A stretch of DNA of 64,000 nt from an uncultured Spirochaetota bacterium (GTDB taxonomy: Bacteria; Spirochaetota; Spirochaetia; SZUA-6; Fen-1364), in the NCBI GenBank assembly GCA_963820525.1, contig CAWGAA010000001.1:2080001-2144000 (forward strand), given 5' to 3'. The notes under the pieces were generated by a model. It worked only from the letters and a program-made list of their open reading frames with translations. It did no database searches and was not told where the DNA came from. Shown here piece by piece: positions 1 through 64,000 of this stretch (its first letter is position 1; each line of letters begins with the position of its first letter). The position numbers and the translations under genes are program-made.

Positions 1-81
1 GCGGTTCAAGGCGCGGGAGGACGCTTTCCTTCCGCCGAGCATCTTCGGGGGCTCGTTTTATTGAGGGGGCTCTCTCCCGTT

Positions 82-726
82 CTATTCGAGATCCGGCCTG
101 TGGAAGAACCGCCATTTCGCGTCCCGCGGCGCGACGGCGAGAACATCGTAATCCATGACGATCCTGGCCGGCGTCGATTCCATTCCCGCAAGCTTCAAGG
201 CCCAGATGTTCCATCCCTTCTCCATGGTGATATCGTCATACCGGTAGTTGATGATGCGGGTCATATCGATGAGCTTGCCGCTCGGGTCGTATATCTTGGT
301 TTCCGTGATCGGATTAAGCCCGTGGATACGGACTTTCCGCGTGGCAAACCGGTAGTAGACGTAGTAGCTGCCTACGGGAAGCTGGGTCGAGCCGGGAAGA
401 ATGTTGGTGAAGTACGCCATGTAGCGATACCTCTGCATCGCATCGAAAATCGAAAACTCGATGCAGTTGCTCACCATGGCGTCGTAGTCGCTGACGGACA
501 CGGACGGAGACCGGGGAACAAGGGTCTCCATGGGAGATGCCTTTTCCCGAGGCACTTCCGGTAAAACCATGCGGAATGAACCGTCCGGCGCGATGTCGCA
601 CTCGGACAGAACGTGGTTCTTGGGGTCGTTGACCTTCGTTCCGAACCAGAAATACGATCTGAGCCTGGCATTAGCCAGTCCGGCGGACTTCCAGTCCTCC
701 ATGATTCCGGTAATGGCGTTGTCCAT
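82..726 (-). CDS. Hypothetical protein, last gene of the ThDP/DJ-1 operon
   Basis: 3' part of ORF 82..1743; ATG at 726 (MDNAITG...) preceded by a GGAGG RBS, just after the stop of the ThDP gene. Confidence 0.7.
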   Translation of the reverse strand: MDNAITGIMEDWKSAGLANARLRSYFWFGTKVNDPKNHVLSECDIAPDGSFRMVLPEVPREKASPMETLVPRSPSVSVSDYDAMVSNCIEFSIFDAMQRYRYMAYFTNILPGSTQLPVGSYYVYYRFATRKVRIHGLNPITETKIYDPSGKLIDMTRIINYRYDDITMEKGWNIWALKLAGMESTPARIVMDYDVLAVAPRDAKWRFFHRPDLE

Positions 727-743
727 ACGACCTCCCTTTTTCC

Positions 744-2396
744 CTAGACGCGTCCCATGGCGAACGGCGGATACACCTCGGATTCGACGACCGCGTCGAT
801 CAACGTCGGTTTTTTGGACCGCAGGGCCTTGATAAAAATCGGCGCGAAATCCTCGATTCGCTCCACGCGGTAGCCCTGCGCGCCGCAGGCTTTTGCGTAG
901 GCGACGAAGTCCGGGTTTTGAAACTGCATGAAGGCGTGGTCCCCGTACATGTCGATGAGGAATTTCTTGATGATGTTGAACTCGCCGTTGTTGAAGATCA
1001 CCCAAATGACGGGAATGTCGTACTGCACCGCGGTCAAAAGCTCGAACCCGGCCATGAGATATGCGCCGTCGCCGACCCCACATACGATCGTCTTGTCGGG
1101 GAACGCGCATTTCATTCCCATGGAAGCGTTGCAGTGGCTGGCCATAGGCCCGAAGCTGCCGGGATTCTGGTAGATCTGGTTCTTTGTGAGCTTCAGGTAG
1201 CAGCTGAGCCACAGCATGTCGGACCCGGCGTCGCCCAAGACAATGCTCTCCGCCGGCAGATTTTCCGAGATGACCTTGACCAGAGCGGCGGGATGGATCT
1301 TCTTCCCGTTGTAGGAGATCGGCGTATCGTACCATGTATCCTTCCCTACGGCCTTCTTCGTCACGGGCGGCTTTCGGGCGGCGAGCTCCGCGAGAATTCC
1401 CTGCAGTGCGGGCTTGATGTCGCTCACCAATCCCACGTCCGCCCTGTACACCTTGTCGATCTCCGCGGGATCGATGTTGACGTGGAGGAGCGTCTTCTTT
1501 TGAAACAGATTCACCCTGTACGCGAAAGTCGCGTTCTGGGCAAAGGAGTTGCCAAGCGACAGGATCATCGAGCATCGATCGAAGTACGCATTGGCGCCGG
1601 GATCCCCGGAAGACCCGAAAACGCCCTGGCAGAGGGGATGGTCCTCGTTGAGGATGCCCTTGGCGTCCATCGTTGTCATGAACGGAATCTGATACGCATC
1701 GACGAGTTGGAGCAATTCGGCTTGGGCGCCGCTTCGGTAACACCCGTAGCCGATAAGAAGCGCCATCGTCTGGTTTCCGGCAATGGCGTCTGCCATGCGC
1801 CCGGCGAGCTCCTTGACCCTGCGCGCGTCGGGCAGGACGGGCTTCACGTCCACTCGGATGGAGCGGAAGCTCAAGACGGTCGCGCCGGTGACGTCCTTGG
1901 GGATGTGAACATGGACGGGACCGGGCCGGCCTTCAAACGCGGTGTTGATGGCCTCCTCAAAGACGTTGCAGGTCTGTTCGGGATCTTCAAGAAGGAAGGA
2001 TTTCTTCGTCGTGAGAGAGAACATCTTGTGGGAATCAGGGGTCCGGTTCAAGCCCGATGCCTCATTGAGCGCGCCCTTGCCCCGCATGCCCGCAGAGACG
2101 TATCCCGTGATCCCGAGGATGGGCAGCGAGTCGGAATAAGCCACCGCCATGCCGGAAAACAGATTGAACGCGCCCGGTCCGCCGGTGGCGAAACACACCC
2201 CAAGCTTCCGGGAGAACATCGCGTAACCGCAGGCCATGAAGGACGCGGCCTGCTCGTTGCGTACGATTACCGTCTTGATCAGCTTGGAGTCTCGAAGGGC
2301 CAACAGCATGGTGGCGTTCACCTGGCCCGAACCGCCGAAGACGTGGTCCACGCCGACCGACTCGAGGATCTTCACGACGCTTTGATTGACGTCCAC
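744..2396 (-). CDS. Thiamine diphosphate-dependent enzyme (acetolactate synthase large subunit-like)
   Basis: RNEQAASFMACGYA, TGGPGAFN and the GDGAY...NNG ThDP-binding motif; GTG start at 2396 with GGAGG RBS. Confidence 0.9.
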   Translation of the reverse strand: MDVNQSVVKILESVGVDHVFGGSGQVNATMLLALRDSKLIKTVIVRNEQAASFMACGYAMFSRKLGVCFATGGPGAFNLFSGMAVAYSDSLPILGITGYVSAGMRGKGALNEASGLNRTPDSHKMFSLTTKKSFLLEDPEQTCNVFEEAINTAFEGRPGPVHVHIPKDVTGATVLSFRSIRVDVKPVLPDARRVKELAGRMADAIAGNQTMALLIGYGCYRSGAQAELLQLVDAYQIPFMTTMDAKGILNEDHPLCQGVFGSSGDPGANAYFDRCSMILSLGNSFAQNATFAYRVNLFQKKTLLHVNIDPAEIDKVYRADVGLVSDIKPALQGILAELAARKPPVTKKAVGKDTWYDTPISYNGKKIHPAALVKVISENLPAESIVLGDAGSDMLWLSCYLKLTKNQIYQNPGSFGPMASHCNASMGMKCAFPDKTIVCGVGDGAYLMAGFELLTAVQYDIPVIWVIFNNGEFNIIKKFLIDMYGDHAFMQFQNPDFVAYAKACGAQGYRVERIEDFAPIFIKALRSKKPTLIDAVVESEVYPPFAMGRV

Positions 2397-2398
2397 GG

Positions 2399-2626
2399 CT
2401 AGGCCTCCCTTTTTTCGTTGAACCTCGCTCGTATCGTCTTTGGGGGATTCTTGGAGAAGACGACTCCGTTCGTGCCGGCATTGTCCAGGGTGTAGCCGTC
2501 GAAGAAGATGTAGATCCGGTCTTTCGGAACATTGGTCAACTCGGAGAAGATGGAAACATACTTGTCGGCGATGACCGCTTTTTGGTCTTCGGTCAACTCC
2601 AGGCTCTGGATGGTGATGGCGGGCAT
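2399..2626 (-). CDS. 4-oxalocrotonate tautomerase family protein
   Basis: 75 aa with N-terminal catalytic Pro (MPAITIQ) and LTEDQK...LTNVP pattern; AGGAGG RBS. Confidence 0.8.
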   Translation of the reverse strand: MPAITIQSLELTEDQKAVIADKYVSIFSELTNVPKDRIYIFFDGYTLDNAGTNGVVFSKNPPKTIRARFNEKREA

Positions 2627-2681
2627 ACAACCTCCTTGATCTTCCCGCGATCCGGCGCGGGAGCGACTGCAAGAGATTTGC

Positions 2682-3452
2682 CTATAAGGCCTTCAAGACT
2701 TCGGCGATTTTCTCTCCGTAGGCGATGGATGATTCAACGGAGGTCCCCGTAACGAACGGCCAGTCGTAGGCCACCTCGGGATCCTTGCGGGTGGCGGATT
2801 CGCGGGCGATGCATTTCCCCTTGGGTCCTACGGCATCGCGGACAAGGTGCTCCGCCGGCCAGAGAAAGCCCGGGGTATGAACGTCGGTACCCTTGTTGTC
2901 CGGCGTCGTGCCGTACAGATCGTAAGTGAAATCGAATTCCGGGCCGTAGAAGTCCCATGCCGCGGGGTGAGCGGTGATTTTTTTGCCGTAGATGATGCTC
3001 TTGTTGCCTTTCTTCGGGTCACGGATGAACACCAGCGTCGTGACGGCGTAGCAAAGCGCGCCGATCAGTTTGTTGGAGGAATAGGCTTCCCTGATCAGTC
3101 TGTGGAGGTTCCAGTTATTGCACATGTCGATCATCGCGCCCAGGCCGCCGGTGAGGACCACGGCGTCGTAGTCCGCCATTTTTGCGTCCTTGAACTTGAT
3201 CGAATGAGCCCATTCGTTTCCGTCAACCAGCTCCTTGATTCGTTTGCAGACCTCCGGGGGATTGGTGTGGAACTTGATGACGGGATCAAAGAAGTCCGGG
3301 TCCACGCTGACGCGCAGCGGCAGCGGCTTCTTACCCAGGGGCGTGGTCAGCGTGACCTCGAAACCGGCCGTCTTTATGATATCCCAGGGCGCCTGGAGTT
3401 CCTCGCCCCACGATCCGTAGTTCGTCGCTGCGATCAAGACCTTCTTACCCAT
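2682..3452 (-). CDS. DJ-1/PfpI (type 1 glutamine amidotransferase-like) protein
   Basis: GSWGEEL, DYDAVVLTGGLGAMID and IGALCY nucleophile elbow. Confidence 0.85.
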   Translation of the reverse strand: MGKKVLIAATNYGSWGEELQAPWDIIKTAGFEVTLTTPLGKKPLPLRVSVDPDFFDPVIKFHTNPPEVCKRIKELVDGNEWAHSIKFKDAKMADYDAVVLTGGLGAMIDMCNNWNLHRLIREAYSSNKLIGALCYAVTTLVFIRDPKKGNKSIIYGKKITAHPAAWDFYGPEFDFTYDLYGTTPDNKGTDVHTPGFLWPAEHLVRDAVGPKGKCIARESATRKDPEVAYDWPFVTGTSVESSIAYGEKIAEVLKAL

Positions 3453-3496
3453 CTACGTTCCTCCTCTAAAGAGATCCATTTTAAAACCGCGCAGAC

Positions 3497-3832
3497 CTAT
3501 GCCTTGTCCTGTCCAGGGATGACCTTTTTTATCGGCGCGAAGACGTCGATCGCCTCCGTTTCACCCAGGGCGACAAACGAATGCTCGGCGTCGGGGGGTA
3601 TGAAGTAGGCGTCGCCCGCTCCCAGAACGTGCTTCTCGCCGTCGAGCATGATCTCGAAACCGCCCCTGATGACGTATCCGAACTGCTCCTCATTGTGATG
3701 GTGCAGGGGAACCACGCTCCGGTCCGCCATGTTCCAATGGAAGACGCTCATCCGCTGCCCGATTCCCAGGTATTGAAAGATGACCCCGCCGCCGAGGTCT
3801 TTCTTGGAGATTCTCTCATGGTAGCAGAACAT
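3497..3832 (-). CDS. Cupin domain protein
   Basis: PLHHHNEEQFGYV...GDAYFIPPDAEHS cupin motifs. Confidence 0.9.
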   Translation of the reverse strand: MFCYHERISKKDLGGGVIFQYLGIGQRMSVFHWNMADRSVVPLHHHNEEQFGYVIRGGFEIMLDGEKHVLGAGDAYFIPPDAEHSFVALGETEAIDVFAPIKKVIPGQDKA

Positions 3833-3833
3833 G

Positions 3834-4418
3834 TCACTCCTGCCTTTCCTCGATTTTTTCGATGATCGTTCTGGCGAAGCGCGCGAACAGGCCGCCCGTC
3901 CTTGCGGTTACCAGATCCCCGTCTACGACGATATCCTCATCTACATACACGGCGCCGGCGTTCCGGACGCTTCCTATGACGTTGTTGTGGCACGTAACGC
4001 GCCGCCCGCAGATGGTTTCCGGTATGGGATCGAAGATCCACAGGGAGTGGCAGATGCATCCCTTCAGGACAGCGGGATTGGACATGGCTCGGCGGAAAAA
4101 GAGGACTGCCGGCGCCAGGTCCCCAGGTCTTTCCGCATAGCGGAGCATGTCCGCCACATAGCCGGCAGGAACAATGATCGCGGAATACCCGGCCAGCGCC
4201 GCATCGTCGAGATCCTCGAAGCTCTTGTCCACCGTGACTTCCATGCCCAGTTCCAGGCCACGGAAACAAAGCCGCGGCTGCCCCCACAGGCGGGTGAGGA
4301 ATTCGACCCGGATTCCCTCTTCGGGGAATCGATGCGTATAGTAGCTTATTTCCTGGTCGATGAACCGATTCTCCAGAAGGACGCCTATTTTCTTTTCGTT
4401 CTGCATACTCTTTTTCAT
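3834..4418 (-). CDS. DJ-1/PfpI family protein
   Basis: KKIGVLLENRF..E, CICHSLW and VVDGDLVTAR; the start may instead be at 4406. Confidence 0.85.
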   Translation of the reverse strand: MKKSMQNEKKIGVLLENRFIDQEISYYTHRFPEEGIRVEFLTRLWGQPRLCFRGLELGMEVTVDKSFEDLDDAALAGYSAIIVPAGYVADMLRYAERPGDLAPAVLFFRRAMSNPAVLKGCICHSLWIFDPIPETICGRRVTCHNNVIGSVRNAGAVYVDEDIVVDGDLVTARTGGLFARFARTIIEKIEERQE

Positions 4419-4431
4419 TGTCAGAAAAGAT

Positions 4432-4508
4432 CATAGCCTGTCCGGGCCCCTAGCGCAACTACAAGAACAGCCATTCTCAATGTTTGCTGTAGATGCCGGG
4501 CTATGCGC
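4432..4508 (-). repeat. Possible degenerate attC-like hairpin closing the cassette array
   Basis: catagcc(4432-38)/ggctatg(4499-4505) and gcaactaca(4455-63)/tgtagatgc(4488-96) inverted pairs; lies just after the lipoprotein pseudogene stop, at the AT/GC boundary. Confidence 0.35.
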
Positions 4509-5229
4509 GAAGATCTGAATTACCGTCTATATGCACACAATCTTTCATCGAAGAGCTTTTCCTTCTCCTCATTATAAAAAGGGTCTGTAGGAAACAGCCG
4601 ATTAATGGGGTAACGAGAAATGATGGTTGGCTGAAAATGCTGGATCATATTCCAACGATCGGTTTCAGTGTCCTTTCCATCCAATCCCCAACTATCATCA
4701 CGATGAAGCATTAGGCCGAATGTCTTATGATGTTCCTTCACTATTCGTTTGTACTCCGACGCAAATTCATACAAATTGGCCTGGATTGGCGGATAGGTCT
4801 CGCAAATAACATAGTCAATAGTGGGCAAATCACAGATTTTTGAAAGCCGTACTCCTCTCTGAGTTCCCCACGGCACCCACCTGTGAATGAAATCAACACT
4901 GAAGGTAGAATCGATAACTTCTTCGTACGCGAGGCTCCAGTTATGTAAACCGAAATAAATCACACCTTTGAAATTGGGATTATCGCTGTTTACATCTAGA
5001 CAGCCTTTGAAATGCCGCCTATCCATGAGTCAACATACTGAGAAGTGACGAAATCATCCCATGCTGCCCAAACCCCGGTGTTTCTTGGAAGAGAAACCAA
5101 GCGAGTGCCACTCTGGACCGTCGCCGGCACATTATATCTGGGATAATATTCAGTCTTGCCGCCACCATTTGGCACCATGGCTTTAGTATGTACTGGAAAT
5201 TTAGAGACGACTTCCCCGTTATACGCAAC

Positions 5230-6445
5230 TAGTACATAGTCATTGAAGTTTACAATACATTGAACATATGCCATACTGTCTGATGGAGGGGAACAGTATG
5301 GGAGGCAAGAGATATCGGGTTCGGTTGCGAAAGAAAGAGCTGAAGCAGCTCAAAGCTCTTGTTCACAAGGGAGTGCAGAAAGCAAGAGTGATCAACCGCG
5401 CGCGCATACTCCTCATGGCCGATGAGAGCATTGGAGGGGAGCACAAAAGCGACGGGGAGATTTCGAAGATCCTTGCAATCTGCCTGCGGATGGTGGCGGC
5501 GACGCGCGAGAAGTACTGGCGATTTGGGCTACGGCAGGCGCTGGGAGAGAAGCCTCGCTCGGGGCATCCTGCGAAGCTTAGCGGGAAAGGCGAGGCGATC
5601 CTGACCACGATAGCCTGCACGGATGCGCCGCAGGGACGCAGTCGGTGGACGCTGCGGCTGTTAGCGGACAAGTTGGTGGAGATGAAGGAAGTGAAGTCGA
5701 TCTCGCATGAGACGGTGCGAAGGACATTAAAAAAAACGACCTCAAGCCGTGGCAGAAGAAGCAGTGGTGCCTTGGGCAGATAACGGGGGAGTATCTGGCG
5801 CGGATGGAAGACATCCTGGAAGTCTACGAACGGGCCTACAATCCTCGCTTTCCCGTGATCTGCTTCGATGAGCGCCCGTATCAGCTTCTTCATGGGTTGG
5901 CGGAGGAGCTGGCGATGAAACCCGGCCGCGTCGCGAGGGTGGATTACCAGTATCAGAGGCGAGGGACCTGCTGCCTGCTGGCGGTCGTGGAACCTCGGGG
6001 CGGCAGACGGAGGGTGGAAGTGCACCGTCATCGGGGCAAGCGAGAGTATGCCTCCTTCATGAGAAGACTGGCCGCCCAGTGGTACCCGCAGGCTGAGCGG
6101 ATCATCCTGATCCAGGACAACCTGAACACCCACGGCCCCGGGTCGTTCTACGAGTTCTATCCCGCCAATGAGGCCAGAGCTCTGGCGAAGCGCTTTGAGA
6201 TCCACTTCACACCGAAGAAGGCTAGCTGGCTGAACATGGTGGAGATCGAGCTGTCGGTACTTTCGAAGCAGTGTTTCGGGGGACGGATAGCTACCGTCTC
6301 TGAACTGAAACGGCAGGTCAGGGGGTGGGAAAGACGCCGCAACAAGGACCAGGCAAAGATCAGCTGGCGATTCACCACAGAGAGAGCACGCGACAAGCTT
6401 CAAAGGCACTACCAAGCTATTGTGAACTAGATGGACGAGGTACTA
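5230..6445 (+). mobile_element. IS630-family insertion sequence
   Basis: Imperfect ~29-bp terminal IRs (ctagtacatagtc...tacaata versus reverse complement ctagtacctcgtc...cacaata); CTAG target with TA duplication; removing it restores the host ORF. Confidence 0.9.
5298..6430 (+). CDS. IS630 transposase, two ORFs joined by a probable programmed -1 frameshift
   Basis: HTH ORF (RWTLRLLA..ISHETVRRTLKK) plus DDE ORF (CFDERP, QDNLNTH, SWLNMVEIELS); A-run at 5729-5736. Confidence 0.9.
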
Positions 6446-7284
6446 GGTGAACAACGCAGTATTTCTGCCAGGATTTAAGCACCGAGTCGCTGTATGCGGG
6501 AAGATCCCAATAATCGATTCTCTTGTTATTCTGATATCCAGGATCCATCCCACAATAGAGGCAATCCTCATTGAAGAAGTATCCTGAAGTGAAAGGCTTC
6601 ATAGGCTTGAGATATATTCTTTTATACATATTGATGAACCACTCCATTGCTTCCAGATTCATCGAGTCAAAAGCAGGAAGCTTATTGGAAGATCCAAGAG
6701 ACCAGACGGTTGCCGGAACGATCGATCCATCTCGAGTCAATGAATACGCGCGGTATTTCGCGGGGAAGGTATCGTTATTAAAGGCGGGGATGTATTTCTG
6801 AAGGCCCGCGGACGTTAGCCATAGATCTATGGTACTCTTTTTAAACACTTCTGCAACCGCTATGCATGCTGAAATATCCTCAGGATGAAAATAGATCGGA
6901 CCATGTTCGACACCGGATACAGGGTGTTTTTTCAAGATATCCGTAAGCTGGTAGGCTTCCGAGGCAGTCGATATTGCCCCAAAGCTCGAGGTGTAGTAAA
7001 CACTAACTTCCTGCAGGAAATAATATCCTTTAATGAGTTTCTGTTGGTACTACGTTTCGTCATACTGCGGTTCTTCGTGTTTCAGGGTGTTGCACGAAAC
7101 TATCAATAACCATGAGACGAGAGAGACACTACGGATAATATGAGTTTTATTCATAAGAAAACCCATCCTCTCAGCTCCTATGCATGCAAGAACGTCTCGC
7201 CGAAAAAATCGGATCAGCTTCATCAATATGGCTATACCCAACATGCACAACATGTTATTATAGCTACAGCTTGTCGGGTAATTG

Positions 7285-7671
7285 TTAGCTCTCCGGAGCC
7301 CGCTTACCGTGGATACGCGGGGTTGGCGTCTTTCTCGCGGGGGACGGTAGCTTTTTAAGAAGGCGATCGGTGACGCGCAACGACATCCTCTCCATTTGAG
7401 CGATGATTCTGTCCAGTTCGCGGCCGGTGGCAACCCAGACGGCGAGAAGGTCGGCCTGTTCGCGCGTCAGGCGGACTGTGACGGTTTTTCCATCCACCTT
7501 GCGGGTCCACTGGTAGTAGGGACCGTGAAGGCGGGGCGGAGAAGCTTGGCAGGCGCAGCCGGGCTTGCCGCAGGCCATGAAGCGTTTCAGCAAGGTGCCA
7601 CGGCGGAAATAGCCGACTCGGCTGAGGGCGCGCTGGAGCTGCTGGTAGTTTTGCGGAAGATCGGTTTTCAT
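7285..7671 (-). CDS. DUF6788-like small basic Cys/His protein carried inside the IS
   Basis: RRGTL...CGKPGCACQ...HGPYYQWTRKVDGKTVTVRL motif; ATG at 7671. Confidence 0.75.
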   Translation of the reverse strand: MKTDLPQNYQQLQRALSRVGYFRRGTLLKRFMACGKPGCACQASPPRLHGPYYQWTRKVDGKTVTVRLTREQADLLAVWVATGRELDRIIAQMERMSLRVTDRLLKKLPSPARKTPTPRIHGKRAPES

Positions 7672-7682
7672 AGAAATATATC

Positions 7683-7710
7683 TTGACAGAAAACTGTCTA
7701 CAGTTATAAT
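7683..7710 (+). promoter_or_regulatory. Sigma70-like promoter for the transposase, with an operator-like palindrome
   Basis: TTGACA-16 nt-TATAAT; palindrome aactgt-ct-acagtt at 7692-7705. Confidence 0.6.
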
Positions 7711-8912
7711 ACTGTTAGATATGTTGCCCGTCAAGCTTCCCCGGCGTTGGTTTTTCTCCCGGATCCTCGCTTCGATGTGCGTGTGCGTCTTTCTCGGCCT
7801 GGGCATCTTGATCTTCTCCAGCGCCCCCTCCATGGCAGCCGCCGATAGAGCAATCGTTCCCCAGGAGGTTCGTCGTCCATGCAAACCACTTCTGCCAGTG
7901 CCAAGCGCCAACCCGCTCTGATTCCCAGGTCTATGCGCCCGACCATCTCCATCGCGGAGGACCACAGGCTGGTCCAAATGACCGACACCCTGGACTGGAC
8001 AGAAATGGAGGAGCAAGCCCAGCAGATACGATCCGCCAAGCTCAAGAACGCCGCTGGGCGGCCGCCGCACCTGCGCGCCTTGCTGGGAGCTATGCTGCTG
8101 ATGGCCACCCGAAAGCTGACATACCGGGAGGCCGAGGACTTGATCTGCTACTACGCCCCAGCGCGCTACTTGTGCGGGCTGACCGAAACGGAGTGGACCC
8201 CGGACTTCACCACCATCCAGGACTTCACCGAACTGATGGGCGAGCAGGGGATCAAGCTCATCAATCAATGCGTGGTGCAAATGGCGGTGAAACAAAAGTT
8301 GGCAGATCCCAAGACACTGGTGGCCGACACCACAGCGCAGGAAGCGGCGATCCCCTATCCCAACGAGATGGGGCTCATGGCCGGCTTTCTGACCTCGGTG
8401 GCTGCCGCAACCCGAAAAGTTGGCCGAGCGCTGAAGGGATTCGTGCAGGAGACGGTGAGTCAATTCGAGGCGGCCAAGAAGAAGGGGCGAGAGTACCGCC
8501 TGTTCGCCAAGACCAAGGAGAGCAAGGATCGGGTGATGGGGCAGATGATCGCCATCGTCAAGAAGCTCAACGAGCATCTGAGCAAGGCGCTGGGCGCCCC
8601 TGCCGCACAGTGGGAAAAGCTACGCAAGCATGCAATTGTGGCCAAAAGCAAGCTGGTTCAGTTGCAGGAAACGATGAGCAAACTGATCCCGCAGATCCGC
8701 TACTGGATTCGCACGGGCTGCGTGGCCAGCGGCAAGATCATCAGCCTGCATATCCCGCAGCTCTACAGCATCGTACGCGGCAAAGTGGGCAAATCGGTGG
8801 AGTTTGGGCTGAGCTGGGGCATCAGGCGACTGGCGGGGGGTACCTGCTGGCCACGCTGGCCCCGAATCGCCGCGAGTTACAGGACACGAAGTTCGCGGTG
8901 CGAGCGGTCAAA

Positions 8913-10836
8913 CCCATCTTCGACACTTTGAAAAATGAAATGTTTACCCTATAAGGAATTAGAAGACACGAAAATTCTGTTGGCACTACAGATCAACTTC
9001 CTCCGTGGTAGCTCTTATTCGCGAACCGTCTGCGGCACTGCGACACCCGCGGCCTGCAATACTGTGTGGCACACCCCCCGCAGGTCGGTGCGCAGATATA
9101 GCTTTTTGCCATGCATTTCCACTTCCACCTCCTGCAGTGCTCGAAGGTCCCTATTGATATCCGCCCACTCCAGCTTGTCCCCGTGCTTCTCAAGTCTAGT
9201 TTCCAGCTCTTTTCGTAGAACAAGGGCGAGGAAACTGCAGAACACGTGGCCGCGGATCGTGTCGTCAACTTTATGATAGATCGGGCGGGTCTCCAGAAGG
9301 CTCTTGGCCGAACGGAATATCGATTCCACCATCCACAGCTGCTTGTACTTCAGTGCCACATCCGCGGCGGAAAATGCGGTGTTGGTGCGAAGCACCCACA
9401 TGCCGTCGAAGAGTGCCTCCTCGGAGAGCTTGGCCTCGTCGACGGTGAAGTGCTCCTTTCCCGCGGACTTCAGGTATCGCCTGTAGCCCTTGTTGCCCAC
9501 GAGACTCTTGTCCCCGCTTTTGAGCTTCTCTTTCAAAGACTCCACGATGGCCTTTCTGTCCGCGGCATCCTTTCGGGCCTGATCCTCGTTGTAACACACG
9601 ATGTAACGCCTATCCCCCACCCACTGCTCCCGCACCGATAGGGGGGAGGGATCCCCTGCCTTCTTCTTCTCTCCTGTGACTACTTGGAACTTCTCAGAGG
9701 AAGGAAGCACTTCATCGCGTACCGTCTTGTCCTTGTGCATGCGCGCTCCCAGGATGTAGGACATGCCAAGCTCATCAGTTTCAAGTTTCTCGATCGTCTC
9801 TGCGCTTATCATCCCGCGGTCTGCCACCACGCACACCGAAGCGATGGCGAAGCGGCTCTTCAGTCGCTGGACCACAGGGATGAGAGAACTGACATCGGTA
9901 AGATTGCCTGGCCACAGCTCGCAGCAAATCGGCCGCCCAGTGCCGTCCAGCACCGCGCCGACCACCATCTGTTTCAGGTCGGGTCTGTGGTCCTTGCTGT
10001 GCCCGTACTGTCCCAGGCTTTCTCCCCCTTGCCCCTCGAAGTACAGGCTCGTGGTGTCGAAGAACACCAGCTCCAACTCGCTGAACAGATCGCGGTTACG
10101 GCGAAAAAGCTCCTCTTCGATGAGGTCACTTTCGGCATCGCAGGCTTCGCGCATCATGGCCGAGCTGGATGCTCTGTTCTCCCAGCCAGCCCATGGCGCG
10201 GTAGAGGTGATGAAGCTCGATTCCCTCTGTCCCGCTGATCTGGAAATCCTCTTTCCAGCGCTCTGCCGCGCGGTCGCTTCCCGGATCGAAGAGGCGGTGC
10301 AGCACGGTGAGGAAGATCGCCCGTTCCAAGGAGAAGCGCCATGAGCGAGCGGCCACTTGGCCCTTTATCGCCTCTTTGATCCCCAACTGCTGCCACAATC
10401 GGTCGAAGAGAAGGGCGGGACCGATGGACAGTGTGCGGTGCGCTTGGATGGTGCCCTCGCGGTGAGCATCGATGATCGTTCGAATCGAGGAGAACTTCGC
10501 CAGCGATCGGGTGAGGGCATCGATCTTGCCTGATGCGGTGAGTGCATCCAGTTGGCCGAGGGTGGTGAGGACACGTTGTTTGACCTTTTTGCCCTCACGC
10601 TTGCTTTCAACGATCTGAAGGTACTTGTATCCGTGCGAGTTCTTGATGCGGACGAACATTGCCTGCCCCCCCTCTACGGATACTACCATGAAGATGGCAT
10701 CTATGCAAGTATTTTCTTCATAAATTGCCAATTCCGTGGCACTACATAAAGTGGTCCGGTTGTAAAAAAACCTTCAAATTCCCTGCAAATTCGAGGGGTA
10801 CGGCTTCCTGGAGACGCTCAAAGTGTCGAAGATGGG
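8913..10836 (-). mobile_element. IS1634-family element, copy 1
   Basis: IR cccatcttcgacactttg at both ends; 5-bp TSD tcaaa (8908-8912 and 10837-10841). Confidence 0.95.
9015..10659 (-). pseudogene. IS1634 transposase with a +1 frameshift near 10128
   Basis: Near-identical to 11743..13386 but reads aagTgacctc instead of aaggacctc. Confidence 0.85.
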
Positions 10837-11405
10837 TCAAAGACCACATCGCGCTCTTTGGCAAGGCGCCGCTGGCTTATGCCTACGACCGTGGTGGATA
10901 CAGCGCGGAGAATGTCTCCACCTTGAAGAAGTTGGGGGTCAAGGATGTGGGACTGGCCCCCCGTGGACGTACGCAGTGGTCGGTAAGCGGGCCGGTGCGC
11001 GACCGGCTGGTCAGAGAGAGGGCAATGGTGGAGGCGGGAATCGGCACCATCAAGAGCCCGAGATACGGGTTCAATCGTCCAGCTGCTCGTTCGGAGGCCA
11101 TGATGGGAGCGTGTGGGCAGCGCGCTGTGTTGGGATTCAACACCAACAAGCTGATCCGCGAACTTGCCGGGCGAAAGGGGATGACGCTGAACGGCTAACG
11201 GAATACGGGACGCCTGGTCACGAGACTGACAGTGCACCAGCGGGGTACGCACACAAGACACACAGCGCACCGGAAGGCGCGACATAGGTCCGCGGCCCGT
11301 CGAACACCGAGCCAACGGGCGCCTGAATTACCCGACAAACTGTAGCTAATATAAAACCCATCGAATGCAATTCAAGCTTATGTCGCGGTAAATCCCCGAA
11401 TCATT

Positions 11406-11554
11406 GCCTATAACGTCCCGCCAGTATGCGACGTGGGCTGAGGCCCAACAAGGGCCGAAGCCCATGTGGCGGAGCGGCGCGCTGCAGCGCCGCGGAGTCC
11501 GAGGCGCCCGTCAGGGCGCCGATGCACATTACGGGCTGTTGTGGGCCGTTGCAC
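11406..11554 (-). repeat. attC-like recombination site 1
   Basis: tataac...gccagtatgc...cattacgggc-t-gttgtggg imperfect palindrome; near-identical to site 2 starting exactly at AAC. Confidence 0.75.
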
Positions 11555-11566
11555 CTCTCACTATTG

Positions 11567-13488
11567 CCCATCTTCGACACTTTGAGCGTCTCCAGGAAGC
11601 CGTACCCCTCGAATTTGCAGGGAATTTGAAGGTTTTTTTACAACCGGACCGCTTTATGTAGTGCCACGGAATTGGCAGTTTATGAAGAAAATACTTGCAT
11701 AGATGACCTCTTCATGGTAGTATCCGTAGAGGGGGGCAGGCAATGTTCGTCCGCATCAAGAACTCGCACGGATACAAGTACCTTCAGATCGTTGAAAGCA
11801 AGCGTGAGGGCAAAAAGGTCAAACAACGTGTCCTCACCACCCTCGGCCAACTGGATGCACTCACCGCATCAGGCAAGATCGATGCCCTCACCCGATCGCT
11901 GGCGAAGTTCTCCTCGATTCGAACGATCATCGATGCTCACCGCGAGGGCACCATCCAAGCGCACCGCACACTGTCCATCGGTCCCGCCCTTCTCTTCGAC
12001 CGATTGTGGCAGCAGTTGGGGATCAAAGAGGCGATAAAGGGCCAAGTGGCCGCTCGCTCATGGCGCTTCTCCCTGGAACGGGCGATCTTCCTCACCGTGC
12101 TGCACCGCCTCTTCGATCCGGGAAGCGACCGCGCGGCAGAGCGCTGGAAAGAGGATTTCCAGATCAGCGGGACAGAAGGCATCGAACTTCATCACCTCTA
12201 CCGCGCCATGGGCTGGCTGGGAGAACAGAGCATCCAGCTCGGCCATGATGCGCGAAGCCTGCGATGCCGAAAGGACCTCATCGAAGAGGAGCTTTTTCGC
12301 CGTAACCGCGATCTGTTCAGCGAGTTGGAGCTGGTGTTCTTCGACACCACGAGCCTGTACTTCGAGGGGCAAGGGGGAGAAAGCCTGGGACAGTACGGGC
12401 ACAGCAAGGACCACAGACCCGACCTGAAACAGATGGTGGTCGGCGCGGTGCTGGACGGGGCAGGGCGGCCGATTTGCTGCGAGCTGTGGCCGGGCAATCT
12501 TACCGATGTCAGTTCTCTCATCCCTGTGGTCCAGCGACTGAAGAGCCGCTTCGCAATCGCTTCGGTGTGCGTGGTGGCAGACCGCGGGATGATAAGCGCA
12601 GAGACGATCGAGAAACTTGAAACTGATGAGCTTGGCATGTCCTACATCCTGGGAGCGCGCATGCACAAGGACAAGACGGTACGCGATGAAGTGCTTCCTT
12701 CCTCTGAGAAGTTCCAAGTAGTCACAGGAGAGAAGAAGAAGGCAGGGGATCCCTCCCCCCTATCGGTGCGGGAGCAGTGGGTGGGGGATAGGCGTTACAT
12801 CGTGTGTTACAACGAGGATCAGGCCCGAAAGGATGCCGCGGACAGAAAGGCCATCGTGGAGTCTTTGAAAGAGAAGCTCAAAAGCGGGGACAAGAGTCTC
12901 GTGGGCAACAAGGGCTACAGGCGATACCTGAAGTCCGCGGGAAAGGAGCACTTCACCGTCGACGAGGCCAAGCTCTCCGAGGAGGCACTCTTCGACGGCA
13001 TGTGGGTGCTTCGCACCAACACCGCATTTTCCGCCGCGGATGTGGCACTGAAGTACAAGCAGCTGTGGATGGTGGAATCGATATTCCGTTCGGCCAAGAG
13101 CCTTCTGGAGACCCGCCCTATCTATCACAAAGTTGACGACACCATCCGGGGGCACGTGTTCTGTAGTTTCCTCGCCTTGGTTCTTCGAAAAGAGCTGGAA
13201 ACCAGACTTGAGAAGCAAGGGGACAAGCTGGAGTGGGCGGATATCAATAGGGACCTTCGAGCACTTCAGGAAGTGGAAGTAGAAATGCATGGCAAAAAGC
13301 TGTATCTGCGCACCGACCTGCGGGGGGTGTGCCACACGGTATTGCAGGCCGCGGGTGTCGCAGTGCCGCAGACGGTTCGCGAATAAGAGCTACCACGGAG
13401 GAAGTTGATCTGTAGTGCCAACAGAATTTTCGTGTCTTCTAATTCCTTATAGGGTAAACATTTTATTTTTCAAAGTGTCGAAGATGGG
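11567..13488 (+). mobile_element. IS1634-family element, copy 2 (no TSD)
   Basis: Same IRs as copy 1; flanks tattg and cttta do not match. Confidence 0.95.
11743..13386 (+). CDS. IS1634 transposase (intact)
   Basis: 547 aa; YLQIVES, FFDTTSLYFEG, GHSKDHRPDLKQ, VADRGM, VESIFRSAKS and RPIYH. Confidence 0.95.
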   Translation: MFVRIKNSHGYKYLQIVESKREGKKVKQRVLTTLGQLDALTASGKIDALTRSLAKFSSIRTIIDAHREGTIQAHRTLSIGPALLFDRLWQQLGIKEAIKGQVAARSWRFSLERAIFLTVLHRLFDPGSDRAAERWKEDFQISGTEGIELHHLYRAMGWLGEQSIQLGHDARSLRCRKDLIEEELFRRNRDLFSELELVFFDTTSLYFEGQGGESLGQYGHSKDHRPDLKQMVVGAVLDGAGRPICCELWPGNLTDVSSLIPVVQRLKSRFAIASVCVVADRGMISAETIEKLETDELGMSYILGARMHKDKTVRDEVLPSSEKFQVVTGEKKKAGDPSPLSVREQWVGDRRYIVCYNEDQARKDAADRKAIVESLKEKLKSGDKSLVGNKGYRRYLKSAGKEHFTVDEAKLSEEALFDGMWVLRTNTAFSAADVALKYKQLWMVESIFRSAKSLLETRPIYHKVDDTIRGHVFCSFLALVLRKELETRLEKQGDKLEWADINRDLRALQEVEVEMHGKKLYLRTDLRGVCHTVLQAAGVAVPQTVRE

Positions 13489-13538
13489 CTTTATTCAGAA
13501 TGGACAAAGAGACATATAATGATCTGAATAGTGACCAC

Positions 13539-13572
13539 TTGACAATAATGATGAAAGTATATACATTGTATA
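13539..13572 (+). promoter_or_regulatory. TA promoter with an overlapping palindromic operator
   Basis: TTGACA-17 nt-TACATT; palindrome tatacattgtata at 13560-13572. Confidence 0.65.
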
Positions 13573-13573
13573 G

Positions 13574-13864
13574 GTGACATATATACGCTTCACTTGGGAC
13601 CAAAAGAAAAGCAAAGCGAATTATGAGAAGCACGGTATATCTTTCGAAGAAGCCAAATCAATTTTCTACGACCCGGCTGCACGTCAAATTTATGATCCAG
13701 ATCATTCAGCTGATGAAGATAGATTCATCATGCTCGGAATGAGTCATAAGTTAAGGGTCCTTATAGTTTGTCATTGTTATAGGGAGAAGGAAGAAAAAAT
13801 CAGGATTATATCTGCACGCAAGGCAACTGCTGTTGAAACACGTCTTTATGAGAGGAGGAGATAA
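13574..13864 (+). CDS. brnT: BrnT-family toxin (RNase)
   Basis: FTWDQKKSKANYEKHGISFEEA, DPDHS..EDRF and IRIISARKAT. Confidence 0.9.
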   Translation: MTYIRFTWDQKKSKANYEKHGISFEEAKSIFYDPAARQIYDPDHSADEDRFIMLGMSHKLRVLIVCHCYREKEEKIRIISARKATAVETRLYERRR

Positions 13865-13865
13865 T

Positions 13866-14087
13866 ATGAGAAAGGAATATAACTTCGATAAATCTATAAG
13901 AAATCCGTATTATCGTAAGCTGAAAAAGCCCATATCGATCCGGCTTGACGCAGAGACAATCGAGTATTTTAAAAAATTGTCCGAAGAGACGAATATCCCG
14001 TATCAAAATTTGATAAATAGCTATTTATCAGAATGCGCTTCAAAGAAGCTGAGACCGACACTGCATTGGATGAAACGAGGCGCATAG
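13866..14087 (+). CDS. brnA: BrnA/CopG-like antitoxin
   Basis: MRKEYNF..RNPY..KKPISIRLD...YFK..IPYQNLINSYL; GGAGG RBS. Confidence 0.85.
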   Translation: MRKEYNFDKSIRNPYYRKLKKPISIRLDAETIEYFKKLSEETNIPYQNLINSYLSECASKKLRPTLHWMKRGA

Positions 14088-14103
14088 AGATTTAAGAAAG
14101 CTG

Positions 14104-14260
14104 GCGCAATGTCACACAACGTCCCGCCAGTATGCGACGTGGGCTGAGGCCCAACAAGGGCCGAAGCCCATGTGGCGGAGCGGCGCGCTGCAGCGCCGCG
14201 GAGCCCGAGGCGCCCGCAAGGGCGCCGAAGAGCATTACTGGCTGTTGTGGGCCGTTGCAC
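14104..14260 (-). repeat. attC-like recombination site 2
   Basis: cacaac-gtccc-gccagtatgc...gcattactggc-t-gttgtg: paired R and L boxes with an unpaired spacer and one extra base. Confidence 0.8.
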
Positions 14261-14272
14261 CTCTCACTATTG

Positions 14273-16195
14273 CCCATCTTCGACACTTTGAGCGTCTCCA
14301 GGAAGCCGTACCCCTCGAATTTGCAGGGAATTTGAAGGTTTTTTTACAACCGGACCGCTTTATGTAGTGCCACCGAATTGGCAGTTTATGAAGAAAATGC
14401 TTGCATAGATGGCCTCTTCATGGTAGTATCCGTAGAGGGGGGGCAGGCAATGTTCGTCCGCATCAAGAACTCGCACGGATACAAGTACCTTCAGATCGTT
14501 GAAAGCAAGCGTGAGGGCAAAAAGGTCAAACAACGTGTCCTCACCACCCTCGGCCAACTGGATGCACTCACCGCATCAGGCAAGATCGATGCCCTCACCC
14601 GATCGCTGGCGAAGTTCTCCTCGATTCGAACGATCATCGATGCTCACCGCGAGGGCACCATCCAAGCGCACCGCACACTGTCCATCGGTCCCGCCCTTCT
14701 CTTCGACCGATTGTGGCAGCAGTTGGGGATCAAAGAGGCGATAAAGGGCCAAGTGGCCGCTCGCCCATGGCGCTTCTCCCTGGAACGGGCGATCTTCCTC
14801 ACCGTGCTGCACCGCCTCTTCGATCCGGGAAGCGACCGCGCAGCAGAGCGCTGGAAAGAGGATTTCCAGATCAGCGGGACAGAGGGAATCGAGCTTCATC
14901 ACCTCTACCGCGCCATGGGCTGGCTGGGAGAACAGAGCATCCAGCTCGGCCATGATGCGCGAAGCCTGCGATGCCGAAAGGACCTCATCGAAGAGGAGCT
15001 TTTTCGCCGTAACCGCGATCTGTTCAGCGAGTTGGAGCTGGTGTTCTTCGACACCACGAGCCTGTACTTCGAGGGGCAAGGGGGAGAAAGCCTGGGACAG
15101 TACGGGCACAGCAAGGACCACAGACCCGACCTGAAACAGATGGTGGTCGGCGCGGTGCTGGACGGCGCTGGGCGGCCGATCTGCTGCGAGCTGTGGCCAG
15201 GGAACCTCACCGATGTCACCTCCCTTATCCCTGTGGTCCAGCGACTGAAGAGCCGCTTCGCAATCGCTTCGGTGTGCGTGGTGGCAGACCGCGGGATGAT
15301 AAGCGCAGAGACGATCGAGAAACTTGAAACTGATGAGCTTGGCATGTCCTACATCCTGGGAGCGCGCATGCACAAGGACAAGACGGTACGCGATGAAGTG
15401 CTTCCTTCCTCTGAGAAGTTCCAAGTAGTCACAGGAGAGAAGAAGAAGCCTGGGGATCCCTCCCCCCTATCGGTGCGGGAGCAGTGGGTGGGGGATAGGC
15501 GTTACGTGGTCTGTTACAACGAGGATCAGGCCCGAAAGGATGCCGCGGACAGAAAGGCCATCGTGGAGTCTTTGAAAGAGAAGCTCAAAAGCGGGGACAA
15601 GAGCCTCGTGGGCAATAAGGGCTACAGGCGCTACCTGAAGTCCGCGGGAAAGGAGCACTTCACCGTCGACGAGGCGAAGCTCGCGAAGGAGCAGCTGTTC
15701 GACGGCATGTGGGTGCTGCGCACCAATACCGCGTTTGCCGCCGCGGATGTGGCACTGAAGTACAAGCAGCTGTGGATGGTGGAATCGATATTCCGTTCAG
15801 CCAAGAGCCTTCTGGAGACCCGCCCGATCTATCACAAAGTTGACGACACTATCCGGGGGCATGTGTTCTGCAGTTTCCTCGCCCTTGTTCTACGAAAAGA
15901 GCTGGAAACGAGACTTGAGAAGCACGGGGACAAGCTGGAGTGGGCGGATATCAATAGGGACCTTCGAGCACTTCAGGAGGTGGAAGTGGAAATGCATGGC
16001 AAGAAGCTGTATCTGCGCACCGACCTGCGCGGGGTATGCCACACGGTATTGCAGGCCGCGGGTGTCGCAGTGCCGCAGACGGTTCGCGAATAAGAGCTAC
16101 CACGGAGGAAGTTGATCTGTAGTGCCAACAGAATTTCCGTGTCTTCTAATTCCTTATAGGGTAAACATTTCATTTTTCAAAGTGTCGAAGATGGG
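14273..16195 (+). mobile_element. IS1634-family element, copy 3
   Basis: Same IRs; TSD tattg (14268-14272 and 16196-16200). Confidence 0.95.
14450..16093 (+). CDS. IS1634 transposase (intact)
   Basis: Near-identical to copy 2. Confidence 0.95.
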   Translation: MFVRIKNSHGYKYLQIVESKREGKKVKQRVLTTLGQLDALTASGKIDALTRSLAKFSSIRTIIDAHREGTIQAHRTLSIGPALLFDRLWQQLGIKEAIKGQVAARPWRFSLERAIFLTVLHRLFDPGSDRAAERWKEDFQISGTEGIELHHLYRAMGWLGEQSIQLGHDARSLRCRKDLIEEELFRRNRDLFSELELVFFDTTSLYFEGQGGESLGQYGHSKDHRPDLKQMVVGAVLDGAGRPICCELWPGNLTDVTSLIPVVQRLKSRFAIASVCVVADRGMISAETIEKLETDELGMSYILGARMHKDKTVRDEVLPSSEKFQVVTGEKKKPGDPSPLSVREQWVGDRRYVVCYNEDQARKDAADRKAIVESLKEKLKSGDKSLVGNKGYRRYLKSAGKEHFTVDEAKLAKEQLFDGMWVLRTNTAFAAADVALKYKQLWMVESIFRSAKSLLETRPIYHKVDDTIRGHVFCSFLALVLRKELETRLEKHGDKLEWADINRDLRALQEVEVEMHGKKLYLRTDLRGVCHTVLQAAGVAVPQTVRE

Positions 16196-16219
16196 TATTG
16201 CAAATCTTTATAGCCCTTA

Positions 16220-16792
16220 TCAAGGAAGCTCAGGAAGACCTATCCGTGATAAGTAATTGCAGAACCTCAACGAAAGCTCTTCTCTGAATAGTTCTGATAC
16301 AGAAGCTATATAGCAGATTTTATGTATTAGGATGAATGATTCAAATGGTAAAGTCAAATAATGCTTGAAATCAAGAACTAGATCTGGAATCGGCAAGTCA
16401 CCTGTTTGACCTTTTATAAAGTGATATCGTTGATCCCGGTTTTGCTTAACATAACCCCATCTTTCAGAATTGAGTCGATCTTGCTTAATATTAAAAGCAT
16501 CTACGAGATGATCTCCAGACCTAAAGCTATCACCGAGAAAGCACGGAGCTATAAGAATATTCGGCAGGTATTGATTATTTGTTATGATACCTGCAGGTTG
16601 TCCATTTCGATCTGAATTGCTTTGCTCGAGATCGCAGTCTTGGCTCAACACAATCATGTAAGGATAGGTTATTTGAAGGACAGCGCTATTTACATCAATT
16701 ACATCGAGTTTCGCGTCACGTAATATGTCACCTTGGCATATCCGAGACTTGTCATGTCGTGTGAACCGCGTTAATACGTTACTTTTCCACAC
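16220..16792 (-). CDS. Hypothetical protein with QGDI...VLSQDCDL motif
   Basis: 190-aa AT-rich ORF overlapping the upstream ORF; C-terminal LSRIGLP. Confidence 0.75.
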   Translation of the reverse strand: MWKSNVLTRFTRHDKSRICQGDILRDAKLDVIDVNSAVLQITYPYMIVLSQDCDLEQSNSDRNGQPAGIITNNQYLPNILIAPCFLGDSFRSGDHLVDAFNIKQDRLNSERWGYVKQNRDQRYHFIKGQTGDLPIPDLVLDFKHYLTLPFESFILIHKICYIASVSELFREELSLRFCNYLSRIGLPELP

Positions 16793-16961
16793 GGCCTATA
16801 ATTTTCTTTGTCACTTTCACAGTTGGATAGTGCGAACTATCAATAACATGGGATGGTTGCATTTTAGCACTTGAAGAGGGTTTTGTTGTTGGTGCTTTTG
16901 AATTTGTTTTAGATTCAGAGAAGTACTCCGAACTAGATGATGAACTAGTCTTTGCCGGCAT
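16779..16961 (-). CDS. Small Ser/Lys-rich hypothetical protein
   Basis: 60-aa ORF overlapping both neighbours, consistent with translational coupling. Confidence 0.5.
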   Translation of the reverse strand: MPAKTSSSSSSEYFSESKTNSKAPTTKPSSSAKMQPSHVIDSSHYPTVKVTKKIIGRVEK

Positions 16962-17718
16962 TTGTTACCCCCATTAGTGTCCGCAAAGGTTCTTTTATAG
17001 AATTCTCAAAGAGCTCCTGAATCGACCTATTAAATTTGCGTACTTGAGCAGGAATATCAGACGAAACATCTTGCGAGTAGCAATCATAATCAAGAATATA
17101 TTGACGGCGAGTTATTTTGGCTGGGAATTCCGGATTGAATATTCCATAATTGCAAACTATTTGATATTCATCTTTGTTTAAAGCATATTGGCCCATTGTT
17201 CTTGAAAGATATTGAATGTTCTCTCCAAAACCGCTATTAGAGCATGTTAGAAAGTCCGAGATATATTCTGCCCAATCGAGCGGATTGCCATCTTTCAGAT
17301 TTATTGTATTTATATATCTGAGCCCAATCCTTGTATAATCAGGCTTTGGGTATGCCGAAGCAAAAGCTTGAACAATAATTTGAATTCTTTCCAAGTATTC
17401 TTCAAGCGATGTATAATGGAAGTCTTCAATTGCGAGAAAAGAGTAATTCAGTGTTAGTTTGAATCTTTCAGATTTGTCAAGGATGATCCAGCTTGTTATT
17501 GGAGCGGCGATACTCCCCTGTGGAGTACCATCCTTGATCTCTGCCCTATATTCGAATCCTTTTTCCTCTTGTAAAACGGGCATCTGAATGCGAATTGACT
17601 CATGGAATTGAGGAGAAATTTTCTCCCTAAGAACAAGGATAGGATTGTAGTCTATACGAAAAATGACATTTGAGAGAAAATTATTACTGTACTTGATTTT
17701 ATTGAGATCAATATGCAT
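16945..17718 (-). CDS. TIGR04255-family protein
   Basis: Y..NFLSNVIFRIDY, Y(T)SLEEY, TRIGLRYINTI and YILDYDC. Confidence 0.8.
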   Translation of the reverse strand: MHIDLNKIKYSNNFLSNVIFRIDYNPILVLREKISPQFHESIRIQMPVLQEEKGFEYRAEIKDGTPQGSIAAPITSWIILDKSERFKLTLNYSFLAIEDFHYTSLEEYLERIQIIVQAFASAYPKPDYTRIGLRYINTINLKDGNPLDWAEYISDFLTCSNSGFGENIQYLSRTMGQYALNKDEYQIVCNYGIFNPEFPAKITRRQYILDYDCYSQDVSSDIPAQVRKFNRSIQELFENSIKEPLRTLMGVTNAGKD

Positions 17719-17874
17719 TGAAATAGTCTCTCTGTTCCGCTGCAAGTTGTTTCTTCAAATAAAATGATCAATAAATGATAGATCATCAAGCGGTCCGTAT
17801 TTCCTTTTCGAGTCAATAGTTATCTGATTATGTTTTTGCATATGCCACTTTTCAGTATGTTATTCAATGTGCCT

Positions 17875-18080
17875 GTGCAATGGCCCACAACGTAAAGGGT
17901 TTACGACATGCCCCGTCCCGAAGGGCTGGCACAGGGGTTGCCCCCGCAAAACATAGACAAGAGTGTACCACACATCTTAGAGGACCGTAAGAAGATTTGA
18001 TCTGCAAGCCCTGTGCCAGAGGGGCATGTGGCGAAGCCCGGAGCGACCGGAGGGAGCGGAGCGTAAACCCTATGTTGAAT
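17875..18080 (-). repeat. attC-like site 3, a long branched hairpin downstream of the IS91-like transposase
   Basis: Stems caac/gttg, agggtttacg/cgtaaaccct, acatgcccc/ggggcatgt and tggcacaggg/ccctgtgcca; shares catgtggcgRag with sites 1 and 2. Confidence 0.75.
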
Positions 18081-18110
18081 GAAGTCGCTCCGCCCGCGCT
18101 ATGGGTTTTA

Positions 18111-19263
18111 TTAGGCGCTGTTCCAATAACTATTAGAGGCCTCTTCCGGCGGAAGTTCAATGATTTGTATATTCACACTATTGCAGCGCGGACATCGTTT
18201 TCCAATGATCTCGGGCGCTTCCAAGAAAAAATCATACGATCGCTGTTGAGATTCTAGATCGATGCATAACAAACGACGGATGTATTTCAGATTTTCATTT
18301 TTGTGCCCGTTGCTCAAGAGGCCGTAAAATCGTATACGCTTGAATCCTTCCGGCAGCACATGCAGGAGAAATCTTCTCATGAACTCGGAGGAGCCAAGTG
18401 TCATTACCTTTTTCCGGTTTTTATCCCTGTAGTCCTTCCAGATAAAGCTTACATTTCCGCCGGTGAAATTCAAAATCCGTTTGTTGCTGATCGCTACCCG
18501 ATGCGTATATCGCCCTATATATTTCAGTACACGTAACGGATCGGAAAACGGCTTTTTGGCATAGACGACCCACCTTCTTGCATAACACGTATCCAACAGC
18601 TTTGCAAACTCGGCTGCCTACTCTGTCTTAAGCGACTTGCCAAAGAAACTCAACTCTTTTGCTGCATATGCCTGTTTCAAATAATGCAGGTATTTACCTC
18701 TGAACAATCGATTGAGAATGTGTATCGAGATAAAGAAATTGTTCCTGCTTTCAATCCATGCGGATTTATCCCGGCTCAATCCCCCTCCGGTAACAATGCA
18801 GTGCAGATGTGGATGGTCAAGTAAGTTTTGGCTCCAGGTGTGGAGAATGGCGATAAACCCGATCTTCGCGCCGAGATTCTTCGGGTTTCCCGCAGCTTCT
18901 TGAAGAGTTTCGTTTGCGGCGCGAAAGAGAATGTCGTAGAGCACTCTTTTGTTCTGGAGAATAAGGGAATTCAATACCGCCGGGACGGTGAAGACGATAT
19001 GGAAATATTTTATGGGCAGAAGCTCTTGTGTCCGCTCGTAAACCCATTGCGCCTGCTTGCTCGCCTGGCATTTGGGGCAATGCCGGTTCCTGCATGAATT
19101 ATAGGATATCTGTTCATACCCGCATTCATGGCAAACAAATTTATGGCCGCCCAATTTCGGACCGCGGCAGTTTATGATTGCGTTTACGACTTTCCACTGA
19201 TCATAACTGATGCCTTCCAGTAACTGAGTGCTTTGTCTGAAAACATCGGCGACTTTTATTATG
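18111..19263 (-). pseudogene. IS91-family (Y2 HUH) transposase with an in-frame TAG and a damaged start
   Basis: YNSCRNRHCPKCQ zinc-binding motif, YFHIVFTVP, LHTWSQNL..HPHLHC, YIGRYTHRVAIS and FLLHVLP.GFKRIRFYG; TAG at 18618-18620 is in frame with the 3' ORF. Confidence 0.9.
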
Positions 19264-19265
19264 TC

Positions 19266-19388
19266 GGTCCGCTGCGCTGTCCCGTCTGCGGAAACAGGAT
19301 GTCCGTGATCGCCCTCATGCGCTATCCCGCAGAGAACCGGACCATCATCGCCCGACCGTCTCGTCACCACCCCTACTCAGCGCCCTGA
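19266..19388 (+). pseudogene. Probable C-terminal remnant of a second, oppositely oriented IS91/ISCR-type transposase
   Basis: Translates as PLRCPVCGNRMSVIALMRYPAENRTII, resembling the PLxCPxCGxxMxxIA tails of these transposases. Confidence 0.4.
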
Positions 19389-19416
19389 CAGTCAGGTAAC
19401 CTGCCGGGTTCAGCAG

Positions 19417-19827
19417 CTATCTCTTTTTCAGCGCTGTCTCCACTGCCTTGAGGAACGCTCGGGGGGTCCATGTCGCGCCGCCCACAACGTCCACGTCCGG
19501 GGACTGCTTCTCGATAACCTTCAGGGCAAGCGGCGCAAGGTATTCTCTGATAGTTGTTGGAGAGACAACCGTGATCCGTTGGATTTTCCCTTGAGCAACA
19601 TCAACCTGAACCTTCACTCGTTTGTTGCCTACGAAGGTACCGAAGGGCGGCACGATCTTGTACTCTCCAATGTATGTTCCATCCGGAATTCCGCTGAGAT
19701 CAACTTGGCCGACACGGTAGTCCTGCTTTGGAATCCCAAACGACATCGTTGCCGCCACGATGATGATGACCATCCCGCCAACTATTGAAAGGAGTACGAT
19801 CAAGACGATCCGTCCGCGCTTCTTCAT
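19417..19827 (-). CDS. Membrane-anchored FMN-binding domain protein
   Basis: N-terminal TM; DGTYIGEY...VKVQVDV..G.I...VIEKQSPDVDVVGGATWT..FLKAVETAL. Confidence 0.85.
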   Translation of the reverse strand: MKKRGRIVLIVLLSIVGGMVIIIVAATMSFGIPKQDYRVGQVDLSGIPDGTYIGEYKIVPPFGTFVGNKRVKVQVDVAQGKIQRITVVSPTTIREYLAPLALKVIEKQSPDVDVVGGATWTPRAFLKAVETALKKR

Positions 19828-20055
19828 AGCGGTCCTCCCGTTTATCCGGGATCTCAGGGCTGATCCCTGCAGGCCCCGACTTCCCTGACTGTATTGCATA
19901 GTCGACGCGCGTGCAATTCCCGGCTCCCATGGCTTTCCGTGGGCTGGCGCCGCTCCCACAACTTGCTTCGCAAGTTGCTGCCGCGGTTCGCCGCGACGGG
20001 AATACCGTCGCGGCTGGATTGACCCTCCTGCCCGCATTTTCGTACTATTCCCGCC

Positions 20056-22473
20056 ATGAGCGGATACCCCGCAGGCGACATCGAACGCAAGTGGCAGCAC
20101 TATTGGGAGAAGAACAAGACCTTCGGCGTCACCGAGGACCCCGCCGTGCCCCGGGATCGGCGCAGGTACGTCCTGGACATGTTCCCCTACCCCTCATCGG
20201 CAGGCCTCCACGTCGGCCACCCCGAAGGCTACACGGCCACCGACATCTATTGCCGCTTCCTCAGAATGAAGGACTATCACGTCCTGCATCCCATGGGCTT
20301 CGACTCCTTCGGGCTCCCCGCCGAAAACTACGCCATCAAGACGGGCACCCACCCACGCGTTTCCACGGAGAAGAACATCCAGCGCTTCACCTCCCAGATA
20401 AAGGCGCTGGGCTTCTCCTACGACTGGGACAGGCGCCTCTCCACCCACGAGCCGGAGTACTACCGCTGGACCCAGTGGATCTTCCTCAAGTTGTGGGAGA
20501 AGGGCCTCGCCTATGAAGCGGAAGTGCCCATCAACTGGTGTCCCTCGTGCCTCACCGGCCTGGCCAACGAGGAGGTGAAGGACGGGCGCTGCGATCGCTG
20601 CGGCACCCCGGTGACGCGCAAGAACCTCCGCCAGTGGATATTGAGGATCACGGCATACGCGGAGAAGCTTCTCTCGGGCCTGGACAAGCTGGACTGGTCG
20701 GAATCCCTGAAGCTCATGCAGAGGAACTGGATCGGCCGAAGCGAGGGGGCCAACGTCCACTTCACCCTGGAGGGCAGCGGCACGATCGAGGTCTACACGA
20801 CGCGGCCCGACACCCTTTTCGGCGCCACCTACATGGTGCTCGCCCCCGAGCACCCCCTGGTGGAGAAGATCACCGCCGCCGGGCAGAGAAAGGCGGTGGA
20901 GGGCTACATCAAGCAGGCCTCGATGAAGTCCGATCTCGAGCGGACGGAGCTGGCCAAGGAGAAGACGGGCGTATTCACCGGGGCCTTTGCCCTAAACCCC
21001 ATGAACGGAAAGAAGATCCCGGTGTGGATCTCGGATTACATCCTCATCTCCTACGGCACCGGCGCCATCATGGCGGTTCCCGCCCACGACGAGCGGGACT
21101 TCGAGTTCGCGACCAAGTTCGGCCTCCCCATCGTGCAAGTCGTTTCAAAAGACGGGAGCCTCTACAAGCTCACCGAAGCGGAGGTGCTTGACGGCATCGC
21201 CGTCAACTCGGGGGAGTTCGACGGCCTTCCCACGGTGGAGTTCAAGAAGCGGATCGTCGAGTGGCTGGAGGCCAGGGGCATCGGGAAACGCGCGGTGAAC
21301 TACAAGCTGCGGGATTGGATCTTCTCCCGGCAGAGGTACTGGGGAGAGCCCATCCCCATCGTCCACTGCCCCGCGTGCGGCCCCGTGGCGGTGCCGTACG
21401 ACGAGCTTCCGCTGAGGCTCCCCGAAGTGGCCACCTACAAGCCGACGGGGACCGGTGAATCTCCCCTTGCTACCATTGAAGAGTGGGTCAACACGAAATG
21501 CCCGAAGTGCGGCGAGCCCGCAAAGCGGGAAACAAACACGATGCCCCAGTGGGCCGGCTCCTGCTGGTATTACCTGCGTTACCTCGATCCGAAAAACGAC
21601 ACGGCGTTCGCCGGCCGTGACAAGATCGATTACTGGATGCCGGTGGACCTGTACGTGGGCGGGGCGGAGCACGCCGTGCTCCACCTCCTGTACTCCCGCT
21701 TCTGGCACAAGGTCCTCTTCGACATCGGCGTCGTGAACTCAGACGAGCCCTTCATGCGCCTTATCAACCAGGGAATGATCCTGGGCGAAGGCGGGGTGAA
21801 GATGTCCAAGAGCCTGGGAAACGTCATCAACCCCGACGACATCATTGCCGAGTTCGGCGCGGACTCGATGAGGGTCTACGAGATGTTCATGGGCCCCCTG
21901 GAGGTCTCCAAGCCCTGGTCCACGCGGGGAATCGCCGGGGTGAAGCGCTTCCTCGACAGGGTTTGGCGCATGTCGGAGCTCCCCCTCACGGAGGAGGAGC
22001 CGCCCGAGGCCCTTGTCAAGCTCCTGCACAAGACCATCAAGAAGGTGAGCCAGGACACGGAGAAGCTGGAGTTCAACACGGCCATCGCCCAGATGATGAT
22101 CTTCGTGAACGAGACGAGCGGCCTGGGGAAGCTTCCCCGAAATCTCTGGGAGCCGTTCGTGCTCCTGCTTGCCCCTTACGCGGCGCACCTGGCGGAGGAG
22201 CTGTGGGAGAAGATGGGCCGCTCCCCGTCCGTGGGCCGCCAGAAATGGCCGGATTGGATCGAGGCGCTCACCGCAGAAGACCTGGCCGAGGTCGTGTTTC
22301 AGATCAACGGAAAGATCAGGGCAAAGGAAAACCTCCCCGTCGGGCTCTCGGGGGAGGAGCTCAAGACAAAGGCCATGGCCAATCCGCGCATCAAGGAGCT
22401 TCTGGACGGCAAAGAGGTGCGGAAGGTCATCACGGTGCCGGGCAAGCTGGTGAATATCGTCGCGAGCCTTTGA
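20056..22473 (+). CDS. leuS: Leucine--tRNA ligase
   Basis: MFPYPS..GLHVGH (HIGH), KMSKS and [15 protein letters not shown] editing domain. Confidence 0.98.
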
Positions 22474-22474
22474 C

Positions 22475-23611
22475 GTGGCGACCCATCGCGAGAGACGGGA
22501 AAAGCTGGCTTCCTACATCGGGGAGAAGGCGATCTTTGCCCTGATCCTCGAGGACTTCGAGAACCTCCGCTCCCGTTCCCTGCGCTACCTCTCGGGACAT
22601 CCAACCGACGCGATTCTCTTCATCTTCAAGAGCGGCAAGACCGTGCTCGTTCCGTGGGATGTCTCCATGGCGCACGAGCGCGCCGACGTGGACGAGATCG
22701 TGCCCTACACGGGCTTCCGCCGCTCATTCCGAGAAGCGGCCTCGACCATTCTGCGGGATAACGGCCTGGAGGCGGCCGGAGCGGATCGAAAGATCGAGGT
22801 CTCGGCAAAGACCCCCTACCCCCGCTACCGGGACCTGTGCTCCGAGCTTGAAGGGACCGCGGTCCTCTGCGAGGAGCGCGGCGTCGATACAGTCCTCTCC
22901 CGCATGCGCGCCGTCAAGGATGCAGCGGAAGCCGCTTCCCTGCGGCGGGCGGCCGCGATCACCAACAAGATCGTGGACAGCGTGGAGGCGCTTTTGGAGG
23001 GAGGCGAGACCGGGCTCACGGAGATCGAGCTTGCCCAATTCGTCCAGCGTGAAGCCCTGCGCCTCGGAGCCGAGGGGCTGGGGTTCGAGACGCTCGCGGC
23101 CGGCCCGGGGCGCAGCTGGGGCATTCACCCGTTTCCCGTATGCTCGGGCGGGGGCTTCGGCGGCCCGGGGCTCTCCATCCTCGATTTCGGCGTTTCGGTT
23201 GACGGTTATACGAGCGACGTGACCATCACGCTGGCCCGCGGCCGGCTTTCCGAGGAGCAGGAACGGATGATCTCCCTGGTTCAGAGAGCGTATGACGCGG
23301 CGGTTTCTGCAAGCCACCAAGGCGCCTCCCCTCAAGAGCCTGCCCGCGGGGCGGAGGAAGTGCTGGCCGCCGAAGGATGGAAAATGCCCCACGCCCTGGG
23401 ACATGGAATCGGCCTCGATGCCCACGAGGGGCCGCTTCTTCGAAGCCAGGGAGAGCCCTCGGATCCCGAGCTCCTCCCCGGCATGGCGTTCACGATCGAG
23501 CCCGGCCTCTACCATCCCGAGCACGGCGGCGTGCGCCTGGAAAACGATCTTCTCATCACGGAGCGCGGAACCGAAGTCCTCACGAACGCAAGGATCATCA
23601 GGCTGGCGTAG
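22475..23611 (+). CDS. Xaa-Pro aminopeptidase (M24 family)
   Basis: DFG..VDGYTSDVT, HALGHGIGLDAHE, TIEPGLY and GVRLENDL. Confidence 0.9.
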   Translation: MATHRERREKLASYIGEKAIFALILEDFENLRSRSLRYLSGHPTDAILFIFKSGKTVLVPWDVSMAHERADVDEIVPYTGFRRSFREAASTILRDNGLEAAGADRKIEVSAKTPYPRYRDLCSELEGTAVLCEERGVDTVLSRMRAVKDAAEAASLRRAAAITNKIVDSVEALLEGGETGLTEIELAQFVQREALRLGAEGLGFETLAAGPGRSWGIHPFPVCSGGGFGGPGLSILDFGVSVDGYTSDVTITLARGRLSEEQERMISLVQRAYDAAVSASHQGASPQEPARGAEEVLAAEGWKMPHALGHGIGLDAHEGPLLRSQGEPSDPELLPGMAFTIEPGLYHPEHGGVRLENDLLITERGTEVLTNARIIRLA

Positions 23612-24224
23612 CCTTCTTTCGGAGGATCATCGCCTGTGCCGGAAGCGGCCCCCTGATATCGAAGGAGCGGAAATCCTCTATAGAAAAGAGCCCTGACACG
23701 GCCTTCCGGATGGCCTCCTCGGAGTACAGGGAATAGAACCTTGGAGGGGAGTAGGGGTCCCGGGGCAGCGTGCCTTCATGATCCCTGCCCCCGAAGTTGC
23801 AGAGGTAGAAGAGGCCTCCGGCCTCGAGCACGCTGAAGGTCCCCTGGAGGGCTTTCCCGAACTCTCTTTTGGGCACATGGTGGAGGCAGTTCATTGCGTA
23901 GACGGCACTGAAGCTTTCCCGGGGAAGATCGATCGCGCAGGCATCGAGAAGCCGTGCCGTGAGCCCCTTGGAGCGGCAGATCTCCACCATGCGCGGGGTG
24001 ATGTCCGTGGCGAGCACCTCCATCCCCATGCTGAGGAAAAACGCGCCGTCCCTTCCGGTCCCCGCCCCAAGCTCCAGGAGCCGCCGCTTTCCCTCACGAA
24101 GGAGAATCCGGCAGAATCTCTCGCGCTCATCGAGCTTCCACCGCTGAATCGGTCTCTCGTCCCGCGCTTCAGGATTCCGCGAGTATGACCGTATAAGCCT
24201 TTCCCTGATGGACGGCGATTCCAT
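23598..24224 (-). CDS. Class I SAM-dependent methyltransferase
   Basis: LLELGAGTGRD and AMNCLHHVPK. Confidence 0.85.
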   Translation of the reverse strand: MESPSIRERLIRSYSRNPEARDERPIQRWKLDERERFCRILLREGKRRLLELGAGTGRDGAFFLSMGMEVLATDITPRMVEICRSKGLTARLLDACAIDLPRESFSAVYAMNCLHHVPKREFGKALQGTFSVLEAGGLFYLCNFGGRDHEGTLPRDPYSPPRFYSLYSEEAIRKAVSGLFSIEDFRSFDIRGPLPAQAMILRKKATPA

Positions 24225-24308
24225 CGGTACAGAGGATAGCGCACGCCGAAAGGAAAGTGAACCCGCAGGAAAGGGAGCGGCCCTGGCGCATGGTCGCCGC
24301 GACGCGGC

Positions 24309-25142
24309 TCAGTGCACCTCATCTCCCCCTGACACGGCGAGCCCGCGGGCATCCAGGTACGCCTGGAGGCGGGCGCCCCCGGGCCCGAAAAGCACGTGCT
24401 GCCCATACGTCATGGCCGGGACGCCCAGGCATCCATCCTGTCCCGCGGTAAGGACGGAAACAAAGGGATCCTCCATGAACCATTCACCTTCCGAAGCGTA
24501 AAGCACGACGTCCTTGGTCGGCAGGCAATCTATATCATACGCAGTAAACCCGCCCTCCGCGAGCTTCTGCGCAACCTTGACCAGGTCCAGTTTCCATGGA
24601 TCGGGAAAGCGCCGCATGTATTGGGACAGGCGCGCTGAGTTCACCAGGCCCGTGTCAATGCCGCCCTCCCACAGACGGCGAAAGACTTCAGCCAGGGGAC
24701 CGTCCTCCCAGCTCAGTACAAGGCGGGGTGCGCCGCCGGGCGCATCTTCAGCCTCCGAGCCTGACGGCCACAATCCCCCGGCAGGCCTGAGATCCCCCGG
24801 CTCGGCGGACGCCGTAGAGCCTCGAGGGCCTGCCCTTGCGCCTCCGCCGGCCCCTGGGCTCCAGGGATAGGCCAGGACCGGGGCATTGGCGGTCTTGCCG
24901 CAGGTGATGGCAACGGGATCCTGCCATTGGTCCACGGACACCTCTTTCAGGCAGCCGCGCCCATCCGGATACACGAGGGTGAACCGAAGGTCGGGCAAGG
25001 AGGCGAGCCACCGCGCAGGCGGCGGAGGGATGATGACCTCGAGATCCACGTCCGGGTTGAACAGCGCGCAGCCGGCCATGGCGCCCAGGACTGCCGCGAC
25101 GAGAAACGGGCGCGCCAAGCCGGGAAGGGATGCGAGCTTCAC
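24309..25142 (-). CDS. Hypothetical lipoprotein
   Basis: Signal peptide ending AMAGC; 277-aa ORF. Confidence 0.65.
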   Translation of the reverse strand: MKLASLPGLARPFLVAAVLGAMAGCALFNPDVDLEVIIPPPPARWLASLPDLRFTLVYPDGRGCLKEVSVDQWQDPVAITCGKTANAPVLAYPWSPGAGGGARAGPRGSTASAEPGDLRPAGGLWPSGSEAEDAPGGAPRLVLSWEDGPLAEVFRRLWEGGIDTGLVNSARLSQYMRRFPDPWKLDLVKVAQKLAEGGFTAYDIDCLPTKDVVLYASEGEWFMEDPFVSVLTAGQDGCLGVPAMTYGQHVLFGPGGARLQAYLDARGLAVSGGDEVH

Positions 25143-25174
25143 CCTTCCAATGAACCCCCCTTTTGAACGCGCGC

Positions 25175-25219
25175 TTGACAGAAGGTGCTTTTGGGTTTAT
25201 TCATGAATGAACGTTCATT
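25175..25219 (+). promoter_or_regulatory. Promoter and TetR operator
   Basis: TTGACA at 25175; perfect 14-bp palindrome aatgaacgttcatt at 25206-25219, just before the tetR start. Confidence 0.65.
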
Positions 25220-25226
25220 TAAGAAT

Positions 25227-25826
25227 ATGGCACGGCCGGCAGACGCGGACAAGCGCCGCAAAATCCTCGAATCCGCCTTTCAGGTCTTCGGCAAAAAGGG
25301 CTTCGAGAGCTCCACGATGAAAAGCATCGCCCGGGAGGCCGGAATCGCCCCCGGCTCCATCTACACCTACTTCCGCGACAAGCAGGATCTGTTCCACTCC
25401 ACGGCGCGTGAGATCTGGGACCGCCTCCTTTCGAGATTCAGGAGCGTCGTCGCCTCCCCCCGGGGAATCGAAGAGAAGCTCGCCGAGCTTCTCGACGTTG
25501 GCTTCTCCGCCCTCAAGGCGAGCCTTCCCCTCCTTCGGGGGATGCTCTTCGAGGCGGCGCAGGACCGCATGTTCCAGGAGAACCTTGACGCGCTATGCGG
25601 ATACATCAGCGCGCTTCTGGCGCAGGGAAGGCGGGAGGGAATCCTCGAGGTGCCGGAGGATGAGGGACAGTGGAAGCGGATCGTGCGGGTGACCGTGGTC
25701 GGCATCATCTTCTCCGCGGCGCTCGCGCAGCAGAAAGACACGGACGGTGAGATCGCGGCCCTGAAGGCGGCCATCACGAGGATGCTGGCGGATCGCTTCG
25801 TCGCGAAAAGGGGAAAGGCAAAGTGA
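25227..25826 (+). CDS. TetR/AcrR family regulator
   Basis: ILESAFQVFGKKGF..TM..IAREAGIAPGSIYTYF. Confidence 0.93.
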   Translation: MARPADADKRRKILESAFQVFGKKGFESSTMKSIAREAGIAPGSIYTYFRDKQDLFHSTAREIWDRLLSRFRSVVASPRGIEEKLAELLDVGFSALKASLPLLRGMLFEAAQDRMFQENLDALCGYISALLAQGRREGILEVPEDEGQWKRIVRVTVVGIIFSAALAQQKDTDGEIAALKAAITRMLADRFVAKRGKAK

Positions 25827-27091
25827 AACGAACAATCATCTGGATCGCCGTCGCCGTGGTCCTTCTGGCAGCCGCCTACACAGTTTTTCAGAGAGTGTCG
25901 CGCCGGGCCATCCGGGAGACGGCATCAGAGGCCGTGCCCGTGCTGCTCGCGCACCCCTCGCGGGGCGCCGTCGAGCGCGGCATCTCCTACTCGGGAACCC
26001 TCGAGCCACGCGAGATCGTCACCCTCACTCCCAAGACCTCCGGAAGAATAGAGCGGATCTCGGTGAAGGAGGGGGACACGGTGAAGCGCGGGCAGGTCCT
26101 CGTTCTCATGGAGGGCGATGTGGCCCGCCTCCAGCTCGACCAGGCCTCCTCCGCCCTCCAGGCGGCCCAGGCCCAGTACGACAAGGCCAGAAAGGGAGCG
26201 CGATCCGGGGAGCTGGACAATGCCCGGGCGCTCCTCGATCAGGCGGAGAAGGATTTCGGAACGGCCGGCGAGAACTACGATCGCTCGCGGCGTCTCTTCG
26301 ATGAAGGAACCATCTCCAAGGCGGGCTATGAGGAGGCGGACAAGAAGTTCAGCACGGCCCGGACCCAGGTGGACAATGCGCGGCGGAGCGTCCGCATGAT
26401 GGAGGAGGGCGCCACTTCGGAGGAGCTGGCCCTCGCCGCGGCGAACGTCAGGGCGGCAAAGGCACAGGCGGACCTCGCCCAACTCCAGCTCGACAATACG
26501 CGGATCACGTCGCCCGCCTCCGGCAGGGTAGCGAAGGTGTTCATCGACAGCGGCAACATGGCGGGGGTATCGACGCCCCTCCTGGCGATCATGGCAGACG
26601 ATTCCATGATCGTGAAGATCGCCGTTCCGGAAACCCACTACGGAGAGTTCCGGCGGAACGAAAAAAAGATCCCCGCGCGCGTGCGGCTTACGGCGCTTCC
26701 CTCACTCGGCGAGATCCCGGGAAGCATCTCCAGCATCGCCGCGGTCATCGATCCTGCCAGCAGAACCTTCACGGTTGAGGTGGAGCTTTCCAACCCCGAG
26801 GGGAATCTTCGCGCCGGGATGTACGCGAATGTCTGGTTCACCCTCGAGGCCGCATCCAATGCCCTTCTCGTTCCGGCCGCAGCACTGGTCACCCGCGGTG
26901 AAAAAATGGGCGTGTTCGCCGTGAGGAGCTCGAGCCGGCCCGCCGCCGCGTTCACGCCGATTACCATCGGTGTGGCGAACGAAGAGAGCGTCCAGGTCCT
27001 TTCCGGGCTGTCCGAGTCCGACGCGGTCGTGGTGGAGGGAAACGCGTTCCTGGAGGACGGACAGGCAGTGGCCCCGAGGGAAGCCCCATGA
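25823..27091 (+). CDS. RND efflux periplasmic adaptor (MFP)
   Basis: SGRIERISVKEGDTVKRGQVL, coiled hairpin and LRAGMYA. Confidence 0.92.
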   Translation: MKRTIIWIAVAVVLLAAAYTVFQRVSRRAIRETASEAVPVLLAHPSRGAVERGISYSGTLEPREIVTLTPKTSGRIERISVKEGDTVKRGQVLVLMEGDVARLQLDQASSALQAAQAQYDKARKGARSGELDNARALLDQAEKDFGTAGENYDRSRRLFDEGTISKAGYEEADKKFSTARTQVDNARRSVRMMEEGATSEELALAAANVRAAKAQADLAQLQLDNTRITSPASGRVAKVFIDSGNMAGVSTPLLAIMADDSMIVKIAVPETHYGEFRRNEKKIPARVRLTALPSLGEIPGSISSIAAVIDPASRTFTVEVELSNPEGNLRAGMYANVWFTLEAASNALLVPAAALVTRGEKMGVFAVRSSSRPAAAFTPITIGVANEESVQVLSGLSESDAVVVEGNAFLEDGQAVAPREAP

Positions 27092-30000
27092 AGCTTCCCG
27101 AGCGTGCGATAAAGTTTCCCATCACCACGATCCTGATCTTCGTGACCCTCGGAGTCCTGGGCTTCATCTCCCTCAGGAGGATCGGCCTCGAGCTGTTCCC
27201 CAATGTCGGCTACCCGACGGCCGCCGTGTTCACCCCCTACCCCGGCGTCGGGCCTTTCGAGGTGGAAAGCGGGGTCTCCAAGCCCATCGAGGACGCCGTC
27301 TCCACGATCAACGGGGTGCAGAAGGTGGGCTCGACGTCCACGGAAGGGCTCTCCGTGGTCATCGTGAACTTCACGTGGAACACGGACATGAGCACGGTGG
27401 TCTCGGAGATCAGGGAAAAGATCAGCGCAATCGAGAGCACCCTTCCCGAGGGAAGCGAGCGTTCCGTGATCTTCCGTTTCAACCCTGAGGTCCTGCCCGC
27501 CCTCACCTTCACCGTCTCCTCCCCCGTGGAAGGCATGGACCTGCGCCGCCTGGTGGAGAAGAGCATCACGCCGGAGATCGAGCGGCTGCAGGGAGTGGCG
27601 TCAACCTCCGTGTTCGGCGGCCGGAAGTCCGCCGTCACGGTGAAGCTCGACCTGGACGCCATTTCGAAGAAGGAGATCCCGATACTGCGGATCCTGCAGG
27701 TCTTTAAGGGCGAAAACGTCAATCTCCCCGGAGGCTCGATCAGCCTCAAGGACCGGTTCATCGTGCTTCGCACGATCGGAGAGTTCTCCAGTACGGCCGC
27801 GATCGGGGACGTGCTCCTGGGCTACCGCGAGGGGGTGGCCGTCTTTCTCAAGGACGTGGCCGACATCGGCCTGGACTACCTGCCGCAGGAGGAGTTTTCC
27901 CGCGCGGGCGCCTCCCCGGGAGTGCTGGTGGAAGTGCAGAAGATGCAGGGCCACAACACGGTGGACGTGATCCGGCGGGTGAAGGCGGCCCTCTCCGGCA
28001 TGAAGGCCGGCCTCCCCCCGTCCGTGGAGATCGTCATCCGCACCGACCAGTCGGTGTCCATCCTCGAGTCCCTCTCGGGGCTCACCGATGCGGCCTGGCA
28101 GGGCGGTCTCCTTGCGGTTCTCGTCCTGGTGCTGTTCCTCAGGAACTTCCGGTCCATCCTCATCATCTCCCTCGCCATCCCCGTGTCCGTGATCGCCACC
28201 TTCTCCCTGATGGATTTCGCCCGAATCGACATGAACATCATGTCCCTGGCGGGCCTCACCCTCGGCGTGGGGATGTTCGTGGACAACTCCATCGTGGTCC
28301 TCGAGGTGATCTTCAGGAAGCAGCTCTCCGGCATGGCGCCGCGCGAGGCGGCGATCCTGGGCGCCGGCGAGGTCACGACGGCCGTCACCGCCTCCACCCT
28401 GACGAACATCGTCGTGTTCGTCCCCCTGGTCTTCGTTTCGGGGCTGGCCAACATCATCATGCGAGATCTCGCCTACACCTACTCCTTCTCCATGATCGTC
28501 TCCCTCCTCATGGCCCTCACCCTGGTTCCCGTGCTCTGCGTGCGCTTCCTGAAGCTCTCCGCCGGCACCACGATCGCCAAACGCCGGCTGCACGGGCAAA
28601 AAATCGACCTAGAGATAAGCCTGGCCGACGTGGAGCTTCACACGGGGATCGCGCCGGTGGACCGGGCCTCAAGCCTTGTGCGGCGCGCTATCCTTTGGCT
28701 CGACGAGGCGTACGAGCGCGCCCTGCAGTGGTCGATCCGGCACGCCGTCGCAGTCATCGCGGTGGCGATCGGGCTGTTTGCCGCGAGCCTCGCGTCGATC
28801 CTCCTCCTCGGCATGGAGTTCCTCCCCGAGACCGACGAGGGCAGGTTCACGATCGCCCTGGAGACCAAGGTGGAATCCCCCTTCGAGAAGACCGAAACGA
28901 AAGTGAAGCAGGTGGAGGCCATCCTGCGCGAGGACCTGGGAAAGCGACCTCGCCTCGCTGTCCTCGGTGATCGGCAGATCGGGCTCGGGCGGACACCTCG
29001 GCACCACGGGAAGCCACCTCGCCAGCGTTTCGGTGTCCCTGGTTCCCAAGGACGCGCGCGGCCGCTCGGTGTGGAGCATCATCAACGAGATCTCCAGAAA
29101 GATCCGCTCCCGGGTCACCGACGTCAAGTTCACGGCGTCCGTGGAGGGGCTGTCATCCCTCATCAACCTGGCCGCCGGGAGCCCCAAGCCCATCGTCGCG
29201 GAGATCTCCGGCGCGGACCTGTCGCGCTCCTCGGCCTTCGCCCGGGCCGTGTCCGCCGAGATGGAGAAGGTGAGCGGGACGCGCGACGTGGACGTTTCCT
29301 ACAAGACGGGAAAGCCCGAGATCCAGTTCAGGGTGAAGCGGCGCGAGGCGGCGAGCCTGGGCCTGAGCCCCCTGGAGATCGCAGCGACGATCCGGGCGGC
29401 GTACAGGGGGGCGCAGGTTTCCCGCTACAAGCAGGGGGACGACACCTATGACGTCTACCTTCTCCTCCGCGACGAGGACAGGAACTCCCTCACCCGCATC
29501 GAATCGCTTTTCCTCGTCAACCCCGCGGGAACGCGCATTCCCCTGGAAAACCTGGTGGAGATCCGCCAGGAGACGGGCCCTGTTTCCGTGGAAAGGAGCG
29601 ACAAGACGAGGATGATCAAGGTCACCGCCGCCCTCACCGGAGAGAGGCCGCTCAACAAGGTCATGGCGGACGTCAGGACGCGCGTCTCGCGGCTCGGGCC
29701 GCCCCCTTCGGGAATCAGCCTCGCCCTCACGGGGACCAACAAGCAGATGACCGAGGCATTCCGGGACCTCCTGTTCGCCCTGCTCCTGGGCGTCGGCTTG
29801 GTCTACGTGATCATGGCCAACCAGTTCGAATCTCTCCTGCACCCCCTGATCATCATGTTCTCCATTCCCTTCGCCCTCATCGGCCTCACGGCCGCCCTCC
29901 TGGCAACGGGCACGACGTTCAGCCTCGTGGCATTCATCGGCGGCATCCTCCTGGTGGGCTACGTGGTGAACAACGCGATCCTCCTCATCGACTACATCAA

Positions 30001-30268
30001 TGTGCTTCGAAGAAGCGGCCTTCCCCTGGAACAGGCCATCGCCGTGGGGGGAAGGACGCGCTTGAAGCCGATCCTCATGAGCACGGGCACCACGATCCTG
30101 GGGCTCCTTCCCATGGCACTGGGGATGGGAACCGGCGCGGAGCTCCGCGCTCCCATGGCGCGGGCAGTGTTCGGCGGTCTCGCCTCCTCCACCCTCATAA
30201 CCTTGATCCTGATCCCGACCATCTATTGGGTCGTGGAGACAAAGCTGAAAAGGAAGAAAACGGCATGA
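27088..30268 (+). CDS. RND (AcrB-like) permease with an apparent +1 frameshift near 28942
   Basis: GMFVDNSIVVLE in ORF 27088..; VVNNAILLID and RLKPILMS in ORF ..30268; extra A in gggaaagcgac. Confidence 0.88.
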
Positions 30269-31632
30269 AACGCCACCTCGTTCTCGCCCTGGCGCTGGCC
30301 GTCGCAGCCTGTCAGGCCGGCGGCGAGCCTTTGTCCATCGACGCGGCCTACGCGGCGGTCACCACGGCCTCCGAGGCGGTCCGCGTGAAGCGCCTGGAGC
30401 TGGAGAAATCCAGCGCCCGCCATGCCCAGGCCGTAACGCAGGCGTTCCCCCGGCTGGACGTGCAGGCCTCGGGCTCCTATATGACAAACCCGCCGGCGGG
30501 CATCACGGTCCCCGCGGGCTCCCTGGGAACCCTTCCGCCCGCCCTCGGCTCCCTGCCGCTGCCTCCCCAGGATACATCGGTGGTCGAGGCCGCCAAGAGC
30601 ACCACGATGAAGGTTGACGCCACCCTGTCACAGCCGCTTTTCACCTGGGGAAAGATCTCCAACGCCATCCGCCTGGCCTCCCTGGAGGTGGAGGCGTCCG
30701 GGGCCCAGCTCGCCGGACAGGAGCGCGACACGGAGCACGACGTGCACGCCGCCTACTTCGGCGCGCTCCTTGCAGAGCAGTCCGCTTCCGCGCTTTCTTC
30801 AATGCGCACGATACTTACGGGCATCCTGGAAGACAGGCGCAAGTCCTTTGGCGAGGGAACGATCATCCGCCAGCAGGTTCTGGAAGCCGAGTCGAACGTG
30901 GCCTCCCTTGACAGCCGGCTCACAGATGCAGAGGAAAGCAGGAGAACCGCGTACGAGAGCCTCGGCTACCTCACGGGTCTCGACCCCCAGGCCATCACCC
31001 TCGCCACCCCCTTTCGCTCCGAAATCCCGGAGCTGGACGAGGAGGTCCTGAAGGAGGCCGCGCTCAAGGGCTCGAGCGCGCTCGCTCTCAGCCGAACCAG
31101 GGTGAGCCAGGCGCGGGTGCGCCTGGATATCGAGCGGGGCGGCTCGGCCCTTCTTCCCGATCTGTCGCTTCTGGCCACGCTCGAGGTGACATCCCCGCAG
31201 AGCCCGCTTCTGGGCGGCTCGATGAGCGCGTGGACCGCCAACTTCATCGTCAGCGTCGCCGGTAGGGTCCGCGTGATCGACAGCGGGGAATCCTGCTTCA
31301 AGGTCCAGCAGGCCCAGAAGGACATGGAGGAAGCCGGGGAGGGACTCTCCGGCGCCGAAAAGGCCCTGAAGCTCTCCGTGAGAAAAGGCGTTCAGGCGGC
31401 TCGAAGCGCCGCCGGCGCGGCACGCGAGAAGGCGGCGCGTTTGGCGGCGGCGGAGGAGCAGGCCAAAAACGCGCGCGTCTCCTTCCAGAACGGCCTGTCC
31501 ACGCGGGAGGAGCTCTCATCCGCGGAGCTCGCCCTTGCCCAGGCCCGCCTTGACGGAATTCTGGCCGGCTACAATCTCGAGGAATCCCTTGGCAGCCTGG
31601 AATACATTACGGGGGTGAAGCTGCCGCGCTGA
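30265..31632 (+). CDS. TolC-family outer membrane efflux protein
   Basis: Signal peptide; LSQPLFTWGK and V..AYFG; last gene of the RND operon. Confidence 0.88.
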   Translation: MKRHLVLALALAVAACQAGGEPLSIDAAYAAVTTASEAVRVKRLELEKSSARHAQAVTQAFPRLDVQASGSYMTNPPAGITVPAGSLGTLPPALGSLPLPPQDTSVVEAAKSTTMKVDATLSQPLFTWGKISNAIRLASLEVEASGAQLAGQERDTEHDVHAAYFGALLAEQSASALSSMRTILTGILEDRRKSFGEGTIIRQQVLEAESNVASLDSRLTDAEESRRTAYESLGYLTGLDPQAITLATPFRSEIPELDEEVLKEAALKGSSALALSRTRVSQARVRLDIERGGSALLPDLSLLATLEVTSPQSPLLGGSMSAWTANFIVSVAGRVRVIDSGESCFKVQQAQKDMEEAGEGLSGAEKALKLSVRKGVQAARSAAGAAREKAARLAAAEEQAKNARVSFQNGLSTREELSSAELALAQARLDGILAGYNLEESLGSLEYITGVKLPR

Positions 31633-31636
31633 AACC

Positions 31637-33916
31637 TCACCGCTTGTTCTTCGACATCTCCTCCCGCGCGATCCCGACGATCTCGCGGGTCTTGCCGTCC
31701 TCTCCCGTCATGACGGAGCCGGAAAAGAGCATCGGCACTTCGGTCCCCTCCTTAGTGCGGTACTTCATCTCGTAGTTGGCGACGGACCCTGCGGCGAGCA
31801 GGCCAACGATGCCTTCCTCGGTGAACAGGACCTCCCCCCTTCCCACCACCTCCCTCATGTGCCGGCCGACGAGCTCCTCCTCCCGGTAGCCCAGCCGCCT
31901 GCAGGTGGCCCTGTTCACGCTCTTGATGGTGCCGCCCAGGTCCAGGATCACAAGCGTGTCTCCCATGTCGTTGAGGCTGCCGAGGATGTTCTCATTGTAC
32001 GTCTTCACGCTCACCAGGTTCACGATCGTTTTGTACAGAAGGATGCCCTGGGAGATGATGGCCCGGATCGTGCGCAAGAGCTCAAGCTCGTGCGCGTCAA
32101 CGTTCTGACTCCCCGTTCGGTTGGAGAGGATGAGCATCCCCAGCGTGTCGCGGCCGCCGCGGAGAGGCAGAAACACGAAGGAAGAAATAAGGCTCTTCAC
32201 CCCCGCGTCGATGTCGGGCCTATTGGCGAGGATCCTGTTGATGTCTTCCATGGGGATGGGGAGAACTTCCCCGGGGCTCTTGGATTCCGCCGTGAGCTGC
32301 AGATGCAGCTCGCATGCCACGCCGGCCGCCGCTTCGCTCACCGGGTCCAGCGAATACTTCTTGAAGCTTCCCCCCTTCTCGAAGGACACAAGCGCGCACG
32401 CATCGCAGGTGAGGAAGCTCTTGAGTATCTGCACGATGGAGGTCATGACGGAGTCGAAATCGGCGGAGCTTCGAAACCGCTCGCTCAGGATGAACAGAAG
32501 CGTCTGCTCGGACAGCCTCCTTTCCATTTCACGGAAGATGATGCTCTTCTCGATTGCCGTGGCAGTCTGGTTGGCTATTGTATTGAGGAACCGCAGGTCC
32601 TCGTTGTTGTACATTGTGCCGGCAAGCTTCGGTCCCATAATCAGGGTTCCCATGAGCTTGTCTTTCAACAACACCGGCACCACCAGGGAGATGTCGGCAC
32701 CTTTGAAGAGGTGGTGGTTGTCCTCGAGGATGGGGCGGGCGCAGGGATCCATGAGGGCCTCTTCCCTCACCAGCGGCTTGCCCTCCTTACTGAGCCAGCG
32801 CGCCAGGGTGCTCTGCTCCCCGATGCCCAGATCCGTGGAGGGTCCGGGAGCGGAGCCGGCGGACTTGCGCACAGTGAAGGCGTTTCTCTGTTCATCGAGC
32901 AGCGCGATGGAAAGCCCCACGGGTTTGACGGTTTCCGCCACGGCATTGCCGACGAGATCGAGGATCCGCTCGGTGTCGTAGAGGTGGGTTACGTCGCGGC
33001 TGAAGGACTGGGTCGCTTTCTGGTAGTCCGACTTCTCCCGGAAAAATATCTTGTCCAAAGCATTCTGCAGAAGGTTTCGAAGCGGAAGGAAGATCAGGCC
33101 GAGGATGAGGATCACGATGATTCCATATGACTGTCCCGTGTACCCGATGCTCTGCTTGAGGACGCTCTCCATGACGAAGACGACCCCGAGGTAGACCGCG
33201 ACGAGGGCCAGCGTGAGGATCGAGTAGAAAAGGCTTCGCGCCAGAAAAAAACGGATGTCGAGCAGCCGGTGGCGTACCACCGCGTACCCGATGATGAGCG
33301 CGCTCACGAGGTTGAAGGAGATGTCCACGGGGTAATCGCGCAGCCCTGTAAGGTTCGAGCTCAGCCCGATCACCATGACACTGGCGCCGAGCAGCACGTA
33401 GATGATGCGGTTCCTCTGCACGGGGGACTTTTCCCGCACGAACGCCCTGACCAGGTTGTAGATCCCGCAGAGCCAGAAGAAGTACGAGCCCGCGATTATG
33501 ACGAAGACCCTGGGATTGTTGAACACGGGGACGAAGTAGCCGCTGCGGCCGAACTCTACTTCCTGAAATTGCAAGCTGAGGAAACCGCCGGCCAGGATGA
33601 CCGCGCAGCTGGCGTATGACAGGATGACCAGCGCCCTCTGTCTCTTGATATTCAGAAACGAACGGGAAAAAAGGAAGAAGAATGCGTTGATCGTGCCTGA
33701 GCAGGCCAGAAGGAGGTTGTACAACACCAATGCCGTCTGGGCCGCTTTGGTAAAGTTGACAATAAGGGACGTTAACTGCAAGCAGAGAATCGCCAGGAGA
33801 TATGTGGAGAAGAAGATCCGCACACCACGCTCCGCCCTGCTGCGCAGGGTAAGCAGAGCCAGAACAAGGTAGCTCAGAAGCGCGACAAGCTTGACGATCG
33901 TGGATAGTACCAGCAT
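31637..33916 (-). CDS. 7TM-GAF-PAS sensor, truncated paralogue lacking the kinase domain (possible pseudogene)
   Basis: Collinear with 34048..36972 but ends IVGIAR-EEMSKNKR*. Confidence 0.8.
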   Translation of the reverse strand: MLVLSTIVKLVALLSYLVLALLTLRSRAERGVRIFFSTYLLAILCLQLTSLIVNFTKAAQTALVLYNLLLACSGTINAFFFLFSRSFLNIKRQRALVILSYASCAVILAGGFLSLQFQEVEFGRSGYFVPVFNNPRVFVIIAGSYFFWLCGIYNLVRAFVREKSPVQRNRIIYVLLGASVMVIGLSSNLTGLRDYPVDISFNLVSALIIGYAVVRHRLLDIRFFLARSLFYSILTLALVAVYLGVVFVMESVLKQSIGYTGQSYGIIVILILGLIFLPLRNLLQNALDKIFFREKSDYQKATQSFSRDVTHLYDTERILDLVGNAVAETVKPVGLSIALLDEQRNAFTVRKSAGSAPGPSTDLGIGEQSTLARWLSKEGKPLVREEALMDPCARPILEDNHHLFKGADISLVVPVLLKDKLMGTLIMGPKLAGTMYNNEDLRFLNTIANQTATAIEKSIIFREMERRLSEQTLLFILSERFRSSADFDSVMTSIVQILKSFLTCDACALVSFEKGGSFKKYSLDPVSEAAAGVACELHLQLTAESKSPGEVLPIPMEDINRILANRPDIDAGVKSLISSFVFLPLRGGRDTLGMLILSNRTGSQNVDAHELELLRTIRAIISQGILLYKTIVNLVSVKTYNENILGSLNDMGDTLVILDLGGTIKSVNRATCRRLGYREEELVGRHMREVVGRGEVLFTEEGIVGLLAAGSVANYEMKYRTKEGTEVPMLFSGSVMTGEDGKTREIVGIAREEMSKNKR

Positions 33917-33922
33917 CTGTCC

Positions 33923-34020
33923 TCAGTTCTTCCAGGAACGTATAAGTGCGCAAGGTCCCTCCGGACGCTTGCCTCTCGCCATAGTATCTACGAAACATTC
34001 CCTTGGAAAGCAGAGAGATG
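33923..34020 (-). pseudogene. 3' remnant of a second GH3-family gene
   Basis: ISLLSKGMFRRYYGERQASG and SWKN* match the GH3 C-terminus VSILSKGTFHRYYEERQAAG...SWKI*; similar junction to the next ATG. Confidence 0.75.
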
Positions 34021-34047
34021 CGCCACACCCCGGGCAGCGTATCGGCA

Positions 34048-36972
34048 CTATATCTCCTTGAAGAGGATCGTGAAGCGGGTCCCGCGGCCGCTTTCAAGCT
34101 CGATTCTGCCCTTGAGCTGCTCCGTGAGCGTGCACACGAGCTTCAGCCCCAGGGACTCCGTGTCGCGAAAGTTCAGGCCCGGGGGGAAGCCCTTCCCATC
34201 GTCAGAGACCGTCAGGCGGAACCACTTCTCCGCCGGCCCGCCCTTCATGCCGTCGGGCGGATCCGCGGGATTCATCACGATCCGCACCTTCCCCGATCGA
34301 TCCGCCGAGAAAGCGTGCTTGAGGGAGTTGGAGACCAGCTCGTTGATGATGAGGCCGCAGGGCACGGCGGTGTCCATCCCGAGGGTGATGTTGGCCACCT
34401 CCAGGCAGAGGTCCACCGCGCTGGCCTGCTCGCCGTATGACATGAAGAGGTTTCGCATCAGGTCCCGGATGTATTCGGAGAAGGCAATGCCGGCGGGGCT
34501 GTTGGACTGGTAGAGCTTTTCATGGAGCAGCGCCATGGAGCGGACGCGGTTCTGGCTCTCCCGGAACATCTCCCGCGTCTTCTCCTCCTGGACGTAGCAG
34601 GACTGGAGGTACAGGAGGCTGGAGATCACCTGGAGGTTGTTCTTGATCCGATGGTGGATCTCCTTGATGAGGAGCATGTTCTTCGACATCTCCTCCGCCT
34701 TGAGGCGCTCCGTGATGTCCCGCGCGATCCCGACGATCTCGCGGGTCTTGCCGTCCTCTCCCGTCATGACGGAGCCGGAAAAGAGCATCGGCACTTCGGT
34801 CCCGTCACTGGTGCGGTACTTCATCTCGTAGTTGGAGACGGACCCGGCGGCGAGCAGGCCAACGATGCCTTCCTCGGTGAACAGGGCCTCCCCCTTTCCC
34901 GCAACCTCCCTCATGTGCCGGCCGACGAGCTCCTCCTCCCTGTAGCCCAGCCGCCTGCGGGTGGCCCTGTTCACGCTCTTGATGGTGCCCGCTAGGTCCA
35001 GGATCACAAGCGTGTCCCCCATGTTGTTGAGGCTGCCGAGGATGTTCTCGTTGTACGTCTTCACGCTCACAAGGTTCACGATCGTTCTGTACAGAACGAT
35101 GCCCTGGGAGATGATGGCCCGGATCGTGCGCATCAGCTCAAGCTCGCGCGCCTCCACGTTGGGGCCCCCCGTGCGGTTGGGCAGGATCAGCATCCCCAGT
35201 GTGTCGCTGCCGCCGCGGAGGGGCAGAAACACGAAGGAGGCAATGAGGCCCCGGAGCCCCGTGTCGATGTCAGGCCGCCGGGCGAGAATGCCGTCGATCT
35301 CCTCCGGGGGGATGGGGAGGGCCTCCCCTGTGCTCTTGGATTCCGCCAACAGCCGCGCTTGAAGCTCGCACGCCACGCCCGCCGCCGCGTCGCTCACCGC
35401 GTCCAGGGAATACCTCTTGGAGCTTCCCGCCTTCTCGAAGGAGACAAGGGCGCAGTAGTCGCAGGTGAGGAAGCTCTTGAGAATCTGCACGATGGAGGTC
35501 ATGACGGAGTCGAAATCGGCGGAGCTTCGAAAGCGCTCGCTCAGGATGAATAGGAGCGTCTGCTCGGACAACCGCCTTTCCATCTCCCGGAAGGTGATGC
35601 TCTTCTCGATTGCCGTGGCGGTCTGGTTGGCAATGGTGTTGAGGAACCGCAGGTCCTCGTCGTTGTACATCGTGCCGGAACGTTTCGGCCCCATGAACAA
35701 CATTCCCATCAGCCTGTTCTTCAGCATGATGGGGGCCACGAGCGATACGTCGGCGGCTTCCAGCAGGTGCCGGTTCTCCTCCGCCACCGTCCGCATCACC
35801 GGATCGATCAGCGCTTCCTCGCGCAGGACGGGCCGGCCGTTTGCCCGAAGCCAGCGGGCCAGGGAGCCATGCTCCGCCAGTGCCATATCCGCCGCCGGCG
35901 CCGCAGTCCTGCCAAGCGATTTGCGCACGGAGAAGACCTTGCGCTCCTCGTCGAGAAGCGAGATGGTGAGCCCCGACGGCTTGATGGCTCTGGACACGGT
36001 GTCGGCGACCAGATCGAGGATGCGGTCAGTGTCGTACAGCGAGGTGACGTCGCGGCTGAAGGACTGCGTCGCCTTCTGGTAGTCCGACTTCTCCCGGAAG
36101 AAGAGCCTGTCCAAGGTGTTTTGCAGCATATTGCGGAGCGGCAAGAAAAGAATGGCCACGATGATGATGCCCGCAATGCCGTACGCCGGGCCGGTATAGC
36201 CAATTTGACGTTGGATAAGGCTTCCAAGCCCTACGGCAATGCCCAGGTATGCGGCGACGAGGCTGCTTGTGAGCAAGGAATATAAAAGGCTTCGAGCGAG
36301 CAGAAAACGGATGTCGAGAAGCCTGTGGCGGACGACGGCGTAGCCGATAATGAACGCGCTCACGAGATTGAAGGAAATGTCAACGGGATAATCCCGCAAA
36401 CCTGTCAGGTTCGACGTGAGCCCGATCATGACGCTCAGCGCCCCCAGGAGAACGTAGAAAATGCGGTTGCGCTGCATTGGGGAGCTTTCCGCCCTCAGCC
36501 TCCGGACGAGATTGAAAATCCCGAAGAAAAAGAAAAAGGCTGAGATGCCGACCAACGCAAAGAGTCCCTTTGCGTTGAACACGGGAACCCAGTAACCGCC
36601 TCGACCGACGCTCACCCCCTGCCATGGCAATCCCATGAGCGAGCCCGCCAGAAGAGCTGCGCAGGAGATGAAGGCGAGAACCATGAGAAACTTCTGGCGC
36701 GTGATCCCGATGAAGGCCCTCGTGAAGGGGAAGAAAAGAATCGCCCAATTGAAGGTGCCGGCGAACACGAGCTTGTACCAAAACAACGCGGCTTCGGCGT
36801 TCTGTGACAGATTCACCATGATCGCGGTGAACTGCCAGAACGCCATCCCGTACAGATAGATGGAGAAGTACACCCGTGTGCGCCGATCGGACTTGCTGAG
36901 CAGGGTAAAAAGGGCGAGGGTCAGGTAGCTGAGTAATGCGACGATCTTGATGGCGGTGAAGAATACGAGCAT
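34048..36972 (-). CDS. Membrane sensor histidine kinase (N-terminal 7TM, GAF, PAS, HisKA_2/HATPase)
   Basis: KEIHHRIKNNLQVISSLL, GLIINELVSNSLKHAF, VSDDGKG and SLGLKLV. Confidence 0.93.
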   Translation of the reverse strand: MLVFFTAIKIVALLSYLTLALFTLLSKSDRRTRVYFSIYLYGMAFWQFTAIMVNLSQNAEAALFWYKLVFAGTFNWAILFFPFTRAFIGITRQKFLMVLAFISCAALLAGSLMGLPWQGVSVGRGGYWVPVFNAKGLFALVGISAFFFFFGIFNLVRRLRAESSPMQRNRIFYVLLGALSVMIGLTSNLTGLRDYPVDISFNLVSAFIIGYAVVRHRLLDIRFLLARSLLYSLLTSSLVAAYLGIAVGLGSLIQRQIGYTGPAYGIAGIIIVAILFLPLRNMLQNTLDRLFFREKSDYQKATQSFSRDVTSLYDTDRILDLVADTVSRAIKPSGLTISLLDEERKVFSVRKSLGRTAAPAADMALAEHGSLARWLRANGRPVLREEALIDPVMRTVAEENRHLLEAADVSLVAPIMLKNRLMGMLFMGPKRSGTMYNDEDLRFLNTIANQTATAIEKSITFREMERRLSEQTLLFILSERFRSSADFDSVMTSIVQILKSFLTCDYCALVSFEKAGSSKRYSLDAVSDAAAGVACELQARLLAESKSTGEALPIPPEEIDGILARRPDIDTGLRGLIASFVFLPLRGGSDTLGMLILPNRTGGPNVEARELELMRTIRAIISQGIVLYRTIVNLVSVKTYNENILGSLNNMGDTLVILDLAGTIKSVNRATRRRLGYREEELVGRHMREVAGKGEALFTEEGIVGLLAAGSVSNYEMKYRTSDGTEVPMLFSGSVMTGEDGKTREIVGIARDITERLKAEEMSKNMLLIKEIHHRIKNNLQVISSLLYLQSCYVQEEKTREMFRESQNRVRSMALLHEKLYQSNSPAGIAFSEYIRDLMRNLFMSYGEQASAVDLCLEVANITLGMDTAVPCGLIINELVSNSLKHAFSADRSGKVRIVMNPADPPDGMKGGPAEKWFRLTVSDDGKGFPPGLNFRDTESLGLKLVCTLTEQLKGRIELESGRGTRFTILFKEI

Positions 36973-36979
36973 CTGACCT

Positions 36980-38587
36980 TCAAATCTTCCAGGAGCTCAT
37001 CCGTAAAAGGTTCTCGATGACCTTGTCGGATGCGTTGACGTGCGGGGGTTTCAGGTGCCCGAGATCCGCGCCCGCCGCCTGTCTCTCCTCATAATAGCGG
37101 TGGAACGTCCCCTTGGAAAGGATCGAAACGGTCAAGGGCTTCATGCCGATCATCTCTTCCAGATCATGATAGGGCCGGTCGATTTTTTTCAACTCCTCAT
37201 GAATTTTTTCGGCGACCGCCGCTGCTGTCGCGGTCCCTTCGCGGAGCTCGAGGTAGAGATGGAGAATAGGCTGGCCTCCGCGACTCTCTTTCCGCACCGT
37301 CCACTCCTCATAGGGTACGCCGGAAGCTTCAATGGCCAGCCATATGATTTTTTCCGTCAAACGGGTGAAATTACCGATATCGATCAATCCGTCGATCCGG
37401 GAGACGTATGTGATCTGTGGGAGAAGGATGCCGGCCGCCGGATCCTCGAGAGCGGTGACCTTGACGAGGTCCCCGACGATGTAGCGTATCATGGCGCCGC
37501 CGTAGAAATTTGTTCCCACAAGCACGTATTCCGAGCCTGGCTGCACCTCATCCATCAGGAACGACCGGGGAATGAGGGAAGAGTCCTGTACGACTGCCCT
37601 GTAGTCCTTTTCGGGAAGGAACTCCCAGAAATCAAACTCGGGGTGGAAGACGAAACCGCCGCGAGTCCAGGACTGGGGGCCCATCCCCAGGTACTCCGTG
37701 GCCACGTACGCTTCGAGGGGTTCGACGCCCCAGGATTGCGCAACTGTATTCTTGAAGATCGACGTATCGGTGCCGCCGCAGAGCACACCGCTCACTTTCC
37801 ACATGTCCTTGAGTTGGATCGGTTTTCCCGTGAGCGCCCTCTTGAGAAGCGCCTTCGAGATTCGGAAAAGCGCCCTGGGATCCATGGGGATCTTTGCCGC
37901 CGAGCCGCGCTGTCCGATGCGGCCAAGACTTTCGCTTATCTTCAGCAGTATCGAGGTGACGCCGAAGAAAAAGTCCAGGCCTTCGCTCAACGCCCTGCGG
38001 AAAGCCTCCCGGATCCTCTCCTGAAACTCCATGGTGACCGCTTTCTCGATGGGGGGAAATGCGACGAAATCGAACTGCTCCATCAGACTCTGAAAGAGGA
38101 GTCCCGATGCATAGGGAGGAGGGGCCACGAGATAGGGGATTTTCATGCCCGCGTGCAGTTTGACGTCGCCCCTCTTCTTCGCCATGGCGATGATGAATGC
38201 GCTCAGGGACACTTCTCCGAGAATATCGTACATCCTCCTCGTATAGGGGATCCACTTCAGCGCGTACTCCCCGCTGTTGCCCGAGGTGTGGGCCCAAACG
38301 AAAGGTTTTTCGGGCAGTACGTCTTCATTACGACTGAGCAGGAAGGGTTCGTAGTCCTTGTACGTGGTGAAAGGGACAGTCGCGCGGAAATCCTCCATCG
38401 TTTTCGGTCGCGCGCCTCGCATGATGCGGGCGCCGAGCTCGCAGCCGGCGAGTCTCGGCAGCTGCTCCTCGAGGAGCTTGCGCTGAATGGCCATGTACTG
38501 GCCGATATTCAAATCGAGAAATCCGCAATACTTCTGCCAGATTTCTCGCTTTTTCCCCTGCCTCAGAAGCTCGGTAGCGGTAGCCAT
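36980..38587 (-). CDS. GH3-family adenylate-forming acyl-amido synthetase
   Basis: VPFTTYKDY, HTSGNSG...KWIPYT, Y.ATE, FWEFLP and RYIVGDLV. Confidence 0.85.
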   Translation of the reverse strand: MATATELLRQGKKREIWQKYCGFLDLNIGQYMAIQRKLLEEQLPRLAGCELGARIMRGARPKTMEDFRATVPFTTYKDYEPFLLSRNEDVLPEKPFVWAHTSGNSGEYALKWIPYTRRMYDILGEVSLSAFIIAMAKKRGDVKLHAGMKIPYLVAPPPYASGLLFQSLMEQFDFVAFPPIEKAVTMEFQERIREAFRRALSEGLDFFFGVTSILLKISESLGRIGQRGSAAKIPMDPRALFRISKALLKRALTGKPIQLKDMWKVSGVLCGGTDTSIFKNTVAQSWGVEPLEAYVATEYLGMGPQSWTRGGFVFHPEFDFWEFLPEKDYRAVVQDSSLIPRSFLMDEVQPGSEYVLVGTNFYGGAMIRYIVGDLVKVTALEDPAAGILLPQITYVSRIDGLIDIGNFTRLTEKIIWLAIEASGVPYEEWTVRKESRGGQPILHLYLELREGTATAAAVAEKIHEELKKIDRPYHDLEEMIGMKPLTVSILSKGTFHRYYEERQAAGADLGHLKPPHVNASDKVIENLLRMSSWKI

Positions 38588-38605
38588 CCTGCGCCCCCTG
38601 TACCT

Positions 38606-39223
38606 TCAATTTATATCCTTATCTCCTTGCGATTTCAAAGGAAAACGATACGTTTGCATGCACCTGGCGATGCTCGACGGCGTCGGAATGAGAAAGGGCA
38701 CCGTGCGGCGGTATGCGTCGTATGCGCTTCCGAAAATGCGCGGGAAAAGGATCACGTCCTCCACGGCCACCAGGAGGGCATCCGCGACGGTCCACAGGGG
38801 GACCGCCAGGAGCAGGAGACGTGAGCCGCTCAACGCCGCGATGGACAGGAGAAAAAGGGGAAGCCAGAGGACCCCCGGATGTCGACAGAGCGCGTACGTG
38901 CCCGTGGTGACCACCCGCCTCTCCGCTCTCCCTTCGGCGCGGGACGGGAAAACGGCAATCTCCAGGAAAAGAGAGGATGCGAGGAGGAAGAGGAATACAG
39001 CCGAGCAAATCCCTCCCGCCGCCCGCAGGAGAACCGGCGGGGCGAAGCGGTCGCCGTTCAACAGCAGCGCCGCAAGGGCGGCGAGCAGGAGCGCCGCGGA
39101 GCCCGCGATCGAGCCCACGCGAAGCGCCCGCAGCCCGCGCCAATCGGCCCAATCGGAGAGGAGAAAGAGGGGAAAGCTCGCCGTGCCCGCGATGAGAGCG
39201 ATCACGCCTTGAGGTCCCGACAT
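38606..39223 (-). CDS. ICMT/PEMT-like membrane methyltransferase
   Basis: Multiple TMs; VVTTGTYALCRHPG...ED....FG.AY.AYRRTVP.LIP. Confidence 0.85.
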   Translation of the reverse strand: MSGPQGVIALIAGTASFPLFLLSDWADWRGLRALRVGSIAGSAALLLAALAALLLNGDRFAPPVLLRAAGGICSAVFLFLLASSLFLEIAVFPSRAEGRAERRVVTTGTYALCRHPGVLWLPLFLLSIAALSGSRLLLLAVPLWTVADALLVAVEDVILFPRIFGSAYDAYRRTVPFLIPTPSSIARCMQTYRFPLKSQGDKDIN

Positions 39224-39224
39224 C

Positions 39225-40751
39225 TCATTCGCGTTCGAAGGCGATCAGGCAGATGTCGTCCTCGAAATCCCTGCTCACCCGCCACTGCAAAAGCTGGGCG
39301 TCGATTGCTGCCACTGCATCCTGAAGGTTCGCGCTCCTCGTCTTCCTGATCAGCGCCATGACCCGATCCTCCGAGAACTTCACCATGTCCGGGTTCCCGC
39401 AGTCGATGAGGCCATCAGAGTAGAAGAAAAGCCGGTCGCCCGGCTCCAGGGCGAGCTCGGATTCGGCAAGCTCGAGCTCGGGCGCGAGCCCGAGGGCGCG
39501 GCCGGGGACCCGCAGGATGTGGAGGCCGCCGTCGCCTTTCTGCCATACGGGATACGGCTGGCCCGCCCGCGCGATGGTGACCTTCCAATCCGTGGTGTCG
39601 ATGATGCCGTACAGGATGGAGAAATAGGGGATCCCCGAGGCCGGGACGAACTTCTCGTTCAGCTTCTCCATGACATCCCGCGGCGAGAGGGGATCCGCAT
39701 CGAGCAGCGGCAGCCGGCCGTGCGGGCTGGAGGGTGAGGGAAAGATCAGGCGGTGCAGGAGAAGCGAATTGACGGCGGAAGCAAGACCGTGGCCCGCAAC
39801 GTCGATCATGTACAGGCAGACGTGGCGGGAATCAACGGGGAAGGCGTTGAACAGGTCTCCGGCGGCGAGGTCCGAGGGATGGAACAGCCATTGCACGCGA
39901 AGGCCGGGAATCTCCACGTCTTCGCGGGGAAGCAGGTTCCTCTGCAGCTCGAGGGCCTGCGCGAGCTCGCGGGAAACGATGTCGCGGAACTTCGTGCGCT
40001 CCGTGACGTCCCGGAACGCCAGAACGACCCCGCGGACATTGCCGTTTTCATCCCGATAGGGGGCGAGGGTGCAATCCACGCGGATCCGCCCGCGGTCCCT
40101 GGTGAGGAGAATGAGATCCGTCATCTCCGCGATCTCGCCGCTCTTGACCACCCGGGCGAGCGGAACAACCACCTTTTCCAGGGTCTCGGCGTCGAAGACC
40201 GTGAGGATCTGTCCAAGGCACACGCCGGAGCCGGCGTGCTCGCTGCCCAGGAGGGTCCTCTGCGCCGTGGGGTTGAGATACTCGACCAGCCCCTTGGTAT
40301 CCGCCACGACCACCCCTTCGCCGATGGAGCGCAGGATCGTCTGCAGCTTTTCCTTTGCGCGCCAGAGCTTCCCCTCCATCGTCGACTTGTAGAGGGCCAT
40401 CTCCACGGTGGCCTGCAGGGTCCTCTCTTCGAAGGGCTTGGTGATATAGCCGAAGGGCTCCGTCAGCTTCGCCCTCTCCAGGGTCTTCTCTTCCGAGTAT
40501 GCCGTAAGATAGACGATGGGCACGCGGAATGCCTCCCGGATCATCCCCGCCGCCTCGACACCATCGATGACGCCCTTGAGGCGGATGTCCATGAGGATGA
40601 GGTCGGGCTCCACCTCCATGGCCTTGCGCACCGCCTCCTCGCCGGTGGATACGGTGACGGGCACCTCGTAGCCCATGTTCTTGAGGCTTTTCTCAATCGC
40701 GAGCGCGACGAGACTTTCGTCCTCGACGATCATGATTCGCGATTTCTCCAT
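39225..40751 (-). CDS. REC-PAS-SpoIIE (PP2C) response regulator phosphatase
   Basis: IMIVEDE, DLILMDI, GDLF, DVAGHG, YSDGL and DDICLI. Confidence 0.92.
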   Translation of the reverse strand: MEKSRIMIVEDESLVALAIEKSLKNMGYEVPVTVSTGEEAVRKAMEVEPDLILMDIRLKGVIDGVEAAGMIREAFRVPIVYLTAYSEEKTLERAKLTEPFGYITKPFEERTLQATVEMALYKSTMEGKLWRAKEKLQTILRSIGEGVVVADTKGLVEYLNPTAQRTLLGSEHAGSGVCLGQILTVFDAETLEKVVVPLARVVKSGEIAEMTDLILLTRDRGRIRVDCTLAPYRDENGNVRGVVLAFRDVTERTKFRDIVSRELAQALELQRNLLPREDVEIPGLRVQWLFHPSDLAAGDLFNAFPVDSRHVCLYMIDVAGHGLASAVNSLLLHRLIFPSPSSPHGRLPLLDADPLSPRDVMEKLNEKFVPASGIPYFSILYGIIDTTDWKVTIARAGQPYPVWQKGDGGLHILRVPGRALGLAPELELAESELALEPGDRLFFYSDGLIDCGNPDMVKFSEDRVMALIRKTRSANLQDAVAAIDAQLLQWRVSRDFEDDICLIAFERE

Positions 40752-40905
40752 GCCATTACCCCGAAGAGCCGTCCCGTTTGATATGCACCTCACAATGTAG
40801 CGAAAAAGAGGACGAATTTCCATGGCGGGGCAGCCGTGCAACACACACCCGTTTGTCTCCCCCGAACGGACGGATTACTTTTTTTACGTGAAGGGAGAAT
40901 GTCCC

Positions 40906-41091
40906 ATGTCGCACGCGGGTCGCTCGCTGAACACCGATTCGTCGACTTACTCCGCGGCACTTCCCTACACTACCCTGCCGCAGCTTTTGCGCGCCGTTAC
41001 AGCCTCCTTCAACCGGGATGACGCCCTGAACTATCCCCTCGATGGGCCTCAGCCCGTAGAGGCGGCGCCCGGCCCGTTGGACGCATTGTAA
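40906..41091 (+). pseudogene. Possible N-terminal remnant of a long-chain acyl-CoA ligase
   Basis: TLPQLLRAVTASFNRDDALNYP resembles AMP-binding enzyme N-termini; the ORF stops after ~60 aa. Confidence 0.3.
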
Positions 41092-41107
41092 AAAGATGAT
41101 CTTTTGC

Positions 41108-41148
41108 TTGACAGAATGTATAACATTTGTTATAATAACTTGAGTTAT
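41108..41148 (+). promoter_or_regulatory. Consensus sigma70 promoter with two TetR operator-like palindromes
   Basis: TTGACA-17 nt-TATAAT (41108-41136); tataac-attt-gttata and ataact-tg-agttat. Confidence 0.85.
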
Positions 41149-41160
41149 ACAGAGGAGGCT

Positions 41161-41742
41161 ATGACACAGAAGATTTCATTCACAAAGGAGATGATCGTCG
41201 AGGTCGCCTTTTCCCTGACCAGGGAGTTGGGGTGGTCCGCCGTGACAGCCCGAAGCATCGCCAAGAAGCTCGGATCTTCCACCATGCCGATTTACTCGAG
41301 CATGAGATCAATGGAAGAGATCGAGCAGGAGGTGAGAAAAAAGGGTGAGAAGCTCATGTTCGATTACCAAAAGCGCTCCTTTACCGACAAGCCGATGCTC
41401 AACATGGCGATCGGCTATGTCACCTTCGCCCGGGACGAGCAGAAGCTTTTCCGCTTCCTGTTCGTGGATCGCCCCGTTGCCGTCAGCCGGCAGGACGTAG
41501 AGCCGGAGCCCGGAGAGCCGGAGCCGGGCTACGCACCGTTGAACGGAGTCGTAACCCTCGCCGATCAAGCGCCCACCGCGATGAAGAACCCGCTCGTACT
41601 GAAGAACTGGATCTTCACGCACGGCCTGGCATCGATGATCTCGGCCGGGGTCCTGGACCTGGCGGACGAGAGGATTCGAAGCCTGCTCGAGGAGGCGGGG
41701 GGAGCGTTCTACAAAGAAAGGAAGGAAAGAAGGAATGGGTGA
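41161..41742 (+). CDS. TetR/AcrR family regulator
   Basis: TKEMIVEVAF...VTARSIAKKLGSSTMPIYS; GGAGG RBS. Confidence 0.92.
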   Translation: MTQKISFTKEMIVEVAFSLTRELGWSAVTARSIAKKLGSSTMPIYSSMRSMEEIEQEVRKKGEKLMFDYQKRSFTDKPMLNMAIGYVTFARDEQKLFRFLFVDRPVAVSRQDVEPEPGEPEPGYAPLNGVVTLADQAPTAMKNPLVLKNWIFTHGLASMISAGVLDLADERIRSLLEEAGGAFYKERKERRNG

Positions 41743-42664
41743 AGTCGTGGTTTCCGTGAGGAACTTCAGAAAGCGCTATGGGGACACCGTGGCGGTCAAG
41801 GGTATCACCTTTGAGGTGAACCGGGGCGAGATCTTCGCGCTCCTGGGGCCGAACGGCTCGGGCAAGACGAGCACCCTGGAAAGCCTCGAAGGGCTGCGGC
41901 ATCCCGACGGAGGAGTCCTTTCGATCTCCGGGATAGACCCCAGCAGGCAGCCGCGGAGGCTTCGAAACATCATCGGGGTCCAGCTGCAGACCTCTGCGCT
42001 TCCGGCGGCGATGACCGTGGACGAGGCGATGAGCTTCTTCTGCAGCTACCATGGAGTGGCGGTCCGAAACGATCTGGTCCAGCGGCTGGGCATCTCGGAG
42101 AAGCGCGCCACCCAGTATGGAAAGCTTTCCGTGGGTCAGCAGAGGCGGCTCGCCCTGGCAATCGCCATCGCTCACGAGCCCGGCGTGCTCTTCCTCGACG
42201 AGCCGACGGCGGGTCTGGACGTGCAGTCGCGCGCCGATCTCCACGCCCTGGTGAGGGAGCTGCGAGAGAAGGGCACGACCGTGATACTGGCCACCCACGA
42301 CATGGCGGAGGCGGAGAAGCTGGCGGACCGCGCGGCGATCCTTCTCGGCGGCGAGATTGCCGCAATCGGCAGCCCCCGGCAGCTTACCGCGGCGGGAAGC
42401 CGAAAGACGCGCATCTCCGTGGCCACGGAGAACGGCAGCATGCAGACGGGGAAGGTCGCATTTCCCGACGCCGTATTCCAGGCCCACGCTGACGGCTACT
42501 CGATGTACCTCTCCGAGAACCCGGGAAAGGCGGTGAGCTCGATCATCGCCTGGCTGGAGCAGGCCGGCGACTCTCTCATCGACCTGCGCGTCGAGCGGCC
42601 CAGCCTCGAGGAGCGCTTCCTGGAGATCACATCTGAAAACACCGCAAAAGGAGCAATGAAATGA
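41735..42664 (+). CDS. ABC exporter ATP-binding protein
   Basis: GPNGSGKT, LSVGQQRR and FLDEPTAGLD. Confidence 0.95.
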   Translation: MGEVVVSVRNFRKRYGDTVAVKGITFEVNRGEIFALLGPNGSGKTSTLESLEGLRHPDGGVLSISGIDPSRQPRRLRNIIGVQLQTSALPAAMTVDEAMSFFCSYHGVAVRNDLVQRLGISEKRATQYGKLSVGQQRRLALAIAIAHEPGVLFLDEPTAGLDVQSRADLHALVRELREKGTTVILATHDMAEAEKLADRAAILLGGEIAAIGSPRQLTAAGSRKTRISVATENGSMQTGKVAFPDAVFQAHADGYSMYLSENPGKAVSSIIAWLEQAGDSLIDLRVERPSLEERFLEITSENTAKGAMK

Positions 42665-43473
42665 GCGCGTTCATACACCACCTCGCCTACGATTTCAAGA
42701 CCGGCATCAGGGACAGGTCAAAGCTCCTGATGTTCTACCTCTTCCCCTTCGTGTTCTTCATCCTGGTTGGAGCCCTGATGTCGGGAGTCAACCCCGGCTT
42801 CAAGCAGACCATGCTTCCCGCCATGGCGCTGTTCGCCTTCATGTGCTCGGCGCTCTTGAGCCTGCCAAGCCTCCTTGTGAGCGCGCGGGAAGCGGGGGTC
42901 TTCAGGAGCTACAGGATAAACGGCGTGCCCTCGGCCTCCATCATCTCCATCCCCGTGATCGGAACGGCCGTCCACATGGCCCTGATCGCCGTCATCATAA
43001 CCCTGGCCGGCGAACGCTTCTTTGGCGGCACCGCTCCGGCGAACATCGCGGGATATGCGCTAGCGGCGCTTCTTTCGTACCTCGCATACGCGGGGATCGG
43101 GGTTCTCATTGGCGTGGCGGCGGGCAACATCACGGTTTGCACCCTCGTGAGCCAGCTCATCTACATCCCCTCGATCATCCTCGGCGGGCTCATGGTGCCC
43201 TTGTCGATCCTGCCCGGGGGACTCCAGCGGGTGGCGCTCCTCCTGCCGGCGACGCACAGCATGAAGGTGTTCACCGATCTCGGGATGCCCGGCTCGGCGG
43301 GAACGCCCTGGCTTTCCATTTGCGTCCTTGCCGCGAGCGCCGCGCTCAGCTTCGGCCTGGCGGCCCTGCTGTTCGAATGGGATTCGCGCACAAGCCAGCC
43401 TAGCCGCAAGGCCATCGCCGCGATTCTGGGCATCGCGCCGTACGCGGTTGCCGCGCTGATCGGGACAAGCTGA
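42661..43473 (+). CDS. ABC-2 type permease
   Basis: Multi-TM protein, RE.GV..Y motif, LLPATH. Confidence 0.9.
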   Translation: MSAFIHHLAYDFKTGIRDRSKLLMFYLFPFVFFILVGALMSGVNPGFKQTMLPAMALFAFMCSALLSLPSLLVSAREAGVFRSYRINGVPSASIISIPVIGTAVHMALIAVIITLAGERFFGGTAPANIAGYALAALLSYLAYAGIGVLIGVAAGNITVCTLVSQLIYIPSIILGGLMVPLSILPGGLQRVALLLPATHSMKVFTDLGMPGSAGTPWLSICVLAASAALSFGLAALLFEWDSRTSQPSRKAIAAILGIAPYAVAALIGTS

Positions 43474-43491
43474 AGAGGCGCACCTTAATAG

Positions 43492-43537
43492 CAGGCAGTT
43501 GAGAACATCTCAACTGCCTGTCCGATCCTGCTCCCCC
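43492..43537 (-). repeat. 46-bp inverted copy of 52874-52919, including a terminator-like hairpin
   Basis: Exact reverse complement, 46/46. Confidence 0.9.
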
Positions 43538-43539
43538 TA

Positions 43540-44620
43540 TTGTACTTGGTGTCCATGACGGCGAGGCAGGTGCCGGCGTCTGCATCGTGGAGAAACAAAA
43601 TGCTTCGGGGCGTATCAGTGGGGCAGCTTCTCATCGATGCGGAGGCGGTCGTCGACGGCGGCGTGACGCTTGCAGCCCTTGTGCTCTTTGGCACTCGGAG
43701 CGCCCTCAGGAAGCACCTCGCCCAGGCAGAGGTGATATTCGAGTACCGGTCCTCCGAAACAGCGGGACCGGCGCAGCAACGGAAGGAATACCAGGATGGG
43801 CTTTTCGTTCTCGACGTGCCGACATTCGATGAGCGATCAATCCGTGAGGCGATTCTGAACGCGGTGAGCTACCGTGACTACAGGCAGAGTGGCAACGTCT
43901 TCGTTCGTCAGTACCCCCGTCGGGTCGCCATTGAGAGCCCCAGTGGGTTCCCGCCAGGCATCAACGAAGCAAACGTGCTGGAACGGCAAAACCCGAGGAA
44001 TCGGCGTATCTCGGACATCTTCGCGAAGTGTGGTCTGGTCGAGCGCTCCGGGCAAGGTATGAATCTGATTTTCGACGCGGCAATCCGACAGAGCAAACCG
44101 ACGCCAGACTTCGCGGGTACGGACCGCTTCCAAGTCAGACTGACGCTGGAAGGCGAAGTACGTGATCCTGCATTCGTCCGTTTCCTGGAACGTGTCACCG
44201 CAGAGTCATCGGTATCCTTCTCGACTACCGACCTCGTGGTTCTCGATCACATCAGGCGCGATATGCCTGTCTCGGAGGGACTTGGGTCCAGAATAACCGC
44301 ACTGGTCGAGAATGGAATCGTGGAAAGAGTCAGCCATGGGCGAGGCCAGCGGTACGTCCTGTCGCGCCGCTTCTACCAGTTCATCGGGCAGGCCGGGGTG
44401 TACACGAGGAAGCACGGTCTGGACCGCGACACAAACAAGGCACTCCTCGTCAAGCACATTAAGGAGAACGCCCTGAGTGGTGCCAAGATGGAGACGCTCC
44501 GGCAGGTGTTGCCGAACCTTTCGCGAAGCCAGATTCAGGTCCTCCTGCGGGAGTGAACGAAGGCTGGAGTTATCCACCATCATGGTGCGACCCGTGCGGC
44601 TCTCTGGTACCCTGGACTGG
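43540..44620 (+). pseudogene. Truncated ATP-binding (RecG-C/HATPase_c_4-type) transcriptional regulator
   Basis: IREAILNAVSYRDY, NPRNRRISDIF..GLVERSGQGM; N-terminus missing and TGA at 44554. Confidence 0.75.
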
Positions 44621-45383
44621 AGACCGTGGATTGCAACCACGATAAAGTCTAGTTGCAATACCAAAGCAATCCGCCATTAAGCAATGACGTGTAAGTGTAA
44701 TCATGTGCAAGAATTATCTTGCACTGAAGATTGCAACTTCAGGCATGGAATCTCTGCCACCAAAGCCACGTCATCGACCACGGCGCGGCGAGGTGAGGAT
44801 CAAGCGCCCCCTATGTTTAAAACAGATCCAGCGCGCGGAACTGATGCCCCAAAAAATGTCCCCCGGGAAGCGGTGTGGCGCTTCAAACGCCGGTGCGCCG
44901 AGGAGAGGGAGCACCTCGCCTGGCTCTTCACCCGCCTGCTGGTGCTGAGCGAGGAACGCGGTCCCCCACGCCACGGGCGCGGCTTGGCTCGACCTTGACG
45001 GCGGGCACCGGCTCTTCAAGCGGCCGGTTACGGCCGAGCGGTTCGTGATGGACAAGGGCTTTTTCGAACTCCTGGCTGGCCTGGACAACCGCGCCACGCT
45101 CCTGCTCGGGCACACGCTTCGGCGCACCCGTGGGGAGCTATCCGAGTCATCACCGGGGGCCAAGTTATGCCGGTTACATTTTCCCACCCCTTCCTCATCC
45201 CCACCAGTAGCCCGAGAACGTTTCAGCGATTATTGTTTCGGCTCAGCGATGTAGCTAAACCGATTTCACGTTGAGCAGCGGCTGCTTCATTGCGCACAAG
45301 AATAACCGCGGGAGGGAAGACCGGCGGGGACGCGCCCGATACGCCTCAGCCCCCACAGTCCAAGAGCCTCCCGCGAGGATCTT

Positions 45384-45569
45384 CTACATGGGCGCTGTAG
45401 AGGAAACGCGAGGAAGCTTCTCCTTAAGATCGGGGTCGGCGCGCAATATCTCAAAGGCCTCCTTCCATAATTCAACGGCCTTCGCGGTATCTGTACACCT
45501 TTGGGAGCGCGCCCCGATAAAAGCCGCGGTGAGTTCGGTTGCGACTTGTATCATTTCAGACTCTTTCAT
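45384..45569 (-). CDS. Small hypothetical protein
   Basis: AAGGAG RBS followed by MKESEMIQVATELTAAFI... Confidence 0.45.
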   Translation of the reverse strand: MKESEMIQVATELTAAFIGARSQRCTDTAKAVELWKEAFEILRADPDLKEKLPRVSSTAPM

Positions 45570-46101
45570 AAATGGCTCTCCTTTTCCGGCTAAAGGTATC
45601 AACGGATCCATCATGTACCTAGTGGGAGCTTTTTGACAGTATGGGATCAGGTAACCCGACGAGGGCTCCGCGGATGTGATACAAGCCCGCCGCGCGCGTC
45701 CGGGTACATTTTAGGCAAAAAACGGCGGGAGGCAAGCGGCATAAGGGCGGGAGGTAATGCAGGCGGGCATGGATAGGTAATGAATAAAAGTTCTGTACAT
45801 GCGTCACCCGCCCCGCCCCACTCCATGAGATCATCCCAACGCTGCCCGTCTACCTGCGGTATGCCGACCAATCGCCATGACGGCGCTCCTGCGTCAGCCG
45901 CGCCCGGAGTAGCCTGCGCACCTACCACATCGAGGTCCTTCAGATCCATGATGTCGGTGCCATACTGATCGCGGAGAAGGGGAGGTTTCCCGCGAAGCTT
46001 CAAGGGCATAGAGCCATGACACGGACAAGGTTTTCGCATCCGCCAAACGGGTGCTTGCGGTCGTCGCGCGTTGGGTCGAAGCCTGATCGGCCGAAACGAG
46101 A

Positions 46102-47269
46102 CTACCCGGTCCCGGCAAATTGCGGAAGCGGAGCCGCAGTCCGCTCGATGTGACGGGCCGTGAGGCGCCAGAGCGACGTCAGCTCCGCCGCGCGTGCCAC
46201 GTGGAGCGGGTCGGTGTCATCGGAAACCCGCGGATGGTTCGGCCGTACATCCATCCGTCCCGCGACCGTTAATCCCGCCTCGTCGAATGCGGCGAGCAGC
46301 CCGGCCCGCGAACGCAGGCCCAGATGCTCGGCGAGATCCGAGAGCACCAGCCAACCCTCGCCCCCCGGCTCCAGGTGCGATGCCAGTCCGCCGAGGAATC
46401 CGCGCAGCATGCGGCTCTCGGGATCGAAAACCGCATGCTCGATGGGGGAGCTTGGCCGCGCCGGGATCCAGGGCGGGTTGCAGACGATGAGCGGAGCCCG
46501 CGCCTCGGGGAAGAAATCCGCCTGCACGACCTCCACCCGCCTGTCCAGCCCGAGCCGCGTGAGGTTCTCGCGGGCGCACGCCAGTGCGCGGGGGTCCCGA
46601 TCGGTGGCCACGACGCGCGCGACGCCCCGGCGGGCAAGCACCGCGGCCAGCACGCCGGTCCCAGTGCCGATGTCGAAGGCCAGGTCCCGCGAGGGCAACG
46701 GCGCTTCGGCCACCAGACCCACGTACTCTCCGTGAACCGGCGCGAACACGCCGTAGTGCGGGTGGATGCGGCCGCCAAGCGCCGGGATCTCGATGCCCCT
46801 CTTGCGCCACTCATGCGCGCCGATCAGGCCCAGCAACTCCCGCAGCGAGGCGACGGAGGGCCCCTCTCCCGGGCCGTAGGCCTCCACGCACGCTTGCCGC
46901 ATGTCCGGTGCCCGTCGCAGGGGGATGCCGTAGTCGCCCTCGATCGGTATCAACAGCATCCCCAGCGTGCGTGCGCGCCGGTACTGGACCTGGCGATATA
47001 GATGGAAGGCTACGGCCGGCGACGAGGCCGGCTTGCGGGGCTTGCGGTCGGCGCGCCGCGCCAGCGCCTGCAGCAGCTGGCGTGCGTTCTGGAAATCGCC
47101 CCGCCAGAGCATCGCGGTGCCCCCACAGGCAAAACGATATGCGTCGTCGGCCGGTCATGAGGTCGGTGGCGATGATCATGCGCTTGGGCGGCGGCGCCCC
47201 GTTCTCGGAGTGCCAACGGGCGACGCGGGCCTTCCCTTCCTCGGTCCAGGCAACGACCGGACAAGCCAT
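46102..47269 (-). CDS. Class I SAM methyltransferase (MTS/HemK-like), frameshift near 47151
   Basis: FDIGTGTGVL and CNPPW; the N-terminus ARWHSENGAPPPKR is in an adjacent frame. Confidence 0.82.
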
Positions 47270-47499
47270 AATTCACGACTATGGCATTCAAACAGGGAAT
47301 AGGCTACATATCTCCCGTGCCGCAAAGTGCAAGTCCGCCAATATGCCTGCGGAAAACCGATACGGCCCATGTCGATCGTACAAACCACAATGGGAGCGCT
47401 CCCGGTGACAAGGCGACAAGCGACCTACCGGACCGTCTCATCGGGCCGCCATCCGAGGGCCTGGTAGTGTTTGCCGCAGCGTTTTTCAGATATGGAGCG

Positions 47500-47770
47500 T
47501 CACAACCCCGCTCCAGAATCTCGGCGTGCGGCGCGTCGCTCTCTGTAGCGGAAGCGCGCCTTCGCACGGAGCCTCGAGAGGGGCCGGTCGATAGCCTCAA
47601 GGGTCGTGACGTGGAAGTACCGCTCCCCCCACTTGCATGCAGACTTCCACTTCCACGTTCTCGACGATATACAGCTTGGCGTTGGGTCAGTGCTACTTTT
47701 CCACGGTCTTCTTCGAGGTGGTACCATCGCATCTCTCGCAGATCACCGTGTTTCCCGAGTAGTTTTTCAT
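47500..47770 (-). pseudogene. YgiT/MqsA-type zinc-finger protein remnant
   Basis: CERCDG....K*H*..KLYIVENVEVEVCMQVGERYFHVTTLEAIDR, with two in-frame stops. Confidence 0.6.
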
Positions 47771-47775
47771 GATGC

Positions 47776-48144
47776 CTATCTCCCCCTCGCCCACTCGCGA
47801 TACGCTTCGATCCACTCCGCACCTTCTGGTCGAGCAGAAGGAAGGGGAAGGTCCACAACTGGGATTCTCTGCCTTTCTGGGCCTCTAGCACAAACCGCAA
47901 CTATCTCCCCGGCGTCATTGAGTTCGATCTTCTCCACATTGACCAGGATGCCAAGCATGGCAGTCGTAAACGGCAGTCGGAGTTTCTCCGCGATCATATT
48001 GAAAAGACCCATCGCCTGCTCACTGTCATTATAGCAGTCGACAATAGCCTCTGAGATCATTCGCTCGAGACGAGAGGGAGACACGGAACTGCGGCGGCTA
48101 CTCGACCTTTGACGCTTGCGCTTCGTGCTTTTCTCTCGTTTCAT
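47776..48144 (-). CDS. Hypothetical protein (CcbP/'calcium-binding' family-like)
   Basis: EAIVDCYNDSEQAMG...LRLPF...EWIEAYREW. Confidence 0.7.
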   Translation of the reverse strand: MKREKSTKRKRQRSSSRRSSVSPSRLERMISEAIVDCYNDSEQAMGLFNMIAEKLRLPFTTAMLGILVNVEKIELNDAGEIVAVCARGPERQRIPVVDLPLPSARPEGAEWIEAYREWARGR

Positions 48145-50614
48145 GATTGTCCTCTTTTCGCGCGTACCCCATCGCCCGATAGCCACGGAGACGCTTCTCG
48201 AACATGCGAAGAAGCATCGGGACTTCGCGGTCCACGTAGTCGTATATCCGCACCTCCGTCTTGCCGGCATAAAGGCGATGAAGACGGCCGGAATACTGAA
48301 TCAGGGTTCCTTTCCACGACACCGGCATGGCAAGAAACAGGGTATCCAATCGCGCGTCGTCAAATCCTTCTCCGATGTTCCGACCTGTTGCAAGGAGAAG
48401 CCGTGCCTCCCCATCTGGCACCGTGGCGAGGTACGCAAGCGCCTCTCGACGCGCCGAAGCCTTCATTGTCCCGTGTAGCACGATAAGATGCGGAACGTGT
48501 TCACTCAAGCGTTCGGCCAGGCTTTCCAGGTGATCGCGTCGCTCCGTGAGGACTATGGGACATCGTCTGTCTTCAAGGGCGCGGATCACATCCGTACAGA
48601 TGAGCTCATTGCGAGTCTGATCGGCCGCAAGCATGGCATAGAGCTCCTGGATGCCGGTTCGATCGGTCTGCGTTTTCAGCGCGAATGTGGTCTCGCGGAC
48701 GATGAGGGAATGTGCGAATGGGCGTTGTGCGTTCTTGTTTCGAGAATCGACAGCGAACCGCACCGGACCGAGCTGCATATAAAGTATGGGTTGCTGACCA
48801 TCACGGCGACGTGGAGTGGCAGTGAGCCCCGTGACGAACCGAGCCTTCACCTCTGAAAGGACGCGCTCGAATGAAACGGCAGGGACGTGGTGGCACTCAT
48901 CCACAATGATGTTCCCATAACCAGACACAAGGTCCGCCACGCGGCCAAGGCGAACCAGGCTCTGCATCATTGCTACGTCGACCTTGCCGGTAGGTCTATT
49001 TTTTCCCGAGCCGATTTGACCGATTTCTTTCGGCTCCTTGCCAAGGAATAGCGCAAGCTGTGCAACCCATTGATCGAGGAGTGGCTTTCGGTGGACGAGA
49101 ACGAGCGTATTCCGACGTCGCATAGCGATAAGAAAAGTCCCAAGGACGGTCTTGCCGGTCCCCGGGGGCGCAACCAGAACGCCTGTGTCGTGAGCCAGCA
49201 GTGCCTTTGCGGCTTGTTCCTGAACTGAGGTGAGAGTACCGGTGAAGGAGCAATCGAGAACGGCACCCTCCTCACGTTGGTCAACGACGGAAAGGGAGAC
49301 GCCATGCACGCTCAACAAGGCCTCTACTTCGGGCAAGCACCCGCGAGGCAAGGCGACGTGTTCGGAAAGCTCTTCGGCACATGCAATAACCCGAGGGGTA
49401 AGCGCCGTGGAAAGCCTCATGCTCTGCCTTTTATAGAACTCTGGGTTCTGGAAGGCAGCCAGACGCTTGATCTGATTCAGAAGTGGAGAAGGAAGGCCGT
49501 GTCGTTCGATAAACAAGCGTTGCGAAATGACCGCGTGTACCTCTCGCGGCAGTGGCTCATGAATGGATATCCGATCCGCGTAGCCGGAGGGTGGCCGCCT
49601 CCATGGAGTATGGTCGGGTTCCTCTTCAGTATCCACCATGCGTAGGCCCATCACCTGGCCGTGGTGGCCGGCGTCCTGAACGATTTCTCGAACACGATTC
49701 GGATCGATGCGCTGGATGCTCGACAAGAAGGCCCACTGGTCTGAGTAAGGAGCTAGTGATGCATCCACGAATGCCGAATTGCCCATCGCCCTGGCTTCCC
49801 GTTGAAGGGGAAGCGCAATGAGGTTGCCGAATCCACCCTTGGGGAGCGTATCCTGGTTTGGGAAGAGCCTGTCGTAGGATGACATCGAAAGCTGGTGCCG
49901 ATGAGCCATGGATTCGGTTATCAGGAAACACCCCAAATTCCTTGCGAGGCCGGAGGAAACGGGCGCGGAAAAAAAGAACCAAGCGTGAGCGCCGTTTCCT
50001 GAACGCGATCGCTCGATCGCGACGGGAACGTCGTGTGAACGACACGTTTCACGGAACGATGCGATATCTTCCTGCCACGCTCCATCATCGAAGTCCGCGG
50101 CAAGAAACCAGCACGTCTCATCGACGAGGAGCGGATACACTCCCATGACCTGAAAGCCTTTGAGATGCTTCTCGATCTCCTCGTCGGTGACGGGAAAGAA
50201 AGCATGCTGACAGCAGTCGACACAGCTTGACATCCGGCCTGTGCCAGAACCCTTCTTTTTCGTACACAGCAGCGGATCCCACTCGTTCGCGCAAGCCGGC
50301 GAATAGCCGGACTTTCCTGTCTTATGACTCTCCCAGCGGCGCGGGAAAACGTCTTCTCGACCGTGGAACAGCGTGCGAAAGAGTCGCACCTTCTCCCCTC
50401 TTGCCAAGGCTGTCGCCATCGAAGACGCCGCCTCGGCCGGAGCTTGTGCTCTGTCAGTGCCTTCTTCAATCCCTGCCAACTGTGCTTGGATAGAGAAAAC
50501 AAGAGCACGGTGCTGCTCGAGTTCAGTATGGAGTTCTGAGATGCGTTGCTCTTCCTGGGCTATCCGTTCGGTGAGTTTTCGGCGTCGTTCGTCGCTACTT
50601 CGGATATCGCTCAA
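48098..50614 (-). CDS. AEP (TOTE-type) primase domain fused to an SF2 DEAD/DEAH helicase
   Basis: GVYPLL..ETCWFLAADFD, ERSRSGNGAHAW and GNLIALPLQ; APPGTGKT, DECHH, TATP and QYSGRLHR. Confidence 0.85.
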   Translation of the reverse strand: MSDIRSSDERRRKLTERIAQEEQRISELHTELEQHRALVFSIQAQLAGIEEGTDRAQAPAEAASSMATALARGEKVRLFRTLFHGREDVFPRRWESHKTGKSGYSPACANEWDPLLCTKKKGSGTGRMSSCVDCCQHAFFPVTDEEIEKHLKGFQVMGVYPLLVDETCWFLAADFDDGAWQEDIASFRETCRSHDVPVAIERSRSGNGAHAWFFFSAPVSSGLARNLGCFLITESMAHRHQLSMSSYDRLFPNQDTLPKGGFGNLIALPLQREARAMGNSAFVDASLAPYSDQWAFLSSIQRIDPNRVREIVQDAGHHGQVMGLRMVDTEEEPDHTPWRRPPSGYADRISIHEPLPREVHAVISQRLFIERHGLPSPLLNQIKRLAAFQNPEFYKRQSMRLSTALTPRVIACAEELSEHVALPRGCLPEVEALLSVHGVSLSVVDQREEGAVLDCSFTGTLTSVQEQAAKALLAHDTGVLVAPPGTGKTVLGTFLIAMRRRNTLVLVHRKPLLDQWVAQLALFLGKEPKEIGQIGSGKNRPTGKVDVAMMQSLVRLGRVADLVSGYGNIIVDECHHVPAVSFERVLSEVKARFVTGLTATPRRRDGQQPILYMQLGPVRFAVDSRNKNAQRPFAHSLIVRETTFALKTQTDRTGIQELYAMLAADQTRNELICTDVIRALEDRRCPIVLTERRDHLESLAERLSEHVPHLIVLHGTMKASARREALAYLATVPDGEARLLLATGRNIGEGFDDARLDTLFLAMPVSWKGTLIQYSGRLHRLYAGKTEVRIYDYVDREVPMLLRMFEKRLRGYRAMGYARKEDNHETREKHEAQASKVE

Positions 50615-51114
50615 ATAAGCTCATCCAGATGATCACAAGGCGAACGGTAGCCGCTGTCTATCATTTGCTCAAGCAAGGTGTTTCCTTCTTCAAGCGGCAG
50701 GAGACCCGCGTGAATCATCTCGACAAGCAAGCCCACCGTCCCGGTAAGACGTACCTTGCGCCGGGCGGCGAGCTTCCTTGCCGCGAGGTCATCCGTCACA
50801 AGAATCATCTTTCGCGATACCGCGAGGACCAAACAGGATGATTCTCCGGGGTGCAGGAACTCATCGAGCTCCTGTCGGAGCAGGTTTTCATCAAGCGACT
50901 TCAATACGAGGATCTCCAACCACCCCTTGGAGCTTTCAGCGGCATTCAGAGCGGGGACCAGATAAAGGTAGCCCCTTTCAATGCCTCGTTTTACTTCGTC
51001 CATCACCTCGATCGTTGTGAATGAATTCTTCATAAAAAGCTTCGCCAGCAGATCCACCTTGCCGATCGCAGCGAAGTTCGACAACACGGTATTATCAAAT
51101 ATGAAGTCGGGCAT
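50611..51114 (-). CDS. DUF3368-type PIN-domain toxin
   Basis: IFDNTVLSNF, LHPGESSCL, TDDLAAR and GTVGLL. Confidence 0.85.
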   Translation of the reverse strand: MPDFIFDNTVLSNFAAIGKVDLLAKLFMKNSFTTIEVMDEVKRGIERGYLYLVPALNAAESSKGWLEILVLKSLDENLLRQELDEFLHPGESSCLVLAVSRKMILVTDDLAARKLAARRKVRLTGTVGLLVEMIHAGLLPLEEGNTLLEQMIDSGYRSPCDHLDELI

Positions 51115-51406
51115 TGGCGACGTCTTGTTTCAGCTCATCGATGGTGAGAGGGCCTAGATGGATCTGCCCCCCAGTTTCACGGATGATGTCTTTCATCTCT
51201 TCCTGGGAAACACCCATAATCTGTGCAGCCTTGCCGAGGCTGATGTCGCCGTTGGTGTATGCCGCGACCACCATCTTCCGTTTGAGCTCCGGTTTAGCTT
51301 CGAACAAGGATCTCATAGCGCTTCTCAGCACAGACTGTTCATCCGGGAACAATCTGGCTTTCACAAGCTGGTTGATCTCCCATTCAATGCTTTTGATGTC
51401 AGCCAT
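51095..51406 (-). CDS. UPF0175-family antitoxin
   Basis: Y..GDISLGKAAQIMGVS..E. Confidence 0.85.
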   Translation of the reverse strand: MADIKSIEWEINQLVKARLFPDEQSVLRSAMRSLFEAKPELKRKMVVAAYTNGDISLGKAAQIMGVSQEEMKDIIRETGGQIHLGPLTIDELKQDVANARLHI

Positions 51407-51925
51407 AGATTTTCTCCTTATCATAGTCTACTATACCTCCGGCAGAATGGACAACGTAGGCTCCCTCCTCCTTTCTCCCATACAGATGTGCCCGCTGAAC
51501 CACTTCCTTTGTAATAAATTGCCCTCCTCTCTGCATCCGCACGGGGCATCAGCCAAGCCCCCAAGGTCGAGTGGTATCAAAAGTGGTAAACGCCGTGGAG
51601 AGCCCGATCCGTTGTTTGCCCTATGGCACAAACGACAGCCTGGTGGTTCTGGAACACCCCGGGCGCACTTCAACTCCTCTCTAAGGATGCGGCGAGAGGT
51701 TCCCGAGTCCAACGGACGTCCGGACATTCTCAGAAGCTTGCGGAGGCAAGGTGCGGCTCTTGAAGCTTGCCGAGCTTCTGATAGAATGGATCCGGAAGCT
51801 GGTTCTCGGCAGGGAACGCTCTCTCCTAGAACGCGTTTGCTTGAAGCTGGTCCGAGGTAGCATGGCTCGCTAACGTGAGGAAAACCGGCATCGACCCGCG
51901 GCTCGATATTTGGGGAGGATAGCAG

Positions 51926-52231
51926 ATGGTGAACCCGGTCCTCAAGACCAATGATGCAACCTTAGCGGCATTCTGCCTCAAGCATCACATCCAACGCCTC
52001 TCTTTGTTCGGATCTCAGCTCGGAGGCAGCGCGCAGCCAGACAGCGATATTGACATCCTAGTTGAATTCGATCCTGGAGATGAGCCGGGTCTCCTCGGTC
52101 TGGCTGAAATGGAAGCTGAGCTATCAGCCTTGCTCGATGGGCGGCCTGTTGATATGCGCACGCCTAGAGATCTTAGCCGCTACTTCAGGGACGAAGTAAT
52201 GCGGACCTCAGAGGTCCAGTATGCGCGCTGA
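51926..52231 (+). CDS. Minimal nucleotidyltransferase (MNT) antitoxin
   Basis: LFGSQL......[10 protein letters not shown] and LSRYFRDEV. Confidence 0.9.
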
Positions 52232-52497
52232 TGACCGCGTGCGCATCCTGCACATGATCGACGCCGCGGAATCTCTGGAGCAATTCACCACCGGAAGAGA
52301 GCGCGCTGACCTGGAGTCCGATCGCATGCAGCTGTTCGCCATAATCCGGGCCATTGAGGTAATAGGGGAAGCGGGCAGCAAGGAACAGGCTGATCCACGG
52401 CTACTTTGATGTTGATTCGGACGTTGTCTGGAAGACGGTCACTGAAGAAATCCCGGCACTTCTGCGCTCTCTAAAGGCTCTTGTCGAGAATCACTAA
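52221..52497 (+). pseudogene. HEPN (DUF86) RNase toxin with an internal deletion and frameshift
   Basis: IEVIGEAGSK jumps to RNRLIHGYFDVD in another frame; the usual IPW segment is missing. Confidence 0.8.
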
Positions 52498-52839
52498 AGC
52501 GTCGAGCGCAGCACGACAGAATGACTATCTCTTCCTGAGCATCGGCGGGCAGTCCTCGCCGGGCATCCTCGCGCCTATCTTGGGGGATTTGTGCGATGGC
52601 ATTCAGTCAGGAGCTTACCTCAGCATCTCATGTCTATGTGCAACTCAACGGCTGCCAACAGCCATATCGAGTATATGTTCCTTCCATTGCTCTTCTGTCG
52701 ATAATGGCCCGCAAACTCGAAAAGCAAGGTGGGAATCAAGCGACCTTGAATGGCGCGTGTCTGTCTCTTGCCGATCCGGCATGTTCAAGATGGATCCAGC
52801 GAGGGAGACAGTGTCCTCTATGGTCGAGACCGTTGGGAG

Positions 52840-52881
52840 TGTTAGCCACCCTGTCGCTGGTTCGAGTCCGTCCGGGGGAGC
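52840..52881 (+). tRNA. 3' half of a tRNA, probably Asn(GTT); non-functional fragment
   Basis: tgttagccaccctgtcgctggttcgagtccgtccgggggagc covers the anticodon, T-loop and acceptor 3' strand; no 5' half upstream. Confidence 0.65.
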
Positions 52882-52890
52882 AGGATCGGA

Positions 52891-52924
52891 CAGGCAGTTG
52901 AGATGTTCTCAACTGCCTGTTTTC
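52891..52924. terminator. Intrinsic terminator-like hairpin
   Basis: caggcagttgaga-tgt-tctcaactgcctg followed by ttttt. Confidence 0.7.
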
Positions 52925-52986
52925 TCGAACTTCGGTATCAATCGCAGGCGCGACGCCCAGAGGCGCCTCACCGCTTGAGCTTTTTT

Positions 52987-54588
52987 TCAGCTCTCCAGGA
53001 TCCTGGCTGCGTCCTCCTGGAAGGCGTCCATGACATAGGTGATCCCGCTCACCTTGGCCGCCTCCTCGGTGAGGGCGACGATATCGCTCCTGTTCACCGA
53101 ATCCAGGCGGAAGCTTCGGGCCCCGGCCATGAACTGGGTAAGACCCGTGCGCAGCTTGTCCACCAGTGTGTAGATGGCCACCGCTCCCAGGGGCAGGCGC
53201 GATGCGTCCTTTCCGAACCTTTCCTGGATGGCTGACCAGCCCGCGAATATCTGCTCCGGGGTGGTTCCGAACTGGCTCACCGTGTTGGGGAGGTTTTCCC
53301 AGTTCCTGCCCGCCTTCTTGGCCAGGACATCGGAGATGTTGTCGCCCACGAACCCGGGGATCATCAGGGCGCGGCCCATGCACACCGCCTTGAAGTATGG
53401 AGCGCCCATTGCGATGGCCTTGAAGATGTGATCCTCTGTGGAGAATCCGCCCGCCATGGCGAGGTCGGGAATCCACTTGCCGCGCGTGGCAAGCTTTTGG
53501 GCGCACTGGTACGCCATCGATTGCAGATAGAATGTCGGGATGCCCCACTCCTCCATCATCCTCCAGGGGCTCATGCCCGTTCCGCCGCCGGCCCCGTCGA
53601 TGGTGACCAGGTCCACCCGTGCCTCGGCGGACCACTTGATGGCCATGGCCAGCTCTCGCATCCCATAGGCCCCGGTCTTCAGGGTCACCCGCTCCGCGCC
53701 GACGGCGCGGCGGAGGTACTCGACCCTGCGGAGGAACTCCTCCTCGTCCACGAACCCCAGGCGGGAATGCCGCTCGAACTCCTTGATCCCCCCGTTCTTG
53801 AACGCGGTTTGAACGGCGGCGTTGGAGGGGTTGGGGGTGACGATATACCCGCGTCTCTGGAGCTCGATGGCCCTGTCCAGCTCGCGGATCTTGATCTCCC
53901 CGCCGATGCACTTGGCCCCCTGTCCCCACTTCAGCTCGATGGACTTCACGCCGAGCTTCTCCACGACGTACTCCGCCACGCCCAGCCGAGCGTCCTCCAC
54001 GTTGAGCTGCACGATGATATCGCCGAACTTGTCCTGCCATTCCTTGTAGATCTTGACCCTGCGCTCCATCTCGGGAGAGTGCGACACCTTTCCCTTGTCG
54101 TTGACCTTGAGCCCTGGATCTATTCCGCACACGTTCTCGCCGATGACCACGGTGATGCCGGAGATGGCGGCGCCCGCAGCGTAGCTCTCCCAATGCTTTC
54201 TGGCGATGTCCGTGGAGCCGAGGGCCCCCGTGAAGATGGGCATCTTCATTCTGACGGGATGGTTGTGGCCGTAGACGGTGGAGGTGTCCACATCGGGAAA
54301 GATCGCCTTGTCCGGGTTGGCCTCATCGATCGCCTTGGCGCCCAGGGCATATCCCATGATGTTGAGGTGGGAGTAATCGACGGGATATTCCTTGTCGCCG
54401 CCGGCCGTGATCGAGCCGAAGGGACCGGGATAGATCACCTCGCGGCCGCGCAGCGAGGCACGGAATATGTCGCAGTTGCCCGTGCAGTCGTCCATGCATC
54501 TGGTGCAGATGCCGGAGAACGGAGCGACATCCCGGGAGCGGTTTTTCGTGGAAATGGCATCATTTTGACCTGGTTGCTGTAGATTCAT
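52987..54588 (-). CDS. FMN-binding glutamate synthase family protein
   Basis: IELKWGQGAKCIGGEI, DGAGGGTGMSPW and MAGGFS. Confidence 0.92.
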   Translation of the reverse strand: MNLQQPGQNDAISTKNRSRDVAPFSGICTRCMDDCTGNCDIFRASLRGREVIYPGPFGSITAGGDKEYPVDYSHLNIMGYALGAKAIDEANPDKAIFPDVDTSTVYGHNHPVRMKMPIFTGALGSTDIARKHWESYAAGAAISGITVVIGENVCGIDPGLKVNDKGKVSHSPEMERRVKIYKEWQDKFGDIIVQLNVEDARLGVAEYVVEKLGVKSIELKWGQGAKCIGGEIKIRELDRAIELQRRGYIVTPNPSNAAVQTAFKNGGIKEFERHSRLGFVDEEEFLRRVEYLRRAVGAERVTLKTGAYGMRELAMAIKWSAEARVDLVTIDGAGGGTGMSPWRMMEEWGIPTFYLQSMAYQCAQKLATRGKWIPDLAMAGGFSTEDHIFKAIAMGAPYFKAVCMGRALMIPGFVGDNISDVLAKKAGRNWENLPNTVSQFGTTPEQIFAGWSAIQERFGKDASRLPLGAVAIYTLVDKLRTGLTQFMAGARSFRLDSVNRSDIVALTEEAAKVSGITYVMDAFQEDAARILES

Positions 54589-54684
54589 AAATATTCCTCC
54601 TATGAATAATATTGCATGAGTGATAAGTCAAATCTCCAATTTTGTCAATTACGGCAATGAGACGGAAATGAGACGCCACAAAGG

Positions 54685-55224
54685 CTATTCGGTGGGCCCG
54701 GCCCCCTTCACCTGTTCCTTGTAGAGGGCCCGGATCTCGTTGAGGATGGCGATGTAGGCAGGGCTTCGATAGTCGGGGTAGGTCCACTCCACTGCACGGA
54801 AGCTCCCCCCCTGGTAGAGGAGGGTCACCTCGGCGTAGATGCCCTGGGAGAGGGGAATGCGATGAGAACCGTCCTTCGTCGTGGCAAGGGAGAAACGACT
54901 GAGGCAGAGGAGGCCTGGATCGAGGTTGACCTTCCGCATGCCCTCCTCGCGGCGGCCATCCTCCAGGGCGTTGGTGGCTATCTTGATCCCGGCGAGGATG
55001 GAGGGGTCGACGAGCCTTTGGAAGGAGACGAACAACCGCTGGATCCCCTCGCCCATCTCCTGGTCGTAGTAGTGAGTGTAGGTGAAAGTAAGGGGTGCGC
55101 TCACGAAGTCCGCGGGACCGAAGGAGTGGACAAGCTCCTGGATGATCTCGTCCTTTTCATCGATTCTGCTCGTGAGAATTGCGATGACGAGCTTCTCCGG
55201 AAGAAATCGAGCGGGGGTTCCCAT
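54685..55224 (-). CDS. DUF4416 family protein
   Basis: F..T.YY..EMG, RKVNLDPG, LATTK..HRIPL..GIYAE and WTYPDY. Confidence 0.85.
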   Translation of the reverse strand: MGTPARFLPEKLVIAILTSRIDEKDEIIQELVHSFGPADFVSAPLTFTYTHYYDQEMGEGIQRLFVSFQRLVDPSILAGIKIATNALEDGRREEGMRKVNLDPGLLCLSRFSLATTKDGSHRIPLSQGIYAEVTLLYQGGSFRAVEWTYPDYRSPAYIAILNEIRALYKEQVKGAGPTE

Positions 55225-55262
55225 TGCGATCCGGCTTGAGTTTACCCTATAATCTCCTGTTA

Positions 55263-56678
55263 ATGGAAGGTTTCGAGGAGTTCCAGCGCAGGCTTGAAGG
55301 CTCCCTCGAGTCCCGGCGGGCGTACCTCGACACCCAGAGGCTGCCCCAGCTCAAGGAGTCTTTCAGAACGCTGCAGACCCAGGTCGAGGGGCTGCTCAAC
55401 ATCCTCACGAGAAAGGGCCTCCTGCGCGAGGATCCCTACAAATACAGCCAGAGGATATCGGAGATCGAAGCCCCTGCCGACGATCCGTTTCCGGAATCCG
55501 AGAAGACCGACGAGATGAGCTACCGGCTGTCCGGCTACAGGACCCAGCTGGACCACCTGAATACATACTACCAGTTCAGCGTCGCATTCTTCGACCTGCC
55601 GCGCCTGAAACGGCTCTCCGCTTTCCTGAGCTACATCCCGTGGAGATCCCTCTCGGAAACCGCCAAGAGCCCCACCACCCGCGCCCTCTCCCAGTTCCTG
55701 GGAAAGATCCGCGCGGGAAGCGACACCATGGCGGCCAGTATCGTGAAGGACTCGCTCATCCAGATGGAGAAGGTCGTCTCGCTGATCACCTCCTCCCTCG
55801 CCGAAGTCGTCTCCTTTCACAGGGAGTCGTTCAAATGCGAGCTGCGAAAGAAGGTCCTCCCCCACGTGGAGGCGAACGCGGAGGCGGTTTCGGCCAGGCG
55901 CGACGAGGTGATGCGCGCCGTCAAGCGAACGTTCGCTCAAGCGCTGCCGGGACAGCCGTACTACCCCGAGCTGGTGGAAGAGGTCCTCGAGGAGGATTTC
56001 GGGCCGGACGCCGAAAGCCTGCGGCAGAAGCTGCTGGATGCCCTCGCCGTGAAGGAACAGAAGAGAGAGGAAATAAAAAAGAAGGAAGACGTGCCGCACA
56101 AGGAGCTCCTCCTGGAGGCCGTGAGCGCGCTCTCCCGCATCGCCCCCGACCTCGGCTCCGCCGTGCTCAGCCTGGCGGACAACCAGGCGGTGATCTCCGC
56201 CCGGCGGCGCAGCCTCGGAGAGCGGATCCGCCAATGGCTTGAGCGCAGAGTATCCGGAAGACGGGAGGAGCAGGTCTACGAGGTGGAGTATTTCGAGGGC
56301 GATGACGCGGCGCCCAGGAGCGAGAAGATCAGCTTCATCCCGTTCGTCGATGGCCTGCGGAAAAAGAATACCCTTCTCAGCTCCCTGGCCAACCGCGCAA
56401 GCGGGGCGTACCAGAAAATGGAAGCGACGGGGGAGGACGCGCTCCTGGAGTTCGTGAGCAGGCAGCTGGCGGAGCTGAACCTCATCTATCGCAGGATGGG
56501 AGGGCTCGCCACCTACTTCCAGAGCGAGGTGAGCCGGGAGCAGAGACAGCGCCTGAAGGGGATCAAGATCGAGCTCACCGCGATCAAGAACGGCATCGTC
56601 AAGGCCAACCAGAAAAAGCACGAGTACGTCTCACGCAAAGAGGAAGAGGAGCAGATGAGGCGCCTGGGCATCCATTGA
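55263..56678 (+). CDS. Conserved hypothetical helical protein
   Basis: 471-aa ORF with host-like codon usage. Confidence 0.8.
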   Translation: MEGFEEFQRRLEGSLESRRAYLDTQRLPQLKESFRTLQTQVEGLLNILTRKGLLREDPYKYSQRISEIEAPADDPFPESEKTDEMSYRLSGYRTQLDHLNTYYQFSVAFFDLPRLKRLSAFLSYIPWRSLSETAKSPTTRALSQFLGKIRAGSDTMAASIVKDSLIQMEKVVSLITSSLAEVVSFHRESFKCELRKKVLPHVEANAEAVSARRDEVMRAVKRTFAQALPGQPYYPELVEEVLEEDFGPDAESLRQKLLDALAVKEQKREEIKKKEDVPHKELLLEAVSALSRIAPDLGSAVLSLADNQAVISARRRSLGERIRQWLERRVSGRREEQVYEVEYFEGDDAAPRSEKISFIPFVDGLRKKNTLLSSLANRASGAYQKMEATGEDALLEFVSRQLAELNLIYRRMGGLATYFQSEVSREQRQRLKGIKIELTAIKNGIVKANQKKHEYVSRKEEEEQMRRLGIH

Positions 56679-56714
56679 CCCTGCCGCAGCCGGATTGTCG
56701 ACCATGAGGGTGAT

Positions 56715-57401
56715 GTGAGCGACTCGTACTTCCGCGAGATCCTCGGCGTGGAACCGCGGGCCTCGCGAGACGACATCAAGCGGGCCTACCACAGGCTCGT
56801 GATGGAGAATCATCCCGATCGCTTCCCGCCGGAGAAAAAGCCGGTTCAGGAGCTGGCCATGATAACCCTGAACGAGGCGTACGGCTTTCTCATGAGCTGG
56901 GTGGACTCGGAGGCTCGAAGTGAAGCGGGCCGGAGCGCCGGGACGAGCGAGCCCGTCTCCCGCCGCTCGAAGCCGGCGGGCCGGACGCGCGCGGGGAGGA
57001 GCTCCGCGGCCCCGGCAAGCGCCGGGCAGGGCGCTCCCCCGGGCGGGCAAAGCGCCCCTGCCCCGCGCCCCGGGGTGACCCATCCCAAGGATCCCTCCTA
57101 CGCGTACTACAAGCAGGGATTCATAAACTTCTCCGTGGCCCTCCATGGAATCGCGGAGATGAACAGGAAGATCGCCTCCCAGAAATCAACAGCCTTCAAG
57201 CCGTACCGCGTCGCGCAGGACTTCGCCAACAGCCTCTCACTTCTGGCCGCCGCCCACGCCTACTTCCTGCGGGTGGTGGAAGAGTACTCAGCCAGCGTCT
57301 GGTGCGCGGACGCGCAGGCGAAGCTCAAGCGCATCGAGCGCTTCACCAAGCTCTACAGGAAGATCCTGGCCAACATGAGCGCGAGATATCGAAGGCGGTA
57401 G
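56715..57401 (+). CDS. J-domain protein
   Basis: ILGV...IKRAYHRLVMENHPD...LNEAY. Confidence 0.85.
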   Translation: MSDSYFREILGVEPRASRDDIKRAYHRLVMENHPDRFPPEKKPVQELAMITLNEAYGFLMSWVDSEARSEAGRSAGTSEPVSRRSKPAGRTRAGRSSAAPASAGQGAPPGGQSAPAPRPGVTHPKDPSYAYYKQGFINFSVALHGIAEMNRKIASQKSTAFKPYRVAQDFANSLSLLAAAHAYFLRVVEEYSASVWCADAQAKLKRIERFTKLYRKILANMSARYRRR

Positions 57402-57405
57402 GCGG

Positions 57406-59337
57406 CTAGACCCTGTATGTGCCCAGGACGCGCAGGTCTTCGGTCACGCCGGAAAGCTCCTGAACGGACCGGGAAAACACGGTGAGATCCGCGGGAAGAT
57501 CCACGTCCACGTAGAACAGGTATTCCCAGGGCTTTCCCATGATGGGGCGCGACTCCAGCTTCTTCATGTTCAGGCCGTGCGCGGCGATCACCTCCAGCGC
57601 CTTGAACAGGGAACCGGGCGTGTCCGCCACGGCGAAGCAGAAGGAGGCCTTGTTGGGGCCCCCGGGGGAAGCGCCGACGGACTGCGGCGGGGCTCCCAGC
57701 TCTTCGCGGCAGATCACCACGAAGCGGGTGTAGTTTTGCACGTCGGTCTCGATGCCCGCCTTGAGCACGGCAAGTCCGTAGACGCGCGCGGCCTCCTCGC
57801 TGGCGATGGCCGCGTTCTCCTTGGATCGGGTCTCCGCCACGAAGCGCACGGCGCCCGCCGTGTCGTAGTAGAAGTGGCGCTCCCACTGCGGATGCGCATC
57901 CAGGAGCTTGGCGCACTGGGCCAGGCCCTGGGGATGGGAGTATACGTGCCGGATGTCGGAGAGCCGGGCATCGGCAAGGCCGATGAGGTTGTGCACGATC
58001 CTGATCTTCTGCTCGCCCACGATGTGCACGTCCGGGTATTGGAGGAGAAGGTCGTAGTTCTGGTGGATGGAGCCCGTGAGGGAGTTCTCCACGGGAACCA
58101 TCCCGTAGGCGACCTTTCCCTGGAGCACGGAATCGAAGACGTCGCGGAACTCGGGCACCGGCACGCTCTTCACATCCTCGGTGAAGTAGCGGCGCACCGC
58201 ATGCTCCCCGAAGGCCCCGCGCTCGCCCTGGAAGGCCACCGAAATCTGCCCCCCGGTGGGAAGGGCGGCGGGCATGGCGCCGCGCTCGCCGCCGAGCGCC
58301 GCAGCGGCGCGCACCTCCGGCAGCCGGGCGATCTCCTTGCCCAGAACGGGAGCCAGGGCCTCGATGTCCCTCATGAGCTTCTCGAACTGCTCGGGATACA
58401 GCGACTGGGGTCCGTCGGATAGGGCCCGATCGGGGTCGGGGTGGACCTCCACGGTGATCCCATCCGCCCCCGCCGCCACGGCTGCCAGCGCCATGGGGCT
58501 CACTTTGTCCCGCAGGCCCGTGCCGTGACTGGGGTCGACGATGATGGGGAGGTGGCTGAGCTTCTTCACCACGGGGATCGCGGAGAGGTCGAGTGTGTTT
58601 CGCGTGGAGGTCTCGAAAGTCCTGATCCCCCTCTCGCAGAGGATGACCCAGTCGGTGCCGGCCGCCAGGAGGTACTCGGCGGACATGAGAAGGTCCTGGA
58701 TCGTCGCCGCCAGTCCCCGCTTGAGGAGCACGGGCTTTCCCAGGGAGCCGACGCGCTTCAAGAGCTCGAAGTTCTGCATGTTTCGCGCGCCGATCTGAAG
58801 CACGTCCACGTAGTCCCGCATGAGGGAGGCGTGCTCGGGAGTGACGATCTCGGAAACCACCGGCATCCCGTATTTCTCACCGGCTTCCTTGAGGTAGCCG
58901 AGGCCTTCCTCTCCAAGGCCCTGGAAGGCGTAGGGAGAGGTTCGGGGCTTGTAGGCGCCCCCGCGGAAGAGCACGGCGCCGGACTCCCTCACCCGCCGGG
59001 CGCACTCCATGACCTGCTCGCGGGACTCCACGGCGCAGGGTCCGGCGATCACCACCACCCGCAGGCCCCCGATGCGGACCGGTCCCACGGGGATGACCGT
59101 GTCCTCTTTTCTGAACTCGCGCGAGGCCAGCTTGTAGGGCGAGCTGATGGGGATGACGCGCGCCACGCCGGGGAGAAGCTCCACCTCCCGGGCGTCGATG
59201 CCGACGATGCCCACGGCGCCGAGGATCGTCTCCTCTTCCCCGACGATCTCCCGGATGGTGAAGCCCTTGGAGGTGAGGAATTCCCTCACCCTGTTTTTAT
59301 CCTGCTCGCGGATCGAGCGGTCGAGAACGATGATCAT
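57406..59337 (-). CDS. aroF: DAHP synthase (type I-beta) fused to prephenate dehydratase
   Basis: [16 protein letters not shown] and DPSHGTG, then FQGERGA, PVENS..G, SHPQ, NYTRF and ESRP. Confidence 0.93.
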
Positions 59338-59343
59338 CCTGGA

Positions 59344-60390
59344 TTACCTGTCCGAGAATACGCTCACGCGGTTTCTGCCGCGCTCCTTCGATTGGTAGAG
59401 GGCCTTGTCCGCAGAGCGAACGATCTCCGAGGGCGCGTAGTCCGCCTCGGGATCGAACTGGGTGACCCCCACGGATATCGTGACGTGAAGCGGCTCGGCG
59501 TCGCTGGGAAAGGCGAAGCCCCCGATGACCTTCCGCAGGCGCTCCGCCACCACGACCGCCCCCTTGGCGTCCACCTCGGGCAGGATTACCGCGAACTCCT
59601 CCCCTCCGTAGCGGGCGGGAAGGTCTACCTGCCGGATCGAGCGGGTGAGAAGCCTCGCCACCTCCTTGATGATGCAGTCTCCCTGGAGGTGGCCATAGCT
59701 GTCATTGAAATCCTTGAAATGGTCGATGTCGAACATGACGAGGCTGAAGGTGGACTTGTAGCGCCGGCCCCTCTCCATCTCCTCTTCCAGCATCTTCTCG
59801 AAGAAGTGGTGCGAGTACAGCCCCGTCATGCGGTCCGTGGTTGCCTGCCGGAAAAGCGTGGAGTTCTCGATGGCGATGGCGGCAAAACGGATCACCCGGG
59901 TGATGTACTGGATCTCCAGCAGGCCATAGGGCTGGCCCGTCCCGCTCTTGGGCAACAGGAGGATCCCGAACACGCCCTTGTCGGTTCGAAGCGGGGCGAT
60001 GAGATCGACGGCCAGCCCGGAAAGCTTCTCGAGGATCTCCTTGTCCGGAAAGGAATCCTTGAGAAACGAGAAGGAGATCTGGGCGTACTCGTCCTTGTTC
60101 AGAAACGCGAAGAGGGGAAGCAGGGTGGACAGATCCGGCGCGACCTCCTCCTTCTTGGTGCCCCGGTAGGAGTAGACAGCGATCGCGTTTTCGTCGACAT
60201 CCTCGCGGACGACGAATGTGACGGCCTCGGGCTGAAACCTCGACACGAGGCTCAGCGCAACATTCTTGATGATGTTCTCGACATCGAGCTGCGCCGTGAC
60301 CTGCAGGGCCATCTCGAGGATCTCCTTGAGGTCCTGGTTCTCCTTCTCCAGCGAGACTTCGTGCAGCTCGTCCACCAGACCGCCGCTCAT
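59344..60390 (-). CDS. GAF-GGDEF diguanylate cyclase (DgcA-like)
   Basis: DIDHFK.FND.YGH and ARYGGEEF; RxxD I-site (RQVD). Confidence 0.9.
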   Translation of the reverse strand: MSGGLVDELHEVSLEKENQDLKEILEMALQVTAQLDVENIIKNVALSLVSRFQPEAVTFVVREDVDENAIAVYSYRGTKKEEVAPDLSTLLPLFAFLNKDEYAQISFSFLKDSFPDKEILEKLSGLAVDLIAPLRTDKGVFGILLLPKSGTGQPYGLLEIQYITRVIRFAAIAIENSTLFRQATTDRMTGLYSHHFFEKMLEEEMERGRRYKSTFSLVMFDIDHFKDFNDSYGHLQGDCIIKEVARLLTRSIRQVDLPARYGGEEFAVILPEVDAKGAVVVAERLRKVIGGFAFPSDAEPLHVTISVGVTQFDPEADYAPSEIVRSADKALYQSKERGRNRVSVFSDR

Positions 60391-60528
60391 TTCAGCCGGC
60401 AGTATAGCGCGGATCGTCCCGCTTGCCAAGTTTGGCGGGTGGGACGTACCGGGCGGCGCTGCCGCCATCCATGGCTCCGCCCGCCTCCGGCATCCAACGC
60501 GGCGTTCGCTTCGCGAGCCGCCGCGGGC

Positions 60529-61893
<1,365 letters not shown>

Positions 61894-61978
61894 CGATTTT
61901 GCGCTACCATAGTGCACAGCCGCTCTCATGGTCAAGTGCACCCTTGCTTTTTCCCTCGATCGAGACTATGGTCACTCA

Positions 61979-62527
61979 ATGAAGCTTCGCGTCGCCTCCC
62001 TTTCGCTCGTCCTGCTGGCAGGGCTTTTCGTCGGCTGCGCCCCCACAGTGGCTGAAAAGAAGGTCATCCAGATCACCTATACGGGCACCCTTTCCGACGG
62101 GACCGTCTTCGATACGAGAGACGAGAAATCCCCGCTCGAGTTCACCATTGGCGCGGGCAAGATCAATCCGATCATCGAAAAAGCGCTCATCGGCATGAGA
62201 GTGGGAGAGAAGAAGAAGATCGAGGTCAAGGCGGCGGACGCCTACGGCGAGTATGACAAGGATGCGGTCCAGGAAGTTCCGAAATCGCTGCTTCCGGCGG
62301 ATCTGAAGCCCGAAGCGGGGATGAGGCTCACCGCCCAGTCTCCTTCAGGACCGCTCGTCGTCAGGATAATCGAGGTCAAAGACAAATCGGTCCTCGTCGA
62401 CTTCAACCACCCCTTGGCGGGAAAAGACCTCAGCTTCGAAGTCACGGTCGTGAAAGTCAGAAACACCACCGCGGAGGAGCTCGCCCGGAGTCAGACCCCG
62501 GCCGGACAGCCGCTTGAAAAGAAGTAG
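61979..62527 (+). CDS. FKBP/SlyD-type peptidyl-prolyl isomerase with a lipoprotein signal
   Basis: YTGTLSDGTVFD and VDFNHPLAGKDL; N-terminal LFVGC lipobox. Confidence 0.88.
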   Translation: MKLRVASLSLVLLAGLFVGCAPTVAEKKVIQITYTGTLSDGTVFDTRDEKSPLEFTIGAGKINPIIEKALIGMRVGEKKKIEVKAADAYGEYDKDAVQEVPKSLLPADLKPEAGMRLTAQSPSGPLVVRIIEVKDKSVLVDFNHPLAGKDLSFEVTVVKVRNTTAEELARSQTPAGQPLEKK

Positions 62528-62557
62528 GTCCCGCCGGGGCTCTGCCAGGAGCAAACA

Positions 62558-63142
62558 ATGAAGCTCATTGCGTTTCTCGGCAGCCCCCGATCCAACGGAA
62601 ACACGGACACTCTGGCCAACCGGATCCTGGACGGCGCACGGTCCGCCGGAGTGGAGGTGGAAAGCGTGGCCCTCCGCGGGCTGGACATCCAGCCCTGCAC
62701 CGGATGCGACCGCTGCTGGAAGAACGGGCGGCCCTGCATCTTCAGCGACGACATGGCGCGTCTCTACGACTCGATCTCCCGCGCCGATGTCCTGCTCTTC
62801 GCCACGCCCGTCTACTGGTACGGGCCCACAACCATCATGAAAGCCCTCATCGACCGCCTGGTGGTTTTCAATCGTCCCCAGGGACGCCCCCTCGTCGAGG
62901 GAAAGGCGGCCCTCCTCGTCTCCGCCTACGAGGAGAAGGGCCCGGAGGCGGTGGAGCCCCTGCTGCGGATGTTCGAGCTCAGCTTCCGGTACCTCGGCCT
63001 TCGCTGGATCGATCGCGTGGTGGTCGATGGCACGGGACCCAAGGGGTCCATTCTCGCCAAGCCGCACGCCCTGGAGAGGGCCGCGGCCATCGGCCGCGGC
63101 CTGCCCCAGTCGGCTCGCCAGGCAATGCCGAAGCCGGGGTGA
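62558..63142 (+). CDS. Flavodoxin-like (iron-sulfur flavoprotein/NADPH-FMN reductase) protein
   Basis: GSPRSNGNT, CTGCDRC..C and TPVYW. Confidence 0.9.
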   Translation: MKLIAFLGSPRSNGNTDTLANRILDGARSAGVEVESVALRGLDIQPCTGCDRCWKNGRPCIFSDDMARLYDSISRADVLLFATPVYWYGPTTIMKALIDRLVVFNRPQGRPLVEGKAALLVSAYEEKGPEAVEPLLRMFELSFRYLGLRWIDRVVVDGTGPKGSILAKPHALERAAAIGRGLPQSARQAMPKPG

Positions 63143-63221
63143 AAGCCCCCTGTCTTTCGGGCGGCTGCCGTCATTGACAGCTCAATCTTGGTTTGCAATG
63201 CTTGTCAGTGGAGCTCTGCGC

Positions 63222-64000
63222 GTGAGCCGATTGGCGCCAAGGCAAAAGCGGTACTTTCTTTCCATCATATTCTGCCTGCTCGCAGTTGTGGGCTTCGCCC
63301 AGGGCCGGTCGCCTTCCGTTCTCATCCTCGACTCCTACCACCCGGGGTATGCCTGGTCGGACAATGAGCTGGCCGGGCTCATGGAGAGGCTACGTGAGGG
63401 CTACCCCGATATCGACCCTTCCATCGAGTTCCTCGACGCGAAGCGCTTTCCCAGCTGGGAACATCTGCAGACGGTCAGGGACTTCCTCCAGAAGAAATAC
63501 GTACGCGAAAAGCTGGACCTGATCCTCGCGCTGGACAATTCTGCCCTTGATATGTTGGTGAGCTTCGCCAAGAGCCTGTTCCCCGATGTGCCGGTGGTAT
63601 TCGCAGGTTATAACGGTTTCTCCCCCGAGGTCGTCACGGGACGGAAGAAGGTGACCGGGGTTGCCGAGCTGGAGGACGAGGCGGGGACGATCAGGATCGC
63701 GCTCTCGCTCTTCCCGCATGCCACTCACCTGCTCGTGCTCGACGACCAGACCGCCACCGGCATCGCCGCGCGCAAGAACACGGAGAAGCTTCTTCCCGTG
63801 TTTTCGCACCGCGTATCGGCAACCTTTGCCCCGCCCGTCTCCTTCCGGCAGGCCGCGGATCTCATCAAGCGCCTGCCGCCCGATTCCTTCGTAATGATCG
63901 GGCCTTTTTCCACGGACAAGGACGGGCTCAGCCTGCCGCTGGATCAGGGTACCCAGCTTCTCACCGCGGCCGCGAATGTGCCCGCGTTCTCGAATACCGA
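63222..64000 (+). CDS. Membrane sensor with an ABC substrate-binding-like N-terminal domain (partial, runs off the window)
   Basis: VLILDSYHPGYAWSD..., EFLDAKR and VPVVFAG; frame open to the window end. Confidence 0.75.
   Translation, partial: MSRLAPRQKRYFLSIIFCLLAVVGFAQGRSPSVLILDSYHPGYAWSDNELAGLMERLREGYPDIDPSIEFLDAKRFPSWEHLQTVRDFLQKKYVREKLDLILALDNSALDMLVSFAKSLFPDVPVVFAGYNGFSPEVVTGRKKVTGVAELEDEAGTIRIALSLFPHATHLLVLDDQTATGIAARKNTEKLLPVFSHRVSATFAPPVSFRQAADLIKRLPPDSFVMIGPFSTDKDGLSLPLDQGTQLLTAAANVPAFSNT

Follow-up and report, generated by a model that had tools for sequence, protein, structure and literature searches.

Does a hairpin-studded region in the genome of an uncultured Spirochaetota bacterium hold a cassette array of the integron type, and if so, what moved its parts? 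The region lies in a stretch of 64,000 nucleotides (hereafter the window), and an earlier note, made from its letters alone, had offered two readings: a cluster of attC sites without a nearby integrase (CALIN) whose first cassette is an IS91-family transposase, or a system of cassette capture and mobilisation run by the IS91-like protein itself. We consider it likely that positions 11355-19255 are a decayed fragment of an integron-type cassette array, read on the minus strand.

A probable decayed cassette array

The array begins, as the earlier note had it, with an IS91-family unit, here a defunct copy of an element that has one gene and a length of 1.52 kb (19255 down to 17891). This is followed by a two-gene cassette with attC-type site 2 (17890 down to 14120), a BrnT/BrnA toxin-antitoxin cassette with attC-type site 1 (14119 down to 11414), and a further cassette of which only a 59-nt stub is present (Table 1). 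The three hairpins on which the earlier note was built, with AAC at the left and GTT at the right end on the plus strand, all stand at gene-block boundaries, and the motif catgtggcgRag that they were said to share occurs in each. Folding of both strands as single-stranded DNA, proposed there as a check, gave z-scores of -3.0 (minus strand) and -4.6 (plus strand) for site 1, -5.0 and -4.8 for site 2, and -5.1 and -6.5 for site 3.

Using a covariance model that we built from 18 members of the site family, we found three matches in the window, all on the minus strand (11409-11552, 14115-14258 and 17952-18088), and a further, partial match of 27 model positions at 39079-39105 (E 0.031). By this model, rather than that of IntegronFinder, at least two co-oriented attC sites lie within a few kilobases of each other. 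The spacing of the three sites, 2.7 and 3.7 kb, is inflated by 1.9-kb IS insertions. In a six-frame search none of the 12 genome matches to PF00589 fell within the window, nor did any of the 14 matches to TIGR02249, in agreement with the earlier claim that no tyrosine recombinase is encoded there; the closest IntI is about 125 kb distant. The CALIN reading is supported by these results, and the array, now without an enzyme of its own, would be acted on only in trans.

The array is disrupted by two IS1634-family copies (B and C), both inserted 12 nt upstream of an attC, and by an outer IS5-like element. The transposase gene of the latter is split by a third IS1634-family copy (A), inverted relative to the other two. 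Assignment to this family is based on a match to NF033559 (398.6 bits; cut-off 100), 19-nt inverted repeats and target duplication; the 4-bp duplication is found in six of eight copies examined and is absent from copy B and from a nested copy at C1:800699. The AT-richer DNA left of the outer element, whose ORF has no family match, may continue the cassette cut at 11355. The three IS1634-family copies and the outer element had been missed in the earlier note.

Table 1. Features of the array and its surroundings (window positions)
Feature	Position	Strand	Evidence or remarks
AT-richer DNA left of outer IS	6431..7259	-	GC 0.44; includes ORF 6417-6935 (-)
Outer IS5/ISNCY-like IS	7260..11354	+	Ends TAGCTACAG...CTGTAGCTA; 5 genome copies
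IS1634-family copy A	8910..10836	-	TTGA target duplication; frameshifted transposase
First 59 nt of next cassette	11355..11413	-	Sequence; starts TTATAGGCAATG..., cut by outer IS
attC-type site 1 (site of BrnTA cassette)	11412..11554	-	Covariance model, 147.8 bits
IS1634-family copy B	11567..13491	+	547-aa transposase
Toxin-antitoxin cassette body	13492..14119	-	GC 0.38; BrnT and BrnA
BrnT gene	13574-13864	+	PF04365, 100.8 bits (cut-off 34.5)
BrnA gene	13833-14087	+	PF14384, 31.1 bits (cut-off 26.1)
attC-type site 2 (site of TIGR04255 cassette)	14118..14260	-	Covariance model, 148.8 bits
IS1634-family copy C	14273..16196	+	ATTG target duplication, 14269-14272 and 16197-16200
Two-gene cassette body	16197..17890	-	GC 0.38; starts TTGTGGGCCATTGCAC at 17890; ORFs 16945-17745 and 16220-16792
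Site 3, terminal hairpin of IS91-family element	17889..18091	-	25.9 bits, inner repeat, copy comparison
CCCATAG box	18099..18105	-	Conserved downstream of transposase gene in 101/129 homologue loci
IS91-family Y2 (HUH) transposase pseudogene	18111..19255	-	Two ORFs: 18111-18596 and 18618 onward
GC-rich fragment abutting truncation	19256..19416	+	48-codon zinc-ribbon ORF remnant (CPVCG)

A family of long attC-type sites

About 25 attC-type sites, located in three arrays and nowhere else in the genome, make up the family of sites 1 and 2. The genome search that the earlier note had recommended thus did reveal more copies: nhmmer detected 19 sites of the site-1/2 type, distributed over four places with a single orientation in each, and the covariance model added sites in the array on contig C3. 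This array is the largest of the family and is headed by a 265-aa IntI-like recombinase. Neither of the two canonical IntI loci contains a covariance-model site.

In the structure of the site family 94.3% of cells pair, and 18 of 26 pairs are altered on both sides. This compares with 8.6 +/- 1.7 in shuffles, none of 500 reaching the observed count, and with three to four pairs when the partners are slid. Eight of the ten pairs of the L stem carry changes on both sides. The sites have the architecture of attC, with nearly invariant AAC and GTT inverse cores, a paired L''/L' stem and, on the bottom strand, a G after AAC as in most attC sites. The AAC-to-stem spacing departs from canonical geometry: one arm has 1-2 nt and the other about 5 nt, an asymmetry that classical attC sites are not known to show. 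A bulged base on the R''-L'' arm (alignment column 24) is present in only 7 of 18 sites. The canonical features used for comparison, extrahelical bases on this arm and an unpaired central spacer, are those given by Bouvier et al. 2009 (PMC2727003).

The crossover lies at G|TT on the minus strand, where the earlier note had placed it, between 11414 and 11413 in site 1 and between 14120 and 14119 in site 2. When the six genome copies of the IS91 unit are compared, and likewise when site 1 is compared with site 2, identity ends at the minus-strand GTT. As was noticed earlier, identity between the two sites starts at the AAC (11412 and 14118). Its extent of 2.08 kb, which results from one and the same 1.92-kb IS1634-family element lying after both sites, had gone unseen.

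Cassette contents and mobility

The first letters of each cassette are complementary to the R'' side of the site that it carries, and cassette boundaries fall at G|TT. The R'' extension of site 2, GTGCAACGGCCCACAAC, occupies 14260-14244, and 16 of 17 positions are complementary between 14244-14260 and 17875-17891. These are the complementary block ends that the earlier note had taken as the mark of a cassette that once circularised, and the block 14244-17891 is indeed one cassette whose start is complementary to its own site. Of its two ORFs, 16945-17745 encodes a member of the TIGR04255 family (107 bits), and 16220-16792 matches no family. The other cassette carries a type II toxin-antitoxin pair, two adjacent small genes that both exceed the cut-offs of their Pfam families and are both reversed relative to the cassette.

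Contigs from three runs of different studies carry the BrnTA cassette with 0 differences, and the matches stop at 14121, 2 nt from the crossover; the cassette next to it is covered only in the probable source run. In addition, one contig joins 14258 to 13492, which looks like the form without the IS. The cassettes would have been moved by a tyrosine recombinase that takes them as folded single strands and acts at G|TT; the best candidate is the 265-aa IntI-like enzyme of C3, with the two canonical IntI proteins as alternatives.

The gene for the 265-aa enzyme (C3:825826-826623) heads the C3 array. The protein, which ends IKSPL, can be aligned over its whole length with the IntI of this genome (33% identity; 54 gap positions in total). 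The protein scores below both curated cut-offs (NF040815, 201.6 against 220; TIGR02249, 191 against 265), and TIGR02249 model positions 179-237, which correspond to the IntI-specific inserted domain, are unmatched. By score and by this missing domain it falls outside the TIGR02249 definition of IntI, although it is predicted to work in an IntI-like setting. Its relatives, 65-90% identical to it, are likewise 265 aa long, and in three other genomes orthologues are encoded next to seven, two and one model-positive sites, in divergent orientation to them. The genome studied here, which encodes the two canonical IntI proteins, also has a separate, canonical integron, in which the attC sites are shorter and classical.

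The IS91-family unit and its terminal hairpin

The window copy of the IS91 unit is a degraded example of its element class. Its transposase gene contains one TAG stop and is truncated at 19255, so that residues 1-18 and about 140 nt upstream are missing; that it is a pseudogene had not been recognised earlier. This copy has no 5' junction, and its original docking site is not readable there. The stop codon (18111-18113) lies 20 nt from site 3, somewhat closer than the roughly 30 bp first estimated. The zinc-ribbon remnant beyond the truncation is weakly similar to transposase C-termini.

Six copies of the unit are present in the genome, five of which encode a transposase with intact catalytic residues. 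These five are a complete 1.52-kb single-gene insertion sequence, and none of them contains a recombinase gene. The transposase of intact copies matches NF033538 (420 bits; cut-off 125) as well as PF04986 and PF14319, and residues H167/H169/H171 and Y265/Y269 are invariant across 31 aligned transposase sequences. The unit is therefore an IS91-family member by its HUH and two-tyrosine transposase, which is broken in the window copy, and by ends homologous to those of other members. We found no description of this element class in the literature searched.

The six copies are about 95% identical up to ...CCCTTTACGTT, after which each continues with a different RTRGGCCATTGC-type sequence. Five copies start G|TTGAAC directly after an attC (n=3) or an attI-like sequence (n=2), the latter adjoining a recombinase gene or its remnant; all readable junctions (5/5) are thus at the G|TT crossover point. 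Of 18 positions at the start of the unit, 15 are complementary to its inner repeat, and its left end and right-end hairpin occupy the places of cassette start and attC. Copies C3a and C1b have upstream sequence in common and identical transposases, so the first position of the unit in all three arrays does not represent three independent events.

In site 3 the inner repeat GGAGCGACTTCATTCAAC precedes the hairpin, and the element ends CCCTTTACG|TT between 17891 and 17890. The earlier note had credited the transposase with an attC-like site. The hairpin is real; however, judged by sequence comparison it is not an acquired attC but the element's own terminal hairpin, an attC-like mimic; the unit is homologous at both ends to classical IS91-subgroup termini. 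Alignments that include elements of G015, G021 and other loci match its 5' end to the left end, and its 3' region to the right end, of classical two-gene relatives, whose ends were defined by copy comparison. A tyrosine-recombinase partner, which the earlier note had suspected, is encoded in 127 of the 131 transposase-homologue loci with enough upstream flank. It was not lost at about 19265 as suggested there, since only about 140 nt and 18 codons are gone at 19255.

Which enzyme placed the unit

The unit was probably moved like the cassettes, as a folded single strand, by a tyrosine recombinase at G|TT. As to the enzyme that placed it, we lean slightly towards the recombinase; its own HUH transposase is a less probable though still serious candidate, and joint action of both is improbable. 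IS91 rolling-circle transposition occurs next to a GTTC/CTTG target, and IS91-type elements carry a target-like tetranucleotide at both ends. The junctions of the unit read CG|TT, with CAAG on the left flank in one of three relatives. It is conceivable, if doubtful, that the unit is an insertion sequence homing to attC, a parasite of the array rather than a recombinase-moved cassette, in which case the HUH enzyme would recognise a hairpin plus CGTT like its own end and insert a rolling-circle copy. The intact transposase and catalytic residues of five copies fit this proposal, as does the presence of CGTT at either junction, in the unit as in classical copies (CGTTT at both ends in L110 and L113). 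So does an AAC-hairpin-GTT arrangement after the transposase gene in 16 of the 101 homologue loci with a CCCATA box, where controls gave 0 (coding sequence) and 0.6 (shuffles). However, a bare CGTT target would scatter copies genome-wide, whereas every readable junction is at an attC or attI crossover, and the complementarity of start and inner repeat is exactly cassette-like and would be explained as well by a recombinase acting on a folded circle. A tentative proposal, no more probable than homing, combines both enzymes: the ends of this IS91 subgroup, once joined, would function as an attC. A single-stranded circle would be released by the HUH transposase, the junction of the circle (inner repeat, hairpin, left end) would fold like attC, and an IntI-like tyrosine recombinase would insert it at the G|TT of attC and attI sites. 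In two-gene forms this would be the partner encoded by the element itself, and here the array's 265-aa enzyme. If this is true, the 265-aa family, which lacks IntI's extra domain, runs a second system of gene capture that uses sites of 140 nt and does not depend on the canonical integron in the same genome.

The second reading of the earlier note, in which the IS91-like protein runs the whole array with all hairpins as origin or termination signals, we regard as very unlikely. Sites 1 and 2 do resemble the terminal hairpins of IS91 in geometry (AAC, 1-2 nt, stem ... stem, 5-6 nt, GTT), site 3 has a 42-nt module in common with the attC at C3:843856-843897 (97.6% identity), and the model of the site-1/2 type gives IS91 hairpins 24-41 bits. 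Yet the same site family accompanies the 265-aa recombinase in two related genomes, G001 (seven sites) and G004 (two sites), at loci without an IS91 match, and a search of G004, a genome 99% complete, with this query yielded no IS91 homologue at E<=1e-20. Moreover, sites 1 and 2 have no CCCATAG box, and a model-positive site occurs in only 3 of 158 IS91-homologue loci. Least credible of all is the prospect, named by the earlier note as fatal to its own proposal, that the hairpins have nothing to do with gene mobility and are dispersed REP-like repeats. Their GC-rich, structured, repeated and intergenic nature would fit, but they are confined to arrays, in one orientation per array, at the boundaries of AT-rich blocks; copy comparison maps an exact G|TT crossover, and other metagenomes contain one of these cassettes, their match stopping at the boundary.

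Comparison with known systems

The window array resembles CALIN and sedentary chromosomal integron arrays, as defined for IntegronFinder by Cury et al. 2016 (PMC4889954). It has co-oriented structured sites with AAC/GTT inverse cores and a G|TT crossover, a cassette start complementary to its own site, and AT-rich cassettes, mostly of unknown function, that include a toxin-antitoxin pair with its own orientation. Insertion sequences are embedded in it as in the Vibrio cholerae array (PMC11023631). In contrast to these systems, the family sites have the considerable length of about 140 nt, a branched top and spacers of unusual asymmetry. The recombinase at the head of the parent array has no IntI-defining domain, and the host genome holds an additional, separate canonical integron with shorter attC sites. 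ISCR1 is likewise an IS91-like rolling-circle element associated with integrons; according to PMC8876359, it lies beyond the 3' conserved segment of complex class 1 integrons and mobilises adjacent genes by read-through, and, unlike the unit described here, it is not bounded by attC-type junctions.

The two-gene IS91 relatives (43-58% protein identity) have a homologous left end, inner repeat, CCCATAG box and terminal hairpin. The unit differs from them in having no recombinase gene, in a longer hairpin (about 190 nt) with a module common to local attC sites, and in that all its readable copies lie within cassette arrays, at attC/attI crossover points. The subgroup in which a tyrosine-recombinase gene lies upstream presumably corresponds to ISfinder names such as ISAzo26; no paper describing it was found in the literature searched.

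IS1111-attC elements target attC sites. Group IIC-attC introns do so too (PMC7923331). The unit shares with both a fixed position in integron recombination sites. It differs in enzyme class, a HUH rolling-circle transposase, and in that it sits at the crossover point itself and brings a mimic of the site, so that the array is left formally intact.

Sites 1 and 2 and the crossover point

We identified each claimed feature of the array in the sequence. All three hairpins with AAC...GTT ends (sites 1 to 3) are supported by folding of both strands, with z scores on the minus and plus strands of -5.1 and -6.5 for site 3, -5.0 and -4.8 for site 2, and -3.0 and -4.6 for site 1. The array reads on the minus strand. 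Copies of the unit that contains site 3 have their boundaries at GTT, and the crossover is therefore located at G|TT on the minus strand, as the earlier note had proposed. The complementary block ends are likewise present. One end is the beginning of a cassette and the other the R'' extension of that cassette's own site (site 2), exactly as expected for a cassette that once circularised. The plus strand was also considered as the cassette-sense strand, given that the BrnT/BrnA genes lie on it and that GTTGAAT fits the GTTRRRY consensus; it was rejected because the copy boundaries put the crossover on the minus strand.

The genome (5.05 Mb in four contigs, C1 to C3 among them, with the window at C1:2080001-2144000; the closest named relative within the genome collection is an uncultured Spirochaetota MAG, G015, locus L049) carries 19 sites of the type of sites 1 and 2 according to nhmmer. 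All fall within four places and share one orientation in each, which speaks against dispersed REP-like repeats. When 18 sites are aligned, their consensus fold has 26 pairs, and 94.3% of the cells pair. Changes on both sides occur in 18 pairs, compared to 8.6 +/- 1.7 in shuffled alignments (0 of 500 reach 18) and three to four with slid partners. A covariance model of these 18 sites (R1) finds the three sites in the window plus one partial match, finds additional sites in the array on contig C3, and scores the hairpins of the IS91-family unit at 24–41 bits. Relative to attC sites as described in Bouvier et al. 2009 (PMC2727003), these sites also have inverse cores, an L stem and a branched top; in only seven of the 18 does the R''-L'' arm carry a bulged base, and their spacer asymmetry is unusual. 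A 78-nucleotide minimal member on C3 matches the others in its R boxes and L stem, lacks the branched top, and folds as single-stranded DNA with a z score of -9.

R1 has no match near the two canonical IntI genes of the genome. The canonical integron at 683 kb of C1 encodes a 411-residue IntI and carries its own dense array of attC sites, shorter and classical, with many cassettes of ~390 nucleotides in repeated families.

Coordinates of features in the window and elsewhere in the genome (G000; L032 and L026 are fetched loci)
Feature	Position	Strand	Remarks
Site 1	11412-11554	-	crossover 11414|11413
Site 2	14118-14260	-	crossover 14120|14119
Site 3	17889-18091	-	crossover 17891|17890
Cassette ending in site 2	17890-14120	-	
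Complementary block ends	14244-14260, 17875-17891		16/17
IS91-family unit, window copy	17889-19255		
IS91-family unit, other five copies	C1:3095555-3097072; four places in C3:826-860 kb		~95% identical
CCCATAG box	18099-18105		
42-nt module	18023-18064; C3:843856-843897		97.6% identical
48-codon ORF remnant	19242-19385	+	
BrnT/BrnA cassette	13492-14121		
Neighbouring cassette	16306-17712		
IS1634-family copy A	8910-10836	-	1.92 kb, 19-nt inverted ends; target duplication TTGA
IS1634-family copy B	11567-13491	+	1.92 kb, 19-nt inverted ends; no target duplication
IS1634-family copy C	14273-16196	+	1.92 kb, 19-nt inverted ends; target duplication ATTG
IS1634-family copies near R'' ends of sites	11553-11566, 14259-14272; G000:C1:3080617		
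Outer IS5/ISNCY-like element	7260-11354		encloses copy A; five copies in genome
IS630-like element	5268-6430	+	HTH_32 and DDE_3 ORFs
759- and 974-aa ORFs	31637-36972	-	
Canonical integron	G000:C1:682089-683324; L032:10000-20000		
78-nt minimal site	G000:C3:857128-857205; L026:17128-17205		

Site 3 belongs to an IS91-family unit

A BLAST search of the genome with 16197-19500 of the window shows that site 3 and the transposase gene form a repeated unit. Its six copies agree as far as ...CCCTTTACGTT and then diverge, each with a semi-conserved RTRGGCCATTGC. The five copies outside the window reach ~140 nucleotides upstream past the point where the window copy ends, and start at G|TTGAACAAAATCGCTCC. 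In three of these five readable starts the unit lies directly behind the GTT of a site of the type of sites 1 and 2. The remaining two are behind an attI-like sequence that they share, which adjoins a recombinase gene on C3 and its 13-codon remnant on C1.

In its 3' region the unit has the CCCATAG box, an inner repeat GGAGCGACTTCATTCAAC and the hairpin, followed by CG|TT. Between the unit's start and this inner repeat, 15 of 18 positions are complementary. The unit, starting at G|TTGAACAAAATCGCTCCGCGATGG, can be aligned with both the left and right ends of classical two-gene relatives, which shows that this 1.52-kb unit is a complete single-gene IS91-family element and that site 3 is its own terminal hairpin. 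Its ends take the place of a cassette start and an attC. The 42-nucleotide module common to the IS91 hairpin and an attC-type site on C3 suggests that hairpin parts were exchanged between the transposon and local array sites.

The window copy is dead, being cut at 19255 and carrying one TAG stop. At the cut lies a GC-rich fragment with a 48-codon open reading frame remnant containing a CPVCG zinc ribbon. This remnant bears a weak resemblance to the C-terminal ends of IS91-family transposases and matches a C2 sequence at 47% identity over 47 residues; C2 also has several weaker matches. Pfam returned only sub-threshold zinc-ribbon matches for it.

Classical relatives pair the transposase with an IntI-like recombinase

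We retrieved 158 loci encoding transposase homologues of 43–55% identity. Transposases of 60–94% identity, which lie outside this set, exist according to a protein search, many of them on contigs of 1.4–1.7 kb. No close relative was found in genome contigs by a single-protein scan, and in a 401-genome sample of the phylum no genome other than G000 has an IS91 match at E<=1e-130.

The earlier note had asked whether such homologues consistently sit between a XerD-like gene and hairpin arrays. A tyrosine recombinase gene is indeed present, just upstream and in the same orientation, in 127 of the 131 loci with at least 700 nucleotides of upstream flank. Sites recognised by R1 occur in only three of the 158 loci (L052, L083 and L147). 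Partner recombinases are IntI-like (225 and 223 bits with NF040815; 191 and 194 bits with TIGR02249), and one is 33% identical to the IntI of our genome, with the C-terminus SPLD. A CCCATA box follows the transposase gene in 101 of 129 loci. Among these 101, AAC and then a hairpin follow in 39 (controls: 7 inside the gene, 4.8 in shuffles), and AAC, hairpin and GTT in 16 (0 and 0.6). Comparison of copies in genomes G015 and G021 defines the classical ends as TTGTACGAAATCGCTTC... and ...CTCATAGAAACCTAAT, and the left end complements, at 18 of 18 positions, an inner repeat just before the terminal hairpin.

L147, a metagenome contig of 2938 nucleotides, carries a two-gene IS91 element (recombinase and transposase), 300 nucleotides, an attC, a cassette with a 253-residue open reading frame, and a second attC. 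These attC sites are ~140 nucleotides long, and R1 scores them at 25.6 and 17.9 bits.

A divergent recombinase heads the parent array

None of 12 PF00589 matches and none of 14 TIGR02249 matches falls in the window, as the earlier note had stated, and the window array lacks its own recombinase. At the head of the C3 array stands a divergent tyrosine recombinase of 265 residues. It scores 201.6 bits with NF040815, below the cut-off of 220, and 191 bits with TIGR02249, below the cut-off of 265 and leaving model positions 179–237 unmatched. Its alignment with the 323-residue IntI of the genome runs over the full length of both (33% identity, with a total of 54 gap positions), and it ends in IKSPL. 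The length of 265 residues is kept at 65–90% identity in metagenomes and spirochaete MAGs.

Homologues occur in eight of 92 genomes of the order. Where flank exists, sites recognised by R1 lie upstream and divergent of the homologue: seven in G001, two in G004, and one in G026; these site-bearing loci contain no IS91. Canonical IntI is also present in G001 and G004, and none is over the cut-off in G026, G083 and G025 (89%, 87% and 95% complete). With filters off, R1 found one clear site (L217) and otherwise weak matches at five more distant homologue loci, four of which have ~180 nucleotides to 2.1 kb of relevant flank.

Which enzyme places the IS91-family unit

Among the major routes of gene capture are integrons and IS91/ISCR elements. 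Each relies on single-stranded DNA, and they are regarded as mechanistically separate. Here, an IS91-family element has ends that replace a cassette start and attC, sits at the integron crossover point, and has relatives with an IntI-like recombinase. We lean somewhat towards the recombinase as the enzyme that places the unit, since all five readable junctions are attC or attI crossover points, and the complementarity between unit start and inner repeat is that of cassettes. Arrays without IS91 also exist. Placement by the unit's own HUH transposase is a lesser, though considerable, possibility: the gene is intact in five copies, and CGTT occurs at both junctions of the unit and of classical copies (L110 and L113). 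That both enzymes place it seems improbable.

The broader proposal that the IS91 protein runs the whole array is weak, because arrays occur in G004 (99% complete) although the query used gives no IS91 match there at E<=1e-20, and because so few homologue loci contain R1-positive sites. A circle of the unit would join its ends as ...CCCTTTACG-TTGAAC.... Excision by the transposase followed by insertion by the recombinase, if that is how the unit moves, would constitute a hybrid transposition pathway, and would also suggest a possible origin, or route of borrowing, for attC-like sites and IntI-like enzymes. Within the limited literature searched (subscription journals and ISfinder/TnPedia texts lay outside it), we found no published account of IS91 elements that home to attC, nor of an IS91 transposase in the form of a cassette.

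Cassettes and public sequencing runs

To this picture the window contributes one dead copy, a clean mapping of the crossover, and two ordinary cassettes. One encodes BrnT and BrnA (PF04365, 100.8 bits; PF14384, 31.1 bits), with the gene pair reversed within the cassette; the other encodes a TIGR04255-family protein and a 190-residue open reading frame with no family match. PADLOC gave no match for the four cassette proteins. GC content is 0.38 in cassette bodies, 0.69–0.71 in sites and ~0.61 in flanking genes.

Contigs of four public runs (X1, X2 and X4 among them) were aligned to 13492-19500 of the window. The BrnT/BrnA cassette is present with no differences in X1, X2 and X4, which are from different studies, and the matches stop two nucleotides from the crossover. 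Of the four runs, only X1, the probable source, has coverage of the neighbouring cassette. The contigs, which are blind to rare forms, include no circle junction, either of the IS91 unit or of a cassette. One X4 contig joins 14258 to 13492 with ~40 extra nucleotides, suggesting an IS-less form.

Insertion sequences around the array

The window also illustrates the erosion of an orphan array by insertion sequences, with at least four families packed into a 15-kb stretch around it. The 1.92-kb element encodes a 547-residue IS1634-family transposase (NF033559, 398.6 bits) and has another five copies in the genome, one interrupted. A four-base-pair target duplication flanks six of the eight copies examined; the exceptions are copy B and a nested copy at C1:800699. 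Because copies B and C follow sites 1 and 2, the near-identity over 2.08 kb is that of a site plus an insertion sequence rather than of the site alone.

Three of eight copies lie 12–30 nucleotides upstream of the R'' end of an attC-type site, and copies B and C occupy identical positions relative to theirs. This placement may stem from a local preference for insertion, or from recombination or deletion. A strict rule of attC targeting was rejected because five of eight copies lie elsewhere. The IS630-like element borders an AT-richer remnant to the left of the outer insertion sequence. Farther into the window, the adjacent 759- and 974-residue open reading frames have common 300-nucleotide stretches (95% identity) 3056 nucleotides apart, and look like tandem paralogues.
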